Shown piece after piece: positions 1-64,000 of a stretch of 64,000 bases of DNA. How positions within the stretch are numbered: the stretch's first letter is position 1; the number at the start of each line of letters is the position of its first letter. The stretch spans positions 1,952,001-2,016,000 of the forward strand of contig CBDCFN010000016.1 in the NCBI GenBank assembly GCA_965216315.1, read 5' to 3'. A program made the translations under genes and the position numbers. Source of the DNA: a bacterium (lineage in GTDB: Bacteria; UBA10199; 2-02-FULL-50-16; JAJFLM01). The notes below the pieces were generated by a model, which had not been told where the DNA came from, searched no databases, and saw only the letters and a program-made list of their open reading frames with translations.

Positions 1-69
1 GAGCATATTGGAATGAATTTTGATTTGGTTGTCGAGGAAATGCTCGCAAGTGTGAGTTTGAAAGCATGA
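1..69 (+). CDS. ddl: D-alanine--D-alanine ligase, C-terminal fragment (partial at window edge)
   Basis: Frame 1 reads EHIGMNFDLVVEEMLASVSLKA*, like the Ddl C-terminal helix; its stop overlaps the ftsQ start (ATGA); canonical dcw order ddl-ftsQ-ftsA-ftsZ. Confidence 0.65.
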   Translation, partial: EHIGMNFDLVVEEMLASVSLKA

Positions 70-899
70 AAAAACTATCGCAAACGAAAACTGTTAAGCG
101 TCGCAGGGCAAAACCGACTCCACGTCGCCGAGTCCGTCGGCTTAAACTACCCAAGCTTAATTGGTCGGGGTTGTCTTGGTCTAAGCTTCAATGGAAGCCT
201 TTCGCAGGAGCCTTTTTAGCTATCTTCTTTGTCGCGTGGTGGGTCCGTTATGATCCTGCCTCTTGGTTTCGTCTTAACAAAATTCATGTGGCTGGTCCGA
301 CGCAACACCTAACGGTTGAAGAAATTGAAGAATTGGCGGCACCAACCTTTGGGCTCCCCTTAATGGGCATTGATCTCAATCCCATACAAAATCGAATCGA
401 AGCCCATCCTTGGGTGCGAACGGCCAACTTAAGGCGACTACTTCCAGGTACCTTATATATACTTGTCGAAGAACATGTGCCGGCTGCTCATTTATTACTA
501 CCGAAACCCTATCTCGTCAGTGACGAAGGTATCACTATAAAAAAAGTCGAGCCTCAAGATCCGACGGACCTACCCAGGATCTTAGGCCTCGAACAGATAA
601 CAGATAATCATTTAATGCATCGACGCATTCTCGAAAGCTTGGCCGTTGCTCACAAACTGAAGACAACCGGGGCCTTAGAACCCTTCGGCTTGTCTGAAAT
701 CAAGTGGGTAAACGGTCGGCGCTTAACCCTGATTACGGGGACGCGTCCATTCAACATCGAACTCGGGGGAGCTCCGTGGAGCGACAAGATAGATCGTCTT
801 ATCCACGTACTTCCCCATGTTGAACGCGATGGCAGATTTCCAGTCCGAGTCGCATTGGACCAAAGCGACGGTGTGGTTGTGAGATATATCAATAATTAA
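66..899 (+). CDS. ftsQ: cell division protein FtsQ/DivIB
   Basis: Basic N-tail, one TM helix, POTRA-like segment (IEAHPWVRTANLRRLLPGTLYILVEE); directly upstream of ftsA. Confidence 0.9.
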   Translation: MKKLSQTKTVKRRRAKPTPRRRVRRLKLPKLNWSGLSWSKLQWKPFAGAFLAIFFVAWWVRYDPASWFRLNKIHVAGPTQHLTVEEIEELAAPTFGLPLMGIDLNPIQNRIEAHPWVRTANLRRLLPGTLYILVEEHVPAAHLLLPKPYLVSDEGITIKKVEPQDPTDLPRILGLEQITDNHLMHRRILESLAVAHKLKTTGALEPFGLSEIKWVNGRRLTLITGTRPFNIELGGAPWSDKIDRLIHVLPHVERDGRFPVRVALDQSDGVVVRYINN

Positions 900-909
900 G
901 GAGGACGAC

Positions 910-2136
910 ATGGCTAAACGGGATGACAAAATAATCGGTCTTGATATTGGGACCACAAAAATTTGCGCGATTGTCGGGCAAGTGACGGACGATGGGGTTG
1001 ATATCATCGGTATCGGTTCCCACCCGTCACGCGGCCTGCGCAAAGGAGTCGTAATCAACATCGAATCAACGGTTGAATCGATCAAAAAAGCCGTTGAAGA
1101 AGCCGAGCTAATGGCAGGATGTGAGATACACTCTGTCTACGCCGGTATCTCCGGCGGCCATATTCGTGGTATCAACAGCCACGGTATCGTCGCCATTAAA
1201 AATCGCGAAGTCACTGCCGCAGACGTCGAACGGGTCATTGACGCCGCCCAAGCTGTTGCCATTCCTCTTGATCGTGAGGTTATTCATGTCATCCCGCAAG
1301 AATACCGAATCGATGATCAAGACAGCATTCGTGACCCTATCGGTATGAGTGGGGTCCGCCTCGAAGCCAAAGTCCATATTGTCAGTGCCGCAGTCACTTC
1401 CGCCCAAAACATCATCAAGTGTTGCAATCGTGCCGGTCTCAATGTCAGCGATATCGGTTTGGAGCAACTGGCCAGCGCCGAGTCCACGCTGAGCCAAGAA
1501 GAAAAAGATCTCGGAGTCGCCATCATTGATATCGGTGGTGGCACGACCGACCTTGCCATCTTCGTCAATGGGAGTCTCGTCCATACCTCCGTCCTGTCCG
1601 TCGGCGGCAACCATGTCACTAATGACATTGCTGTCGGTCTCCGCACTCCTGCAGCTGAAGCTGAGAAGATCAAGCTTAAGTATGGTTGTGCCCTCTCCTC
1701 TTTAACTCAAAAAGAGGAAACCATTGAAGTCCCGAGTGTCGGCGGACGTGCCGACCGCATCATGTCTCGCCAGATCCTGGCAGAAATCATCGAGCCGCGG
1801 ATGGAAGAAATGTTCGCCCTGACACGTCAGGAGATCATTAACTCCGGCTACGCCGACGTCATTTCTTCCGGGCTCGTCATTACCGGCGGCAGCAGTCTCT
1901 TGGAAGGCGCGTGCGAACTGGCAGAACAAGTCTTCAACCTGCCCGTCCGAACCGGCCAGCCCGAGGATATCGGCGGACTTGTCGAAGTCGTCCGCAGCCC
2001 GATCTACTCGACAGGAGTTGGGCTTGTCATTCAAGGCCAGCACGATCAAGGCGATAGTCGTTTCACCGTACGTGACAATTCCGTCTACGACAAAGTCAAA
2101 GGTCGCATGAAGGGGTGGTTAGCAGAAATATTCTAA
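910..2136 (+). CDS. ftsA: cell division protein FtsA
   Basis: GLDIGTTKI and DIGGGTTD actin-fold motifs; GGAGG RBS. Confidence 0.98.
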   Translation: MAKRDDKIIGLDIGTTKICAIVGQVTDDGVDIIGIGSHPSRGLRKGVVINIESTVESIKKAVEEAELMAGCEIHSVYAGISGGHIRGINSHGIVAIKNREVTAADVERVIDAAQAVAIPLDREVIHVIPQEYRIDDQDSIRDPIGMSGVRLEAKVHIVSAAVTSAQNIIKCCNRAGLNVSDIGLEQLASAESTLSQEEKDLGVAIIDIGGGTTDLAIFVNGSLVHTSVLSVGGNHVTNDIAVGLRTPAAEAEKIKLKYGCALSSLTQKEETIEVPSVGGRADRIMSRQILAEIIEPRMEEMFALTRQEIINSGYADVISSGLVITGGSSLLEGACELAEQVFNLPVRTGQPEDIGGLVEVVRSPIYSTGVGLVIQGQHDQGDSRFTVRDNSVYDKVKGRMKGWLAEIF

Positions 2137-2176
2137 GCATCGCTAAATAACTCTAACTTCTTTTAAGGAGGAGTGA

Positions 2177-3415
2177 ATGTTTAAATTAATCGAAGAGAAT
2201 GTTATCCAAGGAGCTAAGATTAAAGTCATCGGTGTTGGGGGCGGAGGGGGGAACGCCCTCAATACGATGATCCAGTCCGACCTACAAGGGGTCGAATTCA
2301 TCGCCGCCAACACCGACATGCAGGCCATCGAATCGAATTTGGCAACAATCAAATTACAGCTCGGCAAAGCCCTCACCTCAGGACTGGGCGCAGGAGCCAA
2401 CCCAGATGTCGGACGATCCTCGGCGCTAGAAAGCGAATCAGAAATCACTGAGTTGCTTCGCGGTGCCGATATGGTCTTCATTACAGCCGGCATGGGGGGC
2501 GGAACCGGCACTGGAGCCGCACCGGTCATTGCTCGGATTGCTAAGGAAGTCGGAGCCCTTACCGTCGGAGTCGTTACTAAACCCTTCGGCTTTGAAGGTA
2601 AAAGGCGGGGCCGCCTCGCCGATGAAGGACTCCAAGTCCTGCAAGAAAATGTTGATACCTTAATAACGATCCCCAATGAACGCCTCCTCCAGATTGCGGG
2701 ACAAGACATGTCGATGATCGATTCCTTCAAACGAGTCGATGAGGTCTTGTTGCACGCCGTCCGCGGTATTGCGGACCTCATCACCGTCAACGGTCTCATC
2801 AATCTCGACTTTGCGGATATCCGCACGGTTATGGGTGAAACCGGAATGGCCCTGATGGGCACCGGTGTCGCCGCAGGCGAAAGTCGCGCGGTGGAAGCCG
2901 CCACGCGGGCCATCAGTTCTCCACTCTTGGAAAACGTTTCCATGGCTGGGGCTACCGGCATACTCATCAACATCTGCGGTAGCACCAACATGACACTCTA
3001 TGAAGTCAACGAAGCCGCTCAATTGATCCAGGAAGAAGCGGAAGAAAATGCCAACATCCTCTTTGGCGCCGTTCTCGATGAAAGCTTGGAAGATCAACTC
3101 CGAGTCACCGTTATCGCGACTGGTTTCAAACAACGGATGCAGTACAGCCATGCACGTTCTAACGTCCGCCCGCTTCGAGGCTGGGAACGTAAGAGCATTG
3201 TGGACACTCCGGAAATTGTGAGACCTGCGATCTCCGCAGAAGGAGAAACGGAAACACAATTACAAACTGTCAGTAGCAGTGAAAGTGAAGGACAAGCGGG
3301 CACACAGCTAGATATGCAGCGCTTGGTTCAAGAGATTGGTTTCTCAGGTGGGACGCAAGAGGTCGAACCCGATCAGTATGACATTCCCACTTTTCTGAGA
3401 AAGCATGCCGATTAG
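2177..3415 (+). CDS. ftsZ: cell division GTPase FtsZ
   Basis: GGGTGTG tubulin signature, NLDFAD, C-terminal DIPTFLRK peptide. Confidence 0.99.
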   Translation: MFKLIEENVIQGAKIKVIGVGGGGGNALNTMIQSDLQGVEFIAANTDMQAIESNLATIKLQLGKALTSGLGAGANPDVGRSSALESESEITELLRGADMVFITAGMGGGTGTGAAPVIARIAKEVGALTVGVVTKPFGFEGKRRGRLADEGLQVLQENVDTLITIPNERLLQIAGQDMSMIDSFKRVDEVLLHAVRGIADLITVNGLINLDFADIRTVMGETGMALMGTGVAAGESRAVEAATRAISSPLLENVSMAGATGILINICGSTNMTLYEVNEAAQLIQEEAEENANILFGAVLDESLEDQLRVTVIATGFKQRMQYSHARSNVRPLRGWERKSIVDTPEIVRPAISAEGETETQLQTVSSSESEGQAGTQLDMQRLVQEIGFSGGTQEVEPDQYDIPTFLRKHAD

Positions 3416-3471
3416 ACGCTTCATCAGGCCCCTTAAGGGGGGTTCATTAATTGTACCCTTGGAGGTATGTT

Positions 3472-5451
3472 ATGCGAAAATTACTCTGTCTAATCATTGT
3501 TGCCATTCTACCGTTCATAGTCAATTGCGCCGGCAGCGGATGGGGACCGAACTCTCCTAAAAATCCCAATCTGTACAAAGGTTCATTTAGCCGATCAGAC
3601 TTTAATGTACCGGTGGTGCTCAATGAGCATACTGCAAAATGGCTGGACTTCTATCAGAAGCGCGGTCGCAAACACTTTGCCCGGCACCTGAATCGATCTT
3701 ATCGATACATTCCCCAGATGAAGAAAATACTCAAAGAGCATGGCCTCCCAACAGACCTCGTTTATATCGCGTTGATTGAGAGTGGCTTTAACGCCAAGGC
3801 ACATTCCCACGCGAATGCGGTCGGTTTCTGGCAATTCATTTCGGCAACAGGACGTCGTTACGATCTCAAGATAAACCGTCATGTTGATGAACGACGCGAC
3901 TTTGTCAAAGCCACCCACGCAGCGGCACGCTACCTCAAAGATCTCCATAATATGTTCGGTCATTGGTACCTTGCGGCTTCCGGCTACAATGCCGGCGAAG
4001 GCACCATTATGCGAGCTATCAAAAAAACCGGTTCTAAAGATTTTTGGACACTCGCTGACAGCAAATATCTTCGCAGTGAGACCAAGAACTATATTCCCAA
4101 ATACCTCGCGGCAATGATTATCGCGAAAAATCCGGAGCGTTTTGGCTATGATAATCTGGAGCCGCAGGCTCCACTTGAGTATGAAACTATTCAAGTTCGT
4201 GGCAATCCCGTCGATTTACGCGTCGCCGCTAAGTTATTAAAGCGGGATAAAGCGGAACTGGAGACATTGAATCCAGAACTCAAGCTCGGCATGACCCCGC
4301 CCAATCGCAAATCGTACGCCCTGCGCGTCCCAAGCGGTCAGGGCGGACGCATGCGCAGCAAACTCGCCTCGATGCCCAAACATTTGCGTATGGCGCAACG
4401 TGAGCACCATGTTGTCGCCGGCGAAACGCTGGAATCCCTGGCCAAGCAAAACAATATGTCCCTCAAATACTTTGCGATGGCCAACGGCATGAGCGCAAAA
4501 AGCTCTCTCAAGCCGGGGCAAAGAATAGGCATCCCTTTTAAACCACCTCGCGACATGTGGCGTTATAAAGGTAGCGGCAAAAGTGGGGTTTATTATCATC
4601 GTGTTCGTGCCGGCGATTCTCTCTGGAAGATTGCACAGCGTTACAAAGTTCCCATGCGCAAACTTCGTAAGTGGAACAAGGGGAAAATCGGCAAACATTT
4701 AAAGCCCGGACAAAAAATTGCACTGCGCGGCAGTAAAAATAAATATCAAAAGAAAGCGAGCCAGTCTAAAACGGTCGTCGCCAGCAAGAGCAAGCGTTCC
4801 GGCAAAACGGTCAAGTACCGGGTCAAATCAGGAGATAGTCTTTGGACCATTGCCAGTGCTCACGGCGTCAGTATCAGCGAGCTCAAGTCCTGGAATCAAG
4901 GCACGCTTAAAAAACATCTAAAGCCCGGTCAAAGACTGGTCATTAAAGGAGCCGGCAACACAAAGGTAAAATCGAGTCAAAGTGTCATCGTTGCGAGTAA
5001 TGCGAACACAAGCAAAACGAAAAAAAGCACTGGCAATTATAAAGTACAATCGGGCGATAGCCTCTGGACCATTGCCCAAAAGAACAAAGTCAGTGTCTCC
5101 CAGCTGAAAAAATGGAATGAAGGCAATATTGGTCGTCACCTCAAACCCGGTCAGCGCATCAAAATTGTCAAGAGCGGGTCGGCTTCACAGTCTAAACCGC
5201 GCACGAACGCAGCGAAACCAACAACGGTTGCTAAGGCCGAGTCCACTCCGGCGATTTCAACTGCCACCAAACAGAAGACGATTATGCATAAAATCTCTTC
5301 CGGCGATACGTTATGGGATATCGCGCGCAAGTACGGTGTCAGTACGCGTGACATCAAAAAATGGAACGGGATTGACCAAGTCAAGCGCCTACGTCCGGGT
5401 AATAGGTTGAAAATCTACGTGAAACGGGCGGCGACGCCGTCGAAGGCCTAG
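3472..5451 (+). CDS. mltD: MltD-like lytic murein transglycosylase lipoprotein with five LysM domains
   Basis: ATG at 3472 after GGAGG; lipobox IVNC; SLT motifs IES, GFWQF, YNAG, ETKNY; five LysM repeats (V.xGDSLW.IA). Confidence 0.85.
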   Translation: MRKLLCLIIVAILPFIVNCAGSGWGPNSPKNPNLYKGSFSRSDFNVPVVLNEHTAKWLDFYQKRGRKHFARHLNRSYRYIPQMKKILKEHGLPTDLVYIALIESGFNAKAHSHANAVGFWQFISATGRRYDLKINRHVDERRDFVKATHAAARYLKDLHNMFGHWYLAASGYNAGEGTIMRAIKKTGSKDFWTLADSKYLRSETKNYIPKYLAAMIIAKNPERFGYDNLEPQAPLEYETIQVRGNPVDLRVAAKLLKRDKAELETLNPELKLGMTPPNRKSYALRVPSGQGGRMRSKLASMPKHLRMAQREHHVVAGETLESLAKQNNMSLKYFAMANGMSAKSSLKPGQRIGIPFKPPRDMWRYKGSGKSGVYYHRVRAGDSLWKIAQRYKVPMRKLRKWNKGKIGKHLKPGQKIALRGSKNKYQKKASQSKTVVASKSKRSGKTVKYRVKSGDSLWTIASAHGVSISELKSWNQGTLKKHLKPGQRLVIKGAGNTKVKSSQSVIVASNANTSKTKKSTGNYKVQSGDSLWTIAQKNKVSVSQLKKWNEGNIGRHLKPGQRIKIVKSGSASQSKPRTNAAKPTTVAKAESTPAISTATKQKTIMHKISSGDTLWDIARKYGVSTRDIKKWNGIDQVKRLRPGNRLKIYVKRAATPSKA

Positions 5452-8153
5452 ATAAGGCGCGAAAAGAATTCGGCGACTCTGAAGGCCGTCAACTGTAGGG
5501 TCGTGGAGGCCCCGCGTCCCAGCAAACCGGACCACCAAGACCGCTTTTCATCGGTTTCACCCAGGCCAAAAGCCCGCGCGCCTTCTCGGCTCGCGGTTGC
5601 CAAGCCTTCAGTCGCCATACTGATGGCAAGGGCACTGACCAAAAAGGTTCCGAATTCCGGTGAACCTACGGCATAAAAGGCGCCGCCTAAGAGACCTGTT
5701 GTTGCCACGGGAATTCCCACCTTGGCCATCGCTCTCAGGGCGGACGTCCCTGAAGAGGCATTCTCCGTCGCCACTATATCGCTATCTCCCTCGGCAGATT
5801 GATCGGTCCCGCTTTCATCTTGCGTTTGACTTGCGGCTGTTGCCGGTAACGCTTTCTTCTGTTGAGAATTTGAAGCAACGAGACCTCCAATATCTAAGCC
5901 CCAGCGCAACCCTTGAAAAGCGAACAAGGCCGTACCCAATAAAAGACCCACCATCGGATACGTTGCGATCTCCGGCGCTTCCATGCCCGCATAGTGAGCT
6001 CCAATCATTAACGGCAAGACACGCTGGACCCACACGCGCCGCATGAACGGGGAAGACCCATCACGAACCAAACCGGCCGACAAAAACATCGAAGCAATGG
6101 CTGCTGAGGTCCCCATCGCAATCGATCCCGAATTACCGATAAGCTCAAGGACATTCAGAGGCTTGTCCGCGAGTGCGGTGACGACGGCATCAGCGGCCAC
6201 CGCCCCTCCATAATAGGACAAACCTGTTGGAACGCCATGGCCGGCTATCGCTCGTCCCCAGTCGGACAGATAAGGAGCCCAACCTTCTCGATAGGTATCG
6301 GTGACAACGGTTTCGCGATCCCCCTGCCGTGACATCCGTATCGTAACAGTCCCTTTGGCGCCCCCTAATAGAAAACCGATAACACCACTGCGCTCACTGA
6401 CATTAACCCCGTTGTACGTCGTAAGGACCTTATTCTCAAAATCCCGCTTCGAACAATTCGTCGTATAAACAATACCCGGCTCTTCGCCGCGAACCGCTAA
6501 TTTGACAAGCGGGTGGTCGGAGGGAGAGTCCGTATACACCCCGGCAATTCGGTATTCAACACCGAGCTCCTTTAAAGGCTCGAAAAGTCTTTCTTCTAAT
6601 AAGTCTATTTTTGATTCATCATGGTTCCAATGAAACTCTCCGGTCAGTTCTTTGTTACCTTCTTCCGTTTCACGGACTCCAAACCAGGTCCCCTGAACAT
6701 TTTCTGCCGGCACCCCATATTTTGCCAGTACCCCGGCAACAAGTTTTTCGGGAGAGGCGGATGAAATAATTACCAGGCGACCCGCGGCGATATGCTTGCG
6801 AAGCTCCTCCATCACAAAGGCACTATGCCCCATGTCGCCATAATACTTGATGAAGCGCTCAAAGCTGTCTTCGAATTTGTAGGGATCTCCTATCTCCAGC
6901 GCCTTGGCAATAATACGCTGCGTTGAATCCTTGTCGGCTTCCCCCTTTACTTTTTCTATTACGCCATTAATCAATCCCGGGATAACGACAGCGAGAGTCT
7001 TAATCAGAGAAACCCCCACGGAATGACGTGGATGAGGCACCACATCGAGGAGCAACCATTCCGCCCACAATTGGCCGTGCCTCACGACCAGGCCGCGACG
7101 TCGTCGCAAGGTACCGTCGTAATCAAATATAACCATTTCAACCGGCTCGTCCCGATAAGCCTCCGGATTGGAGCGTATCTTGGACAGGGTCAGGGCTTCG
7201 ATAGATCCTTCACGATGAGCGGCTCCCGCTGTTAAACGTCTCGCTTCACTCGCGGCCCGTGCGATCGCGTTTTTCGAATGCTTCTCCGATGCGGTAATCT
7301 GGCGGATCTTTAGAATCGTCGGCGCCTCGCGTGCCAATAAATCAAGTTGGGTTGGATTCAGGGTCGTTACCTGCTCCACCGCACCCACCGCCTTGCTCTC
7401 ACTGTGGACACCCAAAAGCTCTTGCGGCGTTTCTTCTAATAAAGCTTGATGTTCCTCCGTGAAACGGGCGTCCCCGCGCAGACTTCGCAATGCTTCAGCC
7501 ACGGGTGATGGAAAATCATCGAGAACTTCATCGGAGAGAACTATTTTGAGTGCATTTCGAAGGTGCCGTAGTTCCTTAACATCGAGGTCCAAACCGGCCT
7601 TTTCGAAGGCTGCAAGCACTCTTGCCTCGTCGGATAGCGCCTCGCTGCCTGATCCGGCCGCCATTCTTGCTTCGGCTGATTCCCTAAGCTGCGCCGTCAC
7701 CTCTTCGAGACGTTCCACCCCTTTTAGAACTGATTGGGGAGAGGTAGTGGACCCCGAAGAAGCCGGAACAAATTCCTTCAGAACTTCGATACGCTTGTCT
7801 TCGTTGAGCTCTTGAAGGAGCTGCGGTGAAGGGAGGCTATCAACTGAGCCTGTAAAGACGCGCGCAGCAGATTCCGCAGCGGACGACAATTCAAGACGGG
7901 TCAGGCTGGGCTCGTCTTCTACGATCGGACTCATGATCGTGCGCAAGGATCCTATCGCCTGCTGCGGCGGGATATCCAAACCTAGATTTGAAAGAATATT
8001 CACCGACTGCATTTGTAAGGCATTCGTGCTCGCAAGCGCCGGTGCCAATGAAGTGTTTAATGCGGCTGTACCAAAAAAAGTCATATGTCTCCCATCAGCA
8101 AAAAAGGCGGTCACATCAGCGCCGCCTCTTATCCGCCTTATCGCGGGGCCCAC
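5448..8153 (-). CDS. large membrane protein with central HAD-IB (phosphoserine-phosphatase-like) hydrolase domain
   Basis: HAD motifs FDYDGT, ISSAS, K, YTDSPSD; several hydrophobic helices in the C-terminal third; start uncertain. Confidence 0.65.
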   Translation of the reverse strand: MGPAIRRIRGGADVTAFFADGRHMTFFGTAALNTSLAPALASTNALQMQSVNILSNLGLDIPPQQAIGSLRTIMSPIVEDEPSLTRLELSSAAESAARVFTGSVDSLPSPQLLQELNEDKRIEVLKEFVPASSGSTTSPQSVLKGVERLEEVTAQLRESAEARMAAGSGSEALSDEARVLAAFEKAGLDLDVKELRHLRNALKIVLSDEVLDDFPSPVAEALRSLRGDARFTEEHQALLEETPQELLGVHSESKAVGAVEQVTTLNPTQLDLLAREAPTILKIRQITASEKHSKNAIARAASEARRLTAGAAHREGSIEALTLSKIRSNPEAYRDEPVEMVIFDYDGTLRRRRGLVVRHGQLWAEWLLLDVVPHPRHSVGVSLIKTLAVVIPGLINGVIEKVKGEADKDSTQRIIAKALEIGDPYKFEDSFERFIKYYGDMGHSAFVMEELRKHIAAGRLVIISSASPEKLVAGVLAKYGVPAENVQGTWFGVRETEEGNKELTGEFHWNHDESKIDLLEERLFEPLKELGVEYRIAGVYTDSPSDHPLVKLAVRGEEPGIVYTTNCSKRDFENKVLTTYNGVNVSERSGVIGFLLGGAKGTVTIRMSRQGDRETVVTDTYREGWAPYLSDWGRAIAGHGVPTGLSYYGGAVAADAVVTALADKPLNVLELIGNSGSIAMGTSAAIASMFLSAGLVRDGSSPFMRRVWVQRVLPLMIGAHYAGMEAPEIATYPMVGLLLGTALFAFQGLRWGLDIGGLVASNSQQKKALPATAASQTQDESGTDQSAEGDSDIVATENASSGTSALRAMAKVGIPVATTGLLGGAFYAVGSPEFGTFLVSALAISMATEGLATASREGARAFGLGETDEKRSWWSGLLGRGASTTLQLTAFRVAEFFSRLI

Positions 8154-8434
8154 AGGAATGTTGCGTCTATTTACCGAAGATAAGCCTATGATATGAAAAG
8201 GGTTTCAAAAATTTTCAAGCGAGAGAGACGTCCTCTTCGAGGAAGATGACGCACGTCCTCAAATGTACTCTCGGGAGTTTATCTCAATCTATGTTAGCCG
8301 GGACGAGTTTTAAATAAACTTGGCAATCCGGATTTTGTTTTCGAAAAAACCTGTATACAAATGAATACATTAATGTGATTTTGCCTGTTTTTGTTAGCCT
8401 TTCTTAGCAACATCTCTCTGAAGAATGCGATGCC

Positions 8435-11400
8435 TTGAGTATGGGAGACGGTGCGATTCCCAAGGGGAGTAATTCCCCAGGGGACAACTCCATTCAGCCA
8501 ACCGATCAACGGAATGTCGTGGGGACAAATTCCGCAGGGCCCAGTACGGCCTTCCAGAGCCAGCCTCAACTTCCCATCGACGGTTTCCTTGATATATCTT
8601 TGTCCGGACGCCTGCCTCATCGCGGCAAGGACGGTCGCGGCCCGTGGTTTGTGGATCGACATCGTTCACTAGAGCGTTTCGGTGGCGAATTTGCCGTCCG
8701 CGGGGGGCCCTTTGAAGTCAACGGAAAACTCCCGATCCGGAACGGATTCCTCGATCTAAGCGGCAACATACTCAACTTGACGGGCCTGAAATTCTACGAT
8801 GTCGGCGGCGGCACGGTCAGTGGCAATCTATGGAGTGCCGATGGCGCCCTCTTCACCGCCAAGCGTATTTCGCTGGATGAAAATGGTGTGCCGCGTCTTT
8901 ATGGCTCCACTCTCTTTGGAGCCCCCTTTGACGACAAACTCCGCATCGTCGGCAATAACCCGTACGTCTTTCCCTATGGCCTCAATGCCGGTGGCGAGCT
9001 CATCTGTCACGCGAACAATCGCGATACCGTCGTCACTCCCTTTGCGGCTTCCTCTTCGTTACGCGACAACGGGCTTCCGTCCAGCTGGGCTCTTACTTCC
9101 ATGTTGGGGCTCGGTGATGAAATGAAGGACGTCGCCAACACGGTTAGCGATGCCGGAATACTCGAGCTGTACAGCATGGTTTTTCATCAGTCCACTAGCG
9201 ACCTGGAATATGCTCGCAGCGAGCTGACGAATTATCAGCAGACGATCTCCCAAATGGATGCGGCTTCGTTTCGCGTGTTCTATGGACAGCTTTACGAGCT
9301 CGATGACGGGAGACTTTCTCGCATTCCCGATGATTTCCTCAACAAGGCACATGCAGCCTTTGCCAAAGATTTGATTTTTAATGCCGCTCCGCGAGGGTGC
9401 CGGCCCGACCCGAGCTTTGACATCAGCAATATGCCGGACTGGATGAAAAACGACCCGCTCATGCTGATCGACAACGCCCGCATTAACGGAGATTTTGCTT
9501 TTACGGACTCCCACATACGACTCCCATCCCTCCAGGGGAAACCACCCGTTTCGGTTCTCCTGGGGGGCGGAGTCACTAAGGCCACCGTTGATGTCAGTTA
9601 CAAGAACCCCGAACTCATTGCTTGGAAAGGTGGTGAACGCGATAAGGCAACCCTAGCCAATCTCCGCCATGAACGTGAATTCAATGCGGCGATTAAGACT
9701 CAATTCGATATTGTTTCCGTCAAACTGGGCGACAAAGAACTGCGTATCCCGCTGTCCGGCAATATGGACCTGACGGCGCAACTCAAGGGATTATTCCCAA
9801 CTCGCAAACCGGAAAACTTGACCGCCTATATAATGATGAATGGACTGGTGACGCTCAACGGAGACATTGTTGTCCCGGCGCTTGACGGTATGCCCGAAAT
9901 CAAGATTGAGCGCGGCAAAGGAACGAACCAAGTCAGTGCCAAAAATTTTTCGCTCACTCACAAGAATGGACTCATCACCGTGGGCGGTGAACTGGATGCC
10001 CACTTTAATTTCAATAAGCTACAGATTGGCAACATAACGGCACCAGGCCCTCATAACATCGACTTATCAGTCAAAGCAGATGAAAAGGCCGTCGTGATGG
10101 AACTCGGGGGTCGAATGACGCTACCACGTTCCGGCTATCCCATTCCCTTGCAAGTCGCCCTTTCCCGCGGCTACCTTGAACTCGACAAGTTGAAAGTCGT
10201 CATCGATAACCCCAGCTCCATCGACAATGTCAAAGGCACTTTTGGAGGCACCATCGCCCTGAAGGACCTTGCCGGAACGGTTGATAGCCACCCGGTCACG
10301 GCGAACGCCGCGGTTACGATCAAAGATGGCCGGTTTACTTTTAAGCAGGGACAGATCGATGCCGACTTCAAGCTCGGCATCGATGCTAAAGGCACAATTA
10401 ATAATCAAGGCGTCGATATCCAGCTCCAGAGTGATGTCGGCATCCATGACAGCGGTGTCTGCCAGGTTGATGGCACCAGTCTTTCTTGGCGCCACATCGG
10501 CATGCAGAATGTTGGTGGATCAATCAAGGCAAATTTTAACGGCATCGGCATAGATGCCCCGAAGGGCTCATTTGGCGATGGAACTGTCGCGGAATTTGAC
10601 GGTCAAGTGATTTCCCCCGGCATTCACATGAAAGCGGACGTCGATGGCCCGCGTTTCGGACTCTTTGCAACCACAACAATCAACACTCAAGTCAAGGGCG
10701 TTCAAATCGCCACCCCACAGGGAAAATTTGAAATCAGTGGACAGCTTGTCGGGACGATGAAATTTGTCAACATCTCCAAAGATCCAAAGGTCCCTGATTT
10801 TAAACCGGTCGTCGGTTCGATGCGTTTCGAGCTCCGCAATGGTCAAGTCGCCATGATCGAAGGTGGAAGCAAATTGAATGTTCTTAATGGGGCCACCCTA
10901 GAGATTAAGGACAATGATCAGGGTGTATTCAGCCTGATCGCACATAATCGAATTAATCTCGGTGGCGCGATGGCCAAATTCGGCTTAGGTGACATTCGTA
11001 AGACACTCGGCCTTCCGGGTTCCGTTTCCAACCACCTAAAGATCAGTGAAATCAAAATTGATCCTGCCGGCATTCATCAACACTATCCTGAGATGACACC
11101 GGCCGTGTTTGGACTCGCCAATGATCCATTATTGAAAATTGGCCCGACGGGCAATGAGCAATGGCATCAAACCAACCCACCCGACTTTTGTCCGGCCGAC
11201 CCGACAACATACAGTACGCAACCCGTCGCCACCTATTATGACCCGGGCACGATTGATACAATCAACATTCCTTCAATCATCCTGCGAGCGACCGGAGGCG
11301 GTACGACGCTGCTTTCCGCCCATGGCGGGGCTAAAATCAGCGGTCTCACTACCGACGAGCCCAAGGCCAAATATCACTTGGGTACGACGCTCAAAGGACG

Positions 11401-14400
11401 CAAGTTTAAACTGCCTCAAGGTGAGGTCAAAGTTGGCAGTAGTTATCTTTATCTTTCCGGCGTCAATGAAAAGGTAGGCCTCAGCCTACGACCCCCGCGC
11501 GAGATCAAAGTCGACGTAAAACATACGCAAGACGGCATTACTTATGAAGTGAAAGGAACTTTAAAACCGAAAGGTCGCATCCACGCCTCTGTTAATCTAA
11601 AAGGCAAAAGCATTACCATCCACAAACCGAAAAATCCGCATAGTTTTTCCGGCGATGTTGAGATCGTCGCCAAAGATAGTACCGGAAAAATTATTGGTAG
11701 CGGAAAAGTCGGGCTGGAAACAAAGTACAAGGTCAGTGGAACTGCAGGAACGGCTCGGGCCCGTTTCGATATCAGTGTTCCCAGTACAATTCTCTCTGGT
11801 GAACTGACCCACCCCGTGACCACTCAGGGCATAACTATTGCTAAAGGTCTGCGCTTTAAAATTCCCATCACGGGGTTCAAAGGCAAGATAAGTGCCGATT
11901 TCACCAACTCAAATAATCCCAGCATGACCAGCACATGGACGCTGCCGAGTGTCGGCTCCGGCGACAGTGTTCCCGAGGTAACCATCCCTGGGATCCAACT
12001 CGCCGGTCTCGGCGAAAAGGGACATCTTCAGGATATGACAGTCAACTTCCACCTCAACCCCAAAGGACAACAGGTGAAAGTCGACGCGAGCAAAACCGGC
12101 GGCATTACCTTTAGAGCTCTACCCGGACCCAGCGGCAAACCACGTAAGATTGAATTATCCTTTGCAGTCGATGAAAAAGGCAACAAGGTCAAGATCGCCG
12201 GCACCAGCACATCCTCCGCTTTAGTCAGTGGAAATGTCTTGCCAAACGGCGAAATCAAGATAGATGTAAGCCAGCTTTTGGTCGACAGCAAGACCAATGG
12301 AGCCGTTAAACAACCTGTTCAACTTGATTTAAATGGTCTGAATACACTTGCGAAGCTCCCGGGACTGCAGGTCTATTTCAATCCGCAGACTAAAAAGGTC
12401 CGCTTCGTCGTCAAAGCCGCTCCCTACAAAATGCCGGCTCAACCGAAAAGCTTTCAAGATTTCTTCAAATGGACCCCGCAGCAGTGGAAAAAGTACTATG
12501 CGGATGTTAACAAGCAGCAGCACCTCTTGCGCATGTCGGAACCCAACGTCGATGCCCTGCGCAAGGGAGCCGGCCTGCACATCCCGGCGGGTAAAGGCGA
12601 CATCCTCGTCAACCTGAAAAAATCGATTGATATCACCTTCCCGCTCGATAATCAGTTAGCAAGTAAAGTAACCGCGGGACTTAATGCAGTGCTCGATATC
12701 CGTCGCGCGCAACCCGCTCCTCCACCCTGCAACAAGCGCTGTCCGGCCATCATCCTGTCTCATAACCAAGACCCCAAGGGTGTCCTGTATTTCACTGAAA
12801 CACTGGATTCAAAGGGACAGCCGCGGATTCATCCGGATCTTCCGGGACTTCTCGAAAAAGGTTTGGGCATCAAGCGTGATGATGTCGATAAGCTTCTGCA
12901 GGATCGACGTATCGGCCTCCCTGAAGTTATTGACCACGTGTATAAAGATAAGAACGTCAGTCGCTATTTCAGCAAAGCCGATATAGAAAGTCTCCTCAAG
13001 ACTTATCTGACTTCTCCGGTGCCCAACGGAACCTTCCGTCAAATGGCACTCCGCTCCCTGGTAACATTAGCCACGATCCGTAAGATTGGCGATCTTAACA
13101 AGCCTCACAATAAACGTCTCCCCGTCCATGGCCATGTATTTGGACCGGATAGCTATCACAGCGTCTCCAAAGGAGATGGCAGTAACATGCAGTTCTTGGG
13201 TGTTCTGCCGGTTGACCCAGCCAAACTCGAAACCATTTTCAAAAACCCTCGCTTGATGGGGAAATGGGACCACTGGGTGGATCAAATCAAAGTCACCGGC
13301 AATGTCGTTAGCGGACGCCTTCTGCGTAAATATAAATTCACCGTCACGACAACGACGGCGCGCGAAGGCAACATTCGCCTCATTCATTTCCATCTAAAGC
13401 CCAAAAAGGGTGACAAGATGAAGGCCTATACGCGAACGGTCCGCCTCGTTCCCGTAAAGAATGTCAAAGATCCCAAGACCGGGCGCGTTATCAAACAAGG
13501 CACCCTCGTCATGATGGACGAGCATGCCGACTTCGAAGGTCGCGATACCGATCTCCCCTTCCCGCGGACGCGCATTCCCGTGAAGCCAAAGATAGCCTGG
13601 AAAGGTTTTCTAGAGGGAACACTCCGCGTTGTCGAGCCACCGACAAGTAACGTTTCCAAACACGGAATGAATCGTTTTGCGGTCTCGGCGAGCAACCTAC
13701 TCGCCCTGGCAAAAGGAGCGAAACCGGCCTTATCATATGACTCAAGCAGAGGAAGCCAGAGTAAGACGGTCCGCCGTGTCGATTTCCTCACGATGGGACA
13801 AAACAAGAGTTCGCAATGGGTCTTAAAGATAGACCAGAATGCCCGTTCCAATGATGTCCAACCCTATTTCAAGGCCTTGGGCATCCCAGATGCCAAGATC
13901 AATCAATGGATCAATAAAAAGGAACTCCCCCTGGACGATCTCAGAACCTTATCGGGCTTGGATCAATACCTCGACGAGGCGTCGTTCCGCGCGCTGGCCC
14001 ATGCGACGCTGAATCCATCGAGTTCTCAATTTGGTTCCACAACAGAGCGCTATTTCGTCACGCTCGGCCACTTCAAGAAACGCGCCAAGGCCTTACAAAC
14101 CCGCAGTGGCAAGCAATTGAAAGGTGATATCATCGTCTTTAAAGATAGTCGCTTCCATCCCAAAATTTCGCAGAAGAGTCGACGTCAAGGTGATACTGTC
14201 GATTCATTAGGATTCTACTACATACCCGGAACGCTTAATTGGCGTGGCACCAACATGAAACTAGACATCGATAAATTTACGGGAACTATTCACCATGCCG
14301 AGGATTACGCTCGCTTAGACGGTGGCAATTTCGGCAGCTCCAAGGTTATTCCGCACGCGACCTTGTCAGACCCGAGTAAGTCTCCCTCTCTCGCTGGGTC

Positions 14401-14839
14401 TGCCAAGGTCGACACAAATCGGGTCTATACAGGATCTCGCATCGATCTGCCGGGCGGGCTCAAATTGAATTATTTGATTAGCAGTCCCAAGGCTCCGGCC
14501 AAGGTTCACGGGAGCCGCATTTCGGCCTGGAAACTTGAACCGTCCCCACAAATGAATGATTTCTCCGACAATACCGGCTACTGGTTGGTTATCCCGGCGA
14601 AGCAAGGCGGCTTCTTCGTCTTGCGTGCTGGCATCCTGAACTCAAGCTCCGGAAGCGACAGTACGGGAACCGTCGCGGAAACCGGTCGTAAAGGCGTCGT
14701 TAATTTCATGGAGGCCATCGTCACCTCAGCACTTGAATATCAACGCACTGGTAAACGCACGGCCTGGAAGAGCAGCATGGGCCGTGTCCTCGATTATCAA
14801 GTCGGCCAAGTCCTCAACGAGTCCGGCAAGCCCCTCTAA
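8435..14839 (+). CDS. giant hypothetical protein (2134 aa): long beta-strand-rich region plus two C-terminal START/SRPBCC-like repeats
   Basis: Long uninterrupted ORF; alternating hydrophobic/Gly strand pattern; duplicated C-terminal module seen by eye. Confidence 0.75.
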   Translation: MSMGDGAIPKGSNSPGDNSIQPTDQRNVVGTNSAGPSTAFQSQPQLPIDGFLDISLSGRLPHRGKDGRGPWFVDRHRSLERFGGEFAVRGGPFEVNGKLPIRNGFLDLSGNILNLTGLKFYDVGGGTVSGNLWSADGALFTAKRISLDENGVPRLYGSTLFGAPFDDKLRIVGNNPYVFPYGLNAGGELICHANNRDTVVTPFAASSSLRDNGLPSSWALTSMLGLGDEMKDVANTVSDAGILELYSMVFHQSTSDLEYARSELTNYQQTISQMDAASFRVFYGQLYELDDGRLSRIPDDFLNKAHAAFAKDLIFNAAPRGCRPDPSFDISNMPDWMKNDPLMLIDNARINGDFAFTDSHIRLPSLQGKPPVSVLLGGGVTKATVDVSYKNPELIAWKGGERDKATLANLRHEREFNAAIKTQFDIVSVKLGDKELRIPLSGNMDLTAQLKGLFPTRKPENLTAYIMMNGLVTLNGDIVVPALDGMPEIKIERGKGTNQVSAKNFSLTHKNGLITVGGELDAHFNFNKLQIGNITAPGPHNIDLSVKADEKAVVMELGGRMTLPRSGYPIPLQVALSRGYLELDKLKVVIDNPSSIDNVKGTFGGTIALKDLAGTVDSHPVTANAAVTIKDGRFTFKQGQIDADFKLGIDAKGTINNQGVDIQLQSDVGIHDSGVCQVDGTSLSWRHIGMQNVGGSIKANFNGIGIDAPKGSFGDGTVAEFDGQVISPGIHMKADVDGPRFGLFATTTINTQVKGVQIATPQGKFEISGQLVGTMKFVNISKDPKVPDFKPVVGSMRFELRNGQVAMIEGGSKLNVLNGATLEIKDNDQGVFSLIAHNRINLGGAMAKFGLGDIRKTLGLPGSVSNHLKISEIKIDPAGIHQHYPEMTPAVFGLANDPLLKIGPTGNEQWHQTNPPDFCPADPTTYSTQPVATYYDPGTIDTINIPSIILRATGGGTTLLSAHGGAKISGLTTDEPKAKYHLGTTLKGRKFKLPQGEVKVGSSYLYLSGVNEKVGLSLRPPREIKVDVKHTQDGITYEVKGTLKPKGRIHASVNLKGKSITIHKPKNPHSFSGDVEIVAKDSTGKIIGSGKVGLETKYKVSGTAGTARARFDISVPSTILSGELTHPVTTQGITIAKGLRFKIPITGFKGKISADFTNSNNPSMTSTWTLPSVGSGDSVPEVTIPGIQLAGLGEKGHLQDMTVNFHLNPKGQQVKVDASKTGGITFRALPGPSGKPRKIELSFAVDEKGNKVKIAGTSTSSALVSGNVLPNGEIKIDVSQLLVDSKTNGAVKQPVQLDLNGLNTLAKLPGLQVYFNPQTKKVRFVVKAAPYKMPAQPKSFQDFFKWTPQQWKKYYADVNKQQHLLRMSEPNVDALRKGAGLHIPAGKGDILVNLKKSIDITFPLDNQLASKVTAGLNAVLDIRRAQPAPPPCNKRCPAIILSHNQDPKGVLYFTETLDSKGQPRIHPDLPGLLEKGLGIKRDDVDKLLQDRRIGLPEVIDHVYKDKNVSRYFSKADIESLLKTYLTSPVPNGTFRQMALRSLVTLATIRKIGDLNKPHNKRLPVHGHVFGPDSYHSVSKGDGSNMQFLGVLPVDPAKLETIFKNPRLMGKWDHWVDQIKVTGNVVSGRLLRKYKFTVTTTTAREGNIRLIHFHLKPKKGDKMKAYTRTVRLVPVKNVKDPKTGRVIKQGTLVMMDEHADFEGRDTDLPFPRTRIPVKPKIAWKGFLEGTLRVVEPPTSNVSKHGMNRFAVSASNLLALAKGAKPALSYDSSRGSQSKTVRRVDFLTMGQNKSSQWVLKIDQNARSNDVQPYFKALGIPDAKINQWINKKELPLDDLRTLSGLDQYLDEASFRALAHATLNPSSSQFGSTTERYFVTLGHFKKRAKALQTRSGKQLKGDIIVFKDSRFHPKISQKSRRQGDTVDSLGFYYIPGTLNWRGTNMKLDIDKFTGTIHHAEDYARLDGGNFGSSKVIPHATLSDPSKSPSLAGSAKVDTNRVYTGSRIDLPGGLKLNYLISSPKAPAKVHGSRISAWKLEPSPQMNDFSDNTGYWLVIPAKQGGFFVLRAGILNSSSGSDSTGTVAETGRKGVVNFMEAIVTSALEYQRTGKRTAWKSSMGRVLDYQVGQVLNESGKPL

Positions 14840-14897
14840 TCCGCGGGGCTAAATAGCTCTAGCCTTATCCAGTCGAGTCCCTTAGTATTTCGCCCTC

Positions 14898-15566
14898 ATG
14901 GCTTCCACCTCCGTGCGCCATTTCAAAAGGTCTGCATTGATAGCGGCCGTTATCAATGGAATTGCCGCCTTATTAATGTTGGTCGCCCTTCGAGACGGAC
15001 TCTTACCGAGTATCGACATCAATATCCGAGTCGCTTACATCAATGATCATCCGCTCCTCTGGAAATTATCCTGGTGCTGTTGGATTTTTGCGGCCATCAG
15101 CTTGATATATTTCTTTATTCAGTGGGGGCTCTGGCTGGATGAACATTCACAGCGAAAAAATCGAACATTGCTGGTTCCGGGGGTCCTGATAGGCTGTCTT
15201 GGACTCGCCGCGGATACAATCGCTGAAATCCTTTATATTGCTTATATCCCACAGCTCGCACGCGCGCTTCTCATCCCCGAGTTAGAGCGACTGGAGCCAT
15301 TCGTCGCGATGATGACGGGATTCTTAGGGAATGGCTTGTATTGCATCGGCGGCCTGTTCCTGACCACCGCGGCCTTAAAGAGCCTCCAACCTGTCAGGCG
15401 CTGGTTTGCTATGAGCCTCCCCGTATGGATCTTTGGCTTAGGCCTTTCGTGGAGTGCCTTCACTGAGTCAGCTATGGGCATGCAAGTCACGACGGCCCTT
15501 ACGATGACAACCTTTATTATCTGGGCAGGCTGTATTGGGTTCTTTTTTCCCAATCGAATTAAATAA
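14898..15566 (+). CDS. integral membrane protein, about 6 TM helices
   Basis: Hydrophobic ORF; first of a tightly packed three-gene operon. Confidence 0.75.
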   Translation: MASTSVRHFKRSALIAAVINGIAALLMLVALRDGLLPSIDINIRVAYINDHPLLWKLSWCCWIFAAISLIYFFIQWGLWLDEHSQRKNRTLLVPGVLIGCLGLAADTIAEILYIAYIPQLARALLIPELERLEPFVAMMTGFLGNGLYCIGGLFLTTAALKSLQPVRRWFAMSLPVWIFGLGLSWSAFTESAMGMQVTTALTMTTFIIWAGCIGFFFPNRIK

Positions 15567-15568
15567 AC

Positions 15569-16672
15569 ATGAGCACAGCGGTCGCGGTTATTGGAGGAAC
15601 GGGTGTATTTGGACAGTACATCGTCGAAGGATTACTTCAAAGCCCGATTGATTTTTCAATAACTGTCGCCGCCCGAAACAAAAAAACATTCGATAAGGTC
15701 TTTTCCGTGGTTTCACCCCGACTAACGTTCCAAAGTGTCGATCTCACCAATCCCGCCTCACTAGAGCAGCTTTTAGACGGAATTCAAATCGTCATTCTCG
15801 CCGCGGGGCCGTTCCAGGGATTTACGTCACAACTGGCGCTCACTGCCAGCCGTATGGGTGTCCATTATATTGATATCTGCGATGATCCCGCTTACATCGA
15901 ACGGCTCATCACCGTGTCCAAGGAACTCAATCAATCAAAAGCACTTCTTTTAAGCGGACTATCAAGCTTGCCCGGCATTTCGATGCGACTTATTGATATT
16001 GCGCATAATCGATTCGATCGGATTGACTCCGTTTCTATCGGTCTTTTTATCGGCAATAGTAATAAAAAAGGCCACGGAGCTGTCATGTCATCGCTTGACA
16101 GCCTCGACAAGACCGCTAGTGTTATTGAAAACGGGCAGCACAAAGAGATCCCTGTCTGGAGTGACAAGGAGCTGTATCTCTACCCGAAACCCATTGGAGT
16201 GATCCCCTCTTATTCCTTTAATTCACCCGATGCCCTCCTTGCCGCCCAGCATTTCAAGATTCGTGATTTACGGGTGAAAGTAGGATTTGAGTGGCGCCTG
16301 GCTCGCTGGTCCTTTTTGTTCTTCAAGCTTGCAACAAAATTTTGTAGCGTTCGACTGATTAAAGGCCTAGTCAGGGGCTTATTTCCCCTGTTTAGCTGGT
16401 TTCATCGCTTCGGATCTGAACGAGGTTGTGTGAGCGTCATCATGCGTGGCCACCAACAAAATGAGATTAAAACAGTGCGCGCATCACTCCTTGGACTTGA
16501 GAAAGGACAGAGAATGGCCAGCCTCCCTGCCGTGATCGCGGCCGAGGCCATCGCTAACAACGAGGTTCGAGGAACAGGTCTGACTGACCTTATTAGTTGG
16601 CTCCCCAGTAAAGCATTTCTGGACAAGCTCCAACAGAAAGGCTTTGAGCTGCGGATCGAGGAACTTAACTGA
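15569..16672 (+). CDS. saccharopine dehydrogenase-like NAD(P)-binding oxidoreductase
   Basis: GGTGVFG Rossmann motif, AAGPF, HYIDICD. Confidence 0.85.
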   Translation: MSTAVAVIGGTGVFGQYIVEGLLQSPIDFSITVAARNKKTFDKVFSVVSPRLTFQSVDLTNPASLEQLLDGIQIVILAAGPFQGFTSQLALTASRMGVHYIDICDDPAYIERLITVSKELNQSKALLLSGLSSLPGISMRLIDIAHNRFDRIDSVSIGLFIGNSNKKGHGAVMSSLDSLDKTASVIENGQHKEIPVWSDKELYLYPKPIGVIPSYSFNSPDALLAAQHFKIRDLRVKVGFEWRLARWSFLFFKLATKFCSVRLIKGLVRGLFPLFSWFHRFGSERGCVSVIMRGHQQNEIKTVRASLLGLEKGQRMASLPAVIAAEAIANNEVRGTGLTDLISWLPSKAFLDKLQQKGFELRIEELN

Positions 16673-17136
16673 TGTATGCCGCGCTTAAAATCATTCATAT
16701 TCTGGCCCTCATCCTATGGCTGGGCCCGGCTATCGGCGCCTACTGGATCCTCCTGAAAATGGGAGACCATGTATCGAGCCAACAAAGGCTTGTCATGGAA
16801 AGAGCCTATGAATTCGTGCTGCGCGTTGAACACTTTGCTTTTCTCATTGTGATTGCGTCGGGATTAGGATTGCTTCATGTAATCGGGAGCGTATTCCTTA
16901 AAGTAGATTGGTTTCTCACCAAGCTCTACCTGATCGCTGGTATCGTTCTCATCGAAATCTTTGATATTTACTTATCTCATTTTTTATTTCGAAGATTAAT
17001 TCGGAAAAGTGGTGAACCTTCGAGTCAGGCATGGAAGCAATTTACCAAAAACAGAAACATTTTTTATTTTATCAGTGTTCCTATTCTTTTATTTTTGGTC
17101 ATTGCCATTCTTTATCTGGTGATTTTCAAGCCCTAG
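16672..17136 (+). CDS. small 4-TM membrane protein (DUF2269/CopD-like)
   Basis: LKIIHIL start, LVIFKP end, four hydrophobic helices; 1-nt overlap with upstream stop. Confidence 0.65.
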   Translation: MYAALKIIHILALILWLGPAIGAYWILLKMGDHVSSQQRLVMERAYEFVLRVEHFAFLIVIASGLGLLHVIGSVFLKVDWFLTKLYLIAGIVLIEIFDIYLSHFLFRRLIRKSGEPSSQAWKQFTKNRNIFYFISVPILLFLVIAILYLVIFKP

Positions 17137-17145
17137 CAAACATTC

Positions 17146-17742
17146 TTAGGAACGTTTTTTCTTGGGCTCTAAGCGAAAGGAATCAAAGAACGTCTGAATA
17201 CTCGCCAAATCGGGTTTACTGTGGTCCGTCGTTGCGACCAGAACATACAACCGCTTCTGTACCAAATAAAACCGAGCCTGACCGAGTTGAGAAGGCACTC
17301 GGCTACTATTCAGCACCTTAAAATCCATCTCAGCTGCAAAATAGGGCCCCCACTTGGTAATGCGAAAATCGCGAATTTCACCTTTAGCCGCCTCAAGAAG
17401 TGCTTTCTTAGCCTCACGAAAGATCTTTTTATACCCTCCAAACATGACCGCTATGCCGGGTAGATCCGAATACGAGGCATCAAGCTCGAGATTGTGCCCC
17501 CGCCAGCTAAACAGATGCTCTTCGATATCGCCCAGTGGGCTGTTGACTATTTCATAATGATAAGAGGCTTGGCCGGGCAATAACATGCTGGCGCCTCCGG
17601 CCTCGGAGGTAAACCGTTCCCAGGAGCGCGACCGCGCAAAAGTAGCGCTGCTTAGTATGAGGCAAAGCAAAATAAGTAAGGAATATCGCCCTATTAGAAG
17701 TAGCGATTGGGTCATGCTTGATTGTACCGTGATCTTGCTCAA
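17146..17742 (-). CDS. exported hypothetical protein (PsbP/DcrB-like fold possible)
   Basis: Signal-like N-terminus; RLYVLVAT...FFDSFRL C-terminal pattern. Confidence 0.6.
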   Translation of the reverse strand: MSKITVQSSMTQSLLLIGRYSLLILLCLILSSATFARSRSWERFTSEAGGASMLLPGQASYHYEIVNSPLGDIEEHLFSWRGHNLELDASYSDLPGIAVMFGGYKKIFREAKKALLEAAKGEIRDFRITKWGPYFAAEMDFKVLNSSRVPSQLGQARFYLVQKRLYVLVATTDHSKPDLASIQTFFDSFRLEPKKKRS

Positions 17743-17753
17743 AAGAGGAGCAA

Positions 17754-18542
17754 TTAATCGCGACCGGGGTATTTTCCTGCCAACGCCGCGCGAATAATGT
17801 CGAGAACATCCGAACTGAAATCAGCTTTGTCCGCCATCCACTGCAAATAGTTACGTTGATGCGCGACCATATCGCGTAAACGCATCCCTTTATGTTTACC
17901 GAAATTAATGACCGCCTCACCAGCCACCCAGACGAACTTGCCATTATAATCGACATAACGCGGATTCTTTTCGTGACAGTAATCGTGGAGACCTGTGCCG
18001 TCCGCTGGAAGGTCATACCGAGTCACCTGCGCCAATAGAATTTCAGCCGTCGCCTCGGCATCGGCCAATGCAGTATGGGCATTACCATGGTCGCGATCTA
18101 AATAATACTGTACTGCAGCAGATAGGTCGCGTCGTTCATTGCGATGATAAATCGTCATCGCATCGATCAGCTTTCTGTCTTCCGCAAACCCTACGATGCC
18201 AGCATCTTCGAATTCACGGACCAAAATCGGCAGGTCAAACTTTTCCATATTAAAACCGGCGAGGTCACAGGCATCGAGCATTTCGAAGATCTTCGGAGCC
18301 AACTGCGCAAACGAGGGCTGATCCTTTACCATCTCATCAGAAATGCCATGAATTTCCGTTGCCTCTTTGGGAATAGGAATGCCGGGATTGATCAGCAGCT
18401 CTTCACGGACGTCGATGACTCCCTCCGCATTGAGGCGTACCATTCCAAATTGGACGATCTTGGTTGTAGCGACGTCTACGCCGGTTGTCTCCAGGTCAAA
18501 GACGGCGATCGGCCGAGTCAGCTTGAGAGGCCCGTCAGACAT
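17754..18542 (-). CDS. DEDDh 3'-5' exonuclease (DNA polymerase III epsilon-like)
   Basis: FDLETTG, FNMEKFDL, HTALADA motifs; C-terminal FGKHKG...YLQW module. Confidence 0.9.
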   Translation of the reverse strand: MSDGPLKLTRPIAVFDLETTGVDVATTKIVQFGMVRLNAEGVIDVREELLINPGIPIPKEATEIHGISDEMVKDQPSFAQLAPKIFEMLDACDLAGFNMEKFDLPILVREFEDAGIVGFAEDRKLIDAMTIYHRNERRDLSAAVQYYLDRDHGNAHTALADAEATAEILLAQVTRYDLPADGTGLHDYCHEKNPRYVDYNGKFVWVAGEAVINFGKHKGMRLRDMVAHQRNYLQWMADKADFSSDVLDIIRAALAGKYPGRD

Positions 18543-18625
18543 ATCCTATCGGTAGCCTTTAGGCCTTGTGGATGTCTAATGATTTCTCAGGGCAACTTTT
18601 CAGGGCGACGTGCGATAGGAGAGCC

Positions 18626-19324
18626 ATGCACGTAGGCCCCCTAAACAGCATTTCGGCCGCTCTCCTGCAGGGCATTGCGGAGACGGTCACCTATCAGCAC
18701 GTCGCCGAAGATTTGCTCAGACAGGCTGTCACCTTAGATGAAATCAGCCGACACGCGATTGTCTCCGGTTTCGGAGATATCGATGATGCAACCGAAACCC
18801 TCACCCTCGATCCAAATCGCATCAAAGATCCGGATGCATTTCTACGGGCACAAGAAGTCTTTGATAAGGTTCGAAGCTACGTTAACCACCTCGGAGAGCA
18901 GATCCCGCTGCTGGAAGATGTACTCTCCAAATTAGACTACTGGTCGCACAGCATGTCACATGTTTTTCACCTCTTCGACCAAACGCCACGGGTGATCGGC
19001 TACATCCACAATGTACAACGCAATCACATTTCCTACGAACCGGTCGAACGCTTTGATGTCCGCTATGCCCTCCAACACTATCTCGGCCTGGCGCCGGACC
19101 CTGTTTTCGGTTCTGGCATTGCTTACACGGATCCACAGGTCATTGACACACTCACGCCGTTCGGTTTCGGCGTTACAGTTTACCTGAATATCGCGCTGAA
19201 CCCGGATCTTATTGCGGAGGGAAGACTTCCCAGTCGCTTCGAATTTGGTAGGATCTCCAGGCCTGTCACTCCAGCCCCCGTCACTGTTGAATCCGACGGA
19301 ACCATACGCTTAGCAGCCGTCTAG
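18626..19324 (+). CDS. hypothetical protein
   Basis: ORF 18566-19324; ATG at 18626 follows AGGAG RBS. Confidence 0.6.
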   Translation: MHVGPLNSISAALLQGIAETVTYQHVAEDLLRQAVTLDEISRHAIVSGFGDIDDATETLTLDPNRIKDPDAFLRAQEVFDKVRSYVNHLGEQIPLLEDVLSKLDYWSHSMSHVFHLFDQTPRVIGYIHNVQRNHISYEPVERFDVRYALQHYLGLAPDPVFGSGIAYTDPQVIDTLTPFGFGVTVYLNIALNPDLIAEGRLPSRFEFGRISRPVTPAPVTVESDGTIRLAAV

Positions 19325-20016
19325 CTACCATCAACAGTGAGGAAGCGGCCGCTGAGATATTTGAAGAGCTGAAATCCCACGACAGTGATGATGACTAACG
19401 CAAAGGGGCCCCAGACCTGATAGTTCGCCCAGGTTGCCGGGTCAGCGAGGCTCATCTTTTGGCCGGCCGCACCGAAAGATGTATATATAAAGGTGAGAGG
19501 TGCAACTCCTATAAGGGTCGCAAAAAAGAAATCTCGTAACTTGATCTTCGTCAGTCCCAGGCCATAGTGCAGGATCACCACGGGAGTCAAAGGCGGTAAA
19601 CGGAGCAAGAGAACCGAATGAAAGCTGGGGTTTTTAATATAATGCTCCCAGCGGCTGAGCCGTTCCGAGCGCGGCAACCATTTTTCAATACCACCTCTTC
19701 CCAACCAACGAGCTAACAAGAAGCAAATCGTTCCGCTCAGCATGGCACTCGTCAAATTCACCAGCGTTCCCATCAACACCCCAAAAAGCAATCCCCCGGT
19801 GACCGTCAAAATGAAACGTGGAAAAAAAAAGGTCGTGGCCACGACATAAAAAGCGCCATAACAAAGCGGGGCATATATTCCCTGGCTCCGAACCCATAAT
19901 AGTAGCCCAGATAAGCCATCTTCAGCGAGATAGGTGCCGAGCGGTGTCAAAAAATAAAGCCCCGCAACAGTCAAGACCAGGGCCAGTAGAAACATCATGC
20001 GATAGAGAGGGCTCAT
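19321..20016 (-). CDS. TVP38/TMEM64 (DedA/VTT) family membrane protein
   Basis: GGLLFG, LARWLGR, LLRLPP motifs. Confidence 0.88.
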   Translation of the reverse strand: MSPLYRMMFLLALVLTVAGLYFLTPLGTYLAEDGLSGLLLWVRSQGIYAPLCYGAFYVVATTFFFPRFILTVTGGLLFGVLMGTLVNLTSAMLSGTICFLLARWLGRGGIEKWLPRSERLSRWEHYIKNPSFHSVLLLRLPPLTPVVILHYGLGLTKIKLRDFFFATLIGVAPLTFIYTSFGAAGQKMSLADPATWANYQVWGPFALVIITVVGFQLFKYLSGRFLTVDGS

Positions 20017-20028
20017 GGAAAACGTCGC

Positions 20029-20454
20029 TTACTTGGCAAATCTCCTAACTATCCAGGAATCCACGGAAAACTTGCCCGGTCCCGTCACCAACAGCGTCAG
20101 ATAAGGAATTAAATACAGGAGCGCAAATTCCTGTTTCGAAAAGGGATCGTCGGCGTGAATAATAAAAATCGCGACCAGCATCGTAAAAGCGAGCGGAATC
20201 GCGGCCAGTCGCGTCAACAAACCAATCACTAGAGCTAATGAACAAAAAAATTCCGCGGACCCGGCCAAAAACAACGACGCCGCCGGTCCGATCCCGATCG
20301 GGTCGGCAAATTTTACCTCGCCGGCCTGAAAAAAGGCCTCGATCTTGCCCCAGCCGTGTGAAAACGCCATCATTAGCCCCACACTGACCCGCAACAATAA
20401 CAGGCCCAGGTCACTCGCCGAACCGGCCTTATCAGGCACCAAACAATTCATCAT
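20029..20454 (-). CDS. DoxX family membrane protein
   Basis: LLLLRV...HGWGK, GLLTRLAA, GPGKFSVD. Confidence 0.92.
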   Translation of the reverse strand: MMNCLVPDKAGSASDLGLLLLRVSVGLMMAFSHGWGKIEAFFQAGEVKFADPIGIGPAASLFLAGSAEFFCSLALVIGLLTRLAAIPLAFTMLVAIFIIHADDPFSKQEFALLYLIPYLTLLVTGPGKFSVDSWIVRRFAK

Positions 20455-20596
20455 TGTATCTCCCCTCGCTTTCCTATATACCGCTCATCTAAATAGCGGC
20501 ACCAAAAAAAATGAAACCATCTCCTAACTACATAAGGCTAAACGGTGCTATCTGGCCAGAAAAACCTTGTCACGTTAAACCAAATTACTAATTTTC

Positions 20597-22039
20597 ATGT
20601 TTTTACGGAACAAAGTTCAACTTCTCGCGTATCCGAACCGCATAGGTAGTAATCTCAAAGATTTACGGCTGTTTTTGGATCGCTATTTATCCAAATCTGT
20701 CGGCGGGGTGCACATTTTACCCTTTTATCCTTCAAACGCTGATAATGGGTTTTCACCCCTGACACATCTTGAAGTTGACCCTCAATTCGGAACCTGGCGC
20801 GATATAGAAGCAATCGCCAAGAAATATGATCTTTGTGCCGATCTCACTATCAACCACATCTCCGACGAATCCGCTGAATTTCTTGACTTCATCAAGCACG
20901 GGTACAAATCAAAATATGCGGATCTGTTCGTGCATGTTCATAAACTCGGTAATTTCAGCACGGACGATATGGCTAAAATTCATATCCGCAAGGAAAAGGA
21001 ACCTTTCAGAGATGTCTATTTTAAGAACGGTAAACAGGGTCAAGTCTGGTGCACTTTTACAACTCATCAAATTGACCTTAACTATGAGAGCCGGAACACA
21101 TTTGCTTTAATGAAAAAATATATGAAGTTTCTGGCCGGAAAAGGAGTCAAACTTTTCAGGATGGATGCGTTCGGATACATCACGAAACAGCGGGGTACGA
21201 GTTGTTTTTTTATTGAACCACAAATCTATGACCATCTGGAATGGTTTAAAAGTACAGCCGCCCAGTATCAGACCGCAATTCTCCCCGAAGTTCATGACCA
21301 TCCGAGTTTTCAAAGGGCCTTAAGCAACCGGGGAGCTTATTCTTATGGATTTGCGCTGCCCCCACTCCTTTTGTACTCGATACTTGATTGCAACAGCAAA
21401 TATCTAAAAGAATGGCTCAGAGCTTGTCCCCCCAACCAGGTAACCGTATTGGATACGCACGATGGAATATGCATTCCGGACGTGGAAGACCTTTTACCTG
21501 AAGATAAAATAGACGCCGTGGTGCAGAACGTCTCCGAAAGGAGTGCTGACCCGATCCTGCGCCGTTCCGCGGCTAATGTCCACAGTGTTGGGGCTATCTA
21601 TCAATTAACAACGACTTTTTATGACGCTCTCAAGAGAAATGACGATGCCTATATTGTCGCACGTGCCATCCAACTGTTCACGCCGGGCATTCCTCAAGTA
21701 TACTATGTCGGACTTTTGGCTGGTGAGAATAATATTGAACTCATGGAAGAAACAGGCTCCGTCAGAAATATCAACCGACATTATTTTACGAATGAAGATA
21801 TCAATAAAGCATTCAAGAAAAAAGTCGTTAAACGATTATTGCGTGTCATGGAATTCAGAAACAACTACCCCGCCTTTAATGGCCGATTTGACCTGCACTA
21901 TTCAAATGATTCCAGCCTGATAGTTTCTTGGACTAAAAACAAGCATTCCTGCAAATTATCCGTGGATTTTAATTTCAATAAAGCCATTCTCCATTATTTT
22001 GATAAGGCGACTAAAAAAACGAAAAAAATAACCCTCTGA
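20597..22039 (+). CDS. GH13_18 sucrose-phosphorylase-family enzyme, probably glucosylglycerol phosphorylase
   Basis: GVHILPFYP, RMDAFGY, PEVHDH, LDTHDGI, PGIPQVYY; acceptor loops HIRK and VGAIYQ; adjacent to ggpS. Confidence 0.85.
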   Translation: MFLRNKVQLLAYPNRIGSNLKDLRLFLDRYLSKSVGGVHILPFYPSNADNGFSPLTHLEVDPQFGTWRDIEAIAKKYDLCADLTINHISDESAEFLDFIKHGYKSKYADLFVHVHKLGNFSTDDMAKIHIRKEKEPFRDVYFKNGKQGQVWCTFTTHQIDLNYESRNTFALMKKYMKFLAGKGVKLFRMDAFGYITKQRGTSCFFIEPQIYDHLEWFKSTAAQYQTAILPEVHDHPSFQRALSNRGAYSYGFALPPLLLYSILDCNSKYLKEWLRACPPNQVTVLDTHDGICIPDVEDLLPEDKIDAVVQNVSERSADPILRRSAANVHSVGAIYQLTTTFYDALKRNDDAYIVARAIQLFTPGIPQVYYVGLLAGENNIELMEETGSVRNINRHYFTNEDINKAFKKKVVKRLLRVMEFRNNYPAFNGRFDLHYSNDSSLIVSWTKNKHSCKLSVDFNFNKAILHYFDKATKKTKKITL

Positions 22040-22042
22040 TTC

Positions 22043-23620
22043 CTACCAGAAACAAATAACAAGCCATGCGGTCAGAACAACTAGGATCAGAGCTTGCACA
22101 CGATAGTCCTTATAAAACGGATAGCGTTGGTCCGGCAGGTAATCGGCGCGGCTCCATAAATAGGCTCCCAACTGAACACGTGTTTTGCCCGCGGGGTAGA
22201 CCCAGGTTAGAACCGTCATTACTCCCGTTGATACGGCTGTTAAGATCCCCGCGATAATCGTGAAATGCAGCATGACCATGCCAAGCTGAGACAAGATAAA
22301 CACAACGAGCGAAACAATGTGCCCGGTAATCAGGGTGTACAAGGCCGCCTGAGCGGATACACGTGACCAAAAGATACCGAGAATAAAAACCGCTGCCACC
22401 GGCGGCACAACATACGAAAAAGCCTGTTGGAGATAGGCAAACAAGCCCGGAAAATGGGCAATTTGCGGGGCCCATAACGCTGCGATTATCATTAAAATGA
22501 GTGTAGTGAAACGTCCGTAATTGCGAATTTGTCGCGGTGTCAATTCCAAGTGTTTTGGTTGGATGAAATCCATCACGATGAGCGTTGAAGCGGAATTTAG
22601 CGTGGAGTCAATGCTCGACATAATGGCCGCAATAAGAGCGGCCAAAACCAGTCCGACGACGCCTATGGGCAAGATGTTGGTAATGATCGTCGGAAAAACC
22701 AGATCCGGGTTTTGTAATGACGGAAATAACTGCAGTGCCATCACGCCGGGAAGAACCATAAAAAACAAAACAGGTAGTTTCAGTAATCCTCCCAGCATCG
22801 CCCCCCAGCGCGCATTTGCTAAATTCTTCGCTCCCAAGACCCGTTGTGCAATATATTGATTGGTCGACCAATAATAAAAACCCAGTATCGGAACGCCCAC
22901 CAGTGTTCCCAGCCAGGGCAAGGCAGGATCATCTATCGGTCGGATAACCGACATATGGCTTTGAGGAATCGTCGAAAACGCCTGAGCCCAAGAAAAATCA
23001 TAATTAGAAAAGATCATTCCCGTCATGAAGATACATCCGCATATCAGCACAATGGCCTGCAATACATCCGTATACACAACTGCCTTTAAGCCGCCTGCTG
23101 CCGTGTAAATCCCTGCAAATAAGGCCAGAGCAATGCAGACCTGCCAGATTACTAGTGAGGGGAAAATAACCTTCAAGACGAGGGCGCCGGCGTAAAGCCC
23201 TCCCGCCGTATCGACAACGATGCTTAGAAATATAGTAATTATTGAAAAATATTTCTGACAACGCGAATCAAATCTTTTTCCCAGAAATTCCGGGATCGTC
23301 GTGACCTTGTTCTTCAAATAAAGCGGAATAAAAAATATCGCCATGAAAACAAGGACCAGTGTCGCCATCCATTCATAATTAGATACAGAAATTCCGCTTT
23401 TATAGGCTTGTCCGGACAACCCGATCAGTGTCGTACTCGAGATGTTCGAAGCAAACAGTGAAAACCCGATGGCCATCCAACCTAAACTACGACCGGCAAG
23501 AAATAAGTCCTCTCCACTCTTGGTTCTTCGCGCCACTGCGATCCCGATTCCGAAAACAACGCAAAAATAGAGGATGATGATGGCGATATCCAGCGAGTGA
23601 ATAGGAAATGAAGACATCAA
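22043..23620 (-). CDS. sodium:solute symporter (SSS/SLC5, sugar type)
   Basis: FLAGRSL, SLFASNIS, GGLKAVVYTD, AAIMSSIDS motifs; many TM helices. Confidence 0.93.
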   Translation of the reverse strand: MMSSFPIHSLDIAIIILYFCVVFGIGIAVARRTKSGEDLFLAGRSLGWMAIGFSLFASNISSTTLIGLSGQAYKSGISVSNYEWMATLVLVFMAIFFIPLYLKNKVTTIPEFLGKRFDSRCQKYFSIITIFLSIVVDTAGGLYAGALVLKVIFPSLVIWQVCIALALFAGIYTAAGGLKAVVYTDVLQAIVLICGCIFMTGMIFSNYDFSWAQAFSTIPQSHMSVIRPIDDPALPWLGTLVGVPILGFYYWSTNQYIAQRVLGAKNLANARWGAMLGGLLKLPVLFFMVLPGVMALQLFPSLQNPDLVFPTIITNILPIGVVGLVLAALIAAIMSSIDSTLNSASTLIVMDFIQPKHLELTPRQIRNYGRFTTLILMIIAALWAPQIAHFPGLFAYLQQAFSYVVPPVAAVFILGIFWSRVSAQAALYTLITGHIVSLVVFILSQLGMVMLHFTIIAGILTAVSTGVMTVLTWVYPAGKTRVQLGAYLWSRADYLPDQRYPFYKDYRVQALILVVLTAWLVICFW

Positions 23621-23624
23621 ATCG

Positions 23625-25895
23625 CTACGATGTGGCTTTTTTTACAGAATCGAGAAAATCTTCGGCCCAAGTCTGGATATCATATTGGTTCACAATCTGA
23701 AAAAGTCTTTCCATATGCAGGACTTTGGTCTCCGGTTTTAGTTGGACTGCACGCTTCAATACACGCGCCATATCGGAAATATCATACGGGTTGGTCAACA
23801 AGGCTCCGTGCAGTTCAGCTGACGCGCCTGCAAATTCAGATAAAATCAGGACTCCCTCGGTATTTGTAGCATCTTTGGTAGCGACATATTCCTTGGCAAC
23901 TAGATTTAAGCCATCTCTCAACGGGGTCACCCAAGCAATGTCCGCAATGGTATAAAAACACAACACGTCCTCATATGAAAACGATTGAAAAAAATAACGA
24001 ACGGGATTCCATTGATAAGTCGCGAAGCGTCCATTAATTCTTCCTATCGCCTCATCGACTTCCGAGCGGATCGAACGATAGACTTTCATCCGCGGGTTTG
24101 GTGGTGTCCAAATCGTAATGAATTGCAATTTTTCATACCATTCGGGATTTTCCTCAAGAAATTTCTCGTAGGCTGCCAGCTTTTCCATTGGCCCTTTTGT
24201 GTAATCCAATCTCTCGACAGAAAGCACCGTGACTTTATCGGAAAATTCTCCGCGCAGCTTCTCAATCCTCTGTTTATTCTTCGGCTTATTGATCAAGTCA
24301 CGGATTAGTTTCACATCTGTGCCTACAGGATGAGCCCCCAGATAGACTGTACTCTCGACTGACTTGACTTTTTTAACTTCAGTGACCGCTCCGGACGCGC
24401 AACTATGCGTCAAATATCTTGGAGCCGCCGATTCCGATTCAAGGATCTCGAGCGGTCCATGCCCTCTCAAGGCATCAACAAAATTTTCTATATATCTCGG
24501 TATGTGAAAACCAATATAGTCACATTGGATGAGGCTACTTAATATCTCGCGACGCCACGGAATAATTGAAAAGGAGTCCGATGAAGGGAACGGCGTGTGA
24601 TGAAAAAACGCAATTTTGAGATCATGGCGGTCTTTTCTCAATAAACCCGGAACCATCCACAGGTTGTAGTCATGTATCCAGACCGTTGCGCCCGGATGGG
24701 CGATCTTCGACACTTCCTCTGCAAAGAGACGATTCACTTCCACAAACCGGTCCCAGTGCGCCTTGATGAAAGCGGTTTTGTCCGGAAACGAGTGCAACAG
24801 AGGCCAAAAGGCTTCTTTGGAAAAGCGTTGATAAAAAATTTCTATATCTTCTTTATCGAGCCATACCCTCGATAGCTTTAAATTAGGATAGTCGTCGGCG
24901 TCCGGCTGGAGAGCGGCGAGTTCTTCATTCGCCTGACGTTTATTACTGGCCGACGACGCGACCCAAACCCCTTCGCGCCCCTTGGAGAATAAACGCAGCA
25001 AGGTGGGCACTATGCCGTTCGGGCTTTTTAACCGCTTTTTAATATACTTGCCCCCCTTTTTCGCTTCCTCGAAAGGCAAGCGGTGATACACAATCACCAA
25101 TTGATCTGAATCACCCGCATTGACTTTTTCGCTTTTTTTAACAGTTTGAACGACCCCTTCTTTTGGTGCAACAATCCCACGCTGCGTTAACCCTTCGAGT
25201 ATGCCGCCGGTCCCCTCCTTGTTCGCGATAAACACGTGTGTCTTATTCTTAACGGAATTCACTAAATCTTCTTCGGAATTTCCGACGGCAATGCCATCAA
25301 AGGTCGTCTCAAAAAGCGAGAGGTCATTGAGCGTATCTCCAGCGACGACAACACTTCGAGGATCAATGTTTTCCAACTGAATGAGCTCCATTAACGTTGA
25401 TCCTTTTGAGACCCCCTTGGGTAGAAAATCAAGATAACGATCCGCTGAATACAGCACATCACAGTTCAATTTTTCAGCGGCTTGATATATTTCCTGGGAC
25501 AAGTTTTCTTTTTTTGTATAAAAAGAACAGCGCCTCTCTTGCGGTACATCTTGGCGTTCAAGCGACGGCGTATTTTCCAGCGCCTCTAGGACGACCGCCG
25601 TTCCGGGCCATTTTTTCTGAATTTCGCGTTGTAAAGGCTGGATCGGTTCCAGGTATTCACCGTCAACCACCGTGGCACCGACATCGGCAATGATATAATC
25701 CGGCCGGGGAATCACCGGATCTCTTAACAGAGGATAGACATTTTCCAAGCCGCGACCGGTAACAAAAATCAGCGTGGGGGGATGTTCCGCCGAAGAAAAT
25801 ATCTTATAGAGCTCATTTTTATCTCTTCTGTCGCCACCTAGAAAGGTCCCGTCCAGATCTGCTGCCAAGGTCAGGTTTTTCTTCACTTCATACAT
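23625..25895 (-). CDS. ggpS: fused HAD-IIB phosphatase / GT20 glucosylglycerol-phosphate synthase (GgpPS-like)
   Basis: N-terminal DLDGT...GDTLND HAD domain; GT20 motifs WIHDYNLW, FFHHTPFP, ERLDYTKG, DGLNLVAKEY. Confidence 0.85.
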   Translation of the reverse strand: MYEVKKNLTLAADLDGTFLGGDRRDKNELYKIFSSAEHPPTLIFVTGRGLENVYPLLRDPVIPRPDYIIADVGATVVDGEYLEPIQPLQREIQKKWPGTAVVLEALENTPSLERQDVPQERRCSFYTKKENLSQEIYQAAEKLNCDVLYSADRYLDFLPKGVSKGSTLMELIQLENIDPRSVVVAGDTLNDLSLFETTFDGIAVGNSEEDLVNSVKNKTHVFIANKEGTGGILEGLTQRGIVAPKEGVVQTVKKSEKVNAGDSDQLVIVYHRLPFEEAKKGGKYIKKRLKSPNGIVPTLLRLFSKGREGVWVASSASNKRQANEELAALQPDADDYPNLKLSRVWLDKEDIEIFYQRFSKEAFWPLLHSFPDKTAFIKAHWDRFVEVNRLFAEEVSKIAHPGATVWIHDYNLWMVPGLLRKDRHDLKIAFFHHTPFPSSDSFSIIPWRREILSSLIQCDYIGFHIPRYIENFVDALRGHGPLEILESESAAPRYLTHSCASGAVTEVKKVKSVESTVYLGAHPVGTDVKLIRDLINKPKNKQRIEKLRGEFSDKVTVLSVERLDYTKGPMEKLAAYEKFLEENPEWYEKLQFITIWTPPNPRMKVYRSIRSEVDEAIGRINGRFATYQWNPVRYFFQSFSYEDVLCFYTIADIAWVTPLRDGLNLVAKEYVATKDATNTEGVLILSEFAGASAELHGALLTNPYDISDMARVLKRAVQLKPETKVLHMERLFQIVNQYDIQTWAEDFLDSVKKATS

Positions 25896-26170
25896 AAACG
25901 AGAAAACGGAGAACTATCGATCTCATCTGAGACCTCATTCGTCAAGGGGGGGGGCGGCCGAAGGACATGCTGTTCACGAGAAATACCCGCCATCCAATCC
26001 ATATTTTCGCAATTCTGCCCTGTTGGCCTACATTTACCGCATTGATAAAACCCTCATCGCATCAGACATTGCTGGATAATTGAGGGTAAAATGTTCCGAT
26101 CTGATACAGGTCGGGGATCACATTCACCGGGATGATCATAAAGAGTCCTTGAAATCATTGCGGATTTCCC

Positions 26171-26186
26171 TGGCACACGCCTTGCT
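26171..26186 (+). promoter_or_regulatory. sigma-54 (-24/-12) promoter
   Basis: TGGCACACGCCTTGCT matches TGGCAC-N5-TTGCW with exact 12-nt GG/GC spacing, 29 nt upstream of the ORF at 26215. Confidence 0.7.
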
Positions 26187-26214
26187 CTGTCCAAGAGCCA
26201 TGGAGGAATAATTT

Positions 26215-26655
26215 ATGAGCGACAGAACAAACGTACCGGGCACGAAGCAAACAAATCAAACTAATTGGAATTGGCGTGATAATCTACCTGGGAGTATCTC
26301 CCCAAAAGAGGCGCAAATCAGCGTCACTCCTGATGGCAGAATCGTTATCACTGCCTATGAACAGAGCAACAATGCCTGCAAAGGACTTCTTCGTTACAAA
26401 AAAGTTATTTATACGAATGGACAAGCAATCAAGTTTGGCGAGCGCGCCGACCCCGTTAGCCGTCCGCTTTCCAAGGACGACTGTGGTGGTCATGCCATGA
26501 TCACGTCTGCCTATATGAATGCGAATCGCGCCTACAAGGTCGAACCATCTAAACTCCTCGTAATAGGTTCCAAATTATATGCATCGGGCACTATCTCGGG
26601 TAAGGATTTATCAAATATTGTCGGTGCAGCAACACAATCCTATTTTTCCAAGTAA
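26215..26655 (+). CDS. hypothetical protein
   Basis: ORF with GGAGG RBS and upstream sigma-54 site. Confidence 0.7.
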   Translation: MSDRTNVPGTKQTNQTNWNWRDNLPGSISPKEAQISVTPDGRIVITAYEQSNNACKGLLRYKKVIYTNGQAIKFGERADPVSRPLSKDDCGGHAMITSAYMNANRAYKVEPSKLLVIGSKLYASGTISGKDLSNIVGAATQSYFSK

Positions 26656-26741
26656 AATAATTTATTAAACTTAAGGAGCAGTCGAGACTAAAAGCATAAC
26701 TAAAAACCGGCGAAATGGACGGGAATCGTTAGGAGAGAACA

Positions 26742-26908
26742 ATGTCCGAGAAAATAAATCACAAATTATGGACGGTAGTACTTGAAGGAATCGATCACAC
26801 GTATTCAAGACGATAGACGATTCAACGCGTGTCTACATAACTGGCAACAACCGCCCCTTGCTCAAACATTTTGACCAAGGCGTTTGTCTTAGCAAATACT
26901 ACGAATAA
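26742..26908 (+). pseudogene. decayed paralog fragment of the downstream 174-aa gene
   Basis: Frame from 26810 reads TIDDSTRVYITGNNRPLLKHFDQ vs TIDGGVRVFIAGDNRDLLKRFDN in the next gene; in-frame TGA at 26783; similar RBS/start context. Confidence 0.6.
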
Positions 26909-26923
26909 ATATGGGAGAGCAAC

Positions 26924-27448
26924 ATGTCACGACTTAAACTACAATTACGTCAGGTTGAAATGAACGGTGACGTGCATAAATATATATTTCGGGTCACCGA
27001 TCCGTCTACCAAAAAAAGCTACGCCATTGTAGCCGTCGACGGGGACGGCGACGGCAAGATCGATCTCGACGCAACACAACGGCGTGATTATGTTACGTAC
27101 GTCGGCAATTGTGGACAATCGGCTAATCACGTCACGGCCCGCGATGTTTCAGCAATTCAAGATACGATAACTTATTTTCACCAACGCCGGGACGTAGAAA
27201 TAGCGCATGCCAACTTCCGCTATCGTTGGGAGCGCACGCCTGCCGGGATGATAGCAACCGGACTCAGCCTAGTCGCCTCGCTGGCCTCGAGGGCTTCGCG
27301 CATCGGAGCGCTTGCGAGAACGCGTATCCACTCGACCCATAATGATCAGGTCACTAAAGTGAGCTTTTATACGATCGATGGCGGCGTCCGCGTCTTCATC
27401 GCAGGCGATAATCGTGACCTGCTGAAGCGATTCGATAATCTTCTCTAA
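26924..27448 (+). CDS. hypothetical protein with DxDGDG Ca-binding-like motif
   Basis: ORF with GGAGAG RBS; VDGDGDGKID. Confidence 0.7.
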   Translation: MSRLKLQLRQVEMNGDVHKYIFRVTDPSTKKSYAIVAVDGDGDGKIDLDATQRRDYVTYVGNCGQSANHVTARDVSAIQDTITYFHQRRDVEIAHANFRYRWERTPAGMIATGLSLVASLASRASRIGALARTRIHSTHNDQVTKVSFYTIDGGVRVFIAGDNRDLLKRFDNLL

Positions 27449-27478
27449 AAAATCGGAGTTTATGATGACTGACATCAC

Positions 27479-28354
27479 TTAGTAAGTCCAAAACTCTAGC
27501 AAGCGAGGATCTAAAGCATAAAGTCTCTCTTCAGTCTTGTAACGAATTGTCAAATCTGACTTTGTTGGATCCCACCGATAACCACGACTCTCATGTATGT
27601 ACGTGTTGAAAGGCATGCCTGGAGAGGCTATCGACGATGACGTAGACGGATATTTATCATCTGGATGTGGCACAATACCATGCGACCAGAGAATTTTCTC
27701 CGTAACACCGACATATTGATAGAGGTGAACGGCGCCCTCTACGAACGGACAATCAGAGGCCAGACCCAGGGTTTCCGTCAGAAGGCGATATAAAGCCACG
27801 CCGCCGAGATTGATCTCATAATCCAGAAATTCCACCAGGTTTTTCGTACAACGGATGGCGATTGTAGAAGTACGCGATTCCTCTGACCTAGCTACGATGC
27901 GCAAGTCCTGTGGAGTGTCTCTATCCTCACCATAATCGAAATGTAACGTTGTTCCCTCCTTCGCTCTGGCCGGAAGGTGATAACTCATAATGCAATACGA
28001 ATCAGCGGAGAATTTCCTGAACGCCCATCGGTCAGAATAGCCCTCTTCCATTTCATCATTATCTAAATCCGGCTTCGTCATGCTCTCCATGAACTCCACA
28101 ACCTGGCGAGATTGACTAATAAAAGTGTTTGCATGTGTGGGGTCCAAGGCAACACTTTCTAATCGCGGGGATCCTTCCGCGTCTTGAATGACGGGGACGA
28201 TCACGGAGCCATGCTCGGGAACGGCTCGGAATGTATCGAGATAGTTGTCAATGCCACCGGCGGTCATAAAAGTAGTGACGGGATCGATTCCAGATGTCGC
28301 GCAGATACTGACAGTCAAATTTGCCGTCGCTGAGCTCCCTACTGAAAATAACAT
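27479..28354 (-). CDS. hypothetical protein
   Basis: 291-aa ORF with GGAGG RBS; no recognisable motif. Confidence 0.65.
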   Translation of the reverse strand: MLFSVGSSATANLTVSICATSGIDPVTTFMTAGGIDNYLDTFRAVPEHGSVIVPVIQDAEGSPRLESVALDPTHANTFISQSRQVVEFMESMTKPDLDNDEMEEGYSDRWAFRKFSADSYCIMSYHLPARAKEGTTLHFDYGEDRDTPQDLRIVARSEESRTSTIAIRCTKNLVEFLDYEINLGGVALYRLLTETLGLASDCPFVEGAVHLYQYVGVTEKILWSHGIVPHPDDKYPSTSSSIASPGMPFNTYIHESRGYRWDPTKSDLTIRYKTEERLYALDPRLLEFWTY

Positions 28355-28661
28355 ACCCTCCTATCGGAGGACATACATAATAGTTTCATTGTTAACGTCC
28401 AGCGACGCATTTTTATGTTTAGATTATTAGACACTTCATGACGCAATAGTATAACGCCTTGATTCAACGATTCAATAATTGAATCATGCCTCAAATAATT
28501 GCTCAGGCAATATACACATCTCCCCCTGAATTCGATCCCTCAGCCGTGGCGTCTAATATTCGGAAGCTGGCAGTTACCCAGGCCGTGTCGGAGACCATAG
28601 GCGTCGAGACCTCTTGCACCTTTTGATTAGACGTCTTAGACTAAAGCCAGTTCTTTGAATT

Positions 28662-28717
28662 GGGGGCGATTTGGGTTCGACGGAATCGCCAGAAATGACG
28701 ATAGCAGGTCGAGGTTG
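28662..28717 (+). repeat. duplicated 5' end of tmRNA
   Basis: 53/56 identical to 28965-29020. Confidence 0.9.
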
Positions 28718-28964
28718 ACGTCATAGGGGCTTGCGTCGCCCCCTCCGGAAGCAAAGCTTGCGGGCCGATCGCAGAGCTCTCGGCATCTGAGGCACCAGAG
28801 GTGCTGATCCAAGCCTCCCCTTCTCGCTCGCGTTGCTCGCTAGACAACCTCGGCAAAACATATAAGGTGTTCTTTGAAACGATGAGGGATTGTTAAGGGG
28901 GAGAGAGTTTTTCTTCCCCTTAACTAGAAGCCAATCCGAAGCTGCGCTTTCGGTTGGCTGCAAT

Positions 28965-29321
28965 GGGGGCGATCCGGGTTCGACGGAATCGCCAGAAGTG
29001 ACGATAGCAGGTCGAGGTTGTCCGAACCTTGTCTAAAACGGACACAGGCTATAAACGCCGATCATGATGCGCCTTTGGCGCTTGCTGCTTAATTAAGCGG
29101 CCGTCTCTTAGGTTCTTGTCTGCGGGATTTAATGAGACGCCATTTGCAGACTGGCTCAGAGGACATTGTCTTCGAAAATCTGGGTGAGAAACTCCGAAGG
29201 CTAGCGGCCGAACCCCTGTCGATGGGGAAACTCGGTGGCGAATCACTAATCATCGACTAAGCCTGTAGCGATCGTCATGGAAGCCTTCCGGACGGGGGTT
29301 CGATTCCCCCCGCCTCCACCA
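28965..29321 (+). ncRNA. ssrA: tmRNA (357 nt), tag peptide (A)ADHDAPLALAA
   Basis: 5' GGGGGCG pairs with 3' CGCCTCC-A-CCA including the G3.U pair; T-arm GGGGGTTCGATTCCCCC; pk1 (CGAGGTT/AACCTTG, GTCCG/CGGAC); tag ORF 29057-29092 ending LAA-stop. Confidence 0.97.
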
Positions 29322-30762
29322 ATTGATAAGTGGTCGACGTTTTGCGAGCAGGGACCACGGCAAATGGTAGGAAAAGCGCAGGGTTTTGGCCGAAACGCGA
29401 AAGTTCGAGCCGATCTTTTTTAAGAATTCCTTTTGGGAGGAGTAATCGTCGCCACTCGCCAGCGGACCCGCTTGGTGAGCCGCCTGGAGGAATTCGAGGC
29501 AGGGTTCGAGCCAACCCATTGCCCCGGTCTCAAGGGCCGTCAGCTTTTCCTCTAAACGCACCTTCTGTTTCAATAATGATTCCTTCTTGGCTTGATACTC
29601 GACGCGATCGATGATGCCGTCGAGATGGGCGTCCAAGAGACGATCAAGCTTGCCCTGAATGGCCGGCATCTCCCGGTCGAATTGTTCCTTAAAGCGTGCA
29701 AGGGGTTGGCGAGAATCCTGCTGCTCCTTGGCCCACCACGCGATCATCTGTTGATAGGCGTCAGCCGGCAGAGCGACCTTTGCGATCGCGGTGCTGATTT
29801 GTTTGGCTAAGTCTTCCTCTCGGACAAAGGGCTCGGTACACGGGCCTTTCTTCTTGGTGCAGCGATAATAGTGATATTTCTTTTTCTGTCGCTCTGCCGT
29901 GATGGCGCCGTCACAATTGGCGCAACTCGCCAGGCCAAGAAAGGGAAATAAGTGCTTACGATGTTTGTGAGGCACGCCGCTCTTGGTCAGCAGACCTTGC
30001 ACCTTATCGAACAAGTCTTTCGTAATAATGGGTTCGTGGGAGCCCTGATGCCACTCGCCGGAGAACTCGAATAAGCCGTAATAGAAAGACTTGGTGAGGA
30101 TGCGATAAAGGGCGGCGTGCACAAGTGGCTTATTTTTGCGGCTCAGCAAACCCCACTCGGGCGCCATGCGCCGTAGATCCTCCACCGTATAGCGCCCCGT
30201 CGCGTAGGTCTCGAAGAGTTTCTTGATCAGGGGCGCTCGCTCGGGATCGATGACAACCTTTCGGGTCTTTTGGTCATTGTCGTAGCCCAAGGGTGCGACC
30301 CCCGGCCATTCCCCACGCCTTAACTTTTGGCGAATCCCGCGGCCGAATATTCTCCGAAAGGTTGTCCACGTAATACTTGGACTGCCCAAAGGCGATATTG
30401 AGCATAAATTTGCCTTGTGGCGTGTTTTCGAACCAAAAAGTCGGGAACTTAAGCGCCTTAATATGCTCAGTATCTAAAAAGTAAATAATCCGGCCGCCAT
30501 CGACGGAATTGCGCGCGAGTCGATCCGGGTGCCAGGCGATAATCCCTTGGGCCTCACCGCGTTCAATGCGCTCCATCATGTCATTGAAAATCGGGCGGCC
30601 GGGGACCTTGGCCGTCTTGGATTCGGTAAAAATTTCCTTAATTGTTAAACGTTCTTTTTCAGCGAAGAGTTTTAGTTCCGCGATTTGTGATTCAATTGAT
30701 AAGACCTGTCGCTCTTCGCTGTCGCTGGATTTACGGGCATAGAGAAAATACTGGGAAGACAT
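29250..30762 (-). pseudogene. large serine recombinase (resolvase + recombinase + Zn-ribbon + coiled coil) split by a 1-nt frameshift
   Basis: YARKS catalytic motif, DRLARN, CANC/C..C Zn ribbon; removing one base at ~30341 joins ORFs 30274-30828 and 29250-30389 into ...SENIRRGIRQKLRRG (503 aa). Confidence 0.88.
29316..29391 (-). repeat. att arm, copy 1 of a 76-bp perfect inverted repeat (partner 30920-30995)
   Basis: Exact reverse complement of 30920-30995 by manual alignment. Confidence 0.95.
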
Positions 30763-30919
30763 GGTCGACGTGCTATCGCCTTTGGGCACGCGTGGCAAAT
30801 TGGAAATGGCGCCTCCCCGCGAAGGCAAGTGCGATCGGCGCCCGGCGCCGTCAGGTGCCGGCCAGGCGTCGCAGGGACTTTAAATTTCCCGGAAACGAAT
30901 GGGGACTTTCGCCAGTGCA

Positions 30920-31147
30920 GGCCAAAACCCTGCGCTTTTCCTACCATTTGCCGTGGTCCCTGCTCGCAAAACGTCGACCACTTATCAATTGGTGGTGCCT
31001 GTGGACCAAAATTCGAACTTGGTTTCAAGAAAATGCGTGACCGCGAGGCCACTTGCTGCAAAAGCCGCGCCGAGCGGTCACTAAATGACTATTCCACAGG
31101 CACCTTCCCGCCACGCGCTCGTCACGGCTTGTGCAGCCCCGTGTGCC
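30920..31147 (+). repeat. internal inverted attP-like site: 76-bp arm + GTGG core + 156-bp arm
   Basis: 30920-30995 is the reverse complement of 29316-29391; 30992-31147 is the reverse complement of 36657-36812 (149/156). Confidence 0.9.
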
Positions 31148-31444
31148 TCTCGTGCCGCCGCTTGGCCCAGCGCCGAGCCCCTGGCTACACAAGGCCTGGG
31201 CATCCGCCAGCCCCCGCACATAAAGCTGCCCAGGCCGGGGACGCAGAGGGCTGGGCGGGAGGGTGTTAGCTAGTAATGGACAATTTTTCGCCACCCGGAA
31301 GCGAGGCGCTGAAAAAGTATATAGAAATGATGGAGAATTTGTTGATTAAATAGCAGGATATCATGCCATATGTAGCAATAGCATGAAGATGTACATCAGA
31401 CTTACTAAGTATTTGACTATGGCCAACCAAAATACGGGGTTGCT

Positions 31445-32173
31445 ATGACGGTTATGAGCATTTTAGCGGGTATAATCGCCCTCTTAATTCTAGTCGTATT
31501 GAGCAACATTGCCAGTGCGGTACGAGGAAACAGACAGGCCATGGAATCAGCTTGCTCAGATATCAACGATAAAATTGGTGAGCTTAATAATATCTTATAC
31601 GAAATAAAAACCGCATCAGAAGAACTACTAGATGTGATCAAGACGGTAAGTGAAACTATGTATAATATGGAAGAAAAGACTCATGAACCGATCGTTGATA
31701 TATTTGGCCCTAATAACTTCCATACAATGTCTAATGATGAAAGGGAAAGCGTCAGCAGTGAGCTAGAAAAGAAAATTTCTGAGAACAAGACTTCGCAAGA
31801 CGAATTAGAAGATTGGATCAAAAGCTGGATCATATTTTTTTCACATACGTCATATATTTACGAGATTTTATCTAAAAAGGATCTTTTGAACAATGTAAGT
31901 CCCGAAACAAAGGAATTGCTTCAAGAGCGTCATGAACAAGCTCAAATGTTTGTTAAAGTAGTTGGTGAACTGAAGAATGGCAGCGATTTAAATAAGGTAG
32001 AACAGTTTCTGGCTAATATCAAAGACCAGAAAGCTAAAAAACTGGTAGTTCGATCGGCACTATACGAAATTTATGGGAAAAAGGTTCTTCTGAATATTAA
32101 GGACATGAAGGATTTAAAGATCTTTTCTGAAGCAACAAATATACCCATTAAATTCATTTTCAACTATCTTTAA
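31445..32173 (+). CDS. hypothetical protein with N-terminal TM helix and coiled coil
   Basis: 242-aa AT-rich ORF; hydrophobic residues ~5-22 followed by heptad-like segment. Confidence 0.75.
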   Translation: MTVMSILAGIIALLILVVLSNIASAVRGNRQAMESACSDINDKIGELNNILYEIKTASEELLDVIKTVSETMYNMEEKTHEPIVDIFGPNNFHTMSNDERESVSSELEKKISENKTSQDELEDWIKSWIIFFSHTSYIYEILSKKDLLNNVSPETKELLQERHEQAQMFVKVVGELKNGSDLNKVEQFLANIKDQKAKKLVVRSALYEIYGKKVLLNIKDMKDLKIFSEATNIPIKFIFNYL

Positions 32174-32238
32174 CATCTGACGATGCACTGATATGCGCAT
32201 AATAAATATACGGTGCATTGTAGTAGATACTGTGCGCT

Positions 32239-35200
32239 TTAGTTGTATTTCTTGAATTTGCACTGCTTGGCACCAATAAGCTTTGACCTACTGTTGAGCA
32301 TAAATGCTCCGCTGATATTCAATCTTCCCAATGCACCACCACCGAGATAGCCACTGCCAAACAAGTGCTTTTCGCCGAGAAGAGTCCAAATAATTGAATA
32401 ACCATTTTTCTTAAGATAGTTGTGTAATACAGACTTATTAATAAGAATTGACCGAGGCATAGAATCACTAAAAACATTCGGGTCGAAAGCTATTAGTTTT
32501 TTACCGGCACTGTAGAAGCGGCCATCAGTATAATGTTGTCTTATTCGTAATTTATCTATTAACCATTTCGCGGGTAGCTTGACTCGGATCGATTCGCTTG
32601 TTGAACAATCAATCGATGAACCACTACTAAGATATGCGTCATCCGTTACTAATATCTTAGCAGGCATTAATTTGTCACTTGGAGCGGTCGTCCAACCTTC
32701 ATGGTGATAATATGGAATGTAATAGTATAAGAATGGATGCGCCCAAGGATACTCACCCAGGAAAACTCTATAAAACTCATGAGATTCAGGCATCCACCTA
32801 CCCATGAAATCTTGCTTCTTTGCCCATAAATAAAATTTCTTCGCATCCCTCTTCTTAACAATATAGCTCTTTATCATATACCAAATTGTTCTTGTGGGTG
32901 TCTGATATTTATCTTTCTCTGGGGCGATCTCATTTTGCCACTGAATATGACTTTCGAGCGCAAGCCAACTAACGTGATTATCATCAGATGTTTCAATAAG
33001 GCTAAGGGGATCTGGCAAATCATTTTTGCTCTTTATCCATGTCGCATCAGATGCTCTTTTCTTCCAAGATTTGTGAATAGTGGTGTGTTGGTATAGCCCT
33101 AGATTAGGAACACCTTCAGGCTTAGAGTTTGGTGGATCTTTTAATATGCAAGATGGGTCAATATCCCTAACACTCAACTGCCAGGGTCCTTGATAAGGGC
33201 CATAGCGATCGGGCCACCGTTCTATTTTAAACTCGAAATTATCTCCAATCCGTGCCAATAGCTCATGAAAAGCAATCCACTGATATTTTTTTCCTAATCT
33301 TTCAGCTTTCTGCTCTGACTGACTTACTCGATAATAATTGACGCGTCTGTCGAAATCACTGTGTAGTTCGTTTTTCAATCCAAACTGCATAACTCGATGA
33401 ACTAACCATCTCTGAGCTAATGCCGCATCAAATTCATCAAGTGAATCACTTATATTTCCATGATCATCAATATACGGCTTAAATTCTCTTTCAAAAAATG
33501 ATCTTTTTGGCTGCTGCAAAGATTCAATGAATTTTCTCCAAGCAGCTTTTCTCTCTTTATAGTATTGTTTTAGTTTTTCCTTAGTGTCACTATCATCGTT
33601 ACCATAGACAATGAGTGGAATACTCACAATGCTTGAAGGGCTTGTAATTTGTCTATATAAACGCCTTTGCTGCTTATTTAATTTTTTAATAAATTGCTGA
33701 TATTGTTCCCTCCTGCTCGCACCTCGAGACATAAGAGGTCGGCTTGACCAGCAATTAAGTGTTGAATTAAGCTCATATCGTCCAAAGTCGCCAAACATGA
33801 CAGATGACCATACTTGACGTAATGCTCCATCGTCGGCTGTACACCTTAACTTTAGTCTATCTGCAGTCGGAACTCTTTTTGGCCATTTGCTGTTATACGG
33901 AGGCGCTATTTTCTTCTTACTAACACGTAATTTAAGCTTATTCTTTAAGGCGCATTCAATAATTCCCCGTGCATAATCGCGTAATAGAATTTGTACTGGT
34001 GGCTTGTTATCCTCAAAAATACTTTTATATACCCAGCTAGCTAAGGCCTTGAGCGCCTTTTTGTCGCCTTGGGACCGCAAGGCACAACCATACGCTATAG
34101 CGTAAATCCGCTCTGCGACATACATATCATTAACATTCTGAAACCCTCTCAGTAATCTCAGTACAATATTTAAGCGATTCGTTAAAATTGCAATGAGTGC
34201 CTTTGTACTTTTGTCTCTTAAAAATCTATTAGACGTTGTTAGGAACCATGATAATGTAATTGCACATAACTCTGCAGATTCATCGCTCAAATGGGATTTA
34301 TCGTACTCGGACCAAGCCCATGTAACAAGTCGATCGACAGCTTCCTTATTGCCATATTCGTCATGCAAATATATTGACCACCACGAATCACGATTAGCCA
34401 TTGAATACTTAAATAGGTGGCCATGAAGATAATACGCATTGAATGGATGTTCTGGTATAGGTGCAACAGACAGAAAAGCATTAAGTAGTAAAGTGTGGCC
34501 TCTCTCTGATCTAATTATATGGGTATTTATGAGCCTTATTGTATTTTGAAGACTATGCGAGAAGGCAGTAGGCTTTCGCCATATAATACTTTCGATAAAA
34601 GCTTCCTCAGCAAGCTGTAATTGATAGTGACCCTTTAAGAGATAAGGGGCGACCTCTATAAATTCACTTCCTTTTAAATGCTCTGGGCACTGTATTGATA
34701 ATGTTTCAATTATGCCCCGCCCTAGAGGTTGTGAAATAAATTTACCGAGCTTTCTACGTTTTGAAAAAAATCTTTTAGCAGTATTGATATTCTTATTGCC
34801 TTTTCCAAATTCTGATTCATACTCCTTGAAAATGTACCTACCAATTAAATGATCACTAAATTTCTGAAAAGGGAATCTATATTCGAATCCACTGTCGGAA
34901 TCCCCTCCACTCGTATATTTTGGGACTTTGACTAACAATAACTGCTTTTCCAACGCGCTAATTAAAGCATTGCAATCAACCGTGGGGTATGCATTTGCAA
35001 CTATTCTGATAAGCTCTTTGTCTGTAATTCTATCTGAGCGTCGTGAAACCATATCATGAGCTATTTGCTCAATAATGGTATCCCATATGACATAGTCACC
35101 TTTTTTATTTCTGCCTTTAGGTAGTGCGAATTGCTTAACAATATTCCTGCTAGCGAATTTAATGAAATTCTCAAAAATATAAGTAGCACCTTCATGGCCT

Positions 35201-36393
35201 CGAAATACCGGCTTTTGACCAGTTGTTTTCTTTCCACTGGGCTTAGTTCGGCTTTCGTAGGCTTTGCAAAATAATAGCAAGAATAGGGGGTTGCGGAATT
35301 CTGGCGCAAGCAATGGGACTTCTGGAAGAGGCAAATTGAATTCATTGAAAAATTTGTTTACGGCCTCCCACTCACGGAATTCAAAGCCATGATGTTCAGC
35401 AAAAACAAATTGTTTCATTTGCGTATTACTGAGAGTGTCATGCTCAAAGCCTGTCCTTACACTAATAGCTAATGCAATACATGGATATCTCTTAAGCGTA
35501 TCAATGAACTTTTTAAGCTTGCGCTTCCAAATTTTCGGATGATGCGTTTCGTTCAGCGCATCTATAACTATGAGGGAGCGGACACCTGTTTCTCGTCCAG
35601 CCTGATTTAGTAATTTAAACAATCCATTAGATGTCAGCACACCTTTCAATCCGATCTGGTGTATTATTTGGTCAGCTAAATCAGCGCTATCTGTAAAATA
35701 CTCTCCAAACGTCACTACTGTTGGAAGATGTTGTTGTCTCTTGATGCGCGTTTCCACCACGTCACATAAAAGATGTGTTTTTCCAGTGCCCGCTAAACCC
35801 GTTAATAATAGAAATGGCTTATTTGATAGTTTGGCAGAAACGCTGAGCGAAAACTCTTCAAAATTCCTAATCTCTTGTTGAGTTTTATATAGATATTCTA
35901 TGTCTGCCTTAATTCGGCTCAAGTACGATTCAAGTTCAGTATTTTTCTTAGTTTCTCTTGTTTTCCTATCGATGACCGATTTTTCATCTTCTAATAGTCT
36001 AACCAGCTTTCGACACAATGGTATTGCCTTTTTGCTGCGAGAACTAATAGACGGCCACGGAATTATCCTCGTATTAAATTCTTTTATTTTACTGAGCAAT
36101 GTCAGGAGAGCTGAGACTTCTCTTTTCAAGTTTCTGTAGGCGCTATCTATCTTTTTCTTCTTATGTTTATTAGATATTCGGTTAAAGGTTCTTGAGAAAT
36201 CGCCGAAATCCTTTCTAATTGAAGTATAAAATGTTTCTGTTCTTGCTATTCCATCAAATATTTGGGCAATCGGTACTTTAATGTTTAATTTAGGCGTATA
36301 CCGAGGGCCGGCTTTCTTCAGAACTTTCTCTAGGTGAGAATGAAGCCATTTTTTGTCGAGGAAGAGATTCTTAACCATATTTCGTGAGTGCAA
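32239..36393 (-). CDS. STAND/NACHT-type ATPase, Avs2 (AVAST type 2)-like putative anti-phage protein
   Basis: Walker A GLAGTGKT (~aa 199), Walker B LIVIDALNE, NPLFL, long helical C-terminus with ERLGKKYQWIA; AT-rich island cargo; start 36393 or 36378. Confidence 0.7.
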   Translation of the reverse strand: MHSRNMVKNLFLDKKWLHSHLEKVLKKAGPRYTPKLNIKVPIAQIFDGIARTETFYTSIRKDFGDFSRTFNRISNKHKKKKIDSAYRNLKREVSALLTLLSKIKEFNTRIIPWPSISSRSKKAIPLCRKLVRLLEDEKSVIDRKTRETKKNTELESYLSRIKADIEYLYKTQQEIRNFEEFSLSVSAKLSNKPFLLLTGLAGTGKTHLLCDVVETRIKRQQHLPTVVTFGEYFTDSADLADQIIHQIGLKGVLTSNGLFKLLNQAGRETGVRSLIVIDALNETHHPKIWKRKLKKFIDTLKRYPCIALAISVRTGFEHDTLSNTQMKQFVFAEHHGFEFREWEAVNKFFNEFNLPLPEVPLLAPEFRNPLFLLLFCKAYESRTKPSGKKTTGQKPVFRGHEGATYIFENFIKFASRNIVKQFALPKGRNKKGDYVIWDTIIEQIAHDMVSRRSDRITDKELIRIVANAYPTVDCNALISALEKQLLLVKVPKYTSGGDSDSGFEYRFPFQKFSDHLIGRYIFKEYESEFGKGNKNINTAKRFFSKRRKLGKFISQPLGRGIIETLSIQCPEHLKGSEFIEVAPYLLKGHYQLQLAEEAFIESIIWRKPTAFSHSLQNTIRLINTHIIRSERGHTLLLNAFLSVAPIPEHPFNAYYLHGHLFKYSMANRDSWWSIYLHDEYGNKEAVDRLVTWAWSEYDKSHLSDESAELCAITLSWFLTTSNRFLRDKSTKALIAILTNRLNIVLRLLRGFQNVNDMYVAERIYAIAYGCALRSQGDKKALKALASWVYKSIFEDNKPPVQILLRDYARGIIECALKNKLKLRVSKKKIAPPYNSKWPKRVPTADRLKLRCTADDGALRQVWSSVMFGDFGRYELNSTLNCWSSRPLMSRGASRREQYQQFIKKLNKQQRRLYRQITSPSSIVSIPLIVYGNDDSDTKEKLKQYYKERKAAWRKFIESLQQPKRSFFEREFKPYIDDHGNISDSLDEFDAALAQRWLVHRVMQFGLKNELHSDFDRRVNYYRVSQSEQKAERLGKKYQWIAFHELLARIGDNFEFKIERWPDRYGPYQGPWQLSVRDIDPSCILKDPPNSKPEGVPNLGLYQHTTIHKSWKKRASDATWIKSKNDLPDPLSLIETSDDNHVSWLALESHIQWQNEIAPEKDKYQTPTRTIWYMIKSYIVKKRDAKKFYLWAKKQDFMGRWMPESHEFYRVFLGEYPWAHPFLYYYIPYYHHEGWTTAPSDKLMPAKILVTDDAYLSSGSSIDCSTSESIRVKLPAKWLIDKLRIRQHYTDGRFYSAGKKLIAFDPNVFSDSMPRSILINKSVLHNYLKKNGYSIIWTLLGEKHLFGSGYLGGGALGRLNISGAFMLNSRSKLIGAKQCKFKKYN

Positions 36394-36656
36394 GAGTATA
36401 TTTTAATCATACCGAACAACAGGGAAAACATTTATCCAATGTAGTGCTTGCCGCGGGCCCGATTCGGGGGTGCGGGGGGAGAAGCGGGCCCGCGGCCCCG
36501 GCTTCAAGTGGCGTCTTTCAATCTATGGCGAGGCCTGGAGTCAAGCGACGGCCCACTGGGACCGTGGGCGGTGCAGGCCGAATGCCTGAGCGCCCGGCCT
36601 GCGTAGCCTTGGCGAAGCAGGCTAGCGAAGGCATGAGGCTTGCTCAGCCAATTTAG

Positions 36657-36812
36657 GGCACGCGGGGCTGCACAAGCCGTGACGAGCGCGTGGCGGGAAG
36701 GTGCCTGTGGACGAGGCATTTAGTGACCGCTCGGCGCGGCTTTTGCAGCAAGTGGCCTCGTGGTCACGAATTTTCTTGAAACCAAGTTCGAATTTTGATC
36801 CACAGGCACCAC
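36657..36812 (-). repeat. att arm, copy 2 of the 156-bp inverted repeat (partner 30992-31147)
   Basis: 149/156 identity to 30992-31147 in reverse complement. Confidence 0.93.
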
Positions 36813-37207
36813 AAAATTTGCGCAGCCAATTTTGTCCCTATATTCCATATACGATATGCGCCATGGCGCAAATTTTCGTATATAGAATATCGTATAGGGT
36901 ATATGGGGACTTATTGCTGACTTTGAATCAACAAAGTAACAATATAATCCTGCGATTGCCTGCTTTCCAATATGGAAGATAAACATAAACAATATCTCGA
37001 ACGTATGTATCCGTTACGGAGCACTAAAAGATAATAATACAAAGATGGGAGATATTGTCCGTATATATCACAAAAATGTTAGTGAGCCCACAAAAGACAG
37101 AAATCGAATAACAGAATAGATATTCAATTAACCTATGATCATGCGGGCCGTATGATATCAGGGATGTGATTCGCAGGCGAGTTAACCAGCGGACTCACAT
37201 CTGGGGG

Positions 37208-37519
37208 TCAGTAGGCTTTTGAAGCTGCCTCTTGCTCTCTAATACGTGTAGTCATAATGTTATTCAAGAGCATTTTATCCTGCTTCTGTAGATCCGGAAA
37301 TCTTAGCTTCATTCTCATTTCATTAAGAGTCTTTTTATCTCTCTTCATTAGCAATCCGATAGCTTCATCAAAAAACGAAACGGAACCAACTAATTTTCCG
37401 CCAAACTGTATCTCGATTCTTGGCTGATCCCAATTGTCATTAATCAGAGTTCGTATCTTTTTTCCAGCTTCACGAGAAATGATATCTTCACCGCAAATTT
37501 CTGGGACATTAATTATCAT
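37208..37519 (-). CDS. STAS-like (DUF4325-type) small protein
   Basis: 103 aa from ATG 37519; SREAGKKIR and SVSFFDEAIG motifs; overlaps upstream stop. Confidence 0.75.
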   Translation of the reverse strand: MIINVPEICGEDIISREAGKKIRTLINDNWDQPRIEIQFGGKLVGSVSFFDEAIGLLMKRDKKTLNEMRMKLRFPDLQKQDKMLLNNIMTTRIREQEAASKAY

Positions 37520-38390
37520 TGAAAATTCCTTCTTCTTCTCTGAGAATATCATAATAACTTTCACCATCTAAATTAATCTGAAAATCTACGCACGTTCCCA
37601 TAAACGATTTTTGAGCTTTTTTGTAATCGTATTCGCTGCGATCATATTTCAGTGCAATTTTTGCCTTGCCTGAAAAAATGTATAGTCTTCCTGAATTGTG
37701 TCTGAGAGCTTCTTGTATTATTTGATAGCCTCGACCACCTTCTATTTCATCTCTTGTTGTTAAGCTTTCTTTCAATAGGCGCTGGATTGCATCCTTGTCA
37801 GTTCCTAAGTCCTCATATCGCGTACGTAGTTTATATGGTATTCCAACTCCAAAATCTAAAAAAGCTATGTGCATGTTATGAGATCGTCCCCAAGAACCAA
37901 CGCAGGCATAACAAGTACGCTCTCCACTATGGTCTAATGTATTTGTGAGTAACTCTGTAAGAATGAGTCGTGCCATATCTTTGAGGTCTGGGGTGAATCT
38001 AGGAGCGTTCGCGGCTATTATAGCAAGCATGTCATCTAGAGACATAGTATTGTAACTGTCGAGCCTCCGAAGTTGGCACATCTTCTCAGTTACCATAATG
38101 CTTTGAGGGCCATCTGGTTTACTAAGATACCTTATAGCCCGCAATGCATTTTGGGCGCGCCTGGCCGAAGGCAAAGTTATTCTTATTTTATTGTTTCTGC
38201 CCCACGCTAAATCTGTCAGGCCACATAAGAAACATACGGAAAGTGCGCTAACTTCAGTAGTTCTCTTGAGGTCGAAGTGAACTATTGAATTTTCTATGCC
38301 GCGCACTTTACGGACTGCCGCCAATAAGGAATCAATGTAGGCCACCGTCAGCTGTTTGGGGAAAGGAATGTCGATAGTGCCGGGGATCAT
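37509..38390 (-). CDS. STAS-like + GHKL/HATPase (anti-sigma-kinase-like) protein
   Basis: ELLTNTLDHS (N box), DFGVGI (G1), GGRGY (G2), GT (G3); N-terminal FDL...SALS STAS-like segment. Confidence 0.78.
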   Translation of the reverse strand: MIPGTIDIPFPKQLTVAYIDSLLAAVRKVRGIENSIVHFDLKRTTEVSALSVCFLCGLTDLAWGRNNKIRITLPSARRAQNALRAIRYLSKPDGPQSIMVTEKMCQLRRLDSYNTMSLDDMLAIIAANAPRFTPDLKDMARLILTELLTNTLDHSGERTCYACVGSWGRSHNMHIAFLDFGVGIPYKLRTRYEDLGTDKDAIQRLLKESLTTRDEIEGGRGYQIIQEALRHNSGRLYIFSGKAKIALKYDRSEYDYKKAQKSFMGTCVDFQINLDGESYYDILREEEGIFNDN

Positions 38391-38762
38391 AGATGTAACC
38401 TACTGAAATATATAGACTATGTAAATCAATAATTGCAGATAATTATATATAACATCATAATAGGTGTTTAAATTCATATACTTATGAATAATTTAAATCC
38501 CCGGCATCAAGGGGGCTGGCATCATGAGCTGCGCTTCTATCAATCAGCCTGGCAAGCGGAAGTAATATCGTTTCAGAAGCCATAGTAGTTGAAGTTACGG
38601 CACTCCCACGGCACTGGCTAATTTTTTCTTGAGTAATTTCTTTTGCTTACGCCGATCCGCGGAGGATTCGACGAGCCTTTCGCAGAAGGCGAAAATTTCC
38701 ACCGTGCGATTGCCAAAATAGGCAATCGCATCCTCACGAAGCGGTGAGGACGAGCAAATCCC

Positions 38763-38778
38763 CCCCCCACCTCCACTA
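38763..38778 (+). repeat. degenerate direct repeat of the tmRNA 3' end
   Basis: CCCCCCACCTCCACTA vs CCCCCCGCCTCCACCA at 29306-29321 (14/16); coincides with the end of the island-like region. Confidence 0.55.
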
Positions 38779-38786
38779 TTCAGTGT

Positions 38787-38872
38787 GCGTCCAAGAGGCG
38801 ATCCAACTTGCCTTGAATGGTCGGCATCTCCCGGTCGAATTATTATTTAATGCGTGCGGCAAGGGATTGGCG
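38787..38872 (-). pseudogene. relic of a second, related serine recombinase gene
   Basis: 38787-38857 is 62/71 identical to 29629-29699; translates K**FDREMPTIQGKLDRLLDAH vs KEQFDREMPAIQGKLDRLLDAH. Confidence 0.88.
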
Positions 38873-41800
38873 CTTGCGAAGCGTTCCCAGGACAAGGAGA
38901 CAGAGAGCCAGTACAGCCCATGGCAGCCCCGCGTTCACTCTTTCCGCAAATGAAGCGCTTGTTAAGCTACAACTGGAGGAGCCGCCGCCGCCCTCCACTT
39001 CTAAACAATCAAAGAAACCGTCGCGGGGAGCACTGACATCCACTACGAGATGCTCGCATCGATCACATGCACCCAATTCAACTCTCTGGGGATCATCAGG
39101 GCAGTCGTCATTGCAGTCCAGTACGCCGTCACCGTCGCTGTCGACATCGTCGGTCTTATCCGGATCGTCGGGGCACTGGTCAACTTGCTCCAGACCGGTC
39201 TCCAGGCAGTCGGTGATGCCGTTCTGGTTTTCATCCAGGTCCGCTTCGCCGCAACCGCAGTCGCCCTCCTCCGTCTTGTTCGGATCATCAGGACACTCGT
39301 CATTGCAGTCCAGCACGCCGTCTCCGTCGGAGTCGACATCGAAATCCTTTTCCGGGTCCGTGGGACAGAAATCCTCGCTGCCGTCCGAGGGCATGCAGTC
39401 AGTATCACATCCGTCACCATCGACGCCATTGGCGTCGTCGCACTGCTCGACGCCGGACTGCACAAAACCGTCGCCGCAAAAAGCGGAGGTACAGTCGGGC
39501 AGACACTTATTATAGAACTGATTGGCAACGCCGTTGTCGCATTCCTCGCCCGGACCGACGATGCTGTCACCACAGAACGCCTGGGTACAGTTGTTCGTGC
39601 AACTGTTGCTATTGTCGTTGTCACCGTCGTCGCATTCTTCCGAGCCCTCGGGAATGCCGTTCCCGCAGCTGCCACCTTCAAGCTCGCAGTTTGCACAGAT
39701 CAGCCCTAAGGCGGCATAATCAACACCGTCTTCAGGATCGCATTCCTCGCCCGCTGCAATCTGCACGATACCGTCGCCGCACACGGCCTCGATGCATTCG
39801 TCACTGCAGGAGTCGTCGTTGACGCCGTTGCCGTCGTCACATTCTTCCACGCCGTCACCGGTCAACTGGACCACGCCGTCGCCGCAAATGTTCTCTGAAC
39901 AATCGTTCTTGCAGCTGTCATGGGGATCGGTATTGCCATCATCGCAGTCTTCACCGGCCTGCGGGACGCCGTCACCACATGATGGTTTTTCACACGTGTT
40001 GCTGCATTCATCGTCATCGGTGTCGTTACCGTCGTCACATTCCTCGCCGAGCGTGGCCTGTGTAATGCCGTCACCACATTCCTCGATCACGCATGTACTA
40101 CTGCAACCATCGAGCGAGTTATTGTTTGCGTCATCACACTCTTCGCCGTCGTCGAGATTGCCATCACCACAGCGTGCCTCGATTTCGCATGATTCGGAAC
40201 ACCCATCGCCATTGCTGTTGTTCCCGTCGTCGCAGTCCTCGGTACCGAACTGGACGAAGCCATCGCCACATGCGGCATTCAAACAACTCGTTGTACATCC
40301 GTCGTTGGGATTGACATTGCCGTCGTCGCATACCTCCGTGCCTTCGACGACGCCGTTTCCGCAGCGGGGCTCGACAATGCAGATATCGGAACATCCGTCG
40401 CCGCTCGACTGGTTGCCGTCATCACACTCTTCGCCGTCGTTCGGATCTAAAATGCCGTCACCACAACGCTGGTTGATGCAGCCCGGGCGGCAGCTGGCGT
40501 CGGGGTCGGTGCTGTTGCCGGCGCCGTTGTCACAATCCTCGCCGGGATCCGTGTTGCCGTCGCCGCAGAACGGGGCGATCACATGGCAGATCGCGTCGCA
40601 GTTGCCGGAATTCGGCGGTTCGCATTCTTCGCCCAGGAGCGGCTGGATGGAACCATCACCGCAGGATTCGGCGACACAGGTATCGGAACACCCGTCGCCA
40701 CTCGATTGGTTGCCGTCATCACATTCTTCACCGGCAACAGAATCTCGAATGCCGTCACCACAACGGGATAACACGCAACCCGGTCGGCAATTGGCATCGG
40801 GATCGTTGCTATTGGCCGCACCGTCATCGCATTCCTCACCGGGGTCCGGGTTGCCGTCGCCACAGAAAGGGGCAATAAGCTGGCAGGCCGCGTCACAGTC
40901 ATCGACCGAGGGGGGTTCGCACTGTTCGCCCAAGAGCGGCTGGATGGAACCATCGCCGCAGGATTCAGCGACACAGGTATCGGAACAGCCGTCCCCGCTC
41001 GACTGGTTGCCGTCATCACACTCTTCGCCGTCGTTCGGATCTAAAATGCCGTCACCACAACGCTGGTTGACGCAACCCGGGCGGCAGGTCGCGTCGGGGT
41101 CGGTGCTGTTGCCGGCGCCGTCGTCACATTCTTCGCCGGGATCCGTGTTGCCGTCTCCACAGAACGGGGCAATCACATGGCAGATCGCGTCGCAGTTGCC
41201 TGAATTCGGCGGTTCGCATTCTTCGCCCAGGAGCGGCTGGATGGAACCATCACCGCAGGATTCGGCGACACAGGTATCGGAACACCCGTCGCCACTCGAC
41301 TGGTTCCCGTCATCACAATCTTCTCCGCTCTGCTGAATGCCATCGCCGCAACGCTCCTCGCGGCAGAGATGACTGCAGCCGTCATTATCATCCAAGTCGC
41401 CGTCGTCGCATTCCTCGCTGGGCTGCTGAATGTTATCGCCACAGGCTTCCAGCTGACAGGTCGCCGAACAGCCGTCGTTGTCCGACTGGTTGCCGTCGTC
41501 GCACTCTTCATCATCGCCGCCACCGATCGTATTATCAGCACCGTCGGGGTCGAGAACACCGTCGCCGCAGCGCTCTTCACGACATAAATGATTGCAACCG
41601 TCACCGTCGATGAGGTTGTTGTCGTCGCACTCTTCACTGGGTTGCTGGATACCGTCACCACACGCTTCCAGTTTGCAGTTAGCATCGCAGCCGTCACCAT
41701 TGGACTGGGCGCCGTCGTCGCATTCCTCGTTATCGTCGAGCGTAGTGATGTCATTATCAATACCGTTTAGATCAAGAACCCCATCCCCGCAGCGCTCGGG

Positions 41801-44800
41801 TTGGCAAAATTCACTACAGCCATCACCGCTGACCGGAAGACAAACGGCACTGTTCGGATCGACACAGCCGCTGACGTCAGCCGTCGTGCAAGCCACATTG
41901 ATATCATCGCTGCAGACGCCACCGTCGTCGCACTGCTCGCCGGCAACACCTTGCGTATGACCATCGCCGCAAACGGCGCTCTTGCAGTCATCTGTGCATA
42001 AGTCGTGATTATCGATGTTGCCGTCGTCGCATTCTTCGGCGACGAGTTGTCCCGTCACCGGGTCGACAAAAACATTGGTGATGCCATCACCGCATTCCTC
42101 GATCTGGCAAGACCGGCCGCAGCCATCTTTATCCTGCGTGATGCAGACCGCGCTGTTCGGATCGGCACAGCTGGTTACATTATCAATGGTGCAGGGCACA
42201 TTGGGATCATCACTACAAACACCGCCGTCGTCGCATTCTTCGCCGGTATCCAGGACACCGTTACCGCAATTCGGCCCGCCGTTGCCACCATCGCCGCCAC
42301 ATTCCAGTTCGCAGGAATCCGGATGACAATAACAGTTGTCGGGTACATCCGGGTTTCCGTCTGCATCAAATTCGCATTCTTCCAGTGCCTCGATCTCACC
42401 ATTGCCACAGACGGGTCCTTGGCAATCGTTGCCGCAGGCATCATTGTCGACATTATTGCCGTCGTCGCATTCCTCGTCGTCGTCGGTGTTGGGGATGTTG
42501 TCAGGTCCATCCGGGTCGGTAACACCGTCCCCGCAGGATTCAATGTTGCAGGCATTGTTGCAACCATCACCATTCCTTTGAACACAGGGGGTCGGGTCGC
42601 CGTTGGCGTCGACCGGGCACTGCGAAACACTCGTACAGGCGCTTCCGCCTACAAGACAGTGTTGGCCGTCGTCGCACTCTTCGTCCTTGTCGAGGATACC
42701 GTTGCCACAGGATTCAAGTATGCAGAATTCGCTGCAGCCCGGGTGCCGGATCGGTTCACAAAAGTTGAACTTGAGGATCGGATCGCAGTCAAAATCAGAG
42801 GTGCACGCGGTGCCGGTTTGGGAACAAGCACCACCCTCATCACAGCTTTCAAAGGGAGGTTCAACGACACCGTTGCCGCATCGGGAATCATTCAATTCGA
42901 TCGCGCCCCGGTCGCAGGCAGCATCCGGTCCGTAGCGGTCCGTGCCAAGTTGGTCGTCGGCGGGACAATCGTTACTGCCCGTATCGTTGGCAATACTGGA
43001 CGCAAGCAGCGGGCAATGCGGTTCGCCGGCGATGCTTGATGAGGTGTCGCAGACGTCCAGGCCGGCATCCGTATCGGGCGATACCATAATGTCGTTCGTC
43101 ATCGCCGCAACAATCGCGCCGCTTAAGTCGCCAAGGAGGTTAAAGTCGTTCGAGTTCAGTCCACCGCTGTAATTGGGTCCACTCGCTTTGGCGGTGTTCT
43201 CTGCCAGGATCGCGTTTCTCATGCTCGTGTTGCTGTTGAGGCTGAAGACACCGCCGCCCTCCTCACTAGCCAGGTTGCGCGCAATCGTGGAACTGAAGAT
43301 ATTGATATAGGTCTCCGGGATGACAAAAGGATCCGTCGAACCCGGATCCGGAAAGACGATGCGCGCCTGCTGAAGTTCGGTGCTGCTAACATCCAGGTAA
43401 GCATTCGTCTGAAGGCTGTTTCTAATCGTATCATTGGTGACAATCTGGTTTCCATCGGTACGGCTTCCGTCGCCACCGTCATTGCGGCCACCATCCCCAC
43501 CGTCGTCGAAGATTGACTGGCAGATATTGGGATCCCCCAAGATGAAGAAACCGCCGCCCAGTTTGGCCTCGTTTTCAAAGACGCTGGTATTGGTAATGCC
43601 GACGTCACTGCACAAAAAAGCCAGTCCGCCGCCGAACTCGCCGGCGAGGTTGCTGTGGAAAGCGCTCTGTTCGATCGTGACATTACTGACAGCAGCGCCG
43701 ATCGCCCCGCCCAGTCCCGTGATACTGTTAACCTCCGAAGAGTCCTCAGCGATGACGAGGTTGTCTGTAAATGTAGAATTGCCGATGTTGAGGTTGCCCG
43801 CCGCCATGACGATGGCGCCCCCGATCGAGGACACGTTACCGGCAAATATTGAGTCCGTGATCTCGACTGTCGAAAGAAACTCCGTCGCGACGGCACCGCC
43901 AATGCCGTCTTCGCGGCCCACTGTCAGCGGATGCGGTGTCGTCAGCGTGCTGTTGCCTTTCAAGGTAGACTGATGGATTTCTAAGATACCGGGCCCGCCG
44001 CCACCGTTGTTGTCGTCACCTTCCTCACCGACGAGGAGTGCACCGCCGTTATAACATTCATCGCAGATCTCAGGTTGGCATTGGTCGGTACAACCATCTC
44101 CGTTCTGCGGGGCGCAGATTTCTTGACGATTGGCACTGCAAGGATTCTTGGCATCGCAGAAGGCACCGAGTTCCCCCGTCGTGACATCCAGGCAGCGGCC
44201 ACCGTCGTCGCATAACTCTGCCGGCGCATCGACGATACCATCCCCGCAGGATTCCAGTTGACAGAAGCTGTCACAGCCGTCCCCGGATTGCGGGATGCAA
44301 TCATTGGCGGCGCCATCGACGACCGGACAAGGATTATTGGCGTCGCAGACGGACCCGTCCGCGGAACAAAGACCGCCGTCATCACACTGCTCGCCATTAA
44401 CGGGTTCTTTTACGCCGTTACCGCAGGAGGCATTGTCTCCGCTGTTCAAGCGCCGACAATTGAAATCACAAGGAGGGCCGCTCGTATCGCCGGGATCGCA
44501 TTGCTCACCGTTTTCGACGATGCCATTGCCGCAGCTTTCCAATTGGCAGTCGGCACTACAGCCATCGCCATCGACTCGCTCTCCGTCGTCGCATTGTTCA
44601 CCTACATCCACCTGGACGATGCCATCACCACAGAACAGCGGATCGCAACCGGGATTGAATTTATTGATACTAAGGTTGTTGAATGACGCCAGGCCGCGAA
44701 CATGGGCGAGCCGGAAGAAAATGTCTCCATCGGGATCCGAGCCGAGACCGACAAGGTCCGCAACGCCACCGCCGTCGATAATGACCGGAGCCTCAATCAC

Positions 44801-45151
44801 AGGCAGTGCGTTGGGGCCGTTGCAGGCATTCAAATTGAAATTATCGACCTGCGTAAATTGGTAGATGCCGGCCGTGAGGACAATAGTGTCTGTCCCGTTG
44901 CCGGGAGTACAGCCGTCGACTTGTTCTTCGCGCCTCGAGGCTTCGAGCGCCTCGCCGAAAGAACATTTTCCGTCCTGGTCACCGCCGATCGTGGGAGGAC
45001 CTGACGGCAATTCGCCGCAGCGAAGTGGCGCAGCCGCCCCGCTATTACATTGGACCGTCGTATCGACGATAATCGTCGCCCCGTAGGCGCTGCCCGCAAT
45101 ACTTAAAGTGATTAAAAAGAAAAGAGTCTTACCCAGCGTCTTTGCGTTCAA
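38843..45151 (-). CDS. giant surface protein with Myxococcus Cys-rich (DUF4215-like) repeats, beta-helix/choice-of-anchor-Q-like region, TSP3-like repeats and C-terminal sorting signal
   Basis: Signal peptide; many CGDG...EECDDGN...DGCS..C units; GGA/GGG-N repeats ending [34 protein letters not shown] tail. Confidence 0.9.
40383..41317. repeat. intragenic tandem repeat, 297-bp period, about three units
   Basis: Anchor (G/A)TATCGGAACA recurs at 40383, 40680, 40977, 41274; units 1 and 3 nearly identical. Confidence 0.9.
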
Positions 45152-45438
45152 GTAGTTGCCCCCTCTAGTGCGCCATCATCAGGGGTAATTGTACCGTTTT
45201 CCGGGGCAAAATGAAGCCACTTGTCATGCGAAAGTCTTCGCTGGAGGTTGGCTATCCATTTAACTAATTGAAATTATTAATTAATATTAAATATAAAAAA
45301 ATGTTCTGATTAAGGGGCAATTGGCACAAAGTTTTATCGATATGAGAATTTTAGTAAAATTGCCTTTTGATCTGCGGCTTTATGCGTGGCGCCGCAAAAG
45401 AGTGGATTCGGCTGCTTCACTTGCAGGACCTTCACACC

Positions 45439-46674
45439 TCAATCCGACATAAACTCAATCAACTCCTGATGCTGACTCTTAGCGTCCTCAAAACCGAGAT
45501 CTAAGAGCCGTTTGAGATAGTGTGGTGAAAAGCTCAAATAGGATAAGAGGTCGACGCCGCTATAAGGGTCGACGTCCATCGTGCGGAGCAGAAACTTTTC
45601 GAAAAAGGTCTGCTCATCCTTATTGCGCTGCCGAAAGCATTCTTTGAAGATTTCGCCGATGTCCACCGAAGGTCGGATGTGCAAGACTTTGAGATGCTTG
45701 AGTCCACGGTCAGCGATATCGCCCTCGATGTTGTGATCCTCGATCATCTGATTGACTTCGCTTAAAAAAGTCGGACCGTGGACCTTCTCTCCCCACTCGA
45801 TAATGCGGTTGATGCGATTCAGCTGTTCAAAGTCATACTGCACGCGATCTAAAAAGATCGCATTCATCACCCGACTCACGATGGCCCCTAACGACGGTTG
45901 ACGCCCTCGCTCTCCCCGCTCGGGAGCGGCCTCACCGGGAAGGGCCCGATGATTCAAGCCAATCGCCAACACCCGGTCTGCACCGAGATGAATGGCCGGA
46001 GACAACGGCGTATTCAGGCGCAGACCGCCGTCGATATAGGGAATATCGCCGATCATCACTGCCGGAAAAACAATTGGAATCGCCGCCGAGGCACGGGCAT
46101 GGTTAGGCATGATTTCCGTAATGTGCGCTACACAATCACCTTGATAAGCGGTCTGGTCATGCTTCTCAACGAATAATTCCAAACGCCCCGTAAGCACGTT
46201 GGTGACAACCAGCGAAATCGCATCGATTAAGCCGTCATTGATATTCCGGCTCAAGCGTTTCCAATCGATGATGCGACAGATAAACGGATTGAACGGCGAG
46301 GTGTCCAAGAAACCCGGAAAGTGCGGGTTCGCCTGACCCGGCCGCCTGAATACTTTCTCCAAAAACCCGACGCTGGTCTTGCGCAGAAAACCCGCGAGCG
46401 CACTCAGGTTACGTCGATAGATATCCTCACTACGCACGTCTTCCCACAGTTTCCTGATCGCACGCGCCTGCAAGTCATGGTCGTGCGCCGTCGAGACCAT
46501 AAAACAGGTATTGATGGCGCCCACCGACGAGCCGCACTGAATATCAAAACGCCGCGTCCGAACCGGATTCGGCAGCATCGTGCGAATGTAATGAATGATC
46601 CCCGCTTCGTACGCCCCCCGCGCTCCGCCGCCGGATAAAACTAATGCGATTTTAGCCGGCCGCGACTCCGTCAT
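45439..46674 (-). CDS. patatin-like phospholipase
   Basis: GGGARG, GSSVG (catalytic Ser), DGG motifs. Confidence 0.93.
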   Translation of the reverse strand: MTESRPAKIALVLSGGGARGAYEAGIIHYIRTMLPNPVRTRRFDIQCGSSVGAINTCFMVSTAHDHDLQARAIRKLWEDVRSEDIYRRNLSALAGFLRKTSVGFLEKVFRRPGQANPHFPGFLDTSPFNPFICRIIDWKRLSRNINDGLIDAISLVVTNVLTGRLELFVEKHDQTAYQGDCVAHITEIMPNHARASAAIPIVFPAVMIGDIPYIDGGLRLNTPLSPAIHLGADRVLAIGLNHRALPGEAAPERGERGRQPSLGAIVSRVMNAIFLDRVQYDFEQLNRINRIIEWGEKVHGPTFLSEVNQMIEDHNIEGDIADRGLKHLKVLHIRPSVDIGEIFKECFRQRNKDEQTFFEKFLLRTMDVDPYSGVDLLSYLSFSPHYLKRLLDLGFEDAKSQHQELIEFMSD

Positions 46675-46726
46675 GGCGGGCGATTATAGCCGAATAGCTG
46701 GATTTTTTATAGCTATTACGACGGTA

Positions 46727-47548
46727 TTACCGTTTCCACAGATAGAACGAATCCGTCACGTAGGTCATTTTATCCTCGCCGACTTGGCGGATCGCAATCC
46801 GATAACCGTGCCCCCGTATCTCCGGGGCATCATCCGGAAGTTCCTCGCGACCATCAAAGAACGATAGTTTCGTCTCCCCATCGACAGTGTGCGTCCCCAA
46901 ATCCAGTACATGCTTGAAATCGGGGCCAACAACCAATGACGCCTCGAGCTCAACCGGGCCGTCCGTTTCAACGGCAACAACAACAGGCTCGAACAATAAG
47001 ACGGGATAATGATCCGGATCAATTTTAGTCACCGAACTGATTGTCCCCGCAACATTCGATAGGTCCGGCCTTTCCGCATAGTCCCCTGCATTAAAGGAAG
47101 CATCGGACGCGACATCCCAGGAAAATCGAACGCCAAACCCGCCACTAAAGGCCAGATTATCGAAATCCGTCGTGGCGAGACCCGTGTACGCAGTCAGGCC
47201 GACGTGATCGGTCACGTTAGCTAAGAAAAGGACGCCGGCCTCTCCGGTGGTCACAAGGTCACCGCTCGTCAGGCTCTCTATGTCTTCAGTCACTCCCAAC
47301 TGCCCCCCGAGCCAAACATCGGGATCAAGCTGGCCTAAAAGGCCGAAATGAAACGCAACATTATACGAAGGAATCTCGGCGGAGCCCCCATCGAAAGGCA
47401 CGAGCAACTCCGCCGCCGCCGTCGCATCGATGAGCAGGTCATCGGTCTCAATTTGTAGGTTAGGTCCAATCGAACCACCCAACAGTGTCTGACCTGCCCC
47501 GGATAAAACGGAACTGTCCAGTTCAATACCTAAACGCACCTCTCCCAC
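46727..47548 (-). CDS. hypothetical protein (beta-rich)
   Basis: 273-aa ORF, amphipathic strands in the N-terminal half; start uncertain. Confidence 0.6.
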   Translation of the reverse strand: MGEVRLGIELDSSVLSGAGQTLLGGSIGPNLQIETDDLLIDATAAAELLVPFDGGSAEIPSYNVAFHFGLLGQLDPDVWLGGQLGVTEDIESLTSGDLVTTGEAGVLFLANVTDHVGLTAYTGLATTDFDNLAFSGGFGVRFSWDVASDASFNAGDYAERPDLSNVAGTISSVTKIDPDHYPVLLFEPVVVAVETDGPVELEASLVVGPDFKHVLDLGTHTVDGETKLSFFDGREELPDDAPEIRGHGYRIAIRQVGEDKMTYVTDSFYLWKR

Positions 47549-47661
47549 AACACACCTCCACGGCTCATTGCATACTGCTAATTGTTCATGAAGTATCGCA
47601 CCTAGGGAGATTATCGGCGCTTAGACAAGAGAAGTTCTGACGACAATTTGCGAAACGGTTT

Positions 47662-48081
47662 CTAATTCGCCCGCTTAAGAGTACAGATGATTGATTCTGC
47701 ATCTGCATAGTCTACAATGATACCACCAAGATCAAGGGCCCCGTGAGCTTGAATAACCACATTATATTTAATCGAATTTGACATCACTAACTTCGCTGAA
47801 TTCATACAAGACCGCATTATTTCACGCACAGAACTGTTTCCCATATTCAAATTATCAAAACGAAATCCGTCAAGCCCTTGAATGCTTTCTCCAATAATAT
47901 AGATCCGTGTCGTCCCGAAATTCGTGTTGTAAAGATGCGTGACATCCGTAATTTTTGTGAACTCGGCCGTATGAGTCTTTGGAGGATCGGCCGCAATCAC
48001 GATTTGACCGACAAACATCACTGCAATAAATGAAAGCAAACCGGCTAAGCGAACCCTATTTTTCATATTTTTCTCCTTCAT
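47662..48081 (-). CDS. secreted hypothetical protein with two Cys
   Basis: Sec signal (..QIVIA-AD); 3 nt downstream of the lipoprotein gene. Confidence 0.75.
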   Translation of the reverse strand: MKEKNMKNRVRLAGLLSFIAVMFVGQIVIAADPPKTHTAEFTKITDVTHLYNTNFGTTRIYIIGESIQGLDGFRFDNLNMGNSSVREIMRSCMNSAKLVMSNSIKYNVVIQAHGALDLGGIIVDYADAESIICTLKRAN

Positions 48082-48084
48082 TGC

Positions 48085-48492
48085 TTAAAACTCTCCCATG
48101 ATGATGCGCCATTCTTCTTCCAGCTGTCCCGCTAGCAGAGCGGCCTTGGCCTTAAACGGCACCGCAAAAACCGAAAACGGATTAGGCCCCGACTCGTTGC
48201 CAGGCCCTGAGTCGGCCTCCCCCCCTCCAGCGGACGGATCCTCCGCCAATGGGTCTCCGGCCGGTGAATCGGACCCAGCCTCAGCTTCGGCTTCAACCTC
48301 GGGTTCTCCACCCTCATCGACAACATCATCACTCGCAAATGGCTCCTCATTCACCTCTTCAGCGGAACCTGCATCGCCGGCCGGTAATGACGTCCCCTGA
48401 CAAGCGGATAGCAGGAAAGTAACGGCGCAAGCTATGGAGATAAAAGGGGAAATCCCGATACGGCAGAGGCTGAAATTCATTGCACGCATCAT
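48085..48492 (-). CDS. acidic low-complexity lipoprotein
   Basis: Lipobox LSAC followed by E/D/A/P/G-rich linker. Confidence 0.65.
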   Translation of the reverse strand: MMRAMNFSLCRIGISPFISIACAVTFLLSACQGTSLPAGDAGSAEEVNEEPFASDDVVDEGGEPEVEAEAEAGSDSPAGDPLAEDPSAGGGEADSGPGNESGPNPFSVFAVPFKAKAALLAGQLEEEWRIIMGEF

Positions 48493-48600
48493 AGCATAGG
48501 GGACTCCACCCTCACCACGGAATTGTGCCTAAAAGTGCTTACACGAGTTAACAGATACTGAACCCGGCGAGAAACCCGATCCCGTCTCACGGCCGAAAAC

Positions 48601-49242
48601 TTGGGAATGAACACATCCACCTCTTTCTTCAAATTCACGTTGTTTCTCTTCTCACTCAGCCTGGTCACGGCCTGCCATTATAGTGGCGGCATTACTGATT
48701 CGGATTATGACTTCGGCCCGTCGATTACGGAAGACCTTCCCCCTGAAGTCGCTGAAGCCATCGCCGAGGATATCGAAACCGAATTCGACCGACAGGCAAA
48801 TGAAGACGAAATTATTGATGAAGTAAGATCAACGGAATTGAGCGATGAGCTCCTTGAAGAGCTTGATAAAACCGAAGCCCTTGGCAACGATGATACTGAG
48901 CTGGACGAAGAAAACACCGCAAACAACGGATCCGAAACAGATGCTGAAGAACCCACCGTGGAACCCGAAGAACCGAGCGAAGTCGTCGTCACTCCCGCCA
49001 ATCCGGATGCCAATATCACCGTAAGCCCGACTTTTACGAATATTGAGACCAGCATACAGCCGCACTGGGAACCGCGTCCCGCAGTTCGCCAAATTCCTCC
49101 CCGCGAAGAAGAAATCAATTACAACAACACCATCTCTTACGACGTTTCCGATGAACGACAGGAGTTCGACATAGCCGATACCGTTTACTACGAAGCGGAT
49201 AATAATAATAATCGTGACTGCCGCCGCTGCAGGCGTGATTAA
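48601..49242 (+). CDS. acidic lipoprotein
   Basis: Lipobox VTAC; very E/D-rich; ends CRRCRRD. Confidence 0.7.
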   Translation: MGMNTSTSFFKFTLFLFSLSLVTACHYSGGITDSDYDFGPSITEDLPPEVAEAIAEDIETEFDRQANEDEIIDEVRSTELSDELLEELDKTEALGNDDTELDEENTANNGSETDAEEPTVEPEEPSEVVVTPANPDANITVSPTFTNIETSIQPHWEPRPAVRQIPPREEEINYNNTISYDVSDERQEFDIADTVYYEADNNNNRDCRRCRRD

Positions 49243-49306
49243 AATCAGTTATACTCGTTAGAAAAGTTTTCTCGCGCCTATTGACCATTTTCGCTACAAT
49301 TCCAGC

Positions 49307-50509
49307 GTGGGTCTCTGGAAGCGCACGCGGATTTGGGCTGTACTCTTCACCTTCCTCGCTCTGGCCAGTTGTTCAGGTACGGGAACACCGGGTGATACTC
49401 TCCCTGCTGCACCACCCGTGCCACCAGCAGAAATTCCTTCGTTTCTTCAATTTCCAGAAAGTCTAGCCATCGATTTCAGTGAGTTAAATCAAGCAGAGGG
49501 CAATCCGAGCGTTTCGGCATTGCAAACTCAATTTGCCAGTGATCAGACACGCGAAGAAATTATCCGTGATCGGATTGAATTCATCGTCGGAAGTAGCAAC
49601 GAGTTTAATGAAACCCTGGAATTCCTCTTGCAGCCGGCCAGCAATGCCCGGATTCCCGTCAGGCCTCAACAACAAGACTTTGAAACAGTCGTGGAAATGA
49701 CCGGAATGGTCGAAGGGTTCCCGCAAACGGTCAGCCTCAACGCTGTCTTCGATTTCCGTGACTTTGACTTCGACGGAGACAATCAACCGGATGGCTGTTC
49801 TGGCTGTACCTGCCCGGTCGGCTGTGAAGCCGATGGCCTCAGCGTCTGTCCTGCCGAGGCCCCTGCCACCGATTTCAAGCCCGTTTGTTTTCGGATCTGG
49901 TTAAACAATGAACGCTATATGGCGGGAAAGTTTGATGCCTCCCCGGCTTCATTGCCCACGGAGGGTAACCCGGGTGCCGGCGTCTTTCGCGCCAGTGAAA
50001 CTCTTGATATGCCCAACGTTGAAGCCGAGATATCGAGCGCACGTATTGGTGCCAACTATGATCAAAGAGACTCAGACAAGCAATTCAATGATTTGTTTTT
50101 GCATGCCTTCCTCGGCGGAGTTAATCCTATCGCAACGCATATCATCTCGGAAGCAGTCCTGTCCGGCGCAGACCTAATCAAAACCTTTAATGCCACTGCC
50201 AACATCTTCGACAGTCCGGAAGATAAAAATCCACAATTTTTTGCCAAACAGGTCTCCAAATTCAGAGAAGGTACTGACTTTATCGGACTTCATGTAGTCG
50301 CCGGCGGTATTGATGACGATACGGGCGAGTTTACCGGAGAGCTACCCATCCTCTCTCCCCCCATCTGCGCCCAGATCTCGACGGCCATTGAGACATCCCT
50401 TGGGATTTGCCAGGACCTCGAAATCGATGTTACCGGAATTGATTTTGCCTCTGATGTTCAAGAGGCAGATGTTACCTTGCCACCGCTCGACGACTTTCCC
50501 GATCTGTAA
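49307..50509 (+). CDS. lipoprotein with Cys cluster
   Basis: Lipobox LASC; DFDGD and CSGCTCPVGC motif. Confidence 0.75.
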   Translation: MGLWKRTRIWAVLFTFLALASCSGTGTPGDTLPAAPPVPPAEIPSFLQFPESLAIDFSELNQAEGNPSVSALQTQFASDQTREEIIRDRIEFIVGSSNEFNETLEFLLQPASNARIPVRPQQQDFETVVEMTGMVEGFPQTVSLNAVFDFRDFDFDGDNQPDGCSGCTCPVGCEADGLSVCPAEAPATDFKPVCFRIWLNNERYMAGKFDASPASLPTEGNPGAGVFRASETLDMPNVEAEISSARIGANYDQRDSDKQFNDLFLHAFLGGVNPIATHIISEAVLSGADLIKTFNATANIFDSPEDKNPQFFAKQVSKFREGTDFIGLHVVAGGIDDDTGEFTGELPILSPPICAQISTAIETSLGICQDLEIDVTGIDFASDVQEADVTLPPLDDFPDL

Positions 50510-50521
50510 CAAGTACGTCCG

Positions 50522-51082
50522 CTACCCAACCCGTTTCAGCGTATTCTTATCGATATGATGAAACAGCTCCGGCTGCCCCTTGATCTGTAGTTGCGTATCC
50601 TCTTCATAACTAAAGCTGTCATCATCGTGAATCGTAATCTTTAGCTCATAGCGCACGGTCTTAAATTCTTTATCCAAGAACTTATTCGAGCATATGCCGT
50701 AAGTTTCCGACCCGACCTCCGCACTCAGTTGAAAGGATTTGGCATCCGCCTCGACGGTCCCTCCGGCAATTACGGTCACTCCACGGGGTACCATGAAGCA
50801 ACGTAGTACCTGCTTGGCTTCGGCATCCCAGAGCCAATATCCCAGTTCTTCATGAAACGGATCTTCCTCACCGACCGGCCAGGCCGTCGTTGCATAACGC
50901 AACCCATACAGCTGTTGTTCGTGATTATTAACGGCACCAATTGGAGTAAATGTCATCCGCTCGCGAAACTTGTTAGTCTCCGTCCCTCTCTCATCAGAAG
51001 GGGCCGTATCATCGCCCTTTTCACCTTCCCAGGTACCGGCCAATGTCGATAAAGGACCTAAATTAACTATATCTTCGTCCAT
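50522..51082 (-). CDS. nitrobindin/FABP-like heme-binding beta-barrel (DUF1794)
   Basis: LAGTWEG, FHEELGYW, HIDKNTLKR. Confidence 0.85.
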   Translation of the reverse strand: MDEDIVNLGPLSTLAGTWEGEKGDDTAPSDERGTETNKFRERMTFTPIGAVNNHEQQLYGLRYATTAWPVGEEDPFHEELGYWLWDAEAKQVLRCFMVPRGVTVIAGGTVEADAKSFQLSAEVGSETYGICSNKFLDKEFKTVRYELKITIHDDDSFSYEEDTQLQIKGQPELFHHIDKNTLKRVG

Positions 51083-51100
51083 AAATTCCCCCCTTTAACT

Positions 51101-52096
51101 TTAAGCGATAAAATAGTGCATCTCTTGGAGTAAGCCAATCTGTTCTTTGATGCTGAGTAAGAATTCTTCCCAATAGCGCCGCTCTCGATAATAAGGAAAG
51201 GCCCGTTGAAAAATAGCCTCTTCATAGCGCTGCCCAATCCAGGCCGCATGGCGAATCATGCGTAAGGTCCTGAGCGGCTCTGTCAAACGCAAAGTTTTTG
51301 GATCGAACTCACGAAATATCGAATACCCCTCAAAAAAAGCTTCTTGCTGGCGCCGCTTATCTTCCTCGCTCCCATTAAAGAGCATCCAAATATCTTGTAC
51401 CGGCGGCGCCAGCACCATATCGTCAAAGTCGACGAGATGAAGGCCGTCTTGATTCCACAGTATATTACCCGGATGACAGTCTCCATGAAGGGTAATCGTT
51501 TCTAAATATTCATGGAAGCACGGGGTCACCAATTGCAGGGCTTGATCCAAATGGGCGGAAATACTTTCTCGCAGATCATCCGGCAGGAAGTTCTGGCGCA
51601 GGATAAAGTCCAGGCTATCCGCACCATAAGTCGTTGGATTGAGATGAAGTCGATGTTGCGAATGAAAGGCGGCACCGACATTATGCAAGCGCCCTAAGGT
51701 GCGTCCGAGCCAGCGTCGATCATCATCCGAAATTTCAGCATGCTCGCGCCCCCGAAATTTAGGGTAAAAAGCGTAGTAGAAGCCATTGATCTCGCCCAAG
51801 GTCGAGACGACATCGAGCGGCTCACGCAGCATCAACGGCATGACAACCGGGATCTCAGCTGCATCCACTGCCTGCATAAAACGGTGTTCTTCAGCAATTG
51901 CGGCCGCGGACCACCGCCCGGGTCGGTAGTACTTGCCGATGATTGAGTCCCCAGATTCTAAGGTAATATCGTAGACACGATTCTCATAACTATTAAGCGG
52001 AAACAGGGCTCCTGTCGGCCGAAATCCTTGGGCTTCAGCCGCACGAAAACAAGTCTCCGGATCAAGCAACTCAAAACTATCAAGGTTTGGAGACAT
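51101..52096 (-). CDS. srkA: stress response Ser/Thr kinase SrkA/RdoA (YihE)
   Basis: LNSYENRVY, KYYRPGRW, HGDCHPGN, VDFDD, FQRAFP. Confidence 0.92.
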   Translation of the reverse strand: MSPNLDSFELLDPETCFRAAEAQGFRPTGALFPLNSYENRVYDITLESGDSIIGKYYRPGRWSAAAIAEEHRFMQAVDAAEIPVVMPLMLREPLDVVSTLGEINGFYYAFYPKFRGREHAEISDDDRRWLGRTLGRLHNVGAAFHSQHRLHLNPTTYGADSLDFILRQNFLPDDLRESISAHLDQALQLVTPCFHEYLETITLHGDCHPGNILWNQDGLHLVDFDDMVLAPPVQDIWMLFNGSEEDKRRQQEAFFEGYSIFREFDPKTLRLTEPLRTLRMIRHAAWIGQRYEEAIFQRAFPYYRERRYWEEFLLSIKEQIGLLQEMHYFIA

Positions 52097-52293
52097 GGCT
52101 AGGCACCCGAGTAACCTGTTTACCGGGAAAAGCCAATCGCTTTTCGGACGAAAACCAATAGACTTCTGGTATCAGTTCTATAAATAGGTTTCTCCATGGA
52201 AATGATTGTGAGCGAGCGTCGGATTAACTCCGCGCGAGAGAACCAAACAGGGAGTATGGGGGTGTTGGGCTCAGCACACACCCCCATTTTCGA

Positions 52294-54141
52294 ATGATTC
52301 AAGCCATCGGCATCAGCAAACATTTCGGACATCATGTCCTCTTCGACAAGATTACTTTTTCTCTGACAAAGGGTGAGAAAGTAGGCCTAGTCGGCCGTAA
52401 CGGCTCCGGTAAATCCACGCTCTTTAGAATTATCCTCGGCGAGCTCGCGCCTGATGAAGGAGAAATAAGCGTCCCAAAAGGCTATCGCATCGGAACCCTT
52501 CCCCAGCACATCCACTTTTCTAAAAATACTCTGTTGGAAGAAGGTTGCCTGGCTCTGAGTGAGGATGAGCAATGGGACCATTATAAGGTAGAACGCATCC
52601 TCTCCGGCCTTGGATTTTCCGCGGAGGATTTCAATAAAAATCCAGACACATTTTCCGGGGGATTTCAGATTCGCATTAATTTGGCCAAGGCCCTCGTCCA
52701 AAATCCTGACATGTTGCTTTTGGACGAACCGACCAACTACCTGGATATCGTCAGCCAACGTTGGCTCAAACAATACTTGGCCGCCTATCCCGGTGAAATC
52801 ATTCTCATCACCCACGATCGACAATTCATGGACGGTGCCACAACGCATATTATGGGGCTTCATCGCGAACGTTTAAAAAAGATCAAGGGCAATACACTCA
52901 AATACTATACTCAGATCCAGGAGGAGGAAGAAAACTACGAGCGCACCCGCAAGAACCAAGCGCAAACCAAAAAACATTTAGAAAAATATATCAATCGCTT
53001 TCGCTCAAGCGCCCGCCGGGCCTCTCAAGCCCAGTCACGCGTCAAACAATTAGCCAAACTCGATGATTTAAAAGCTTTGAAACAAGAACGCAATCTGGAG
53101 TTTTCATTCAACCATACGCCCTGTCCCGGAAAAACAATCATGACCGCAAAAAATCTGCGTTTTGGTTATGACAAGGGGCCATTACTGATCGATCACTTGT
53201 CATTTACAATTGGGCGAAACGATCGCATCGGCATCATCGGCAAAAATGGAAAAGGAAAGTCCACACTGCTTAATTTACTCGCAGGAGAATTGAAACCGAT
53301 CAAAGGCACCATTACGTCACACCCAAGTTTGCAAATCGGTCACTTCGGGCAAACCAACGTCAATCGCCTGAATCCAGAACTGACGGTGGCCCAGGAAGTT
53401 GCCGCCTCCAATTCGGAACTGACAATGGAACAGGCCCGCTCAATATGCGGGACGATGATGTTTGAGCAGGACTTGGCACTTAAAAAAATCCGCGTGCTTT
53501 CCGGCGGCGAGCGCAGCCGCGTCTTATTGGGTAAAATACTGGCCAACCGTTCTAACTTACTCCTACTCGATGAACCGACCAATCACTTAGACCAAGAATC
53601 GGTTGAAGGTCTTATCGACGGGCTCGAGGTCTTCGAAGGCGCGGTAGCGATCGTGACGCATAGTGAGATGATCCTCAGCCAACTCGTCAATAAGCTTGTC
53701 GTTTTTCACCGGGGCCATGTGGAATTTATCGAAGGGTCGTATGACTACTTTCTAGACAAATATGGCTGGGATGATGATGAAGAGGCGGTCGTACCGCCAA
53801 AAGCCGAAGAAATCACTATCAATAAAAAAGAGCTGCGCAAGCAGCGTTCTCAAATCATCAATCAGCGTTCTAAAATCTTAAACCCTTTAAAAAAGAAAAT
53901 GGACAAACTAGAAAATGAAATCTCTGAACTGGAAAGCGCCTTAAAGGAAACAAATGATGCGCTTATTCAGGCCTCCAAAGAGAATAATGTGGATCAGTTT
54001 GTCATTCTCTCCAAGGCAAGCAAAGAACACCAAAAAACTATTGACAAGAACTACGTAAAGCTCGAAGAACTGACGGACAAATATGAGAGAGAAAGCGCCT
54101 CTTTTGAAACCAAGCTAAGCGAAATGGAAGATATCAATTGA
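52294..54141 (+). CDS. ABC-F family ATPase with C-terminal coiled coil
   Basis: Two ABC domains (GRNGSGKS, GKNGKGKS; LDEPTN twice), no TM segments. Confidence 0.95.
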   Translation: MIQAIGISKHFGHHVLFDKITFSLTKGEKVGLVGRNGSGKSTLFRIILGELAPDEGEISVPKGYRIGTLPQHIHFSKNTLLEEGCLALSEDEQWDHYKVERILSGLGFSAEDFNKNPDTFSGGFQIRINLAKALVQNPDMLLLDEPTNYLDIVSQRWLKQYLAAYPGEIILITHDRQFMDGATTHIMGLHRERLKKIKGNTLKYYTQIQEEEENYERTRKNQAQTKKHLEKYINRFRSSARRASQAQSRVKQLAKLDDLKALKQERNLEFSFNHTPCPGKTIMTAKNLRFGYDKGPLLIDHLSFTIGRNDRIGIIGKNGKGKSTLLNLLAGELKPIKGTITSHPSLQIGHFGQTNVNRLNPELTVAQEVAASNSELTMEQARSICGTMMFEQDLALKKIRVLSGGERSRVLLGKILANRSNLLLLDEPTNHLDQESVEGLIDGLEVFEGAVAIVTHSEMILSQLVNKLVVFHRGHVEFIEGSYDYFLDKYGWDDDEEAVVPPKAEEITINKKELRKQRSQIINQRSKILNPLKKKMDKLENEISELESALKETNDALIQASKENNVDQFVILSKASKEHQKTIDKNYVKLEELTDKYERESASFETKLSEMEDIN

Positions 54142-54572
54142 TTAGCATAAGAAACCTGCTTACAAGTTGTTTATTAAGCCTTTTGCTAGTGGCGTGTGGC
54201 ACTTTAGGCTCAAACTCCGCTGACCACGGCCACAATCCCGGAAATTTAACGATCTATTTCGAGGATAACGAATATACGGTCCCGATCGAGGCACAGTTGC
54301 ATCTCATCGATATGGTCAGGTTTCTTGAACATCATCGTGATTCCTCTGTTGAAGTCTCCGGGCATACTCATCGGAAAAAGGGAAAGCGACGGAGCATAAT
54401 GACTTCCAATAAGCTTGTCCAACTCGTCAGTGATCATTTACTGCGCCTCGGCATCAACCCGACCCGACTCCGTACGTCAGCCTCCAATGACTTGCCTTCG
54501 GCTCAAGAGGCGCCCCGCGTTGAAGTGAAATTAGTCAGAGCGGCAACCCTGTTGACTCCCGTAAACAGATAG
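54138..54572 (+). CDS. lipoprotein with degenerate OmpA-like domain
   Basis: Lipobox LVAC; IYF...VEVSGHT...LGINPTRL...RVEV. Confidence 0.7.
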   Translation: MISIRNLLTSCLLSLLLVACGTLGSNSADHGHNPGNLTIYFEDNEYTVPIEAQLHLIDMVRFLEHHRDSSVEVSGHTHRKKGKRRSIMTSNKLVQLVSDHLLRLGINPTRLRTSASNDLPSAQEAPRVEVKLVRAATLLTPVNR

Positions 54573-54622
54573 TTTCACAGCTCCGAAACCCCACACTCTC
54601 GGAACGCCGATAAATACAGACT

Positions 54623-54952
54623 ATGAAACAGCTCAAACTATTTGCGCTTTTACTCACTTTCGCCTGCGCGGCGTGTACCGGCAGTACCACGCCAACTAAC
54701 AGCAGCGACACTCCCAGCGACGTTGAAATCAGCGTTCCAAGTACCCCAACAGGTCAGGAGCCTGAAACATCAGCCGATCCTTCGGATTCGAATGTCGCAA
54801 CCGAAGCAGGTGAAAACGAGAACGAAGACGCACCCAACAATCCAGATGGTGGCACGACTCAAGAAGAAAATGAAGCAGAAGAAACAGGCCTCTCAACGGC
54901 GCAAACCATGGCCGTTATCCAGCAGGTCCTATTTTCAAAACATATTAACTAG
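54623..54952 (+). CDS. acidic low-complexity lipoprotein
   Basis: Lipobox AAC; S/T/P/E-rich linker; short C-terminal helix. Confidence 0.7.
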   Translation: MKQLKLFALLLTFACAACTGSTTPTNSSDTPSDVEISVPSTPTGQEPETSADPSDSNVATEAGENENEDAPNNPDGGTTQEENEAEETGLSTAQTMAVIQQVLFSKHIN

Positions 54953-54987
54953 CAATAAAATCACTTTATACCACTGGAGGTAATCCA

Positions 54988-55485
54988 ATGACAGGATTCA
55001 AAAAAATCATAGTGAGCATGGGCGCTCTGGCTCTCATGCTTTCAACCGTAACAAGCTGGGCGGCTCAACCGGGCAACGGAAACCTTCCCTCAAGCAATAA
55101 CCCGGCTAATGAGGCAGCGAATGCCGCTAACATTGACTTGACAGTTCCAACAGGTTGCAAGGTCAAATCAATTGAAACTCCTGGTTTTGGTTCATTTATA
55201 TGCGATAAAGGACCCGACGAAAATGGTATGAACCTCAATCCAGAACTTGAACTCGATAAAGATTCCAAGGCCAAAAACATTCTGGTCAAGGTCAGTTGCG
55301 GTTCGGCGGAAAAATCCGTTTTAGTCGAATCAAAAGAATATTCTGATAACTGGAAGTTGATCTATAGCCAATTATTGGCCGCGCAACTCTCAGGGAATAA
55401 AATCAAGTTTGGCCTTGGCAACTTAGCAACTTGCGGCAATACAGATCTCGCAATTGCCAAGTCCGTCATTCTCCTGAATCAATAG
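54988..55485 (+). CDS. secreted hypothetical protein with four Cys
   Basis: GGAGG RBS; Sec signal (SWA-AQ). Confidence 0.78.
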   Translation: MTGFKKIIVSMGALALMLSTVTSWAAQPGNGNLPSSNNPANEAANAANIDLTVPTGCKVKSIETPGFGSFICDKGPDENGMNLNPELELDKDSKAKNILVKVSCGSAEKSVLVESKEYSDNWKLIYSQLLAAQLSGNKIKFGLGNLATCGNTDLAIAKSVILLNQ

Positions 55486-55502
55486 CAATAGTCCTAGCAT
55501 GC

Positions 55503-55535
55503 AAAAAAGGGCCTCACAGATGTGAGGCCCTTTTT
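55503..55535. terminator. intrinsic terminator, potentially bidirectional
   Basis: A6-GGGCCTCACA-GA-TGTGAGGCCC-T5. Confidence 0.88.
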
Positions 55536-55552
55536 ATTAAAGAAGCCATAAT

Positions 55553-56677
55553 ATGACAACAACAACAAGACCATCGACTCCCCTTCAGATTTTGAACGCC
55601 TATCACCGAATCGCGCGTTTTGAGGGTCTGACAGTCAAGGAACTAGCGAGTCGTCTACCGCAGACGATACCCCAGCGGCTACGGCAATTCGTACTCACGA
55701 AAGTCGCTCAAATCGTCTCTTCTGATACAGCCGCGGGAACAAACTCAAAACGGATCGACCCCTGGGGCGAGGCCATGCAAGTGGCCGCATTGGTACAGAG
55801 CCACCTTAATAGATATCTCAATAAACCGATCCAGAAATATGATAATCCCGTTTACGTTCAAGAATTACGATTCGGCCGGCTGGAAGCAAAGCGGAATAAG
55901 ATTTTAGCTAATTTTTCTATGCCCAGCACCAAGCATCCTGTTCTCAACGTCCTCCGCAGGCTACCCATCCGCTACATTGATTCCTTACGAGGCATTCGTG
56001 TCTTTTATAACGCGGCTACAACGATTGAAAAAAAGCACCCTGATTTGATTAAAGACCGCAAACTAACGGTTCTCTACCCCGCCAGCGGAAGCCATCTGGC
56101 TCCGCTGATGACAGCAATCCGTTTAATAGATCGTAACAAGATCGATTCAGGTGAATTCACCTATACTGATATCGATAAACAGCATATTAGTAAGATTGAG
56201 AGGCAACTGATGTTCCTCTTGAAGAATCGCGTGATCACTAACTATACGGTCCATTCAGCCAAAATATTTGGCAATAATGGCACTGAGCATCGCTATGAGT
56301 TTCAATATAAAGGAAAGAAAGTCTCAATTGTCCTGGCCCTCAACCGTAGTGGTAAGAGTTATTGGAGGCCTGAATATGCTCGTGGAGCAGATCTCGTGAT
56401 ACTCCATGACACTGAAGGAAAAAATGCAGAGCTCATCAAGCAACTTAGCAAAGAAAAAAGCAGCCATCGAGCCGCATCGCCGCAAGTCATTCTTACCGAG
56501 GGACGCGAAAGCGCTTCTAAACAGGTGAAAAAACCATCTCAATCTCATTACATCGAAATTCAGGGACAGTATGGCCACTGTGACGGATTTTTCACGACAG
56601 CAGCTCCGCGCGGCGGCGTTGAATTTAGTCGTTGTGCCTACACGAGCGGTCTGCTCTTTGAGAACAAACGTAAATAA
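55553..56677 (+). CDS. hypothetical protein, possible SAM-methyltransferase-like fold
   Basis: 374-aa ORF; VLYPASGSH and YTDID resemble motifs I and II. Confidence 0.6.
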   Translation: MTTTTRPSTPLQILNAYHRIARFEGLTVKELASRLPQTIPQRLRQFVLTKVAQIVSSDTAAGTNSKRIDPWGEAMQVAALVQSHLNRYLNKPIQKYDNPVYVQELRFGRLEAKRNKILANFSMPSTKHPVLNVLRRLPIRYIDSLRGIRVFYNAATTIEKKHPDLIKDRKLTVLYPASGSHLAPLMTAIRLIDRNKIDSGEFTYTDIDKQHISKIERQLMFLLKNRVITNYTVHSAKIFGNNGTEHRYEFQYKGKKVSIVLALNRSGKSYWRPEYARGADLVILHDTEGKNAELIKQLSKEKSSHRAASPQVILTEGRESASKQVKKPSQSHYIEIQGQYGHCDGFFTTAAPRGGVEFSRCAYTSGLLFENKRK

Positions 56678-57998
56678 TATCAGCTGTCCAATGACTCCAA
56701 GAGCAGCTTACGAATAGGCTGTACCTGACTCGTTCGACATCAGACTCTTTTGAAAATCGAAATTTCTTTAACCGCTCAACCGTATTCTTGTCGCCTCCTA
56801 GCCGCTGCAAAAAAGCATCCCATTCTTTTTTCTGGGCGGCTGTCAGCCTTTCGTACCACATGATGTATTGCAATAATTCCCAATCTTTCAACGCGATTTT
56901 CCCAAAACGCGCTTGTTGAAACTCACCGGCAGCCTCAATCCACGTCGCGTAAGCCAGTCTGGGCAACTTGTTTGTCGACAGAGTCATATTCCATGTCAGG
57001 CGTTGCTGTTTCGCATCCCACGCCCCGTTGCTTTCCAAAGGTTGTCGAGACGCTAAGAAAACAACCCTGAGTTCATCCCCTAAAATGAAGGATAAACCCA
57101 GCGCTAAGTCATCACCTATCTCTTCAAGCACATCTTCCGGTTCTGGGGCCTGCTCTTGACGCGTTTTTTTCCACTGCGCCTCTCTTTGTTTCCATTCGTC
57201 GGTCGTACGAATATAGGCTAGAATTGATTTTTCCAACTCCTTTGCGAAGAGCAGGTTGATCAATTCGGTAATCAGCGGGGACTCCTTGTTCAGCTGCAGC
57301 TTGCGCGCAAGAACAACGCGAAGGACTCCCTGGAGTGCTTCTTTGCCTGTTTCGAGCGGCTTATCTTCCATCAAACGACTCAATTGCGGCCACTGCTGCG
57401 GCGGAAAATATTTGTGTTCCGCGAGATAGAGGACGGCGCGCGCTATACTTTCTTTGTCGGCCGACCAAAGATAGAGAATCAAGTTTTTCGCGTCTTCGCG
57501 CAATTCCTGCTTAATAAATTGATCGAGTTGCGACCACCCAGGTTTATCCCCTAGCTTGGAGCGCAACCAGCCCTTGATCAGGTCGACCAGCTCATCGACG
57601 GCTTTTTGTTGTTTCGCAATGGACCCGGCCATGTCGTCATTTCCGCGGAAACGTTCCATATAATAAGAAACCGATCCCAAGGAGGTATCATAGTGCCTCC
57701 AATAGCCCACCCCGCCTATATCATTCGGTGTGTCTTCCTTAAACTGGGCCTTGAGTTTAAATTTTTTTGGCTCCGCATTGGGGAGCTTTTGATGATACGC
57801 CGTCGCAATTCGTTCTAGCTCGGCCTTGTGCGGTGTTTTTAAGCTATATTGGCGCGTGAGGTGACTCTCCCGCCAAAACACAAGTTGGCGGTCCAGAACT
57901 TCTCCCTGCGCTTTCATTTCAACTTCGTAGACGTTTCGCGAACAGGCGGCGCTCAGCGCCAGCAAAAACAGTAAAGTGATCCATCGAAGTTTGGGCAT
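56625..57998 (-). CDS. hypothetical lipoprotein
   Basis: Lipobox SAAC; helical body; 53-nt convergent overlap with the previous gene. Confidence 0.72.
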   Translation of the reverse strand: MPKLRWITLLFLLALSAACSRNVYEVEMKAQGEVLDRQLVFWRESHLTRQYSLKTPHKAELERIATAYHQKLPNAEPKKFKLKAQFKEDTPNDIGGVGYWRHYDTSLGSVSYYMERFRGNDDMAGSIAKQQKAVDELVDLIKGWLRSKLGDKPGWSQLDQFIKQELREDAKNLILYLWSADKESIARAVLYLAEHKYFPPQQWPQLSRLMEDKPLETGKEALQGVLRVVLARKLQLNKESPLITELINLLFAKELEKSILAYIRTTDEWKQREAQWKKTRQEQAPEPEDVLEEIGDDLALGLSFILGDELRVVFLASRQPLESNGAWDAKQQRLTWNMTLSTNKLPRLAYATWIEAAGEFQQARFGKIALKDWELLQYIMWYERLTAAQKKEWDAFLQRLGGDKNTVERLKKFRFSKESDVERVRYSLFVSCSWSHWTADIIYVCSQRADRSCRHND

Positions 57999-58069
57999 GG
58001 TAAGTTTCCTTGCTTGAGCTGCTTATTATGCTAGATTAGCCGCCTATTGACAGCAAAAAGAGGACGCTT

Positions 58070-60247
58070 ATGAAGCAAAAGTCGAGCGTAGGGGGATTTG
58101 ACTCAATCTTTTATTCGTTAGGAGAAGCCAACCGAGTTGGCTGGTGGCGAATGTGGCGCGCCCTCTCCTCTCGCAATACCTGCAAAACATGCGCTCTCGG
58201 AATGGGCGGCCAAAAAGGCGGAATGCGCAACGAACTCGGGCACTGGCCTGAAGTCTGCAAAAAATCGTTTCAGGCGATGGCGAGCGACATGCAAAAAGCC
58301 ATCCCTGAAGCATTCTTTGAGCAGCATTCCATCGAAAAATTGCGATCCCTTTCCGAGCGCGAACTTGAAGCAGCTGGGCGCCTGGCATTTCCTCTCTATT
58401 CAGGACCCAATGACACCCACTATCGGCGCATCCCGTGGAACAAGACCTTTAGCATCCTTAGTACCCAACTGAAAGCAACGCCTCCTGAACAAAGTTTTTT
58501 CTATCTAAGCGGGCGTTCTTCCAATGAGGCCGGCTTCCTCTTACAACTAATGGCACGCTTGTATGGAACCAATCACATCAACAACTGTTCTTATTATTGT
58601 CACCAAGCCAGCGGCGTCGGCTTAACTGAAGCCATCGGCAGCGGCACGGCAACCATCACCTTGGATGACGTAGAACACTGCGATCTTTTCTGGTTGTTCG
58701 GAGGCAACCCGAGCTCCAATCATCCCCGCTTAATGAGTTCCCTGATGCGCCTCAAGCACCGTGGAGGCAAGATCATTGTCGTCAACCCGGCTAAAGAAAC
58801 CGGCCTCTTAAGCTTTCGCATCCCTTCCAACCTCAAATCATTAGGATTTGGCACTAAAATGGCGGACCACTACGTTCAACTCAATATAGGCAGCGATGTA
58901 GCGTTGATCATGGGAATCGCCAAGGCCTTGCTCGCAAAGCATGAGATCGATACTGATTTCATTGCCGATGCAACGGACCACTGGGAAGAGTATCTCCAGC
59001 TAATTGATAGTACGTCTTGGGATGAGATTACTGCACAATCCGGTATCAATCGCCGTGAAATCGAATTGCTCGCTCAGACTTACGCGCAATCCGAAAAATC
59101 AATATTCGCTTGGACAATGGGAATCACCCATCATCTGCATGGCGTTGAGAATGTCCAGAGCATCGTTAACTTGGCATTGTTACGCGGCATGGTCGGAAAA
59201 CCCCATGCCGGCCTGCTCCCCCTCCGTGGTCATAGTAATGTCCAGGGGATGGGAACCGTTAACGTCATCCCAACGCTCAAATCCGCCGTCACCCAACGCC
59301 TTAAAGATCAGGGGATTTCAATCCCGACCATGCCCGGCTACGACACGATGCGATGCATGGAAGCCGCAGAACGGGGCGAAATGCGCTTCGCCTGGTGTTT
59401 AGGAGGTAACCTCTACGGCTCTAATCCCGATAGCCGTTTTGCCGAACGGTCGCTCAACAATATCGACACGATTGCCTATCTCAATACGACCCTCAATAGC
59501 GGGCACGCCTATGGGACCGGCAAAGAAACACTCATTCTACCCGTCGTCGCACGCGATGAAGAAAAGCAAAAGACGACCCAGGAATCGATGTTTAGCTACA
59601 TCCGGCTGAGCGATGGGGGCAAAAAACGCCTCAAAGAAACCAAGAGTGAAGTAGAAATCATTGCCTCAGTCGCGAGCGCCATCTTAGGCAAGAACTCTCC
59701 CGTGCCGTGGGAAGAGATGAAAACTCACAGTAAAATTCGCGCTTTGCTTGCCAAAAGTATTCCAGGCCTCGAAGCACTAAAAAAAATTGATACGACTAAA
59801 AAAGAATTCACTATTCCGGGACGAATTTTTCACCAACCCCAATTCAATACGGATACCGGCCGAGCTAAATTCTCACTCCACGCGATCCCAAAGCAAGGTA
59901 CAAAAAGCCCAAGTGAACTGACTCTAATGTCCGTCCGCTCGGAAGGTCAGTTTAACACGGTTGTTTATGATGAAGAAGATAGTTGGCGCGATATCAAACG
60001 TCGCGATGTCATCCTCATGAACCAAGAGGATATTGAGCGATTAGGGCTCAAGCCGGATCAGCAGGTAACAATTCAATCTGAAACCGGTAAGCTCGAAAAT
60101 ATTTTAGTCACGCCCTATGACATCAAAGCAGGCAATGCCCTCATGTATTATCCTGAGGTCAATATCTTGATCTCGCGTGCTGTCGACCCACGTTCCCGAA
60201 CGCCTGCCTTTAAAGCGACGCATATTACAATACACGCGGCGCAATAA
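58070..60247 (+). CDS. FdhF/YdeP family molybdopterin oxidoreductase
   Basis: CKTCA, SGRSSNE, NCSYYCH, RGHSNVQG, RSEGQFNT, SRTPAFK. Confidence 0.92.
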   Translation: MKQKSSVGGFDSIFYSLGEANRVGWWRMWRALSSRNTCKTCALGMGGQKGGMRNELGHWPEVCKKSFQAMASDMQKAIPEAFFEQHSIEKLRSLSERELEAAGRLAFPLYSGPNDTHYRRIPWNKTFSILSTQLKATPPEQSFFYLSGRSSNEAGFLLQLMARLYGTNHINNCSYYCHQASGVGLTEAIGSGTATITLDDVEHCDLFWLFGGNPSSNHPRLMSSLMRLKHRGGKIIVVNPAKETGLLSFRIPSNLKSLGFGTKMADHYVQLNIGSDVALIMGIAKALLAKHEIDTDFIADATDHWEEYLQLIDSTSWDEITAQSGINRREIELLAQTYAQSEKSIFAWTMGITHHLHGVENVQSIVNLALLRGMVGKPHAGLLPLRGHSNVQGMGTVNVIPTLKSAVTQRLKDQGISIPTMPGYDTMRCMEAAERGEMRFAWCLGGNLYGSNPDSRFAERSLNNIDTIAYLNTTLNSGHAYGTGKETLILPVVARDEEKQKTTQESMFSYIRLSDGGKKRLKETKSEVEIIASVASAILGKNSPVPWEEMKTHSKIRALLAKSIPGLEALKKIDTTKKEFTIPGRIFHQPQFNTDTGRAKFSLHAIPKQGTKSPSELTLMSVRSEGQFNTVVYDEEDSWRDIKRRDVILMNQEDIERLGLKPDQQVTIQSETGKLENILVTPYDIKAGNALMYYPEVNILISRAVDPRSRTPAFKATHITIHAAQ

Positions 60248-60254
60248 ATTCTTG

Positions 60255-60902
60255 TTATTCGGAGAACCCCACCGATACGAGCTTGGGTTGAGTCCCATCA
60301 TCGAGAGTAAAATCATCCCAGAATTGATGGGCAGCCCCATAGAGAAGGACGACATCAGCACCCGGGTTATCGCTTAAATATTGTTGGATCTGATGCGCCG
60401 CGAATTTTTCACGAACGTCCATAATCAGTTTGTCTCGCATCACATCATCGTCTGTAGTGGCAATCCGGCGATGGACTTCGTCTTCAGTCGCACAATTGGA
60501 GATTGTTCGGTGAATTTGGACGTCAGGATCCAATTTAAAATATACGAGTGACGATCCATAGAGCGCTAACTGAACCAGTTGATCCGGCTGCGGATCGGCA
60601 AGAAATTCCTCAATATCGCCTGGATGTTCCAATCCCGGCACGACAAAATCATCCCTGCTCAATTCTCCGCAAACGCCTTCAGAGAAAATATGGCGGGGTT
60701 GGGTTTCAACAAAGTATTTTAGGATTTTGAACTGGAATCGACCTATTTCGAGAAGCTCCGCTTCGGTCATCCCTTCAACGAAATGAATCTGACGCACAAA
60801 GGTGACCTGACCGGCATCAGGATTTCCATCCAGCTCGACATGAAATTCACGCCGTTCTGCGGACTCAACCGCTACGACACCTTCTTCGGAACGCACCTCC
60901 AC
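60255..60902 (-). CDS. hypothetical protein, possible TraB/Tiki/EreA-like fold
   Basis: RQIH, FSEG, RE, YGAAH in the expected order. Confidence 0.6.
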   Translation of the reverse strand: MEVRSEEGVVAVESAERREFHVELDGNPDAGQVTFVRQIHFVEGMTEAELLEIGRFQFKILKYFVETQPRHIFSEGVCGELSRDDFVVPGLEHPGDIEEFLADPQPDQLVQLALYGSSLVYFKLDPDVQIHRTISNCATEDEVHRRIATTDDDVMRDKLIMDVREKFAAHQIQQYLSDNPGADVVLLYGAAHQFWDDFTLDDGTQPKLVSVGFSE

Positions 60903-61101
60903 ATAGGCTTATCTTGCAAGCTTAATGCCAAGGTTAAAGGTGAACTGTTACCAATAACTCCCTATTTTTATTTAAGATTTTTTCGCGCGTCCCTATCGCA
61001 CCATTCGAGACTGAGGACTCCCCCCCTCAGTCTCGGCAAGTCAGTCTCCAAACCTGGCCTGATATGAATCATACCCCCGCTGCGCTATACTGGTCCGCAA
61101 G

Positions 61102-61851
61102 ATGGATTCAAGCGAGCGCATCGGAATTGTCATGCTTCACCCTAGCTGTAATATGGTGTGTAGCTTTTGTGTCACGGAAGACAGCTTTGCTGCGATGACC
61201 TTTGAACAGGCGGTTGAGTTGCTTCACACCTTAAAAGCAATCGACATCCATAACATCGTGTTTGGAGGGGGGGAACCCTTCACCTGGGAACACGACCTTG
61301 TCAGACTAACCGAGATCGCCAAACAAATGGACTTTTTGGTTCAAGTCGGAACCAATGGCATAGGCATGCCCGCCAATTTTGAGAGGCTCCCTTCTATCGA
61401 CCGCTACTGTCTTCCGCTCGAGTCGGCGGACCCAAAGCGACACAATTCAATCCGGCTCTATAAAGGAGAACACCACTCGATTATCATTGAGAGACTTGAG
61501 GCGCTCCAACAAACCCGGAAATCCGTGACCATCTCAACCGTCATTCATCAGGAAAATCTCGATGGCTTGCAGGAACTTGGCTATTTATTGAGAGACTACC
61601 ATGAGAAAAGTCATAATATACATGCTTGGCATCTCTACAAGTTTATTCCTGAAGGGCGCGGGGGGCGCCCTAATGCGGATCGCCTTTCAATTTCCGGACA
61701 GACTTTTGACCGCATTGTCGCTGAACTCAAGCAGATGAATTTGGGCTTCACTATTTATAAGCGCAGAGATATGTTCCAATCTCGATCGGTTGGCTTCTTT
61801 TGGTATCTGGATGATCAACTGAAGTCTACCTGGAGCCAATTAAAAGGATAA
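61102..61851 (+). CDS. radical SAM protein
   Basis: CNMVCSFC, GGEP, TNG. Confidence 0.9.
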   Translation: MDSSERIGIVMLHPSCNMVCSFCVTEDSFAAMTFEQAVELLHTLKAIDIHNIVFGGGEPFTWEHDLVRLTEIAKQMDFLVQVGTNGIGMPANFERLPSIDRYCLPLESADPKRHNSIRLYKGEHHSIIIERLEALQQTRKSVTISTVIHQENLDGLQELGYLLRDYHEKSHNIHAWHLYKFIPEGRGGRPNADRLSISGQTFDRIVAELKQMNLGFTIYKRRDMFQSRSVGFFWYLDDQLKSTWSQLKG

Positions 61852-61858
61852 TTGAACC

Positions 61859-63238
61859 ATGTCACGACCGCTTAGCGAGCTTTTGATAAAATATAATCAG
61901 CCGGGACCTCGCTATACCAGCTATCCAACAGTTCCCGCTTGGACCGAAACGGTCGGCTCTTCTGATTATGAAACCTCGCTAAAAAATCTCAGCACTGAAG
62001 ACCCGCTTTCACTCTATTTTCATATTCCCTTTTGTGAGAAGCTTTGCCACTTCTGCGGGTGTCTTAAAGTTATCACCCAGAACCGTTCTAAGTCTGCCGA
62101 ATATATTAAAGTACTGCTAAAAGAGTTGGATCAAGTCGCCGAACTAATCCCGGCGCAAACACGCACTGTTTCTCAGCTTCACTTCGGCGGCGGTACCCCT
62201 AATTTTTTGCAACCCGATGAATTGACTCAGGTCATGACTTCGATCCGGCAGCACTTTGAACTTCTGCCCGATGGCGAAATCGCCATAGAAATGCACCCGC
62301 GGACATCGACACGCGCTTTTTGCGATAATTTAAGAGCGCAAGGATTCAATCGGATTTCGCTCGGTGTGCAAGATTTCGATCCAAAAGTGCAACAACTCAT
62401 CAATCGTTTTCAAGATTATGAAATGACCGAAAAGATGGTTTCTTATCTGAGAGATATAGGCTTCAATGCCTTTAATTTTGATTTAATTTATGGCCTGCCG
62501 GGACAATGCATGAACACCTGGAAAAAGACGCTGCAACAGGTTCTTGAGTTAAAGCCTGATCGATTAGCCGTCTACAGTTATGCCCATGTCCCCTGGAAAG
62601 CCCCCGTGCAGCGATCCTTTAAAGACAGCGATCTGCCCTCACCGGAACTCAAACTGGAACTTTTTGAAGTCGCTTATAAAACCTTTACCCAACAGGGTTA
62701 TCGTCTTATCGGCATGGACCATTTCGCCCTCGAAACTGATGAATTAAGTTTGGCAGCTGAAAATGGCAGCCTGCACCGCAACTTTATGGGATATTCGACC
62801 CGTGCCAGTTCACAACAAGTTGGGCTTGGCATGAGTGCCATTTCTTACATTGGCGGCAATTATTTTCAGAATCATAAAACCCTAAAGGAATATTACGACT
62901 CACTGGAAAAGGGTTCATTGGCGACATTTAGAGGTTTTCTGCTCGACCGCGACGATCATATACGACGCGCGGTAATCACACAGATCATGTGCAATGGATC
63001 TGTTAACTATGCCGCGTTTAAAGAGCAGTGGGGTATCGACTTTCTTAGCTATTTCGACGATGAGCACAAGCGTCTCGAACCTTTCTTACAAGATGAACTC
63101 TTACTGAGCGATGCCGATGGCATCCGCGTCATCGATCACGGTTTTCTATTCTTACGTAATATCGCGATGACTTTTGATACCTACCTTGATGATATCCGCA
63201 CCAATGCACAGACACCTGTCTTTTCCAAAACGGTTTAA
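61859..63238 (+). CDS. hemN: oxygen-independent coproporphyrinogen III oxidase
   Basis: GPRYTSYP, HIPFCEKLCHFCGC, GGGTP, IGMDHF, RNFMGY. Confidence 0.95.
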   Translation: MSRPLSELLIKYNQPGPRYTSYPTVPAWTETVGSSDYETSLKNLSTEDPLSLYFHIPFCEKLCHFCGCLKVITQNRSKSAEYIKVLLKELDQVAELIPAQTRTVSQLHFGGGTPNFLQPDELTQVMTSIRQHFELLPDGEIAIEMHPRTSTRAFCDNLRAQGFNRISLGVQDFDPKVQQLINRFQDYEMTEKMVSYLRDIGFNAFNFDLIYGLPGQCMNTWKKTLQQVLELKPDRLAVYSYAHVPWKAPVQRSFKDSDLPSPELKLELFEVAYKTFTQQGYRLIGMDHFALETDELSLAAENGSLHRNFMGYSTRASSQQVGLGMSAISYIGGNYFQNHKTLKEYYDSLEKGSLATFRGFLLDRDDHIRRAVITQIMCNGSVNYAAFKEQWGIDFLSYFDDEHKRLEPFLQDELLLSDADGIRVIDHGFLFLRNIAMTFDTYLDDIRTNAQTPVFSKTV

Positions 63239-63418
63239 ACGGTTTAAGCGGAACTTTCTCAATCAAAATGAGGCTCAAGCGAGCGAACCTCTATTCTATC
63301 AATAATATTAAGGAGTTATTTGAGAGCGACGAGCCGATTTTTCTCAGGTCGATTCATGATATGAATCATTCTCGACGCTGGTACAATAGGGGCATAATTT
63401 TTAGAAATGGAGGGAAAT

Positions 63419-63844
63419 ATGGCGACACTGCAAGTACAAGACTTAATGACCGATCACGTATTTAGCGTTCGAGAGAATGAAGATCTTGCCCAACTCACGG
63501 CACTCATGGAAGACATTCACGTACGTCATGTACCGGTTATTGACGAAGAAGGAATCCTTCGCGGCCTCGTCTCTCATCGGGACCTCTTGAGTTCCGTCCT
63601 TTATGCACAACAAGATCTACCTCAAAATGAATTGCAAGAGCTGTTAAAGAGCATGACCGTTAAAGAAATAATGGTCGAAGGGGTTGAAACGGCTGAGGCA
63701 GATCAAGACATTACAGATGCAGGCAGCATTATGCTCGACAACAAGCTGGGCTGCTTACCGGTCGTAGAGGGCGATCGCCTGGTAGGGATTCTGACTGAAG
63801 CTGACTTTGTTAAGTTTGTCGTCAAGACAGCCGGAGGGGAGTAA
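63419..63844 (+). CDS. CBS-domain pair protein
   Basis: Two CBS repeats (RHVPVI...GLVSHRDL; GCLPVV...GILTEADF); ATG 63419 after GGAGGG. Confidence 0.92.
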   Translation: MATLQVQDLMTDHVFSVRENEDLAQLTALMEDIHVRHVPVIDEEGILRGLVSHRDLLSSVLYAQQDLPQNELQELLKSMTVKEIMVEGVETAEADQDITDAGSIMLDNKLGCLPVVEGDRLVGILTEADFVKFVVKTAGGE

Positions 63845-63859
63845 AATGAGCTTTGACTC

Positions 63860-64000
63860 GTGAAAGATCTGCCGCCAACAACAAAATATCGCAATCCTCT
63901 ATATATCATTTTGGCTATCGGCGCGGTCTTTATCGTGCTGCAATATTGGAATCCATTGCAGCCTGCACAAGAAATTCCCTACAGTCAGTTCTTAATTGAA
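63860..64000 (+). CDS. ftsH: probable FtsH protease N-terminus (partial at window edge)
   Basis: MKDLPPTTKYRNPLYIILAIGAVFIVLQYWNPLQPAQEIPYSQFLIE: TM helix followed by the IPYSQF motif. Confidence 0.7.
   Translation, partial: MKDLPPTTKYRNPLYIILAIGAVFIVLQYWNPLQPAQEIPYSQFLIE

Follow-up and report, generated by a model that had tools for sequence, protein, structure and literature searches.

Introduction

Phage-type large serine recombinases (LSRs), such as those of Listeria A118 (the LI integrase), phiC31, Bxb1 and SPbeta (SprA), contain Resolvase, Recombinase and zinc-ribbon domains and act on short sites with a tiny common core. Integration may also change a gene of the incoming element. In the archaeal virus SSV1, attP lies inside the int gene, which is split on integration, and in the integration-dependent immunity of mycobacteriophages attP lies within the repressor gene, the product of which loses a C-terminal tag. 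Both of these systems use tyrosine integrases, and neither is known to keep a second, inverted copy of the end of the split gene. Segments between inverted recombination sites beside a recombinase gene are found in the Hin, Gin and Rci shufflon systems, where small serine invertases or a tyrosine recombinase act on identical short sites, and both orientations are present in populations. In the yeast 2-micron plasmid, the inverted repeats of the FLP/FRT system divide the circle into two arcs, and the circle isomerises.

For the LI integrase, the ZD-motif shift distinguishes attP from attB, the outer zinc-ribbon DNA motif of attB lying 5 bp closer to the centre than that of attP, and unidirectional integrases do not recombine attP with attL or attR, according to the sections available of one account (PMC3783163). 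According to the available text of a 2014 database paper, no integrase of the serine family was known to target tDNAs (PMC4383910). The tycheposons of Prochlorococcus are cargo islands at tRNA and tmRNA genes, of which 910 of 937 use a tyrosine recombinase and a minority a large serine recombinase, as described in the accessible part of the report (bioRxiv 10.1101/2020.12.28.424599).

Here we describe an integrated LSR island at the 3′ end of a tmRNA gene, found in a 64,000-nt stretch of bacterial DNA (the window). The recombinase resembles the phage-type enzymes in its domains, short sites and tiny core, with distant sequence matches to 4KIS (A118) and 9DXH (SprA). The element departs from phage-type systems in several respects: it inserts at the CCA end of tRNA or tmRNA genes, retains a second, inverted attP, and has an LSR reading frame that crosses attP. 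Moreover, no conserved candidate for a directionality factor was found among the cargo of 20 relatives, and viral contigs contain almost no members of the family (just 3 relatives among 2.9 million). As in SSV1 and the mycobacteriophages, attP is inside a gene of the element and integration alters the product, but here it is a serine recombinase that loses a short tail, and the element retains an intact inverted copy. As in Hin, Gin and Rci, there are segments between inverted sites beside a recombinase gene; however, the enzyme is an LSR, the arm pairs differ, the sites are attL, attP and attR hybrids, and the orientations are constant across relatives. An excised circle would, like the 2-micron plasmid, hold two inverted site copies and two arcs, although the recombinase is of another class, replication functions are lacking and no isomerisation was seen. 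Tycheposons share the cargo and the tRNA/tmRNA targets, but many of them carry replication genes, of which none was found in the cargo examined here, and the accessible part of the tycheposon report mentions no internal inverted attachment site (bioRxiv 10.1101/2020.12.28.424599).

Results

The element and its three attachment sites

The features of the locus are given in Table 1. Because the tmRNA gene ends at 29321, the left site falls in its CCA end, and the order of the element is attL, LSR gene, complete inverted attP, cargo (TM protein and Avs2) and attR. The entry reaction at the tmRNA end left attL (tmRNA/a arm) and attR (b arm/flank) with a 4-bp common core, and a complete second attP (b-core-a) was kept, inverted, between the LSR gene and the cargo. 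The GTGG of this internal core is the overlap common to both inner arm copies. The two b arms differ at seven positions (36662, 36712, 36713, 36716, 36761, 36769 and 36798) and so are not collapsed copies. A repeat search recovered both inverted pairs (85 nt and 159 nt at 95%), and 64 kb of sequence would be expected by chance to contain about 4e-37 perfect inverted repeats of 76 nt. The repeats described in the initial annotation were thus reproduced in coordinates and counts, and its reading of the outer sites as attL and attR, and of the middle site as an intact inverted attP of a serine-integrase element, stands; all three share the CCAC core.

Table 1. Positions in the window of the tmRNA gene, the island, its attachment sites and its genes.
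Feature	Positions	Strand	Evidence
tmRNA gene, integration target; crossover core in its CCA end	28965..29321	+	ARAGORN; Rfam RF00023, 170.4 bits, E 2.5e-68, full length
Whole integrated element, 7,493 bp; boundary slides by the 4-nt core	29320..36812		empty-site contig
attL core CCAC (tmRNA side/a arm)	29316..29319	+	sequence reading; empty-site joint overlap 4 nt
a arm, outer copy	29316..29391	+	76/76 to reverse complement of inner copy; AKTLRFSYHLPWSLLAKRRPLINWW is the end of the minus-strand translation
LSR gene, one-base frameshift near 30340	29250..30828	-	Pfam domains, translations; ORF continues across the outer a arm into antisense tmRNA
a arm, inner inverted copy, spare of the gene's 3′ end	30920..30995	-	ORF 30642..31040 ends AKTLRFSYHLPWSLLAKRRPLINWWCLWTKIRTWFQENA
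Internal inverted attP core, GTGG on +	30992..30995	-	
b arm (P arm), inner copy	30992..31147	-	T-loop-like TTCGA 17 nt from core; encodes native recombinase tail
Cargo gene 1, 242 aa, hydrophobic N-terminus	31445..32173	+	ORF and translation
Cargo gene 2, Avs2-type STAND NTPase, 1384 aa	32239..36393	-	PADLOC, Pfam
b arm, outer copy (P arm in attR)	36657..36812	+	149/156 to inner copy, inverted
attR core CCAC (b arm/chromosomal flank)	36809..36812	+	joint 29315 to 36809

The proposal that recombination of the two outer sites would excise the element matches a real empty-site junction. In one public contig, 29315 is followed directly by 36809, with a 4-nt overlap, and the 7,493 nt that are skipped therefore look like one discrete unit. 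This contig reaches the tmRNA side by just 26 nt, and its depth is 9.5, compared to 2 to 4.7 for contigs of the element. It may come from a sister strain that never carried the element; a tmRNA variant with a depth of 8.6, present on contig C2, bears on this origin. The GC content of the LSR module is 0.54 and that of the cargo 0.40, relative to 0.49 for the window.

The recombinase gene and its C-terminal tail

The LSR gene encodes a Resolvase domain (PF00239, E = 1.8e-17) in 30274-30828, followed by Recombinase (PF07508, E = 1.3e-12) and Zn_ribbon_recom (PF13408, E = 2.3e-10) domains in 29250-30389, which is the domain order of an LSR in a gene split by a frameshift. The translations bear out the earlier claim that the recombinase is frameshifted, and this copy therefore cannot act on its own. 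Homologues are 480-520 aa long.

The minus strand of the outer a arm encodes the last ~25 conserved codons of the recombinase, and the ORF in the window ends NWWRRGESNPRP within antisense tmRNA. Because the reading frame crosses attP, the product of the free form ends in a conserved C-terminal tail of about 14 residues, here CLWTKIRTWFQENA, which integration replaces with antisense-tmRNA residues. The native tail motif, W-x6-[IV]-R-T-x-[FL], is encoded across the core in the P arm and reads NWWCLWTKIRTWFQENA in the window. When the inner copy was read through, the tail motif [IVLAF]R[TVIMS]x[FLY] was found in 39 of 66 elements, with CGA, inside the T-loop mimic, as the Arg codon in 31 of the 39. 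The conservation of the tail may reflect constraint on the protein or on the DNA, the two being inseparable here. An AlphaFold model of the LSR was unreliable over the last ~70 residues. Among 104 database homologues of at least 430 aa, the tail was tRNA-antisense in 53 and native in 9 (7 identified by pattern and 2 by manual reading of unclassified rows). That the P arm encodes an LSR tail that integration cuts off is a new observation.

The same layout in relatives

The initial annotation had suggested looking for the same internal inverted attP in homologous recombinase loci, and it was found in most of them: an a pair brackets the LSR gene in 35 of 43 evaluable loci from GTDB genomes and 16 of 17 from metagenomes (51/60 in total), and the spare site is absent in 9/60. 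A second, abutting b pair, counted only at loci with at least 3 kb upstream, was present in 18/25 and 1/3 loci, respectively (19/28 in total). The layout is the hallmark of a large family and is not unique to this locus. An LSR ORF of at least 450 aa was found at 50 of the 51 loci with an a pair, compared to 5 of the 9 without, so that loss of the spare site goes with decay of the LSR.

At loci with enough flank, an antisense tRNA was found at the 3′ end of the LSR gene in 47/65 and 25/25 cases, and none of these loci had a tRNA at the arm on the 5′ side of the gene. Two further targets are tRNAs with group I introns. The window holds one integrated copy of this family of small islands, in which the LSR is directed at the 3′ CCA end of a tRNA or tmRNA gene. 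The arms range from 76 to 413 bp; the two a arms were 100% identical in 23 of 77 pairs and at least 95% identical in 71, and the inner arms overlapped by 3-11 bp in 20 of 22 elements. Contigs of relatives often end at the arms.

Among 115 loci, none combined an intact gene with the flipped arrangement, in which LSR and tRNA would read in the same direction; the orientation was constant except in two decayed loci. The only native tails in chromosomal contigs were those of L076 and L052, and both ORFs are N-terminally short. We found no description in the literature of tRNA/tmRNA-targeting LSR islands with a spare inverted attP, in agreement with the initial annotation, which knew of no system with this layout; the family layout is apparently undescribed.

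A T-loop mimic in the P arm

The left attP arm mimics the tRNA T-loop, shifted 5 bp outward, which is the attP-versus-attB geometry of studied serine integrases. Both motifs were present in 27 of 38 loci analysed, and in 25 of these 27 the distance from the core was greater by exactly 5 bp for the T-loop-like motif of the P arm than for the real T-loop, compared to 16 of 6400 in a random control. In the window, the distances from the core are 17 nt in the P arm and 12 nt, respectively. The offset is the same as the shift in the outer recognition motif modelled for the LI integrase, as far as the available text describes it (PMC3783163). The rule itself is published, and the T-loop mimic at the P-type offset is a new observation. 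No consistent motif was found in the right attP arms across the elements compared.

The cargo

The cargo comprises an Avs2 anti-phage NTPase and a small membrane protein. Cargo gene 1 had no Pfam or PADLOC match. The ATPase encoded by cargo gene 2, which had been called Avs2-like, is Avs2 by PADLOC (PDLC02164, E = 0, 1287 bits), residues 10-1382 aligning with positions 169-1498 of the 1504-position profile. Five more Avs2 profiles also matched, a second profile was covered from position 33, and there were Pfam AAA_22/STAND matches; Pfam named no effector domain. The cargo of relatives consists mostly of defence genes.

Discussion

The spare attP most likely serves mobility. We consider it somewhat probable that the element as a whole is a tRNA/tmRNA-targeting LSR island in which the spare inverted attP has this role rather than that of switching the phase of the cargo. 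The spare site would preserve an intact copy of the 3′ end of the LSR gene and of the site itself. Recombination between the long, identical a arms, whether homologous or made by the LSR, could turn the LSR module, and the turned module would rebuild a full-length LSR gene, now reading with the tmRNA promoter, and so re-arm the element. The orientation observed would then be a stable, disarmed state.

A more specific form of this proposal, which we put forward tentatively, is that the spare inverted attP and the long identical arms act together as a self-contained switch for mobility, in place of a directionality factor. Integration would disarm the LSR by loss of the tail and set the gene against tRNA/tmRNA transcription. 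Rare recombination of the arms would turn the gene round and restore the tail from the spare copy, and the gene would then lie behind a strong tRNA-type promoter, so that the island could leave again.

A binding site for a recombinase between divergent promoters has a model in res of Tn3, and the internal attP could be only a regulatory and insulating element, an LSR binding site between the divergent promoters of LSR and cargo, with a b-arm terminator, that is never recombined. The internal attP does have the LSR start (about 30762) on one side and the cargo on the other, the cargo operons of relatives diverge from it, the b arm contains a terminator-like hairpin directed at the core, and a promoter-like site at 31345-31316 faces the LSR. 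However, an operator could do without a complete core that matches the tRNA end exactly and without near-identical arms of such length, and the promoter and terminator scan was at or near shuffle level (5 vs 2.2 and 3 vs 4.2, respectively). We regard this explanation as unlikely.

The initial annotation proposed that the middle site can recombine with the left or the right outer site, so that the element holds two invertible cassettes, and that a flip of the cargo phase-varies Avs2. The anatomy permits this, with mutually inverted sites that have a common core and long, near-identical arms, and many contigs of relatives end at the arms, but contig breaks are expected anyway at repeats longer than the assembler's word. 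The evidence on orientation is contrary: the LSR gene constantly converges on the tRNA at the loci counted above, a homologous HTH_3 cargo regulator gene lies at the cargo end next to the middle site in 6/6 loci, and 50 of 60 cargo ORFs are directed away from the middle site. Furthermore, the P-type/B-type geometry predicts no attP x attL or attP x attR recombination, according to the available account (PMC3783163), and the LSR is frameshifted here. A flip would alter only the 3′ end of the LSR gene itself; both cargo genes, together with their own upstream regions, are contained entirely in the cassette, and so a flip would not obviously disconnect a promoter. Of the junctions sought in public contigs, the empty-site joint was found, whereas no strand-changing (inversion) joint was present in two public runs, a search of low power because it covered contigs only. 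Therefore, we infer that the spare inverted attP does not switch the phase of the cargo, and the proposal as a whole now seems improbable.

We give as little weight to the idea that two inverted attPs matter in the excised circle, where either could dock to attB or the circle could isomerise; if the LSR-truncating integrant alone were stable, only that integrant would be seen. By its geometry, outer-site excision would yield such a circle. The native tail in 9/104 homologues means that attP-type junctions beside the gene exist in assemblies, and L076 has one next to the LSR gene in a 76-kb contig, but native-tail ORFs are possibly assembly paths through identical arms. No circular form was recovered, and the scarcity of relatives in viral contigs and the lack of replication genes in the cargo examined also argue against this idea. 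Lastly, the window is drawn from a metagenome-type assembly of 16 contigs, but a misassembly or a meaningless one-off rearrangement as the source of the inner copy can be dismissed, as contigs of 562 nt and 182 nt from two public runs (possibly the same samples as the assembly) span the middle site unchanged, and the layout recurs in unrelated assemblies, including L059 (a record titled complete chromosome) and L085 (a 771-kb contig).

Returning to the island as a mobile element that targets tRNA and tmRNA genes, we suggest, again tentatively, that the family may read the universal tRNA T-loop as its zinc-ribbon motif. If true, this would explain how the family has colonised many tRNA genes, as well as the tmRNA gene, across phyla.

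Results

Attachment sites of the element

The inverted repeats were found exactly as first described. The repeat that brackets the large serine recombinase (LSR) gene (a arm) is identical to the reverse complement of its partner at 76 of 76 positions, and the repeat bracketing the cargo (b arm, or P arm) matches its inverted partner at 149 of 156 positions. The same two pairs, slightly extended, were returned by a repeat search of the window and, with a chance expectation of about 4e-37 for the shorter repeat, they cannot have arisen by chance. As judged from the sequence, the sites are what would be expected after attP x attB recombination with CCAC as the core, plus one intact attP in reverse orientation (the middle or spare site). 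The three-site anatomy (attL, attP and attR) put forward in the initial annotation was right, as evidenced by the common CCAC core and a 5-bp T-loop offset. The possibility that each bracketed module is an independent terminal-repeat transposon was ruled out by the presence of one 4-bp core, in alternating orientation, at all three sites.

Features of the element at the tmRNA gene, its surroundings and related loci (window positions unless a contig or locus is named)
Feature	Position	Strand	Remarks
tmRNA gene	28965-29321		full-length; left site within its last bases
attL			toward core: tmRNA...CCGCCT-CCAC-CAATTG...
Middle site			other strand, toward core: ...CAGGCA-CCAC-CAATTG...
attR			toward core: ...CAGGCA-CCAC-AAAATT...
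a arms (76 bp)	29316-29391; 30920-30995		inverted
b arms (156 bp)	30992-31147; 36657-36812		inverted
GTGG	30992-30995		overlap of both inner arm copies
CCAC	29316-29319; 36809-36812		carried by outer copies
LSR gene, first ORF	30274-30828	minus	between a arms; resolvase domain
LSR gene, second ORF	29250-30389	minus	Recombinase and zinc-ribbon domains
Cargo gene 1			between b arms, convergent with Avs2 gene; 242 aa
Cargo gene 2	32239-36393		1384 aa; Avs2
12-bp inverted repeat in b arm	36700-36711; 36799-36810		GGTGCCTGTGGA; TCCACAGGCACC
Duplicated tmRNA start	28661-28960		57 nt, 303 nt upstream, 95% identity
Region past attR	36813-38872		AT-rich (GC 0.39)
Recombinase remnant	38780-38872		3' part; 84% nt identity to 29626-29711
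Second tmRNA copy	contig C2 (2,222 bp), 1-354		96% identical
b-arm-like fragment	G000:C16:2138771-2138832 (L004 1501-1562)		62 nt, 87% identical to b arm
Three or more abutting brackets	L113 3176-4939; L037 4410-9385; L041 7445-9726
LOOT RNA (RF03000)	L113 2655-2776		76 bits
Group I introns in target tRNA genes	L044 1799-2072; L059 11100-11373		Patescibacteria

Within the b arm, a perfect 12-bp inverted repeat flanks a T-arm-like hairpin, as it also does in the inner copy, and a terminator-like hairpin is directed at the core. The internal repeat explains the fold z-score of the arm (-4.4), and an RNA gene was ruled out here, as Rfam (E<=0.1) gave only tmRNA and ARAGORN gave no tRNA.

Geometry of the T-loop mimic

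The b arm carries TTCGR, which copies the tRNA T-loop motif GTTCRA. Both motifs were present in 27 of the 38 elements analysed, and in 25 of these 27 the b-arm motif was offset outward from the core by exactly 5 bp relative to the target T-loop; in the two exceptions, by reading of the sequences, a second TTCGR nearer the core is also at +5. For comparison, random 45-mers gave a 5-bp offset in 16 of 6,400 trials. The motif-to-core distances in the window are 17 nt (b arm) and 12 nt (tmRNA T-loop). A passage in PMC3783163 on LI integrase describes the zinc-ribbon motif of attB, relative to attP, as "shifted by 5 bp toward the center". The offset is the published distinction between attP and attB for that enzyme, so the three sites are genuine attL, attP and attR, and its constancy rules out that the tRNA side and the b arm are equivalent half-sites, in which case attL would be attP-like. 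A mirror-image motif was also sought in the a arm (the right arm of attP), and its positions were inconsistent between loci.

Recombinase and cargo

By its domains and the logic of its sites, the window element is a member of the large serine recombinases. The frameshift reported earlier in the recombinase was borne out, with a one-base shift between the frames of the two LSR ORFs near 30340. Contigs of two public sequencing runs had no indel relative to the window where they covered it, although they are possibly not independent of the assembly. The LSR is the sole gene of its family in the 2.96-Mb genome. The frameshift makes the window element immobile on its own.

Cargo gene 2 matched PADLOC Avs2 profiles from end to end (E=0). 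The best of these was aligned from profile position 169 onward only, and therefore that profile's N-terminal effector domain may be missing or replaced. The product of cargo gene 1 matched no family and has a hydrophobic N-terminus; this convergently encoded membrane protein could be a partner of Avs2. The cargo is AT-rich (GC 0.40), whereas GC is 0.54 in the recombinase module and 0.49 over the window.

Conservation of the layout in relatives

A search for LSR homologues returned 980 proteins at E<=1e-10, the best having 62-63% identity, and we surveyed 80 loci from species-representative genomes and 35 of 47 from JGI metagenomes, leaving out 12 as partial matches (L141, L144, L153 and L156-L164). 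The layout noted in the window recurs in most of the loci with enough flank and is general to the family: an inverted repeat brackets the LSR gene in 51 of the 60 loci with enough flank (35/43 genome and 16/17 metagenome loci). A second pair abutting the inner copy was present in 18/25 genome and 1/3 metagenome loci with at least 3 kb more upstream, which are lower bounds, given that the locus would end before the far side of a larger cargo. An antisense tRNA was located at the 3' end of the LSR gene in 47/65 genome and 25/25 metagenome loci with at least 150 nt downstream. Two of the misses are target tRNAs split by group I introns (L044 and L059), which ARAGORN missed for that reason; the elements are still at the tRNA 3' end.

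The a arms have a median length of 96 nt. Of 77 pairs, 71 reach 95% identity or more, and in 23 the two copies are 100% identical. The idea that the a arms are better kept than the b arms was not borne out (11 against 7, with 3 equal). Cargo size ranges from 0.8 to 8.4 kb. In 20 relatives it is mostly defence genes (restriction-modification with controller-type HTH genes, Mrr, an OLD/PIF1 pair, a Z1/DUF4420 set), and a few carry metabolic genes; Gabija-like genes are among the cargo types of relatives. The hosts, as named in the records, are mostly Patescibacteria, with Bdellovibrio, Nitrospirota, Gammaproteobacteria, Omnitrophota and others. The metagenome scan yielded no relative above 42% identity, viral contigs yielded three distant LSR loci only, and the two genomes of the host's taxonomic family have the tmRNA gene without an adjacent LSR.

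The recombinase C-terminus is encoded across attP

The LSR reading frame runs across attP, and the Trp codon at the junction complements CCA. When the frame is followed into the intact inner copy, the C-terminus is a conserved (native) tail, which in the window is NWWCLWTKIRTWFQENA, and the motif [IVLAF]R[TVIMS]x[FLY] is present in the tails of 39 of 66 elements. Read through attL, the C-terminus is made up of antisense-tRNA residues (RRGESNPRP, for example). Of the 104 database homologues that reach 430 aa, 53 end in antisense-tRNA tails and nine in native tails (seven by pattern, and P0040 and P0112 by reading of unclassified rows); the others are unclassified, many with a stop no more than a few residues from the Trp. 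The tail Arg codon is CGA in 31 of the 39 cases and lies inside the T-loop mimic, so that protein and DNA constraints overlap inseparably here. An AlphaFold2 model of the intact native-tail relative P0010 (alignment A2) had a mean pLDDT of 76, with residues 451-464 and 473-519 below 50, such that the tail is uninterpretable.

Empty site and search for inversion

Alternative arrangements of the element had been predicted, and an empty site was found in Logan contigs of one of the two runs (both from one study). The contigs of the two runs, in which several bins lacked cover, yielded no strand-changing joint; this is uninformative on rare isomers. A single contig of run X2 (depth 9.5) joins 29315 straight to 36809, skipping 7,493 nt, with four letters that fit both sides and just 26 nt on the tmRNA side. 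This shows a presence/absence polymorphism with exact boundaries; it is not evidence of excision. Contig depth was 2-4.7 in the element and 6-9.5 in the flank. A joint going back 7472 was dismissed as an inversion signal, due to an 84% repeat at 38784, outside the stretch used for placement.

A sister strain with a variant tmRNA (13 differences), also seen as assembly contig C2, may be the source of the empty site. The tmRNA copy on C2 ends at the contig edge, 7 nt short of the gene end and exactly at the integration site, and a matching contig has a depth of 8.6 in run X2. C2 is probably sister-strain sequence that entered the assembly through binning.

Neighbouring remnants

The window island is disabled, polymorphic in the population and apparently stacked on older remnants. 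The region past attR, which has the appearance of earlier islands, now decayed, at this tmRNA gene, contains two minus-strand genes (119 and 293 aa, the latter with weak HATPase_c and DrmA-like matches) and a remnant of a second recombinase truncated by the end of a 2102-aa DUF4215-repeat gene. On the other side, the copies of the tmRNA start are separated by about 245 nt of short repeats that occur dozens of times on contigs C15 and C16; this stretch looks like a MITE-like insertion and is absent from the variant tmRNA locus on C2. Elsewhere in the assembly (G000), the b-arm-like fragment is oriented as in attR and lies about 530 nt past the tRNA-Gln(ctg) 3' end; it is probably what is left of a related element that had inserted at another tRNA gene.

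Some relatives (L113, L037 and L041) have a series of at least three inverted-repeat brackets that abut one another. The third bracket of L113, about 1.5 kb, is of recombinase-module size, which suggests that elements were stacked one after another at a single tRNA gene; a LOOT RNA lies a few hundred bases past the stack.

Discussion

Role of the spare attP

Tentatively, and with more doubt than confidence, we propose that the spare attP may be a reserve gene end and site for rebuilding a full-length LSR gene. Recombination between the a arms would rebuild the gene, which would then read along with the tmRNA promoter and not against it, and the orientation now observed would be the stable, disarmed state. 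Native tails in chromosomal contigs were found in L076 and L052 only; both ORFs are short, and therefore the armed state was not seen intact. Alternatively, the spare attP might be an operator or insulator, or might act in the excised circle.

That it is a mere relic is countered by three observations: it keeps a full core matching the tRNA target of each element, its arms greatly exceed an integrase half-site in length, and its loss goes with recombinase decay, the LSR ORF being at least 450 aa in 50 of 51 loci with the spare site vs 5 of 9 without. The earlier suggestion of a phase-variation switch is not supported. Module orientation is constant across the relatives examined, a homologous controller gene adjoins the middle site in 6/6 loci, and 50 of 60 cargo ORFs are directed away from it. 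The inversion joint was absent from the contigs searched, and the attP/attL/attR geometry argues against routine inversion; according to the abstract of PMC3783163, such integrases do not recombine "other pairings of attachment sites".

Comparison with known systems

Four features set the element apart from studied integrases: its tDNA target, an ORF that crosses attP, a spare attP in inverted orientation, and the absence of a recognisable partner gene. Integration that splits a gene, as in SSV1 and in mycobacteriophage integration-dependent immunity, and the inverted repeats of the 2-micron plasmid resemble what is seen here. As of 2014, serine-family integrases were not known to target tDNAs, as stated in a passage of PMC4383910, and in the tycheposon preprint (bioRxiv 10.1101/2020.12.28.424599) large serine recombinases are reported for a minority of the tRNA/tmRNA islands. 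A full-text literature search, mostly at summary level and limited to main texts, found no published description of an inverted internal site.

The 5-bp offset provides a concrete and testable rule for how these enzymes distinguish attP from attB, and the T-loop mimic may explain retargeting to different tRNA genes, which is relevant to integrase engineering. Should the family layout prove functional, the element would control its own direction in a way new for serine integrases, with no separate excision factor, and small-genome bacteria would have in it a widespread carrier of defence genes.

Follow-up and report, generated by a model that had tools for sequence, protein, structure and literature searches.

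The locus described here raises the question of why a large serine recombinase (LSR) gene should run out of its own mobile element and end inside the tmRNA gene at which that element is inserted, and of what happens to the end of the enzyme when the element moves. The window, a stretch of 64,000 nucleotides from a bacterial contig, contains a tmRNA gene on the plus strand (28965..29321; ARAGORN; Rfam RF00023, 170 bits) with the tag ADHDAPLALAA, and positions 29316-36808 are a 7,493-bp integrative element placed by the LSR at the last bases of this gene. In contigs from three of the four runs (X2, X3 and X4) an empty-site joint passes directly from 29315 to 36809 over a shared four-nucleotide CCAC. 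Since this joint skips the 7,493 bp in contigs of the same samples, the element is an insertion borne by only part of the population; the depth of the joint was 5-9.5, compared with about 2 within the element. The joint also fixes the left crossover core of attL (CCAC, 29316..29319), the left edge of the element lying inside the four-nucleotide block; the B arm of this attachment site is formed by the 3′ end of the tmRNA gene. It thereby confirms independently the attachment sites that a first-pass annotation of this DNA had assigned.

The LSR gene lies on the minus strand (29250..30762, start ATG at 30762) and encodes Resolvase, Recombinase and Zn_ribbon_recom domains (Pfam). The resolvase catalytic domain with its nucleophile serine (PF00239, E 1.8e-17) reads FLYARKSSDSEERQ in the window, and among 46 homologs R10, K11 and S12 hardly vary. 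Matches to PF07508 and PF13408 correspond to the Recombinase domain and the zinc ribbon, with four cysteines invariant among the homologs, and in the model of a relative two long helices (332-379 and 385-414) correspond to the coiled coil inserted in the zinc ribbon. The fold of this model matches 9y66, 9dxh, 9iu2 and 4kis and resembles the integrase complexes of SPbeta, Bxb1 and PhiC31, and the family profile matches SPbeta SprA and the A118 integrase. The reading frame is not intact in the present assembly. A +1 frame change near 30344, overlooked in the first-pass annotation, falls between ...SENI and RGIRQK... (tblastn against P0002, frame +1 to +2). Variant contigs of about 92% identity are without one base at 30341/30343, so that the break is either peculiar to the strain or an error of assembly. 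Because of the frameshift, the copy represented here may be inactive.

The downstream end of the gene could be followed across the core. The minus-strand reading frame 29250..30389 ends in PLINWWRRGESNPRPEGFHDDRYRLSR before its stop codon, and together with the tmRNA call it bears out the initial observation that the gene crosses the crossover core in frame after ...PLINWW and continues antisense into the tmRNA gene. The two tryptophan codons of this passage are complementary to the CCA end. Counting the stop codon, 72 nt of the reading frame (29321 down to 29250) fall within the tmRNA gene, to which the codons for the last 21 residues and for the stop (29315-29250) are antisense. No degradation tag could be recognized in this tmRNA-antisense tail.

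Two further copies of the attachment site sequences show where the gene would otherwise have ended. The P arm at attL (29316..29391, minus strand), which codes for the 25 residues that precede the tail of the enzyme (AKTLRFSYHLPWSLLAKRRPLINWW), is the reverse complement of 30920-30995 with 76 of 76 positions identical. This inverted copy belongs to an intact attP upstream of the gene (30920..31147, plus strand), hereafter the spare attP, which consists of the P-arm copy (30920-30995) with the core GTGG at 30992-30995, followed by a P′ arm (30996-31147). The third site is at the far end of the cargo, where the P′ arm is repeated in inverted orientation (attR, 36657..36812, minus strand; P′ arm 36657-36808, then the core CCAC at 36809-36812). 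Identical inverted repeats thus flank the recombinase gene, and a second inverted pair flanks the cargo, its segments 30989-31147 and 36657-36815 being 95% identical over 159 nt (8 of 159 positions differ).

Both P′ arms encode the same kind of peptide, CLW(T/I)KIRTWFQEN(A/S) followed by a stop. In the spare attP the native tail CLWTKIRTWFQENA lies at 30996-31040, and the plus-strand reading frame that ends at 31040 reads PLINWWCLWTKIRTWFQENA up to its stop; at the right end the P′ arm encodes CLWIKIRTWFQENS before its stop, and the minus strand reads WCLWIKIRTWFQENS. That these alternatives are in frame and share a stop codon, as had been pointed out at first, is true of the sequence, but as support for the attachment sites the argument is nearly circular, since one sequence is present twice, in two arms that are 95% identical. 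Read from the DNA, insertion, excision or flipping of the element is predicted to rewrite the last 14 residues of the enzyme.

The arrangement is not peculiar to this locus. Among 107 related loci, 86 read antisense into a tRNA gene (27 of the 31 genome loci, 38 of the 47 metagenome loci and 21 of the 29 loci from the phylum of the window), and the targets seen in the family are tRNA-Ser, Ala, Asp, Lys, His, Glu, Arg, Val, Gln and Asn, in addition to tmRNA. In 32 of 33 assessable loci, the region upstream of the gene contained its 3′ end a second time, inverted and nearly perfect; 58 of 78 loci had been entered, and 33 had enough sequence to assess. In the window and in the relatives, the conserved native tail comes next after this inverted gene end, close upstream of the gene. 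The far-end P′ repeats measure 421 nt in one relative (L012) and 413 nt in another (L024), both at 100% identity. A three-site design, in the order tRNA|P, LSR, inverted P|P′, cargo and P′|flank, is conserved across the family. A distant clade (L104-L113, 30-35% identity) reads into tRNA genes and has no inverted copy within 1.5 kb; the 45 pattern matches in viral contigs included no relative.

The LSR cassette occurs in nature in either orientation. In one locus (L116) a tRNA-Ser gene on the plus strand is followed by the inverted copy and then by the LSR gene on the same strand, ending in WRPLWDKVRTYFQSEYS and a stop, and a second locus (L118) has the same layout with tRNA-Glu. Across the genomes, 86 cassettes face the tRNA gene versus 2 that are flipped. 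The two arrangements agree in their three kinds of site (tRNA|P, P|P′ and P′|flank) and in the order of these, which argues that the 86:2 bias reflects a functional difference. In the samples themselves, no strand-change (inversion) joint was listed at the locus in the assembled Logan contigs of the four runs, a data type blind to rare forms.

The native tail is conserved among relatives that are 37-60% identical, and the search for a W..IRTWF-like ending in homologs, which had been suggested as a check on the first-pass annotation, was positive. The state-dependent tails proposed there are real and a trait of the family, with a conserved native ending and coding-like substitutions; the tail may, as was also suggested there, affect stability or directionality. 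For the tail codons, pN/pS was 0.62 and 0.29 in the reading frame versus 0.52-1.72 in the other two frames, values that come from short, non-independent pairs uncorrected for multiple hits; the 20 codons upstream gave a similar result. Outside the motif described below, substitutions were mostly synonymous (Ser TCC/AGC, CTG/TTG, AAG/AAA and CAG/CAA pairs). This frame-specific pattern supports the suggestion that the tail is under selection as protein. The T of the “RT” in the tail varies among relatives (T, M, S, A, I or K), while a GTT(C/A)GAAC block hardly varies, and because of this near-invariant block part of the conservation is at the level of DNA. AlphaFold predicts the tail of a relative as a confident terminal helix (residues 503-518, pLDDT 83-88), separate from the rest of the protein behind a disordered linker. 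Since the tails of relatives in the integrated state range from 1 to more than 35 residues with a sequence set by the target, the change at integration is better described as the loss of the native tail.

The DNA that encodes the tail also resembles the target. The T-loop of the tmRNA (ggttcgattcc, 29297-29307) is situated 10 nt from the core, and T-loop-like motifs are found in the spare attP (ATTCGAAC, 31011-31018) and at the right end (36786-36793). The window and 35 of 36 distinct loci have a TTCGAA-like hexamer that begins at +12 in the tRNA or tmRNA arm and at +17 in the inner arm. The window thus has attachment-site features of LSRs, a half-site motif displaced by 5 bp and a shared core of 4 nt. 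In published LSR sites the ZD motif of attB sits 5 bp nearer the centre (Rutherford et al., 2013; PMC3783163), and the motif 5 bp farther from the core in the tail DNA is an instance of this attP/attB rule. The T-loop of the tmRNA or tRNA is the attB-type recognition motif, and the tail-coding DNA has the form expected of an attP-type half-site. A mirror-image TTCGAA was absent from the symmetric distance in the P arm; the nearest conserved motif there, TTCAAG, is 6 nt farther out. Reading of the T-loop explains how one family of enzymes hops among targets, and it gives a rule for the prediction of sites.

The region between the sites is occupied by few genes. The cargo is an Avs2-type antiviral STAND NTPase of 1,384 aa (32239..36393, minus strand; PADLOC PDLC02164 Avs2, 1287 bits, E=0), with weak Pfam matches to AAA_22/NACHT/nSTAND. 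An ORF of 242 aa (31445..32173, plus strand) adjoins the spare attP and is divergent from the recombinase gene; it had no match in Pfam, PADLOC or PHROGs, and its best score in the Atlas, 0.80, is at chance level. Apart from the LSR, the only ORFs of at least 100 aa scanned between the sites were this one and Avs2, neither with a resolvase match. A directionality factor could not be recognized in the window with Pfam, PHROG, PADLOC or the Atlas, in agreement with the first-pass annotation, although the 242-aa ORF might have such a role. In many relatives the spare attP is adjoined by a small Xre-type HTH gene, and the cargo of relatives includes a type II restriction-modification system and a TIR/Hsp70-like set. 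Islands of 7-11 kb thus move anti-phage defence among little-studied phyla. A scan of 28900-31500 for promoters and terminators gave counts no higher than in shuffled sequence.

Taken together, we are fairly confident of the anatomy: an LSR element with attP within the 3′ end of the LSR gene, a spare inverted attP and a conserved three-site design. With attP in this position, the body of the gene is on the P side and its last 14 codons (CLWxKIRTWFQENx) on the P′ side, so that integration parts the gene from its tail, and the gene then reads antisense into the tmRNA. We tentatively propose, as a reading somewhat short of even probability, that the tail gates the recombinase. The native tail would be a functional helix and the integrated arrangement a parked state that yields a tail-less enzyme. 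The full-length enzyme could be regained by excision, by a flip of the cassette onto the spare attP or from a neighbouring tandem element. The flip might be the work of the LSR, or the perfect repeats might undergo homologous recombination. Under the known rules a flip driven by the enzyme would be unexpected, since attL and attP are not partners for canonical LSRs (Rutherford et al., 2013). The flipped loci could equally come from integration via the second attP. As regards a tandem element at the locus itself, an LSR-like piece at 38784-38872 was rejected as partner (89 nt at 84% identity, with no attachment arm beside it). Another contig (C2) was considered as bearing a second tmRNA gene, a reading rejected because this contig carries the orthologous locus from a related strain, at 77-96% identity.

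Several other explanations have to be weighed against gating by the tail. The layout might be an accident of this locus, in which case the inverted site would have been left behind by nested or tandem insertions or would be an artefact of assembly. The 8 differences in 159 positions between the P′ arms of the window, the frameshifted gene and the strain-variant contigs included in the MAG could be taken to point this way, but 32 of 33 assessable loci, drawn from many independent assemblies, share the layout, and a sample contig (X1 record 1, 30580-31141) spans the inner site with 0 differences, which makes an accident extremely improbable. It is a more serious objection that the whole pattern might be a neutral by-product: attP would overlap the end of the gene by chance, the tail would be irrelevant, and its conservation would reflect a DNA motif for the zinc ribbon in the P′ arm. 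The GTT(C/A)GAAC block at a fixed distance in 35 of 36 loci, the residue changes at the T of “RT” and the arbitrary integrated-state tails of 1 to more than 35 residues all fit this idea, and a “trivial explanation” is also given for dsiB by McMurdie et al. (2011; PMC3146451). We nevertheless consider it rather unlikely, as codons outside the motif change mostly synonymously, pN/pS is lowest in the reading frame, and neither the perfect inverted spare copy in 32 of 33 loci nor the 86:2 bias between two arrangements with the same kinds of site would be explained.

The tail might also be secondary to a switch in expression, if the flip sets the LSR gene either convergent with the strongly transcribed tmRNA or tRNA gene and silent, or co-directional downstream of it and expressed. 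The LSR gene does lie directly downstream of the tRNA gene on the same strand in the flipped loci and is convergent with it in the common state, and no strong promoter-like site was found in 30763-30919 with a crude sigma-70 consensus that is perhaps not the organism's own. Since this consensus may be unfit for the organism and protein-level conservation of the tail would go unexplained, we regard such a switch as unlikely. A stricter version of gating, the strong form of what the first-pass annotation had suggested, would be that the full-length enzyme made from the circle only integrates, while the tail-less enzyme excises without a directionality factor, each DNA state encoding the enzyme that leaves that state. 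This would suit the lack of a recognizable directionality factor in the window and the separate helix behind a disordered linker in the model of the relative, and a review of the SSV-type integrases of archaea discusses directionality control through partition of the gene (PMC8371274). However, the tail-less, tRNA-facing state is the commonest in assemblies (86 versus 2), which misfits an excision-prone state, and the Xre-type HTH gene of many relatives is a possible regulator or directionality factor. We therefore find this version quite improbable.

In the broadest form of the tail-gating proposal, the C-terminal helix encoded across attP is lost at integration and restored by excision or by a flip between attL and the inverted attP, so that the arrangement of the DNA would set the form of the enzyme that is made. 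As the enzyme would read the universal T-loop, the same module could move to any tRNA or tmRNA gene. Whether recombinase activity is in this way self-controlled by DNA arrangement, with no separate directionality factor and with any tRNA or tmRNA gene as target, is a doubtful matter in our view. Large serine integrases are prized in genome engineering for being simple and one-directional. If the proposal is true, it would represent a DNA-encoded gating of a recombinase and may answer how elements without a known directionality factor exit.

Switching of an integrase tail at ssrA is already known from dsiB in Dehalococcoides (McMurdie et al., 2011; PMC3146451), where the authors suggested that full function of DsiB may be confined to the circular element or to a place beside a tandem neighbour. 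Compared by description, those islands likewise carry a serine recombinase (of about 540 aa) and insert at the 3′ end of ssrA, and the integrase gene of the DsiB type overlaps attL (PMC3146451). They differ in having an integration module of six genes, absent here, among which is that of a second, small serine recombinase, DsiA, and a direct repeat of the ssrA end, whereas the present element has only the LSR, one ORF without a match and Avs2, and shares 4 core bases. In PMC3146451 the word “inverted” has 0 occurrences, and neither a spare inverted attP nor a conserved native tail is described for the ssrA islands. More generally, our search of the full-text literature, with subscription journals and supplements outside its scope, returned no description of an inverted internal attP beside a serine integrase, and the portion of the Integrase-On-Demand paper at hand has nothing on such a site. 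It is thus the inverted spare attP for which we found no published description, whereas tail switching at ssrA is already known.

The intP/attP system of the myxophage Mx8 is similar in that attP lies inside the integrase coding sequence and integration creates a new 3′ end (PMC6070905). The switch was shown experimentally there, the altered integrase being still active with a changed specificity; Mx8 differs in having a tyrosine integrase and no inverted spare site, and the switch described here is read from the sequence. The “suicidal” integrases of the SSV type also have the site within their own gene, with partition discussed as a control of directionality, and according to a review they are found exclusively in archaea (PMC8371274). 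Unlike the present enzyme, they are tyrosine recombinases, the gene is split well inside rather than at a short tail, and there is no spare copy.

Similar in protein architecture are the A118/LI, SPbeta SprA, Bxb1 and PhiC31 integrases, with which the present family shares the domain set, the fold, a short core and the half-site motif displaced by 5 bp. In these known large serine integrases, attP is outside the gene, the targets are protein-coding or intergenic, and a separate directionality factor is needed. We know of no integrase of the A118, SPbeta, Bxb1 or PhiC31 type that has been described with an inverted second attP bracketing its own gene. The layout with inverted sites recalls instead the small serine invertases Hin, Gin, Cin and Pin, in which the recombinase acts on such an arrangement, and the yeast 2-micron circle, in which the gene for FLP, a tyrosine recombinase, lies between long perfect inverted repeats that each contain a target site. 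Neither of these is integrative at tRNA or tmRNA genes as the present element is, and inversion in our case is deduced from the two orientations of the cassette that occur in nature.

The tmRNA gene (28965-29321, plus strand, tag ADHDAPLALAA; ARAGORN and Rfam) is convergent with a large serine recombinase (LSR) gene on the minus strand. This gene was called as two ORFs with Pfam support, an N-terminal one with the Resolvase domain (30274-30828, true start at ATG 30762) and a C-terminal one with the Recombinase and Zn_ribbon_recom domains (29250-30389). The C-terminal ORF ends ...PLINWWRRGESNPRPEGFHDDRYRLSR and a stop codon, and its last 72 nt, from 29321 to 29250, run antisense within the tmRNA gene, as described in the first-pass annotation; the CCACCA end of the tmRNA is complementary to the Trp codons TGGTGG of the recombinase. 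That annotation did not mention that the recombinase is split over two frames. A tblastn comparison with the closest homolog, P0002, places the protein in frame +1 until ...SENI and in frame +2 from RGIRQK..., a break caused by one extra base near 30344. The frameshift is either private to the assembled strain or an assembly error, since Logan contigs with a recombinase of about 92% identity, also joined to the tmRNA end, lack one base at 30341/30343. The copy of the recombinase element in the window is thus possibly inactive.

In the interval 28642-28958, the upstream flank of the tmRNA gene and its first 56 nt are present as a duplicate 303 nt upstream of the full gene (28662-28717, 95% identical to 28965-29020), and the two are separated by about 240 nt of REP/MITE-like short repeats with dozens of copies genome-wide. 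The orthologous locus of a related strain lies on a small contig (C2 of genome G000, 1-2222; tmRNA 96% and upstream gene 77% identical), and this contig breaks off at the attachment site, 7 nt short of the end of the tmRNA.

Two repeat matches identify a further site upstream of the recombinase gene. The segment 29316-29391 is identical at 76 of 76 positions to the reverse complement of 30920-30995, and the 159 nt of 30989-31147 and 36657-36815 are complementary at 95%. These matches make 30920-31147 a complete inverted site with P arm, core and P' arm, a spare attP. Its plus strand reads ...PLINWWCLWTKIRTWFQENA and the minus strand of the right-end arm reads ...WCLWIKIRTWFQENS, each followed by a stop codon, and both alternative tails proposed in the first-pass annotation are therefore correct. 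Their common frame and stop codon, previously taken as support for the att assignment, add little because the inner and right-end arms are copies of each other.

Logan contigs from four runs (two samples of one study) were aligned over 28001-38000. Three of the four runs contain a contig in which 29315 is followed directly by 36809, so that 7,493 bp are missing and the four letters CCAC fit either side, and this empty-site joint confirms the element ends as originally placed. Contig depth was 5-9.5 at the joint versus about 2 within the element. The long side of the joint follows the window without differences; as many organisms have the tmRNA end in common, the shorter side spans just 20-26 letters. 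We conclude from these contigs and their depths that the 7,493-bp element is carried by part of the population only. No joint with a change of strand occurred among the contigs of the four runs over this interval, and contigs cannot show rare forms.

The cargo includes a 1,384-aa ORF for an Avs2-type antiviral STAND NTPase (PADLOC, 1287 bits) and, adjoining the inner site, a 242-aa ORF with no match in Pfam, PADLOC, PHROGs or Atlas. About 2 kb to the right of the element, an 89-nt piece (38784-38872) on the same strand matches the coiled-coil region of the recombinase gene at 84% identity and may be a relic of an older island. It borders a low-GC stretch (36813-38800), where a phrog_3364 ORF has a weak HATPase_c match, and a 2,102-aa ORF (38843-45151, minus strand) lies in a block of 58-60% GC right behind it.

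A protein search yielded 981 relatives, typically of 480-550 aa. Many of them have C-termini that correspond to tRNA T-arms read antisense, for example NWRRGRDSNPRY or WSGRLDLNQRPLGPEPSALPG; other relatives end in W..(V/I)RT(Y/H/F)F(Q/E), resembling the alternative tails in the window, and the W..IRTWF-like tail expected in homologs does indeed occur. DNA was available for 31 genome loci, 47 metagenome loci, at least two of which duplicate genome loci, and 29 loci from 93 genomes of the window's own phylum, 32 of which have an LSR match. The 3' end of the gene overlaps an opposite-strand tRNA gene (Ser, Ala, Asp, Lys, His, Glu, Arg, Val, Gln or Asn) in 27 of 31, 38 of 47 and 21 of 29 loci, respectively, and the loci without overlap are mostly fragments or run off contig ends. 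The family is also found on MAG contigs labelled Omnitrophota and Planctomycetia. A distant clade in the window's own phylum (L104-L113, 30-35% identity) likewise runs antisense into tRNA-Gln, Arg, Asn or Ser, with no inverted copy in 1.5 kb of upstream sequence.

The spare site recurs throughout the family. Short fragments aside, 58 of the 78 genome and metagenome loci entered the scan for inverted copies, and 33 were assessable, with the 3' end complete and 700 nt or more of upstream sequence. In 32 of these 33, L046 being the exception, the final 84-140 nt of the gene recur in inverted orientation some 500 nt upstream of the matched region, in most cases with 100% identity. Wherever there is sequence past the copy, the frame stays open into a short conserved tail, WRCxYRx(I/V)RTIFQK or WWSLLDKVRTC(L/I)QQNL, followed by a stop codon. 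For two loci the flank covers 10 kb, L012 (element 3564-11023, ~7.5 kb) and L024 (230-11032, ~10.8 kb), and in both an inverted repeat of the P' arm (421 and 413 nt, 100% identity) marks the far end of the cargo. The defence cargo of one of these sister elements is a type II restriction-modification set that includes two methylases; that of the other is a TIR protein with Hsp70/DnaJ-like genes. Of 18 relatives surveyed, with no ORF entered for L063 and L071, 12 have a small HTH gene of the Xre/Cro type (63-98 aa), L012 (8683-8946) and L024 (8698-8958) being two of the 12. It lies 320-720 nt (mostly 440-570 nt) beyond the spare attP, divergent from the recombinase, and is a candidate regulator or directionality factor. 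L035 has an ArsR-type HTH instead, and neither the window nor L008 has an HTH gene next to the spare site.

The cassette also occurs naturally in the flipped state. In L116 (genome G008), tRNA-Ser (7984-8073, plus strand) abuts the inverted copy (8068-8227), and the recombinase gene (8357-9982) lies on the same strand as the tRNA and ends WRPLWDKVRTYFQSEYS and a stop codon. L118 (G089) has the same layout behind tRNA-Glu, where the copy beside the tRNA reads ...APFTNMRSQRESDP, antisense into it. At a third locus, L117 (6011-7801, contig C6 of G064), either outer side of the cassette bears a native-type tail, PHLYTTRTLSAK... and PPWEQIRVYFHD with a stop codon, and there is no tRNA nearby; the cassette looks like a tandem-array member or an attP-like context. 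Since the two arrangements do not differ in their three kinds of site or in site order, the imbalance of 2 flipped versus 86 tRNA-facing loci points to a functional difference between them.

The best TTCGAA-like hexamer behind the six-base core TGG(C/T)GG starts at +12 on the tRNA/tmRNA side, where it is the T-loop, and at +17 on the inner side; 35 of 36 distinct loci follow this pattern, as do the three arms of the window. This 5-bp offset fits the rule described for the Listeria integrase, in which the zinc-ribbon motif of attB lies 5 bp nearer the centre than in attP (Rutherford et al. 2013, PMC3783163). The tRNA arm is therefore an attB-type half-site using the universal T-loop and the tail-coding arm an attP-type half-site mimicking it, which accounts for the "IRT" codons (ATT CGA ACT) in the tail.

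The tail also carries a coding-like signature. Outside the motif its codons differ mostly synonymously between relatives (Ser TCC/AGC, CTG/TTG, AAG/AAA, CAG/CAA). As a crude measure, from short stretches and non-independent pairs uncorrected for multiple hits, tail pN/pS in the reading frame was 0.62 in group A (17 unique tails) and 0.29 in group B (14 unique tails), versus 0.91-0.94 and 0.52-1.72 in the other two frames; the 20 coding codons upstream gave 0.58 and 0.53. AlphaFold modelling of the flipped-state protein P0010 (mean pLDDT 85.9) gives the tail as a helix (503-518, pLDDT 83-88) preceded by a disordered linker.

Established here are the element with its three sites and its core, the tail swap, and a family-wide design found in both orientations, and the tail does differ with the state of the DNA, in the window read-outs and in both natural orientations. 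The native tail may matter for the enzyme, and the common tRNA-facing arrangement would be a parked state making a tail-less protein; the full-length protein would return when the element excises, when the cassette flips onto the spare attP, or through a tandem neighbour. Inversion between attL and attP by the enzyme is not expected under the rules described by Rutherford et al. (2013). The perfect inverted repeats of 76-140 and 413-421 nt call for ongoing gene conversion or homologous exchange, because they are identical although the elements differ widely from each other, and such exchange would itself flip segments. The observation of the first-pass annotation is confirmed and its interpretation partly supported.

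The core idea is already in print for a tmRNA-targeting serine integrase, according to the statements on dsiB in McMurdie et al. (2011, PMC3146451). They describe serine-integrase islands at Dehalococcoides ssrA, where dsiB always overlaps attL, has its stop within ssrA or a neighbouring island, and may need the circular form to be fully functional. Precedents among tyrosine recombinases are Mx8 intP (PMC6070905) and the archaeal SSV-type integrases (PMC8371274). Full-text literature searches gave no paper with a description of an inverted spare attP. The new findings are the tmRNA target, the occurrence in the window's own phylum and on Omnitrophota- and Planctomycetia-labelled MAG contigs, loci naturally in the flipped state, the 5-bp rule for the T-loop, the coding-like signature in the tail sequence and the empty site within the population.
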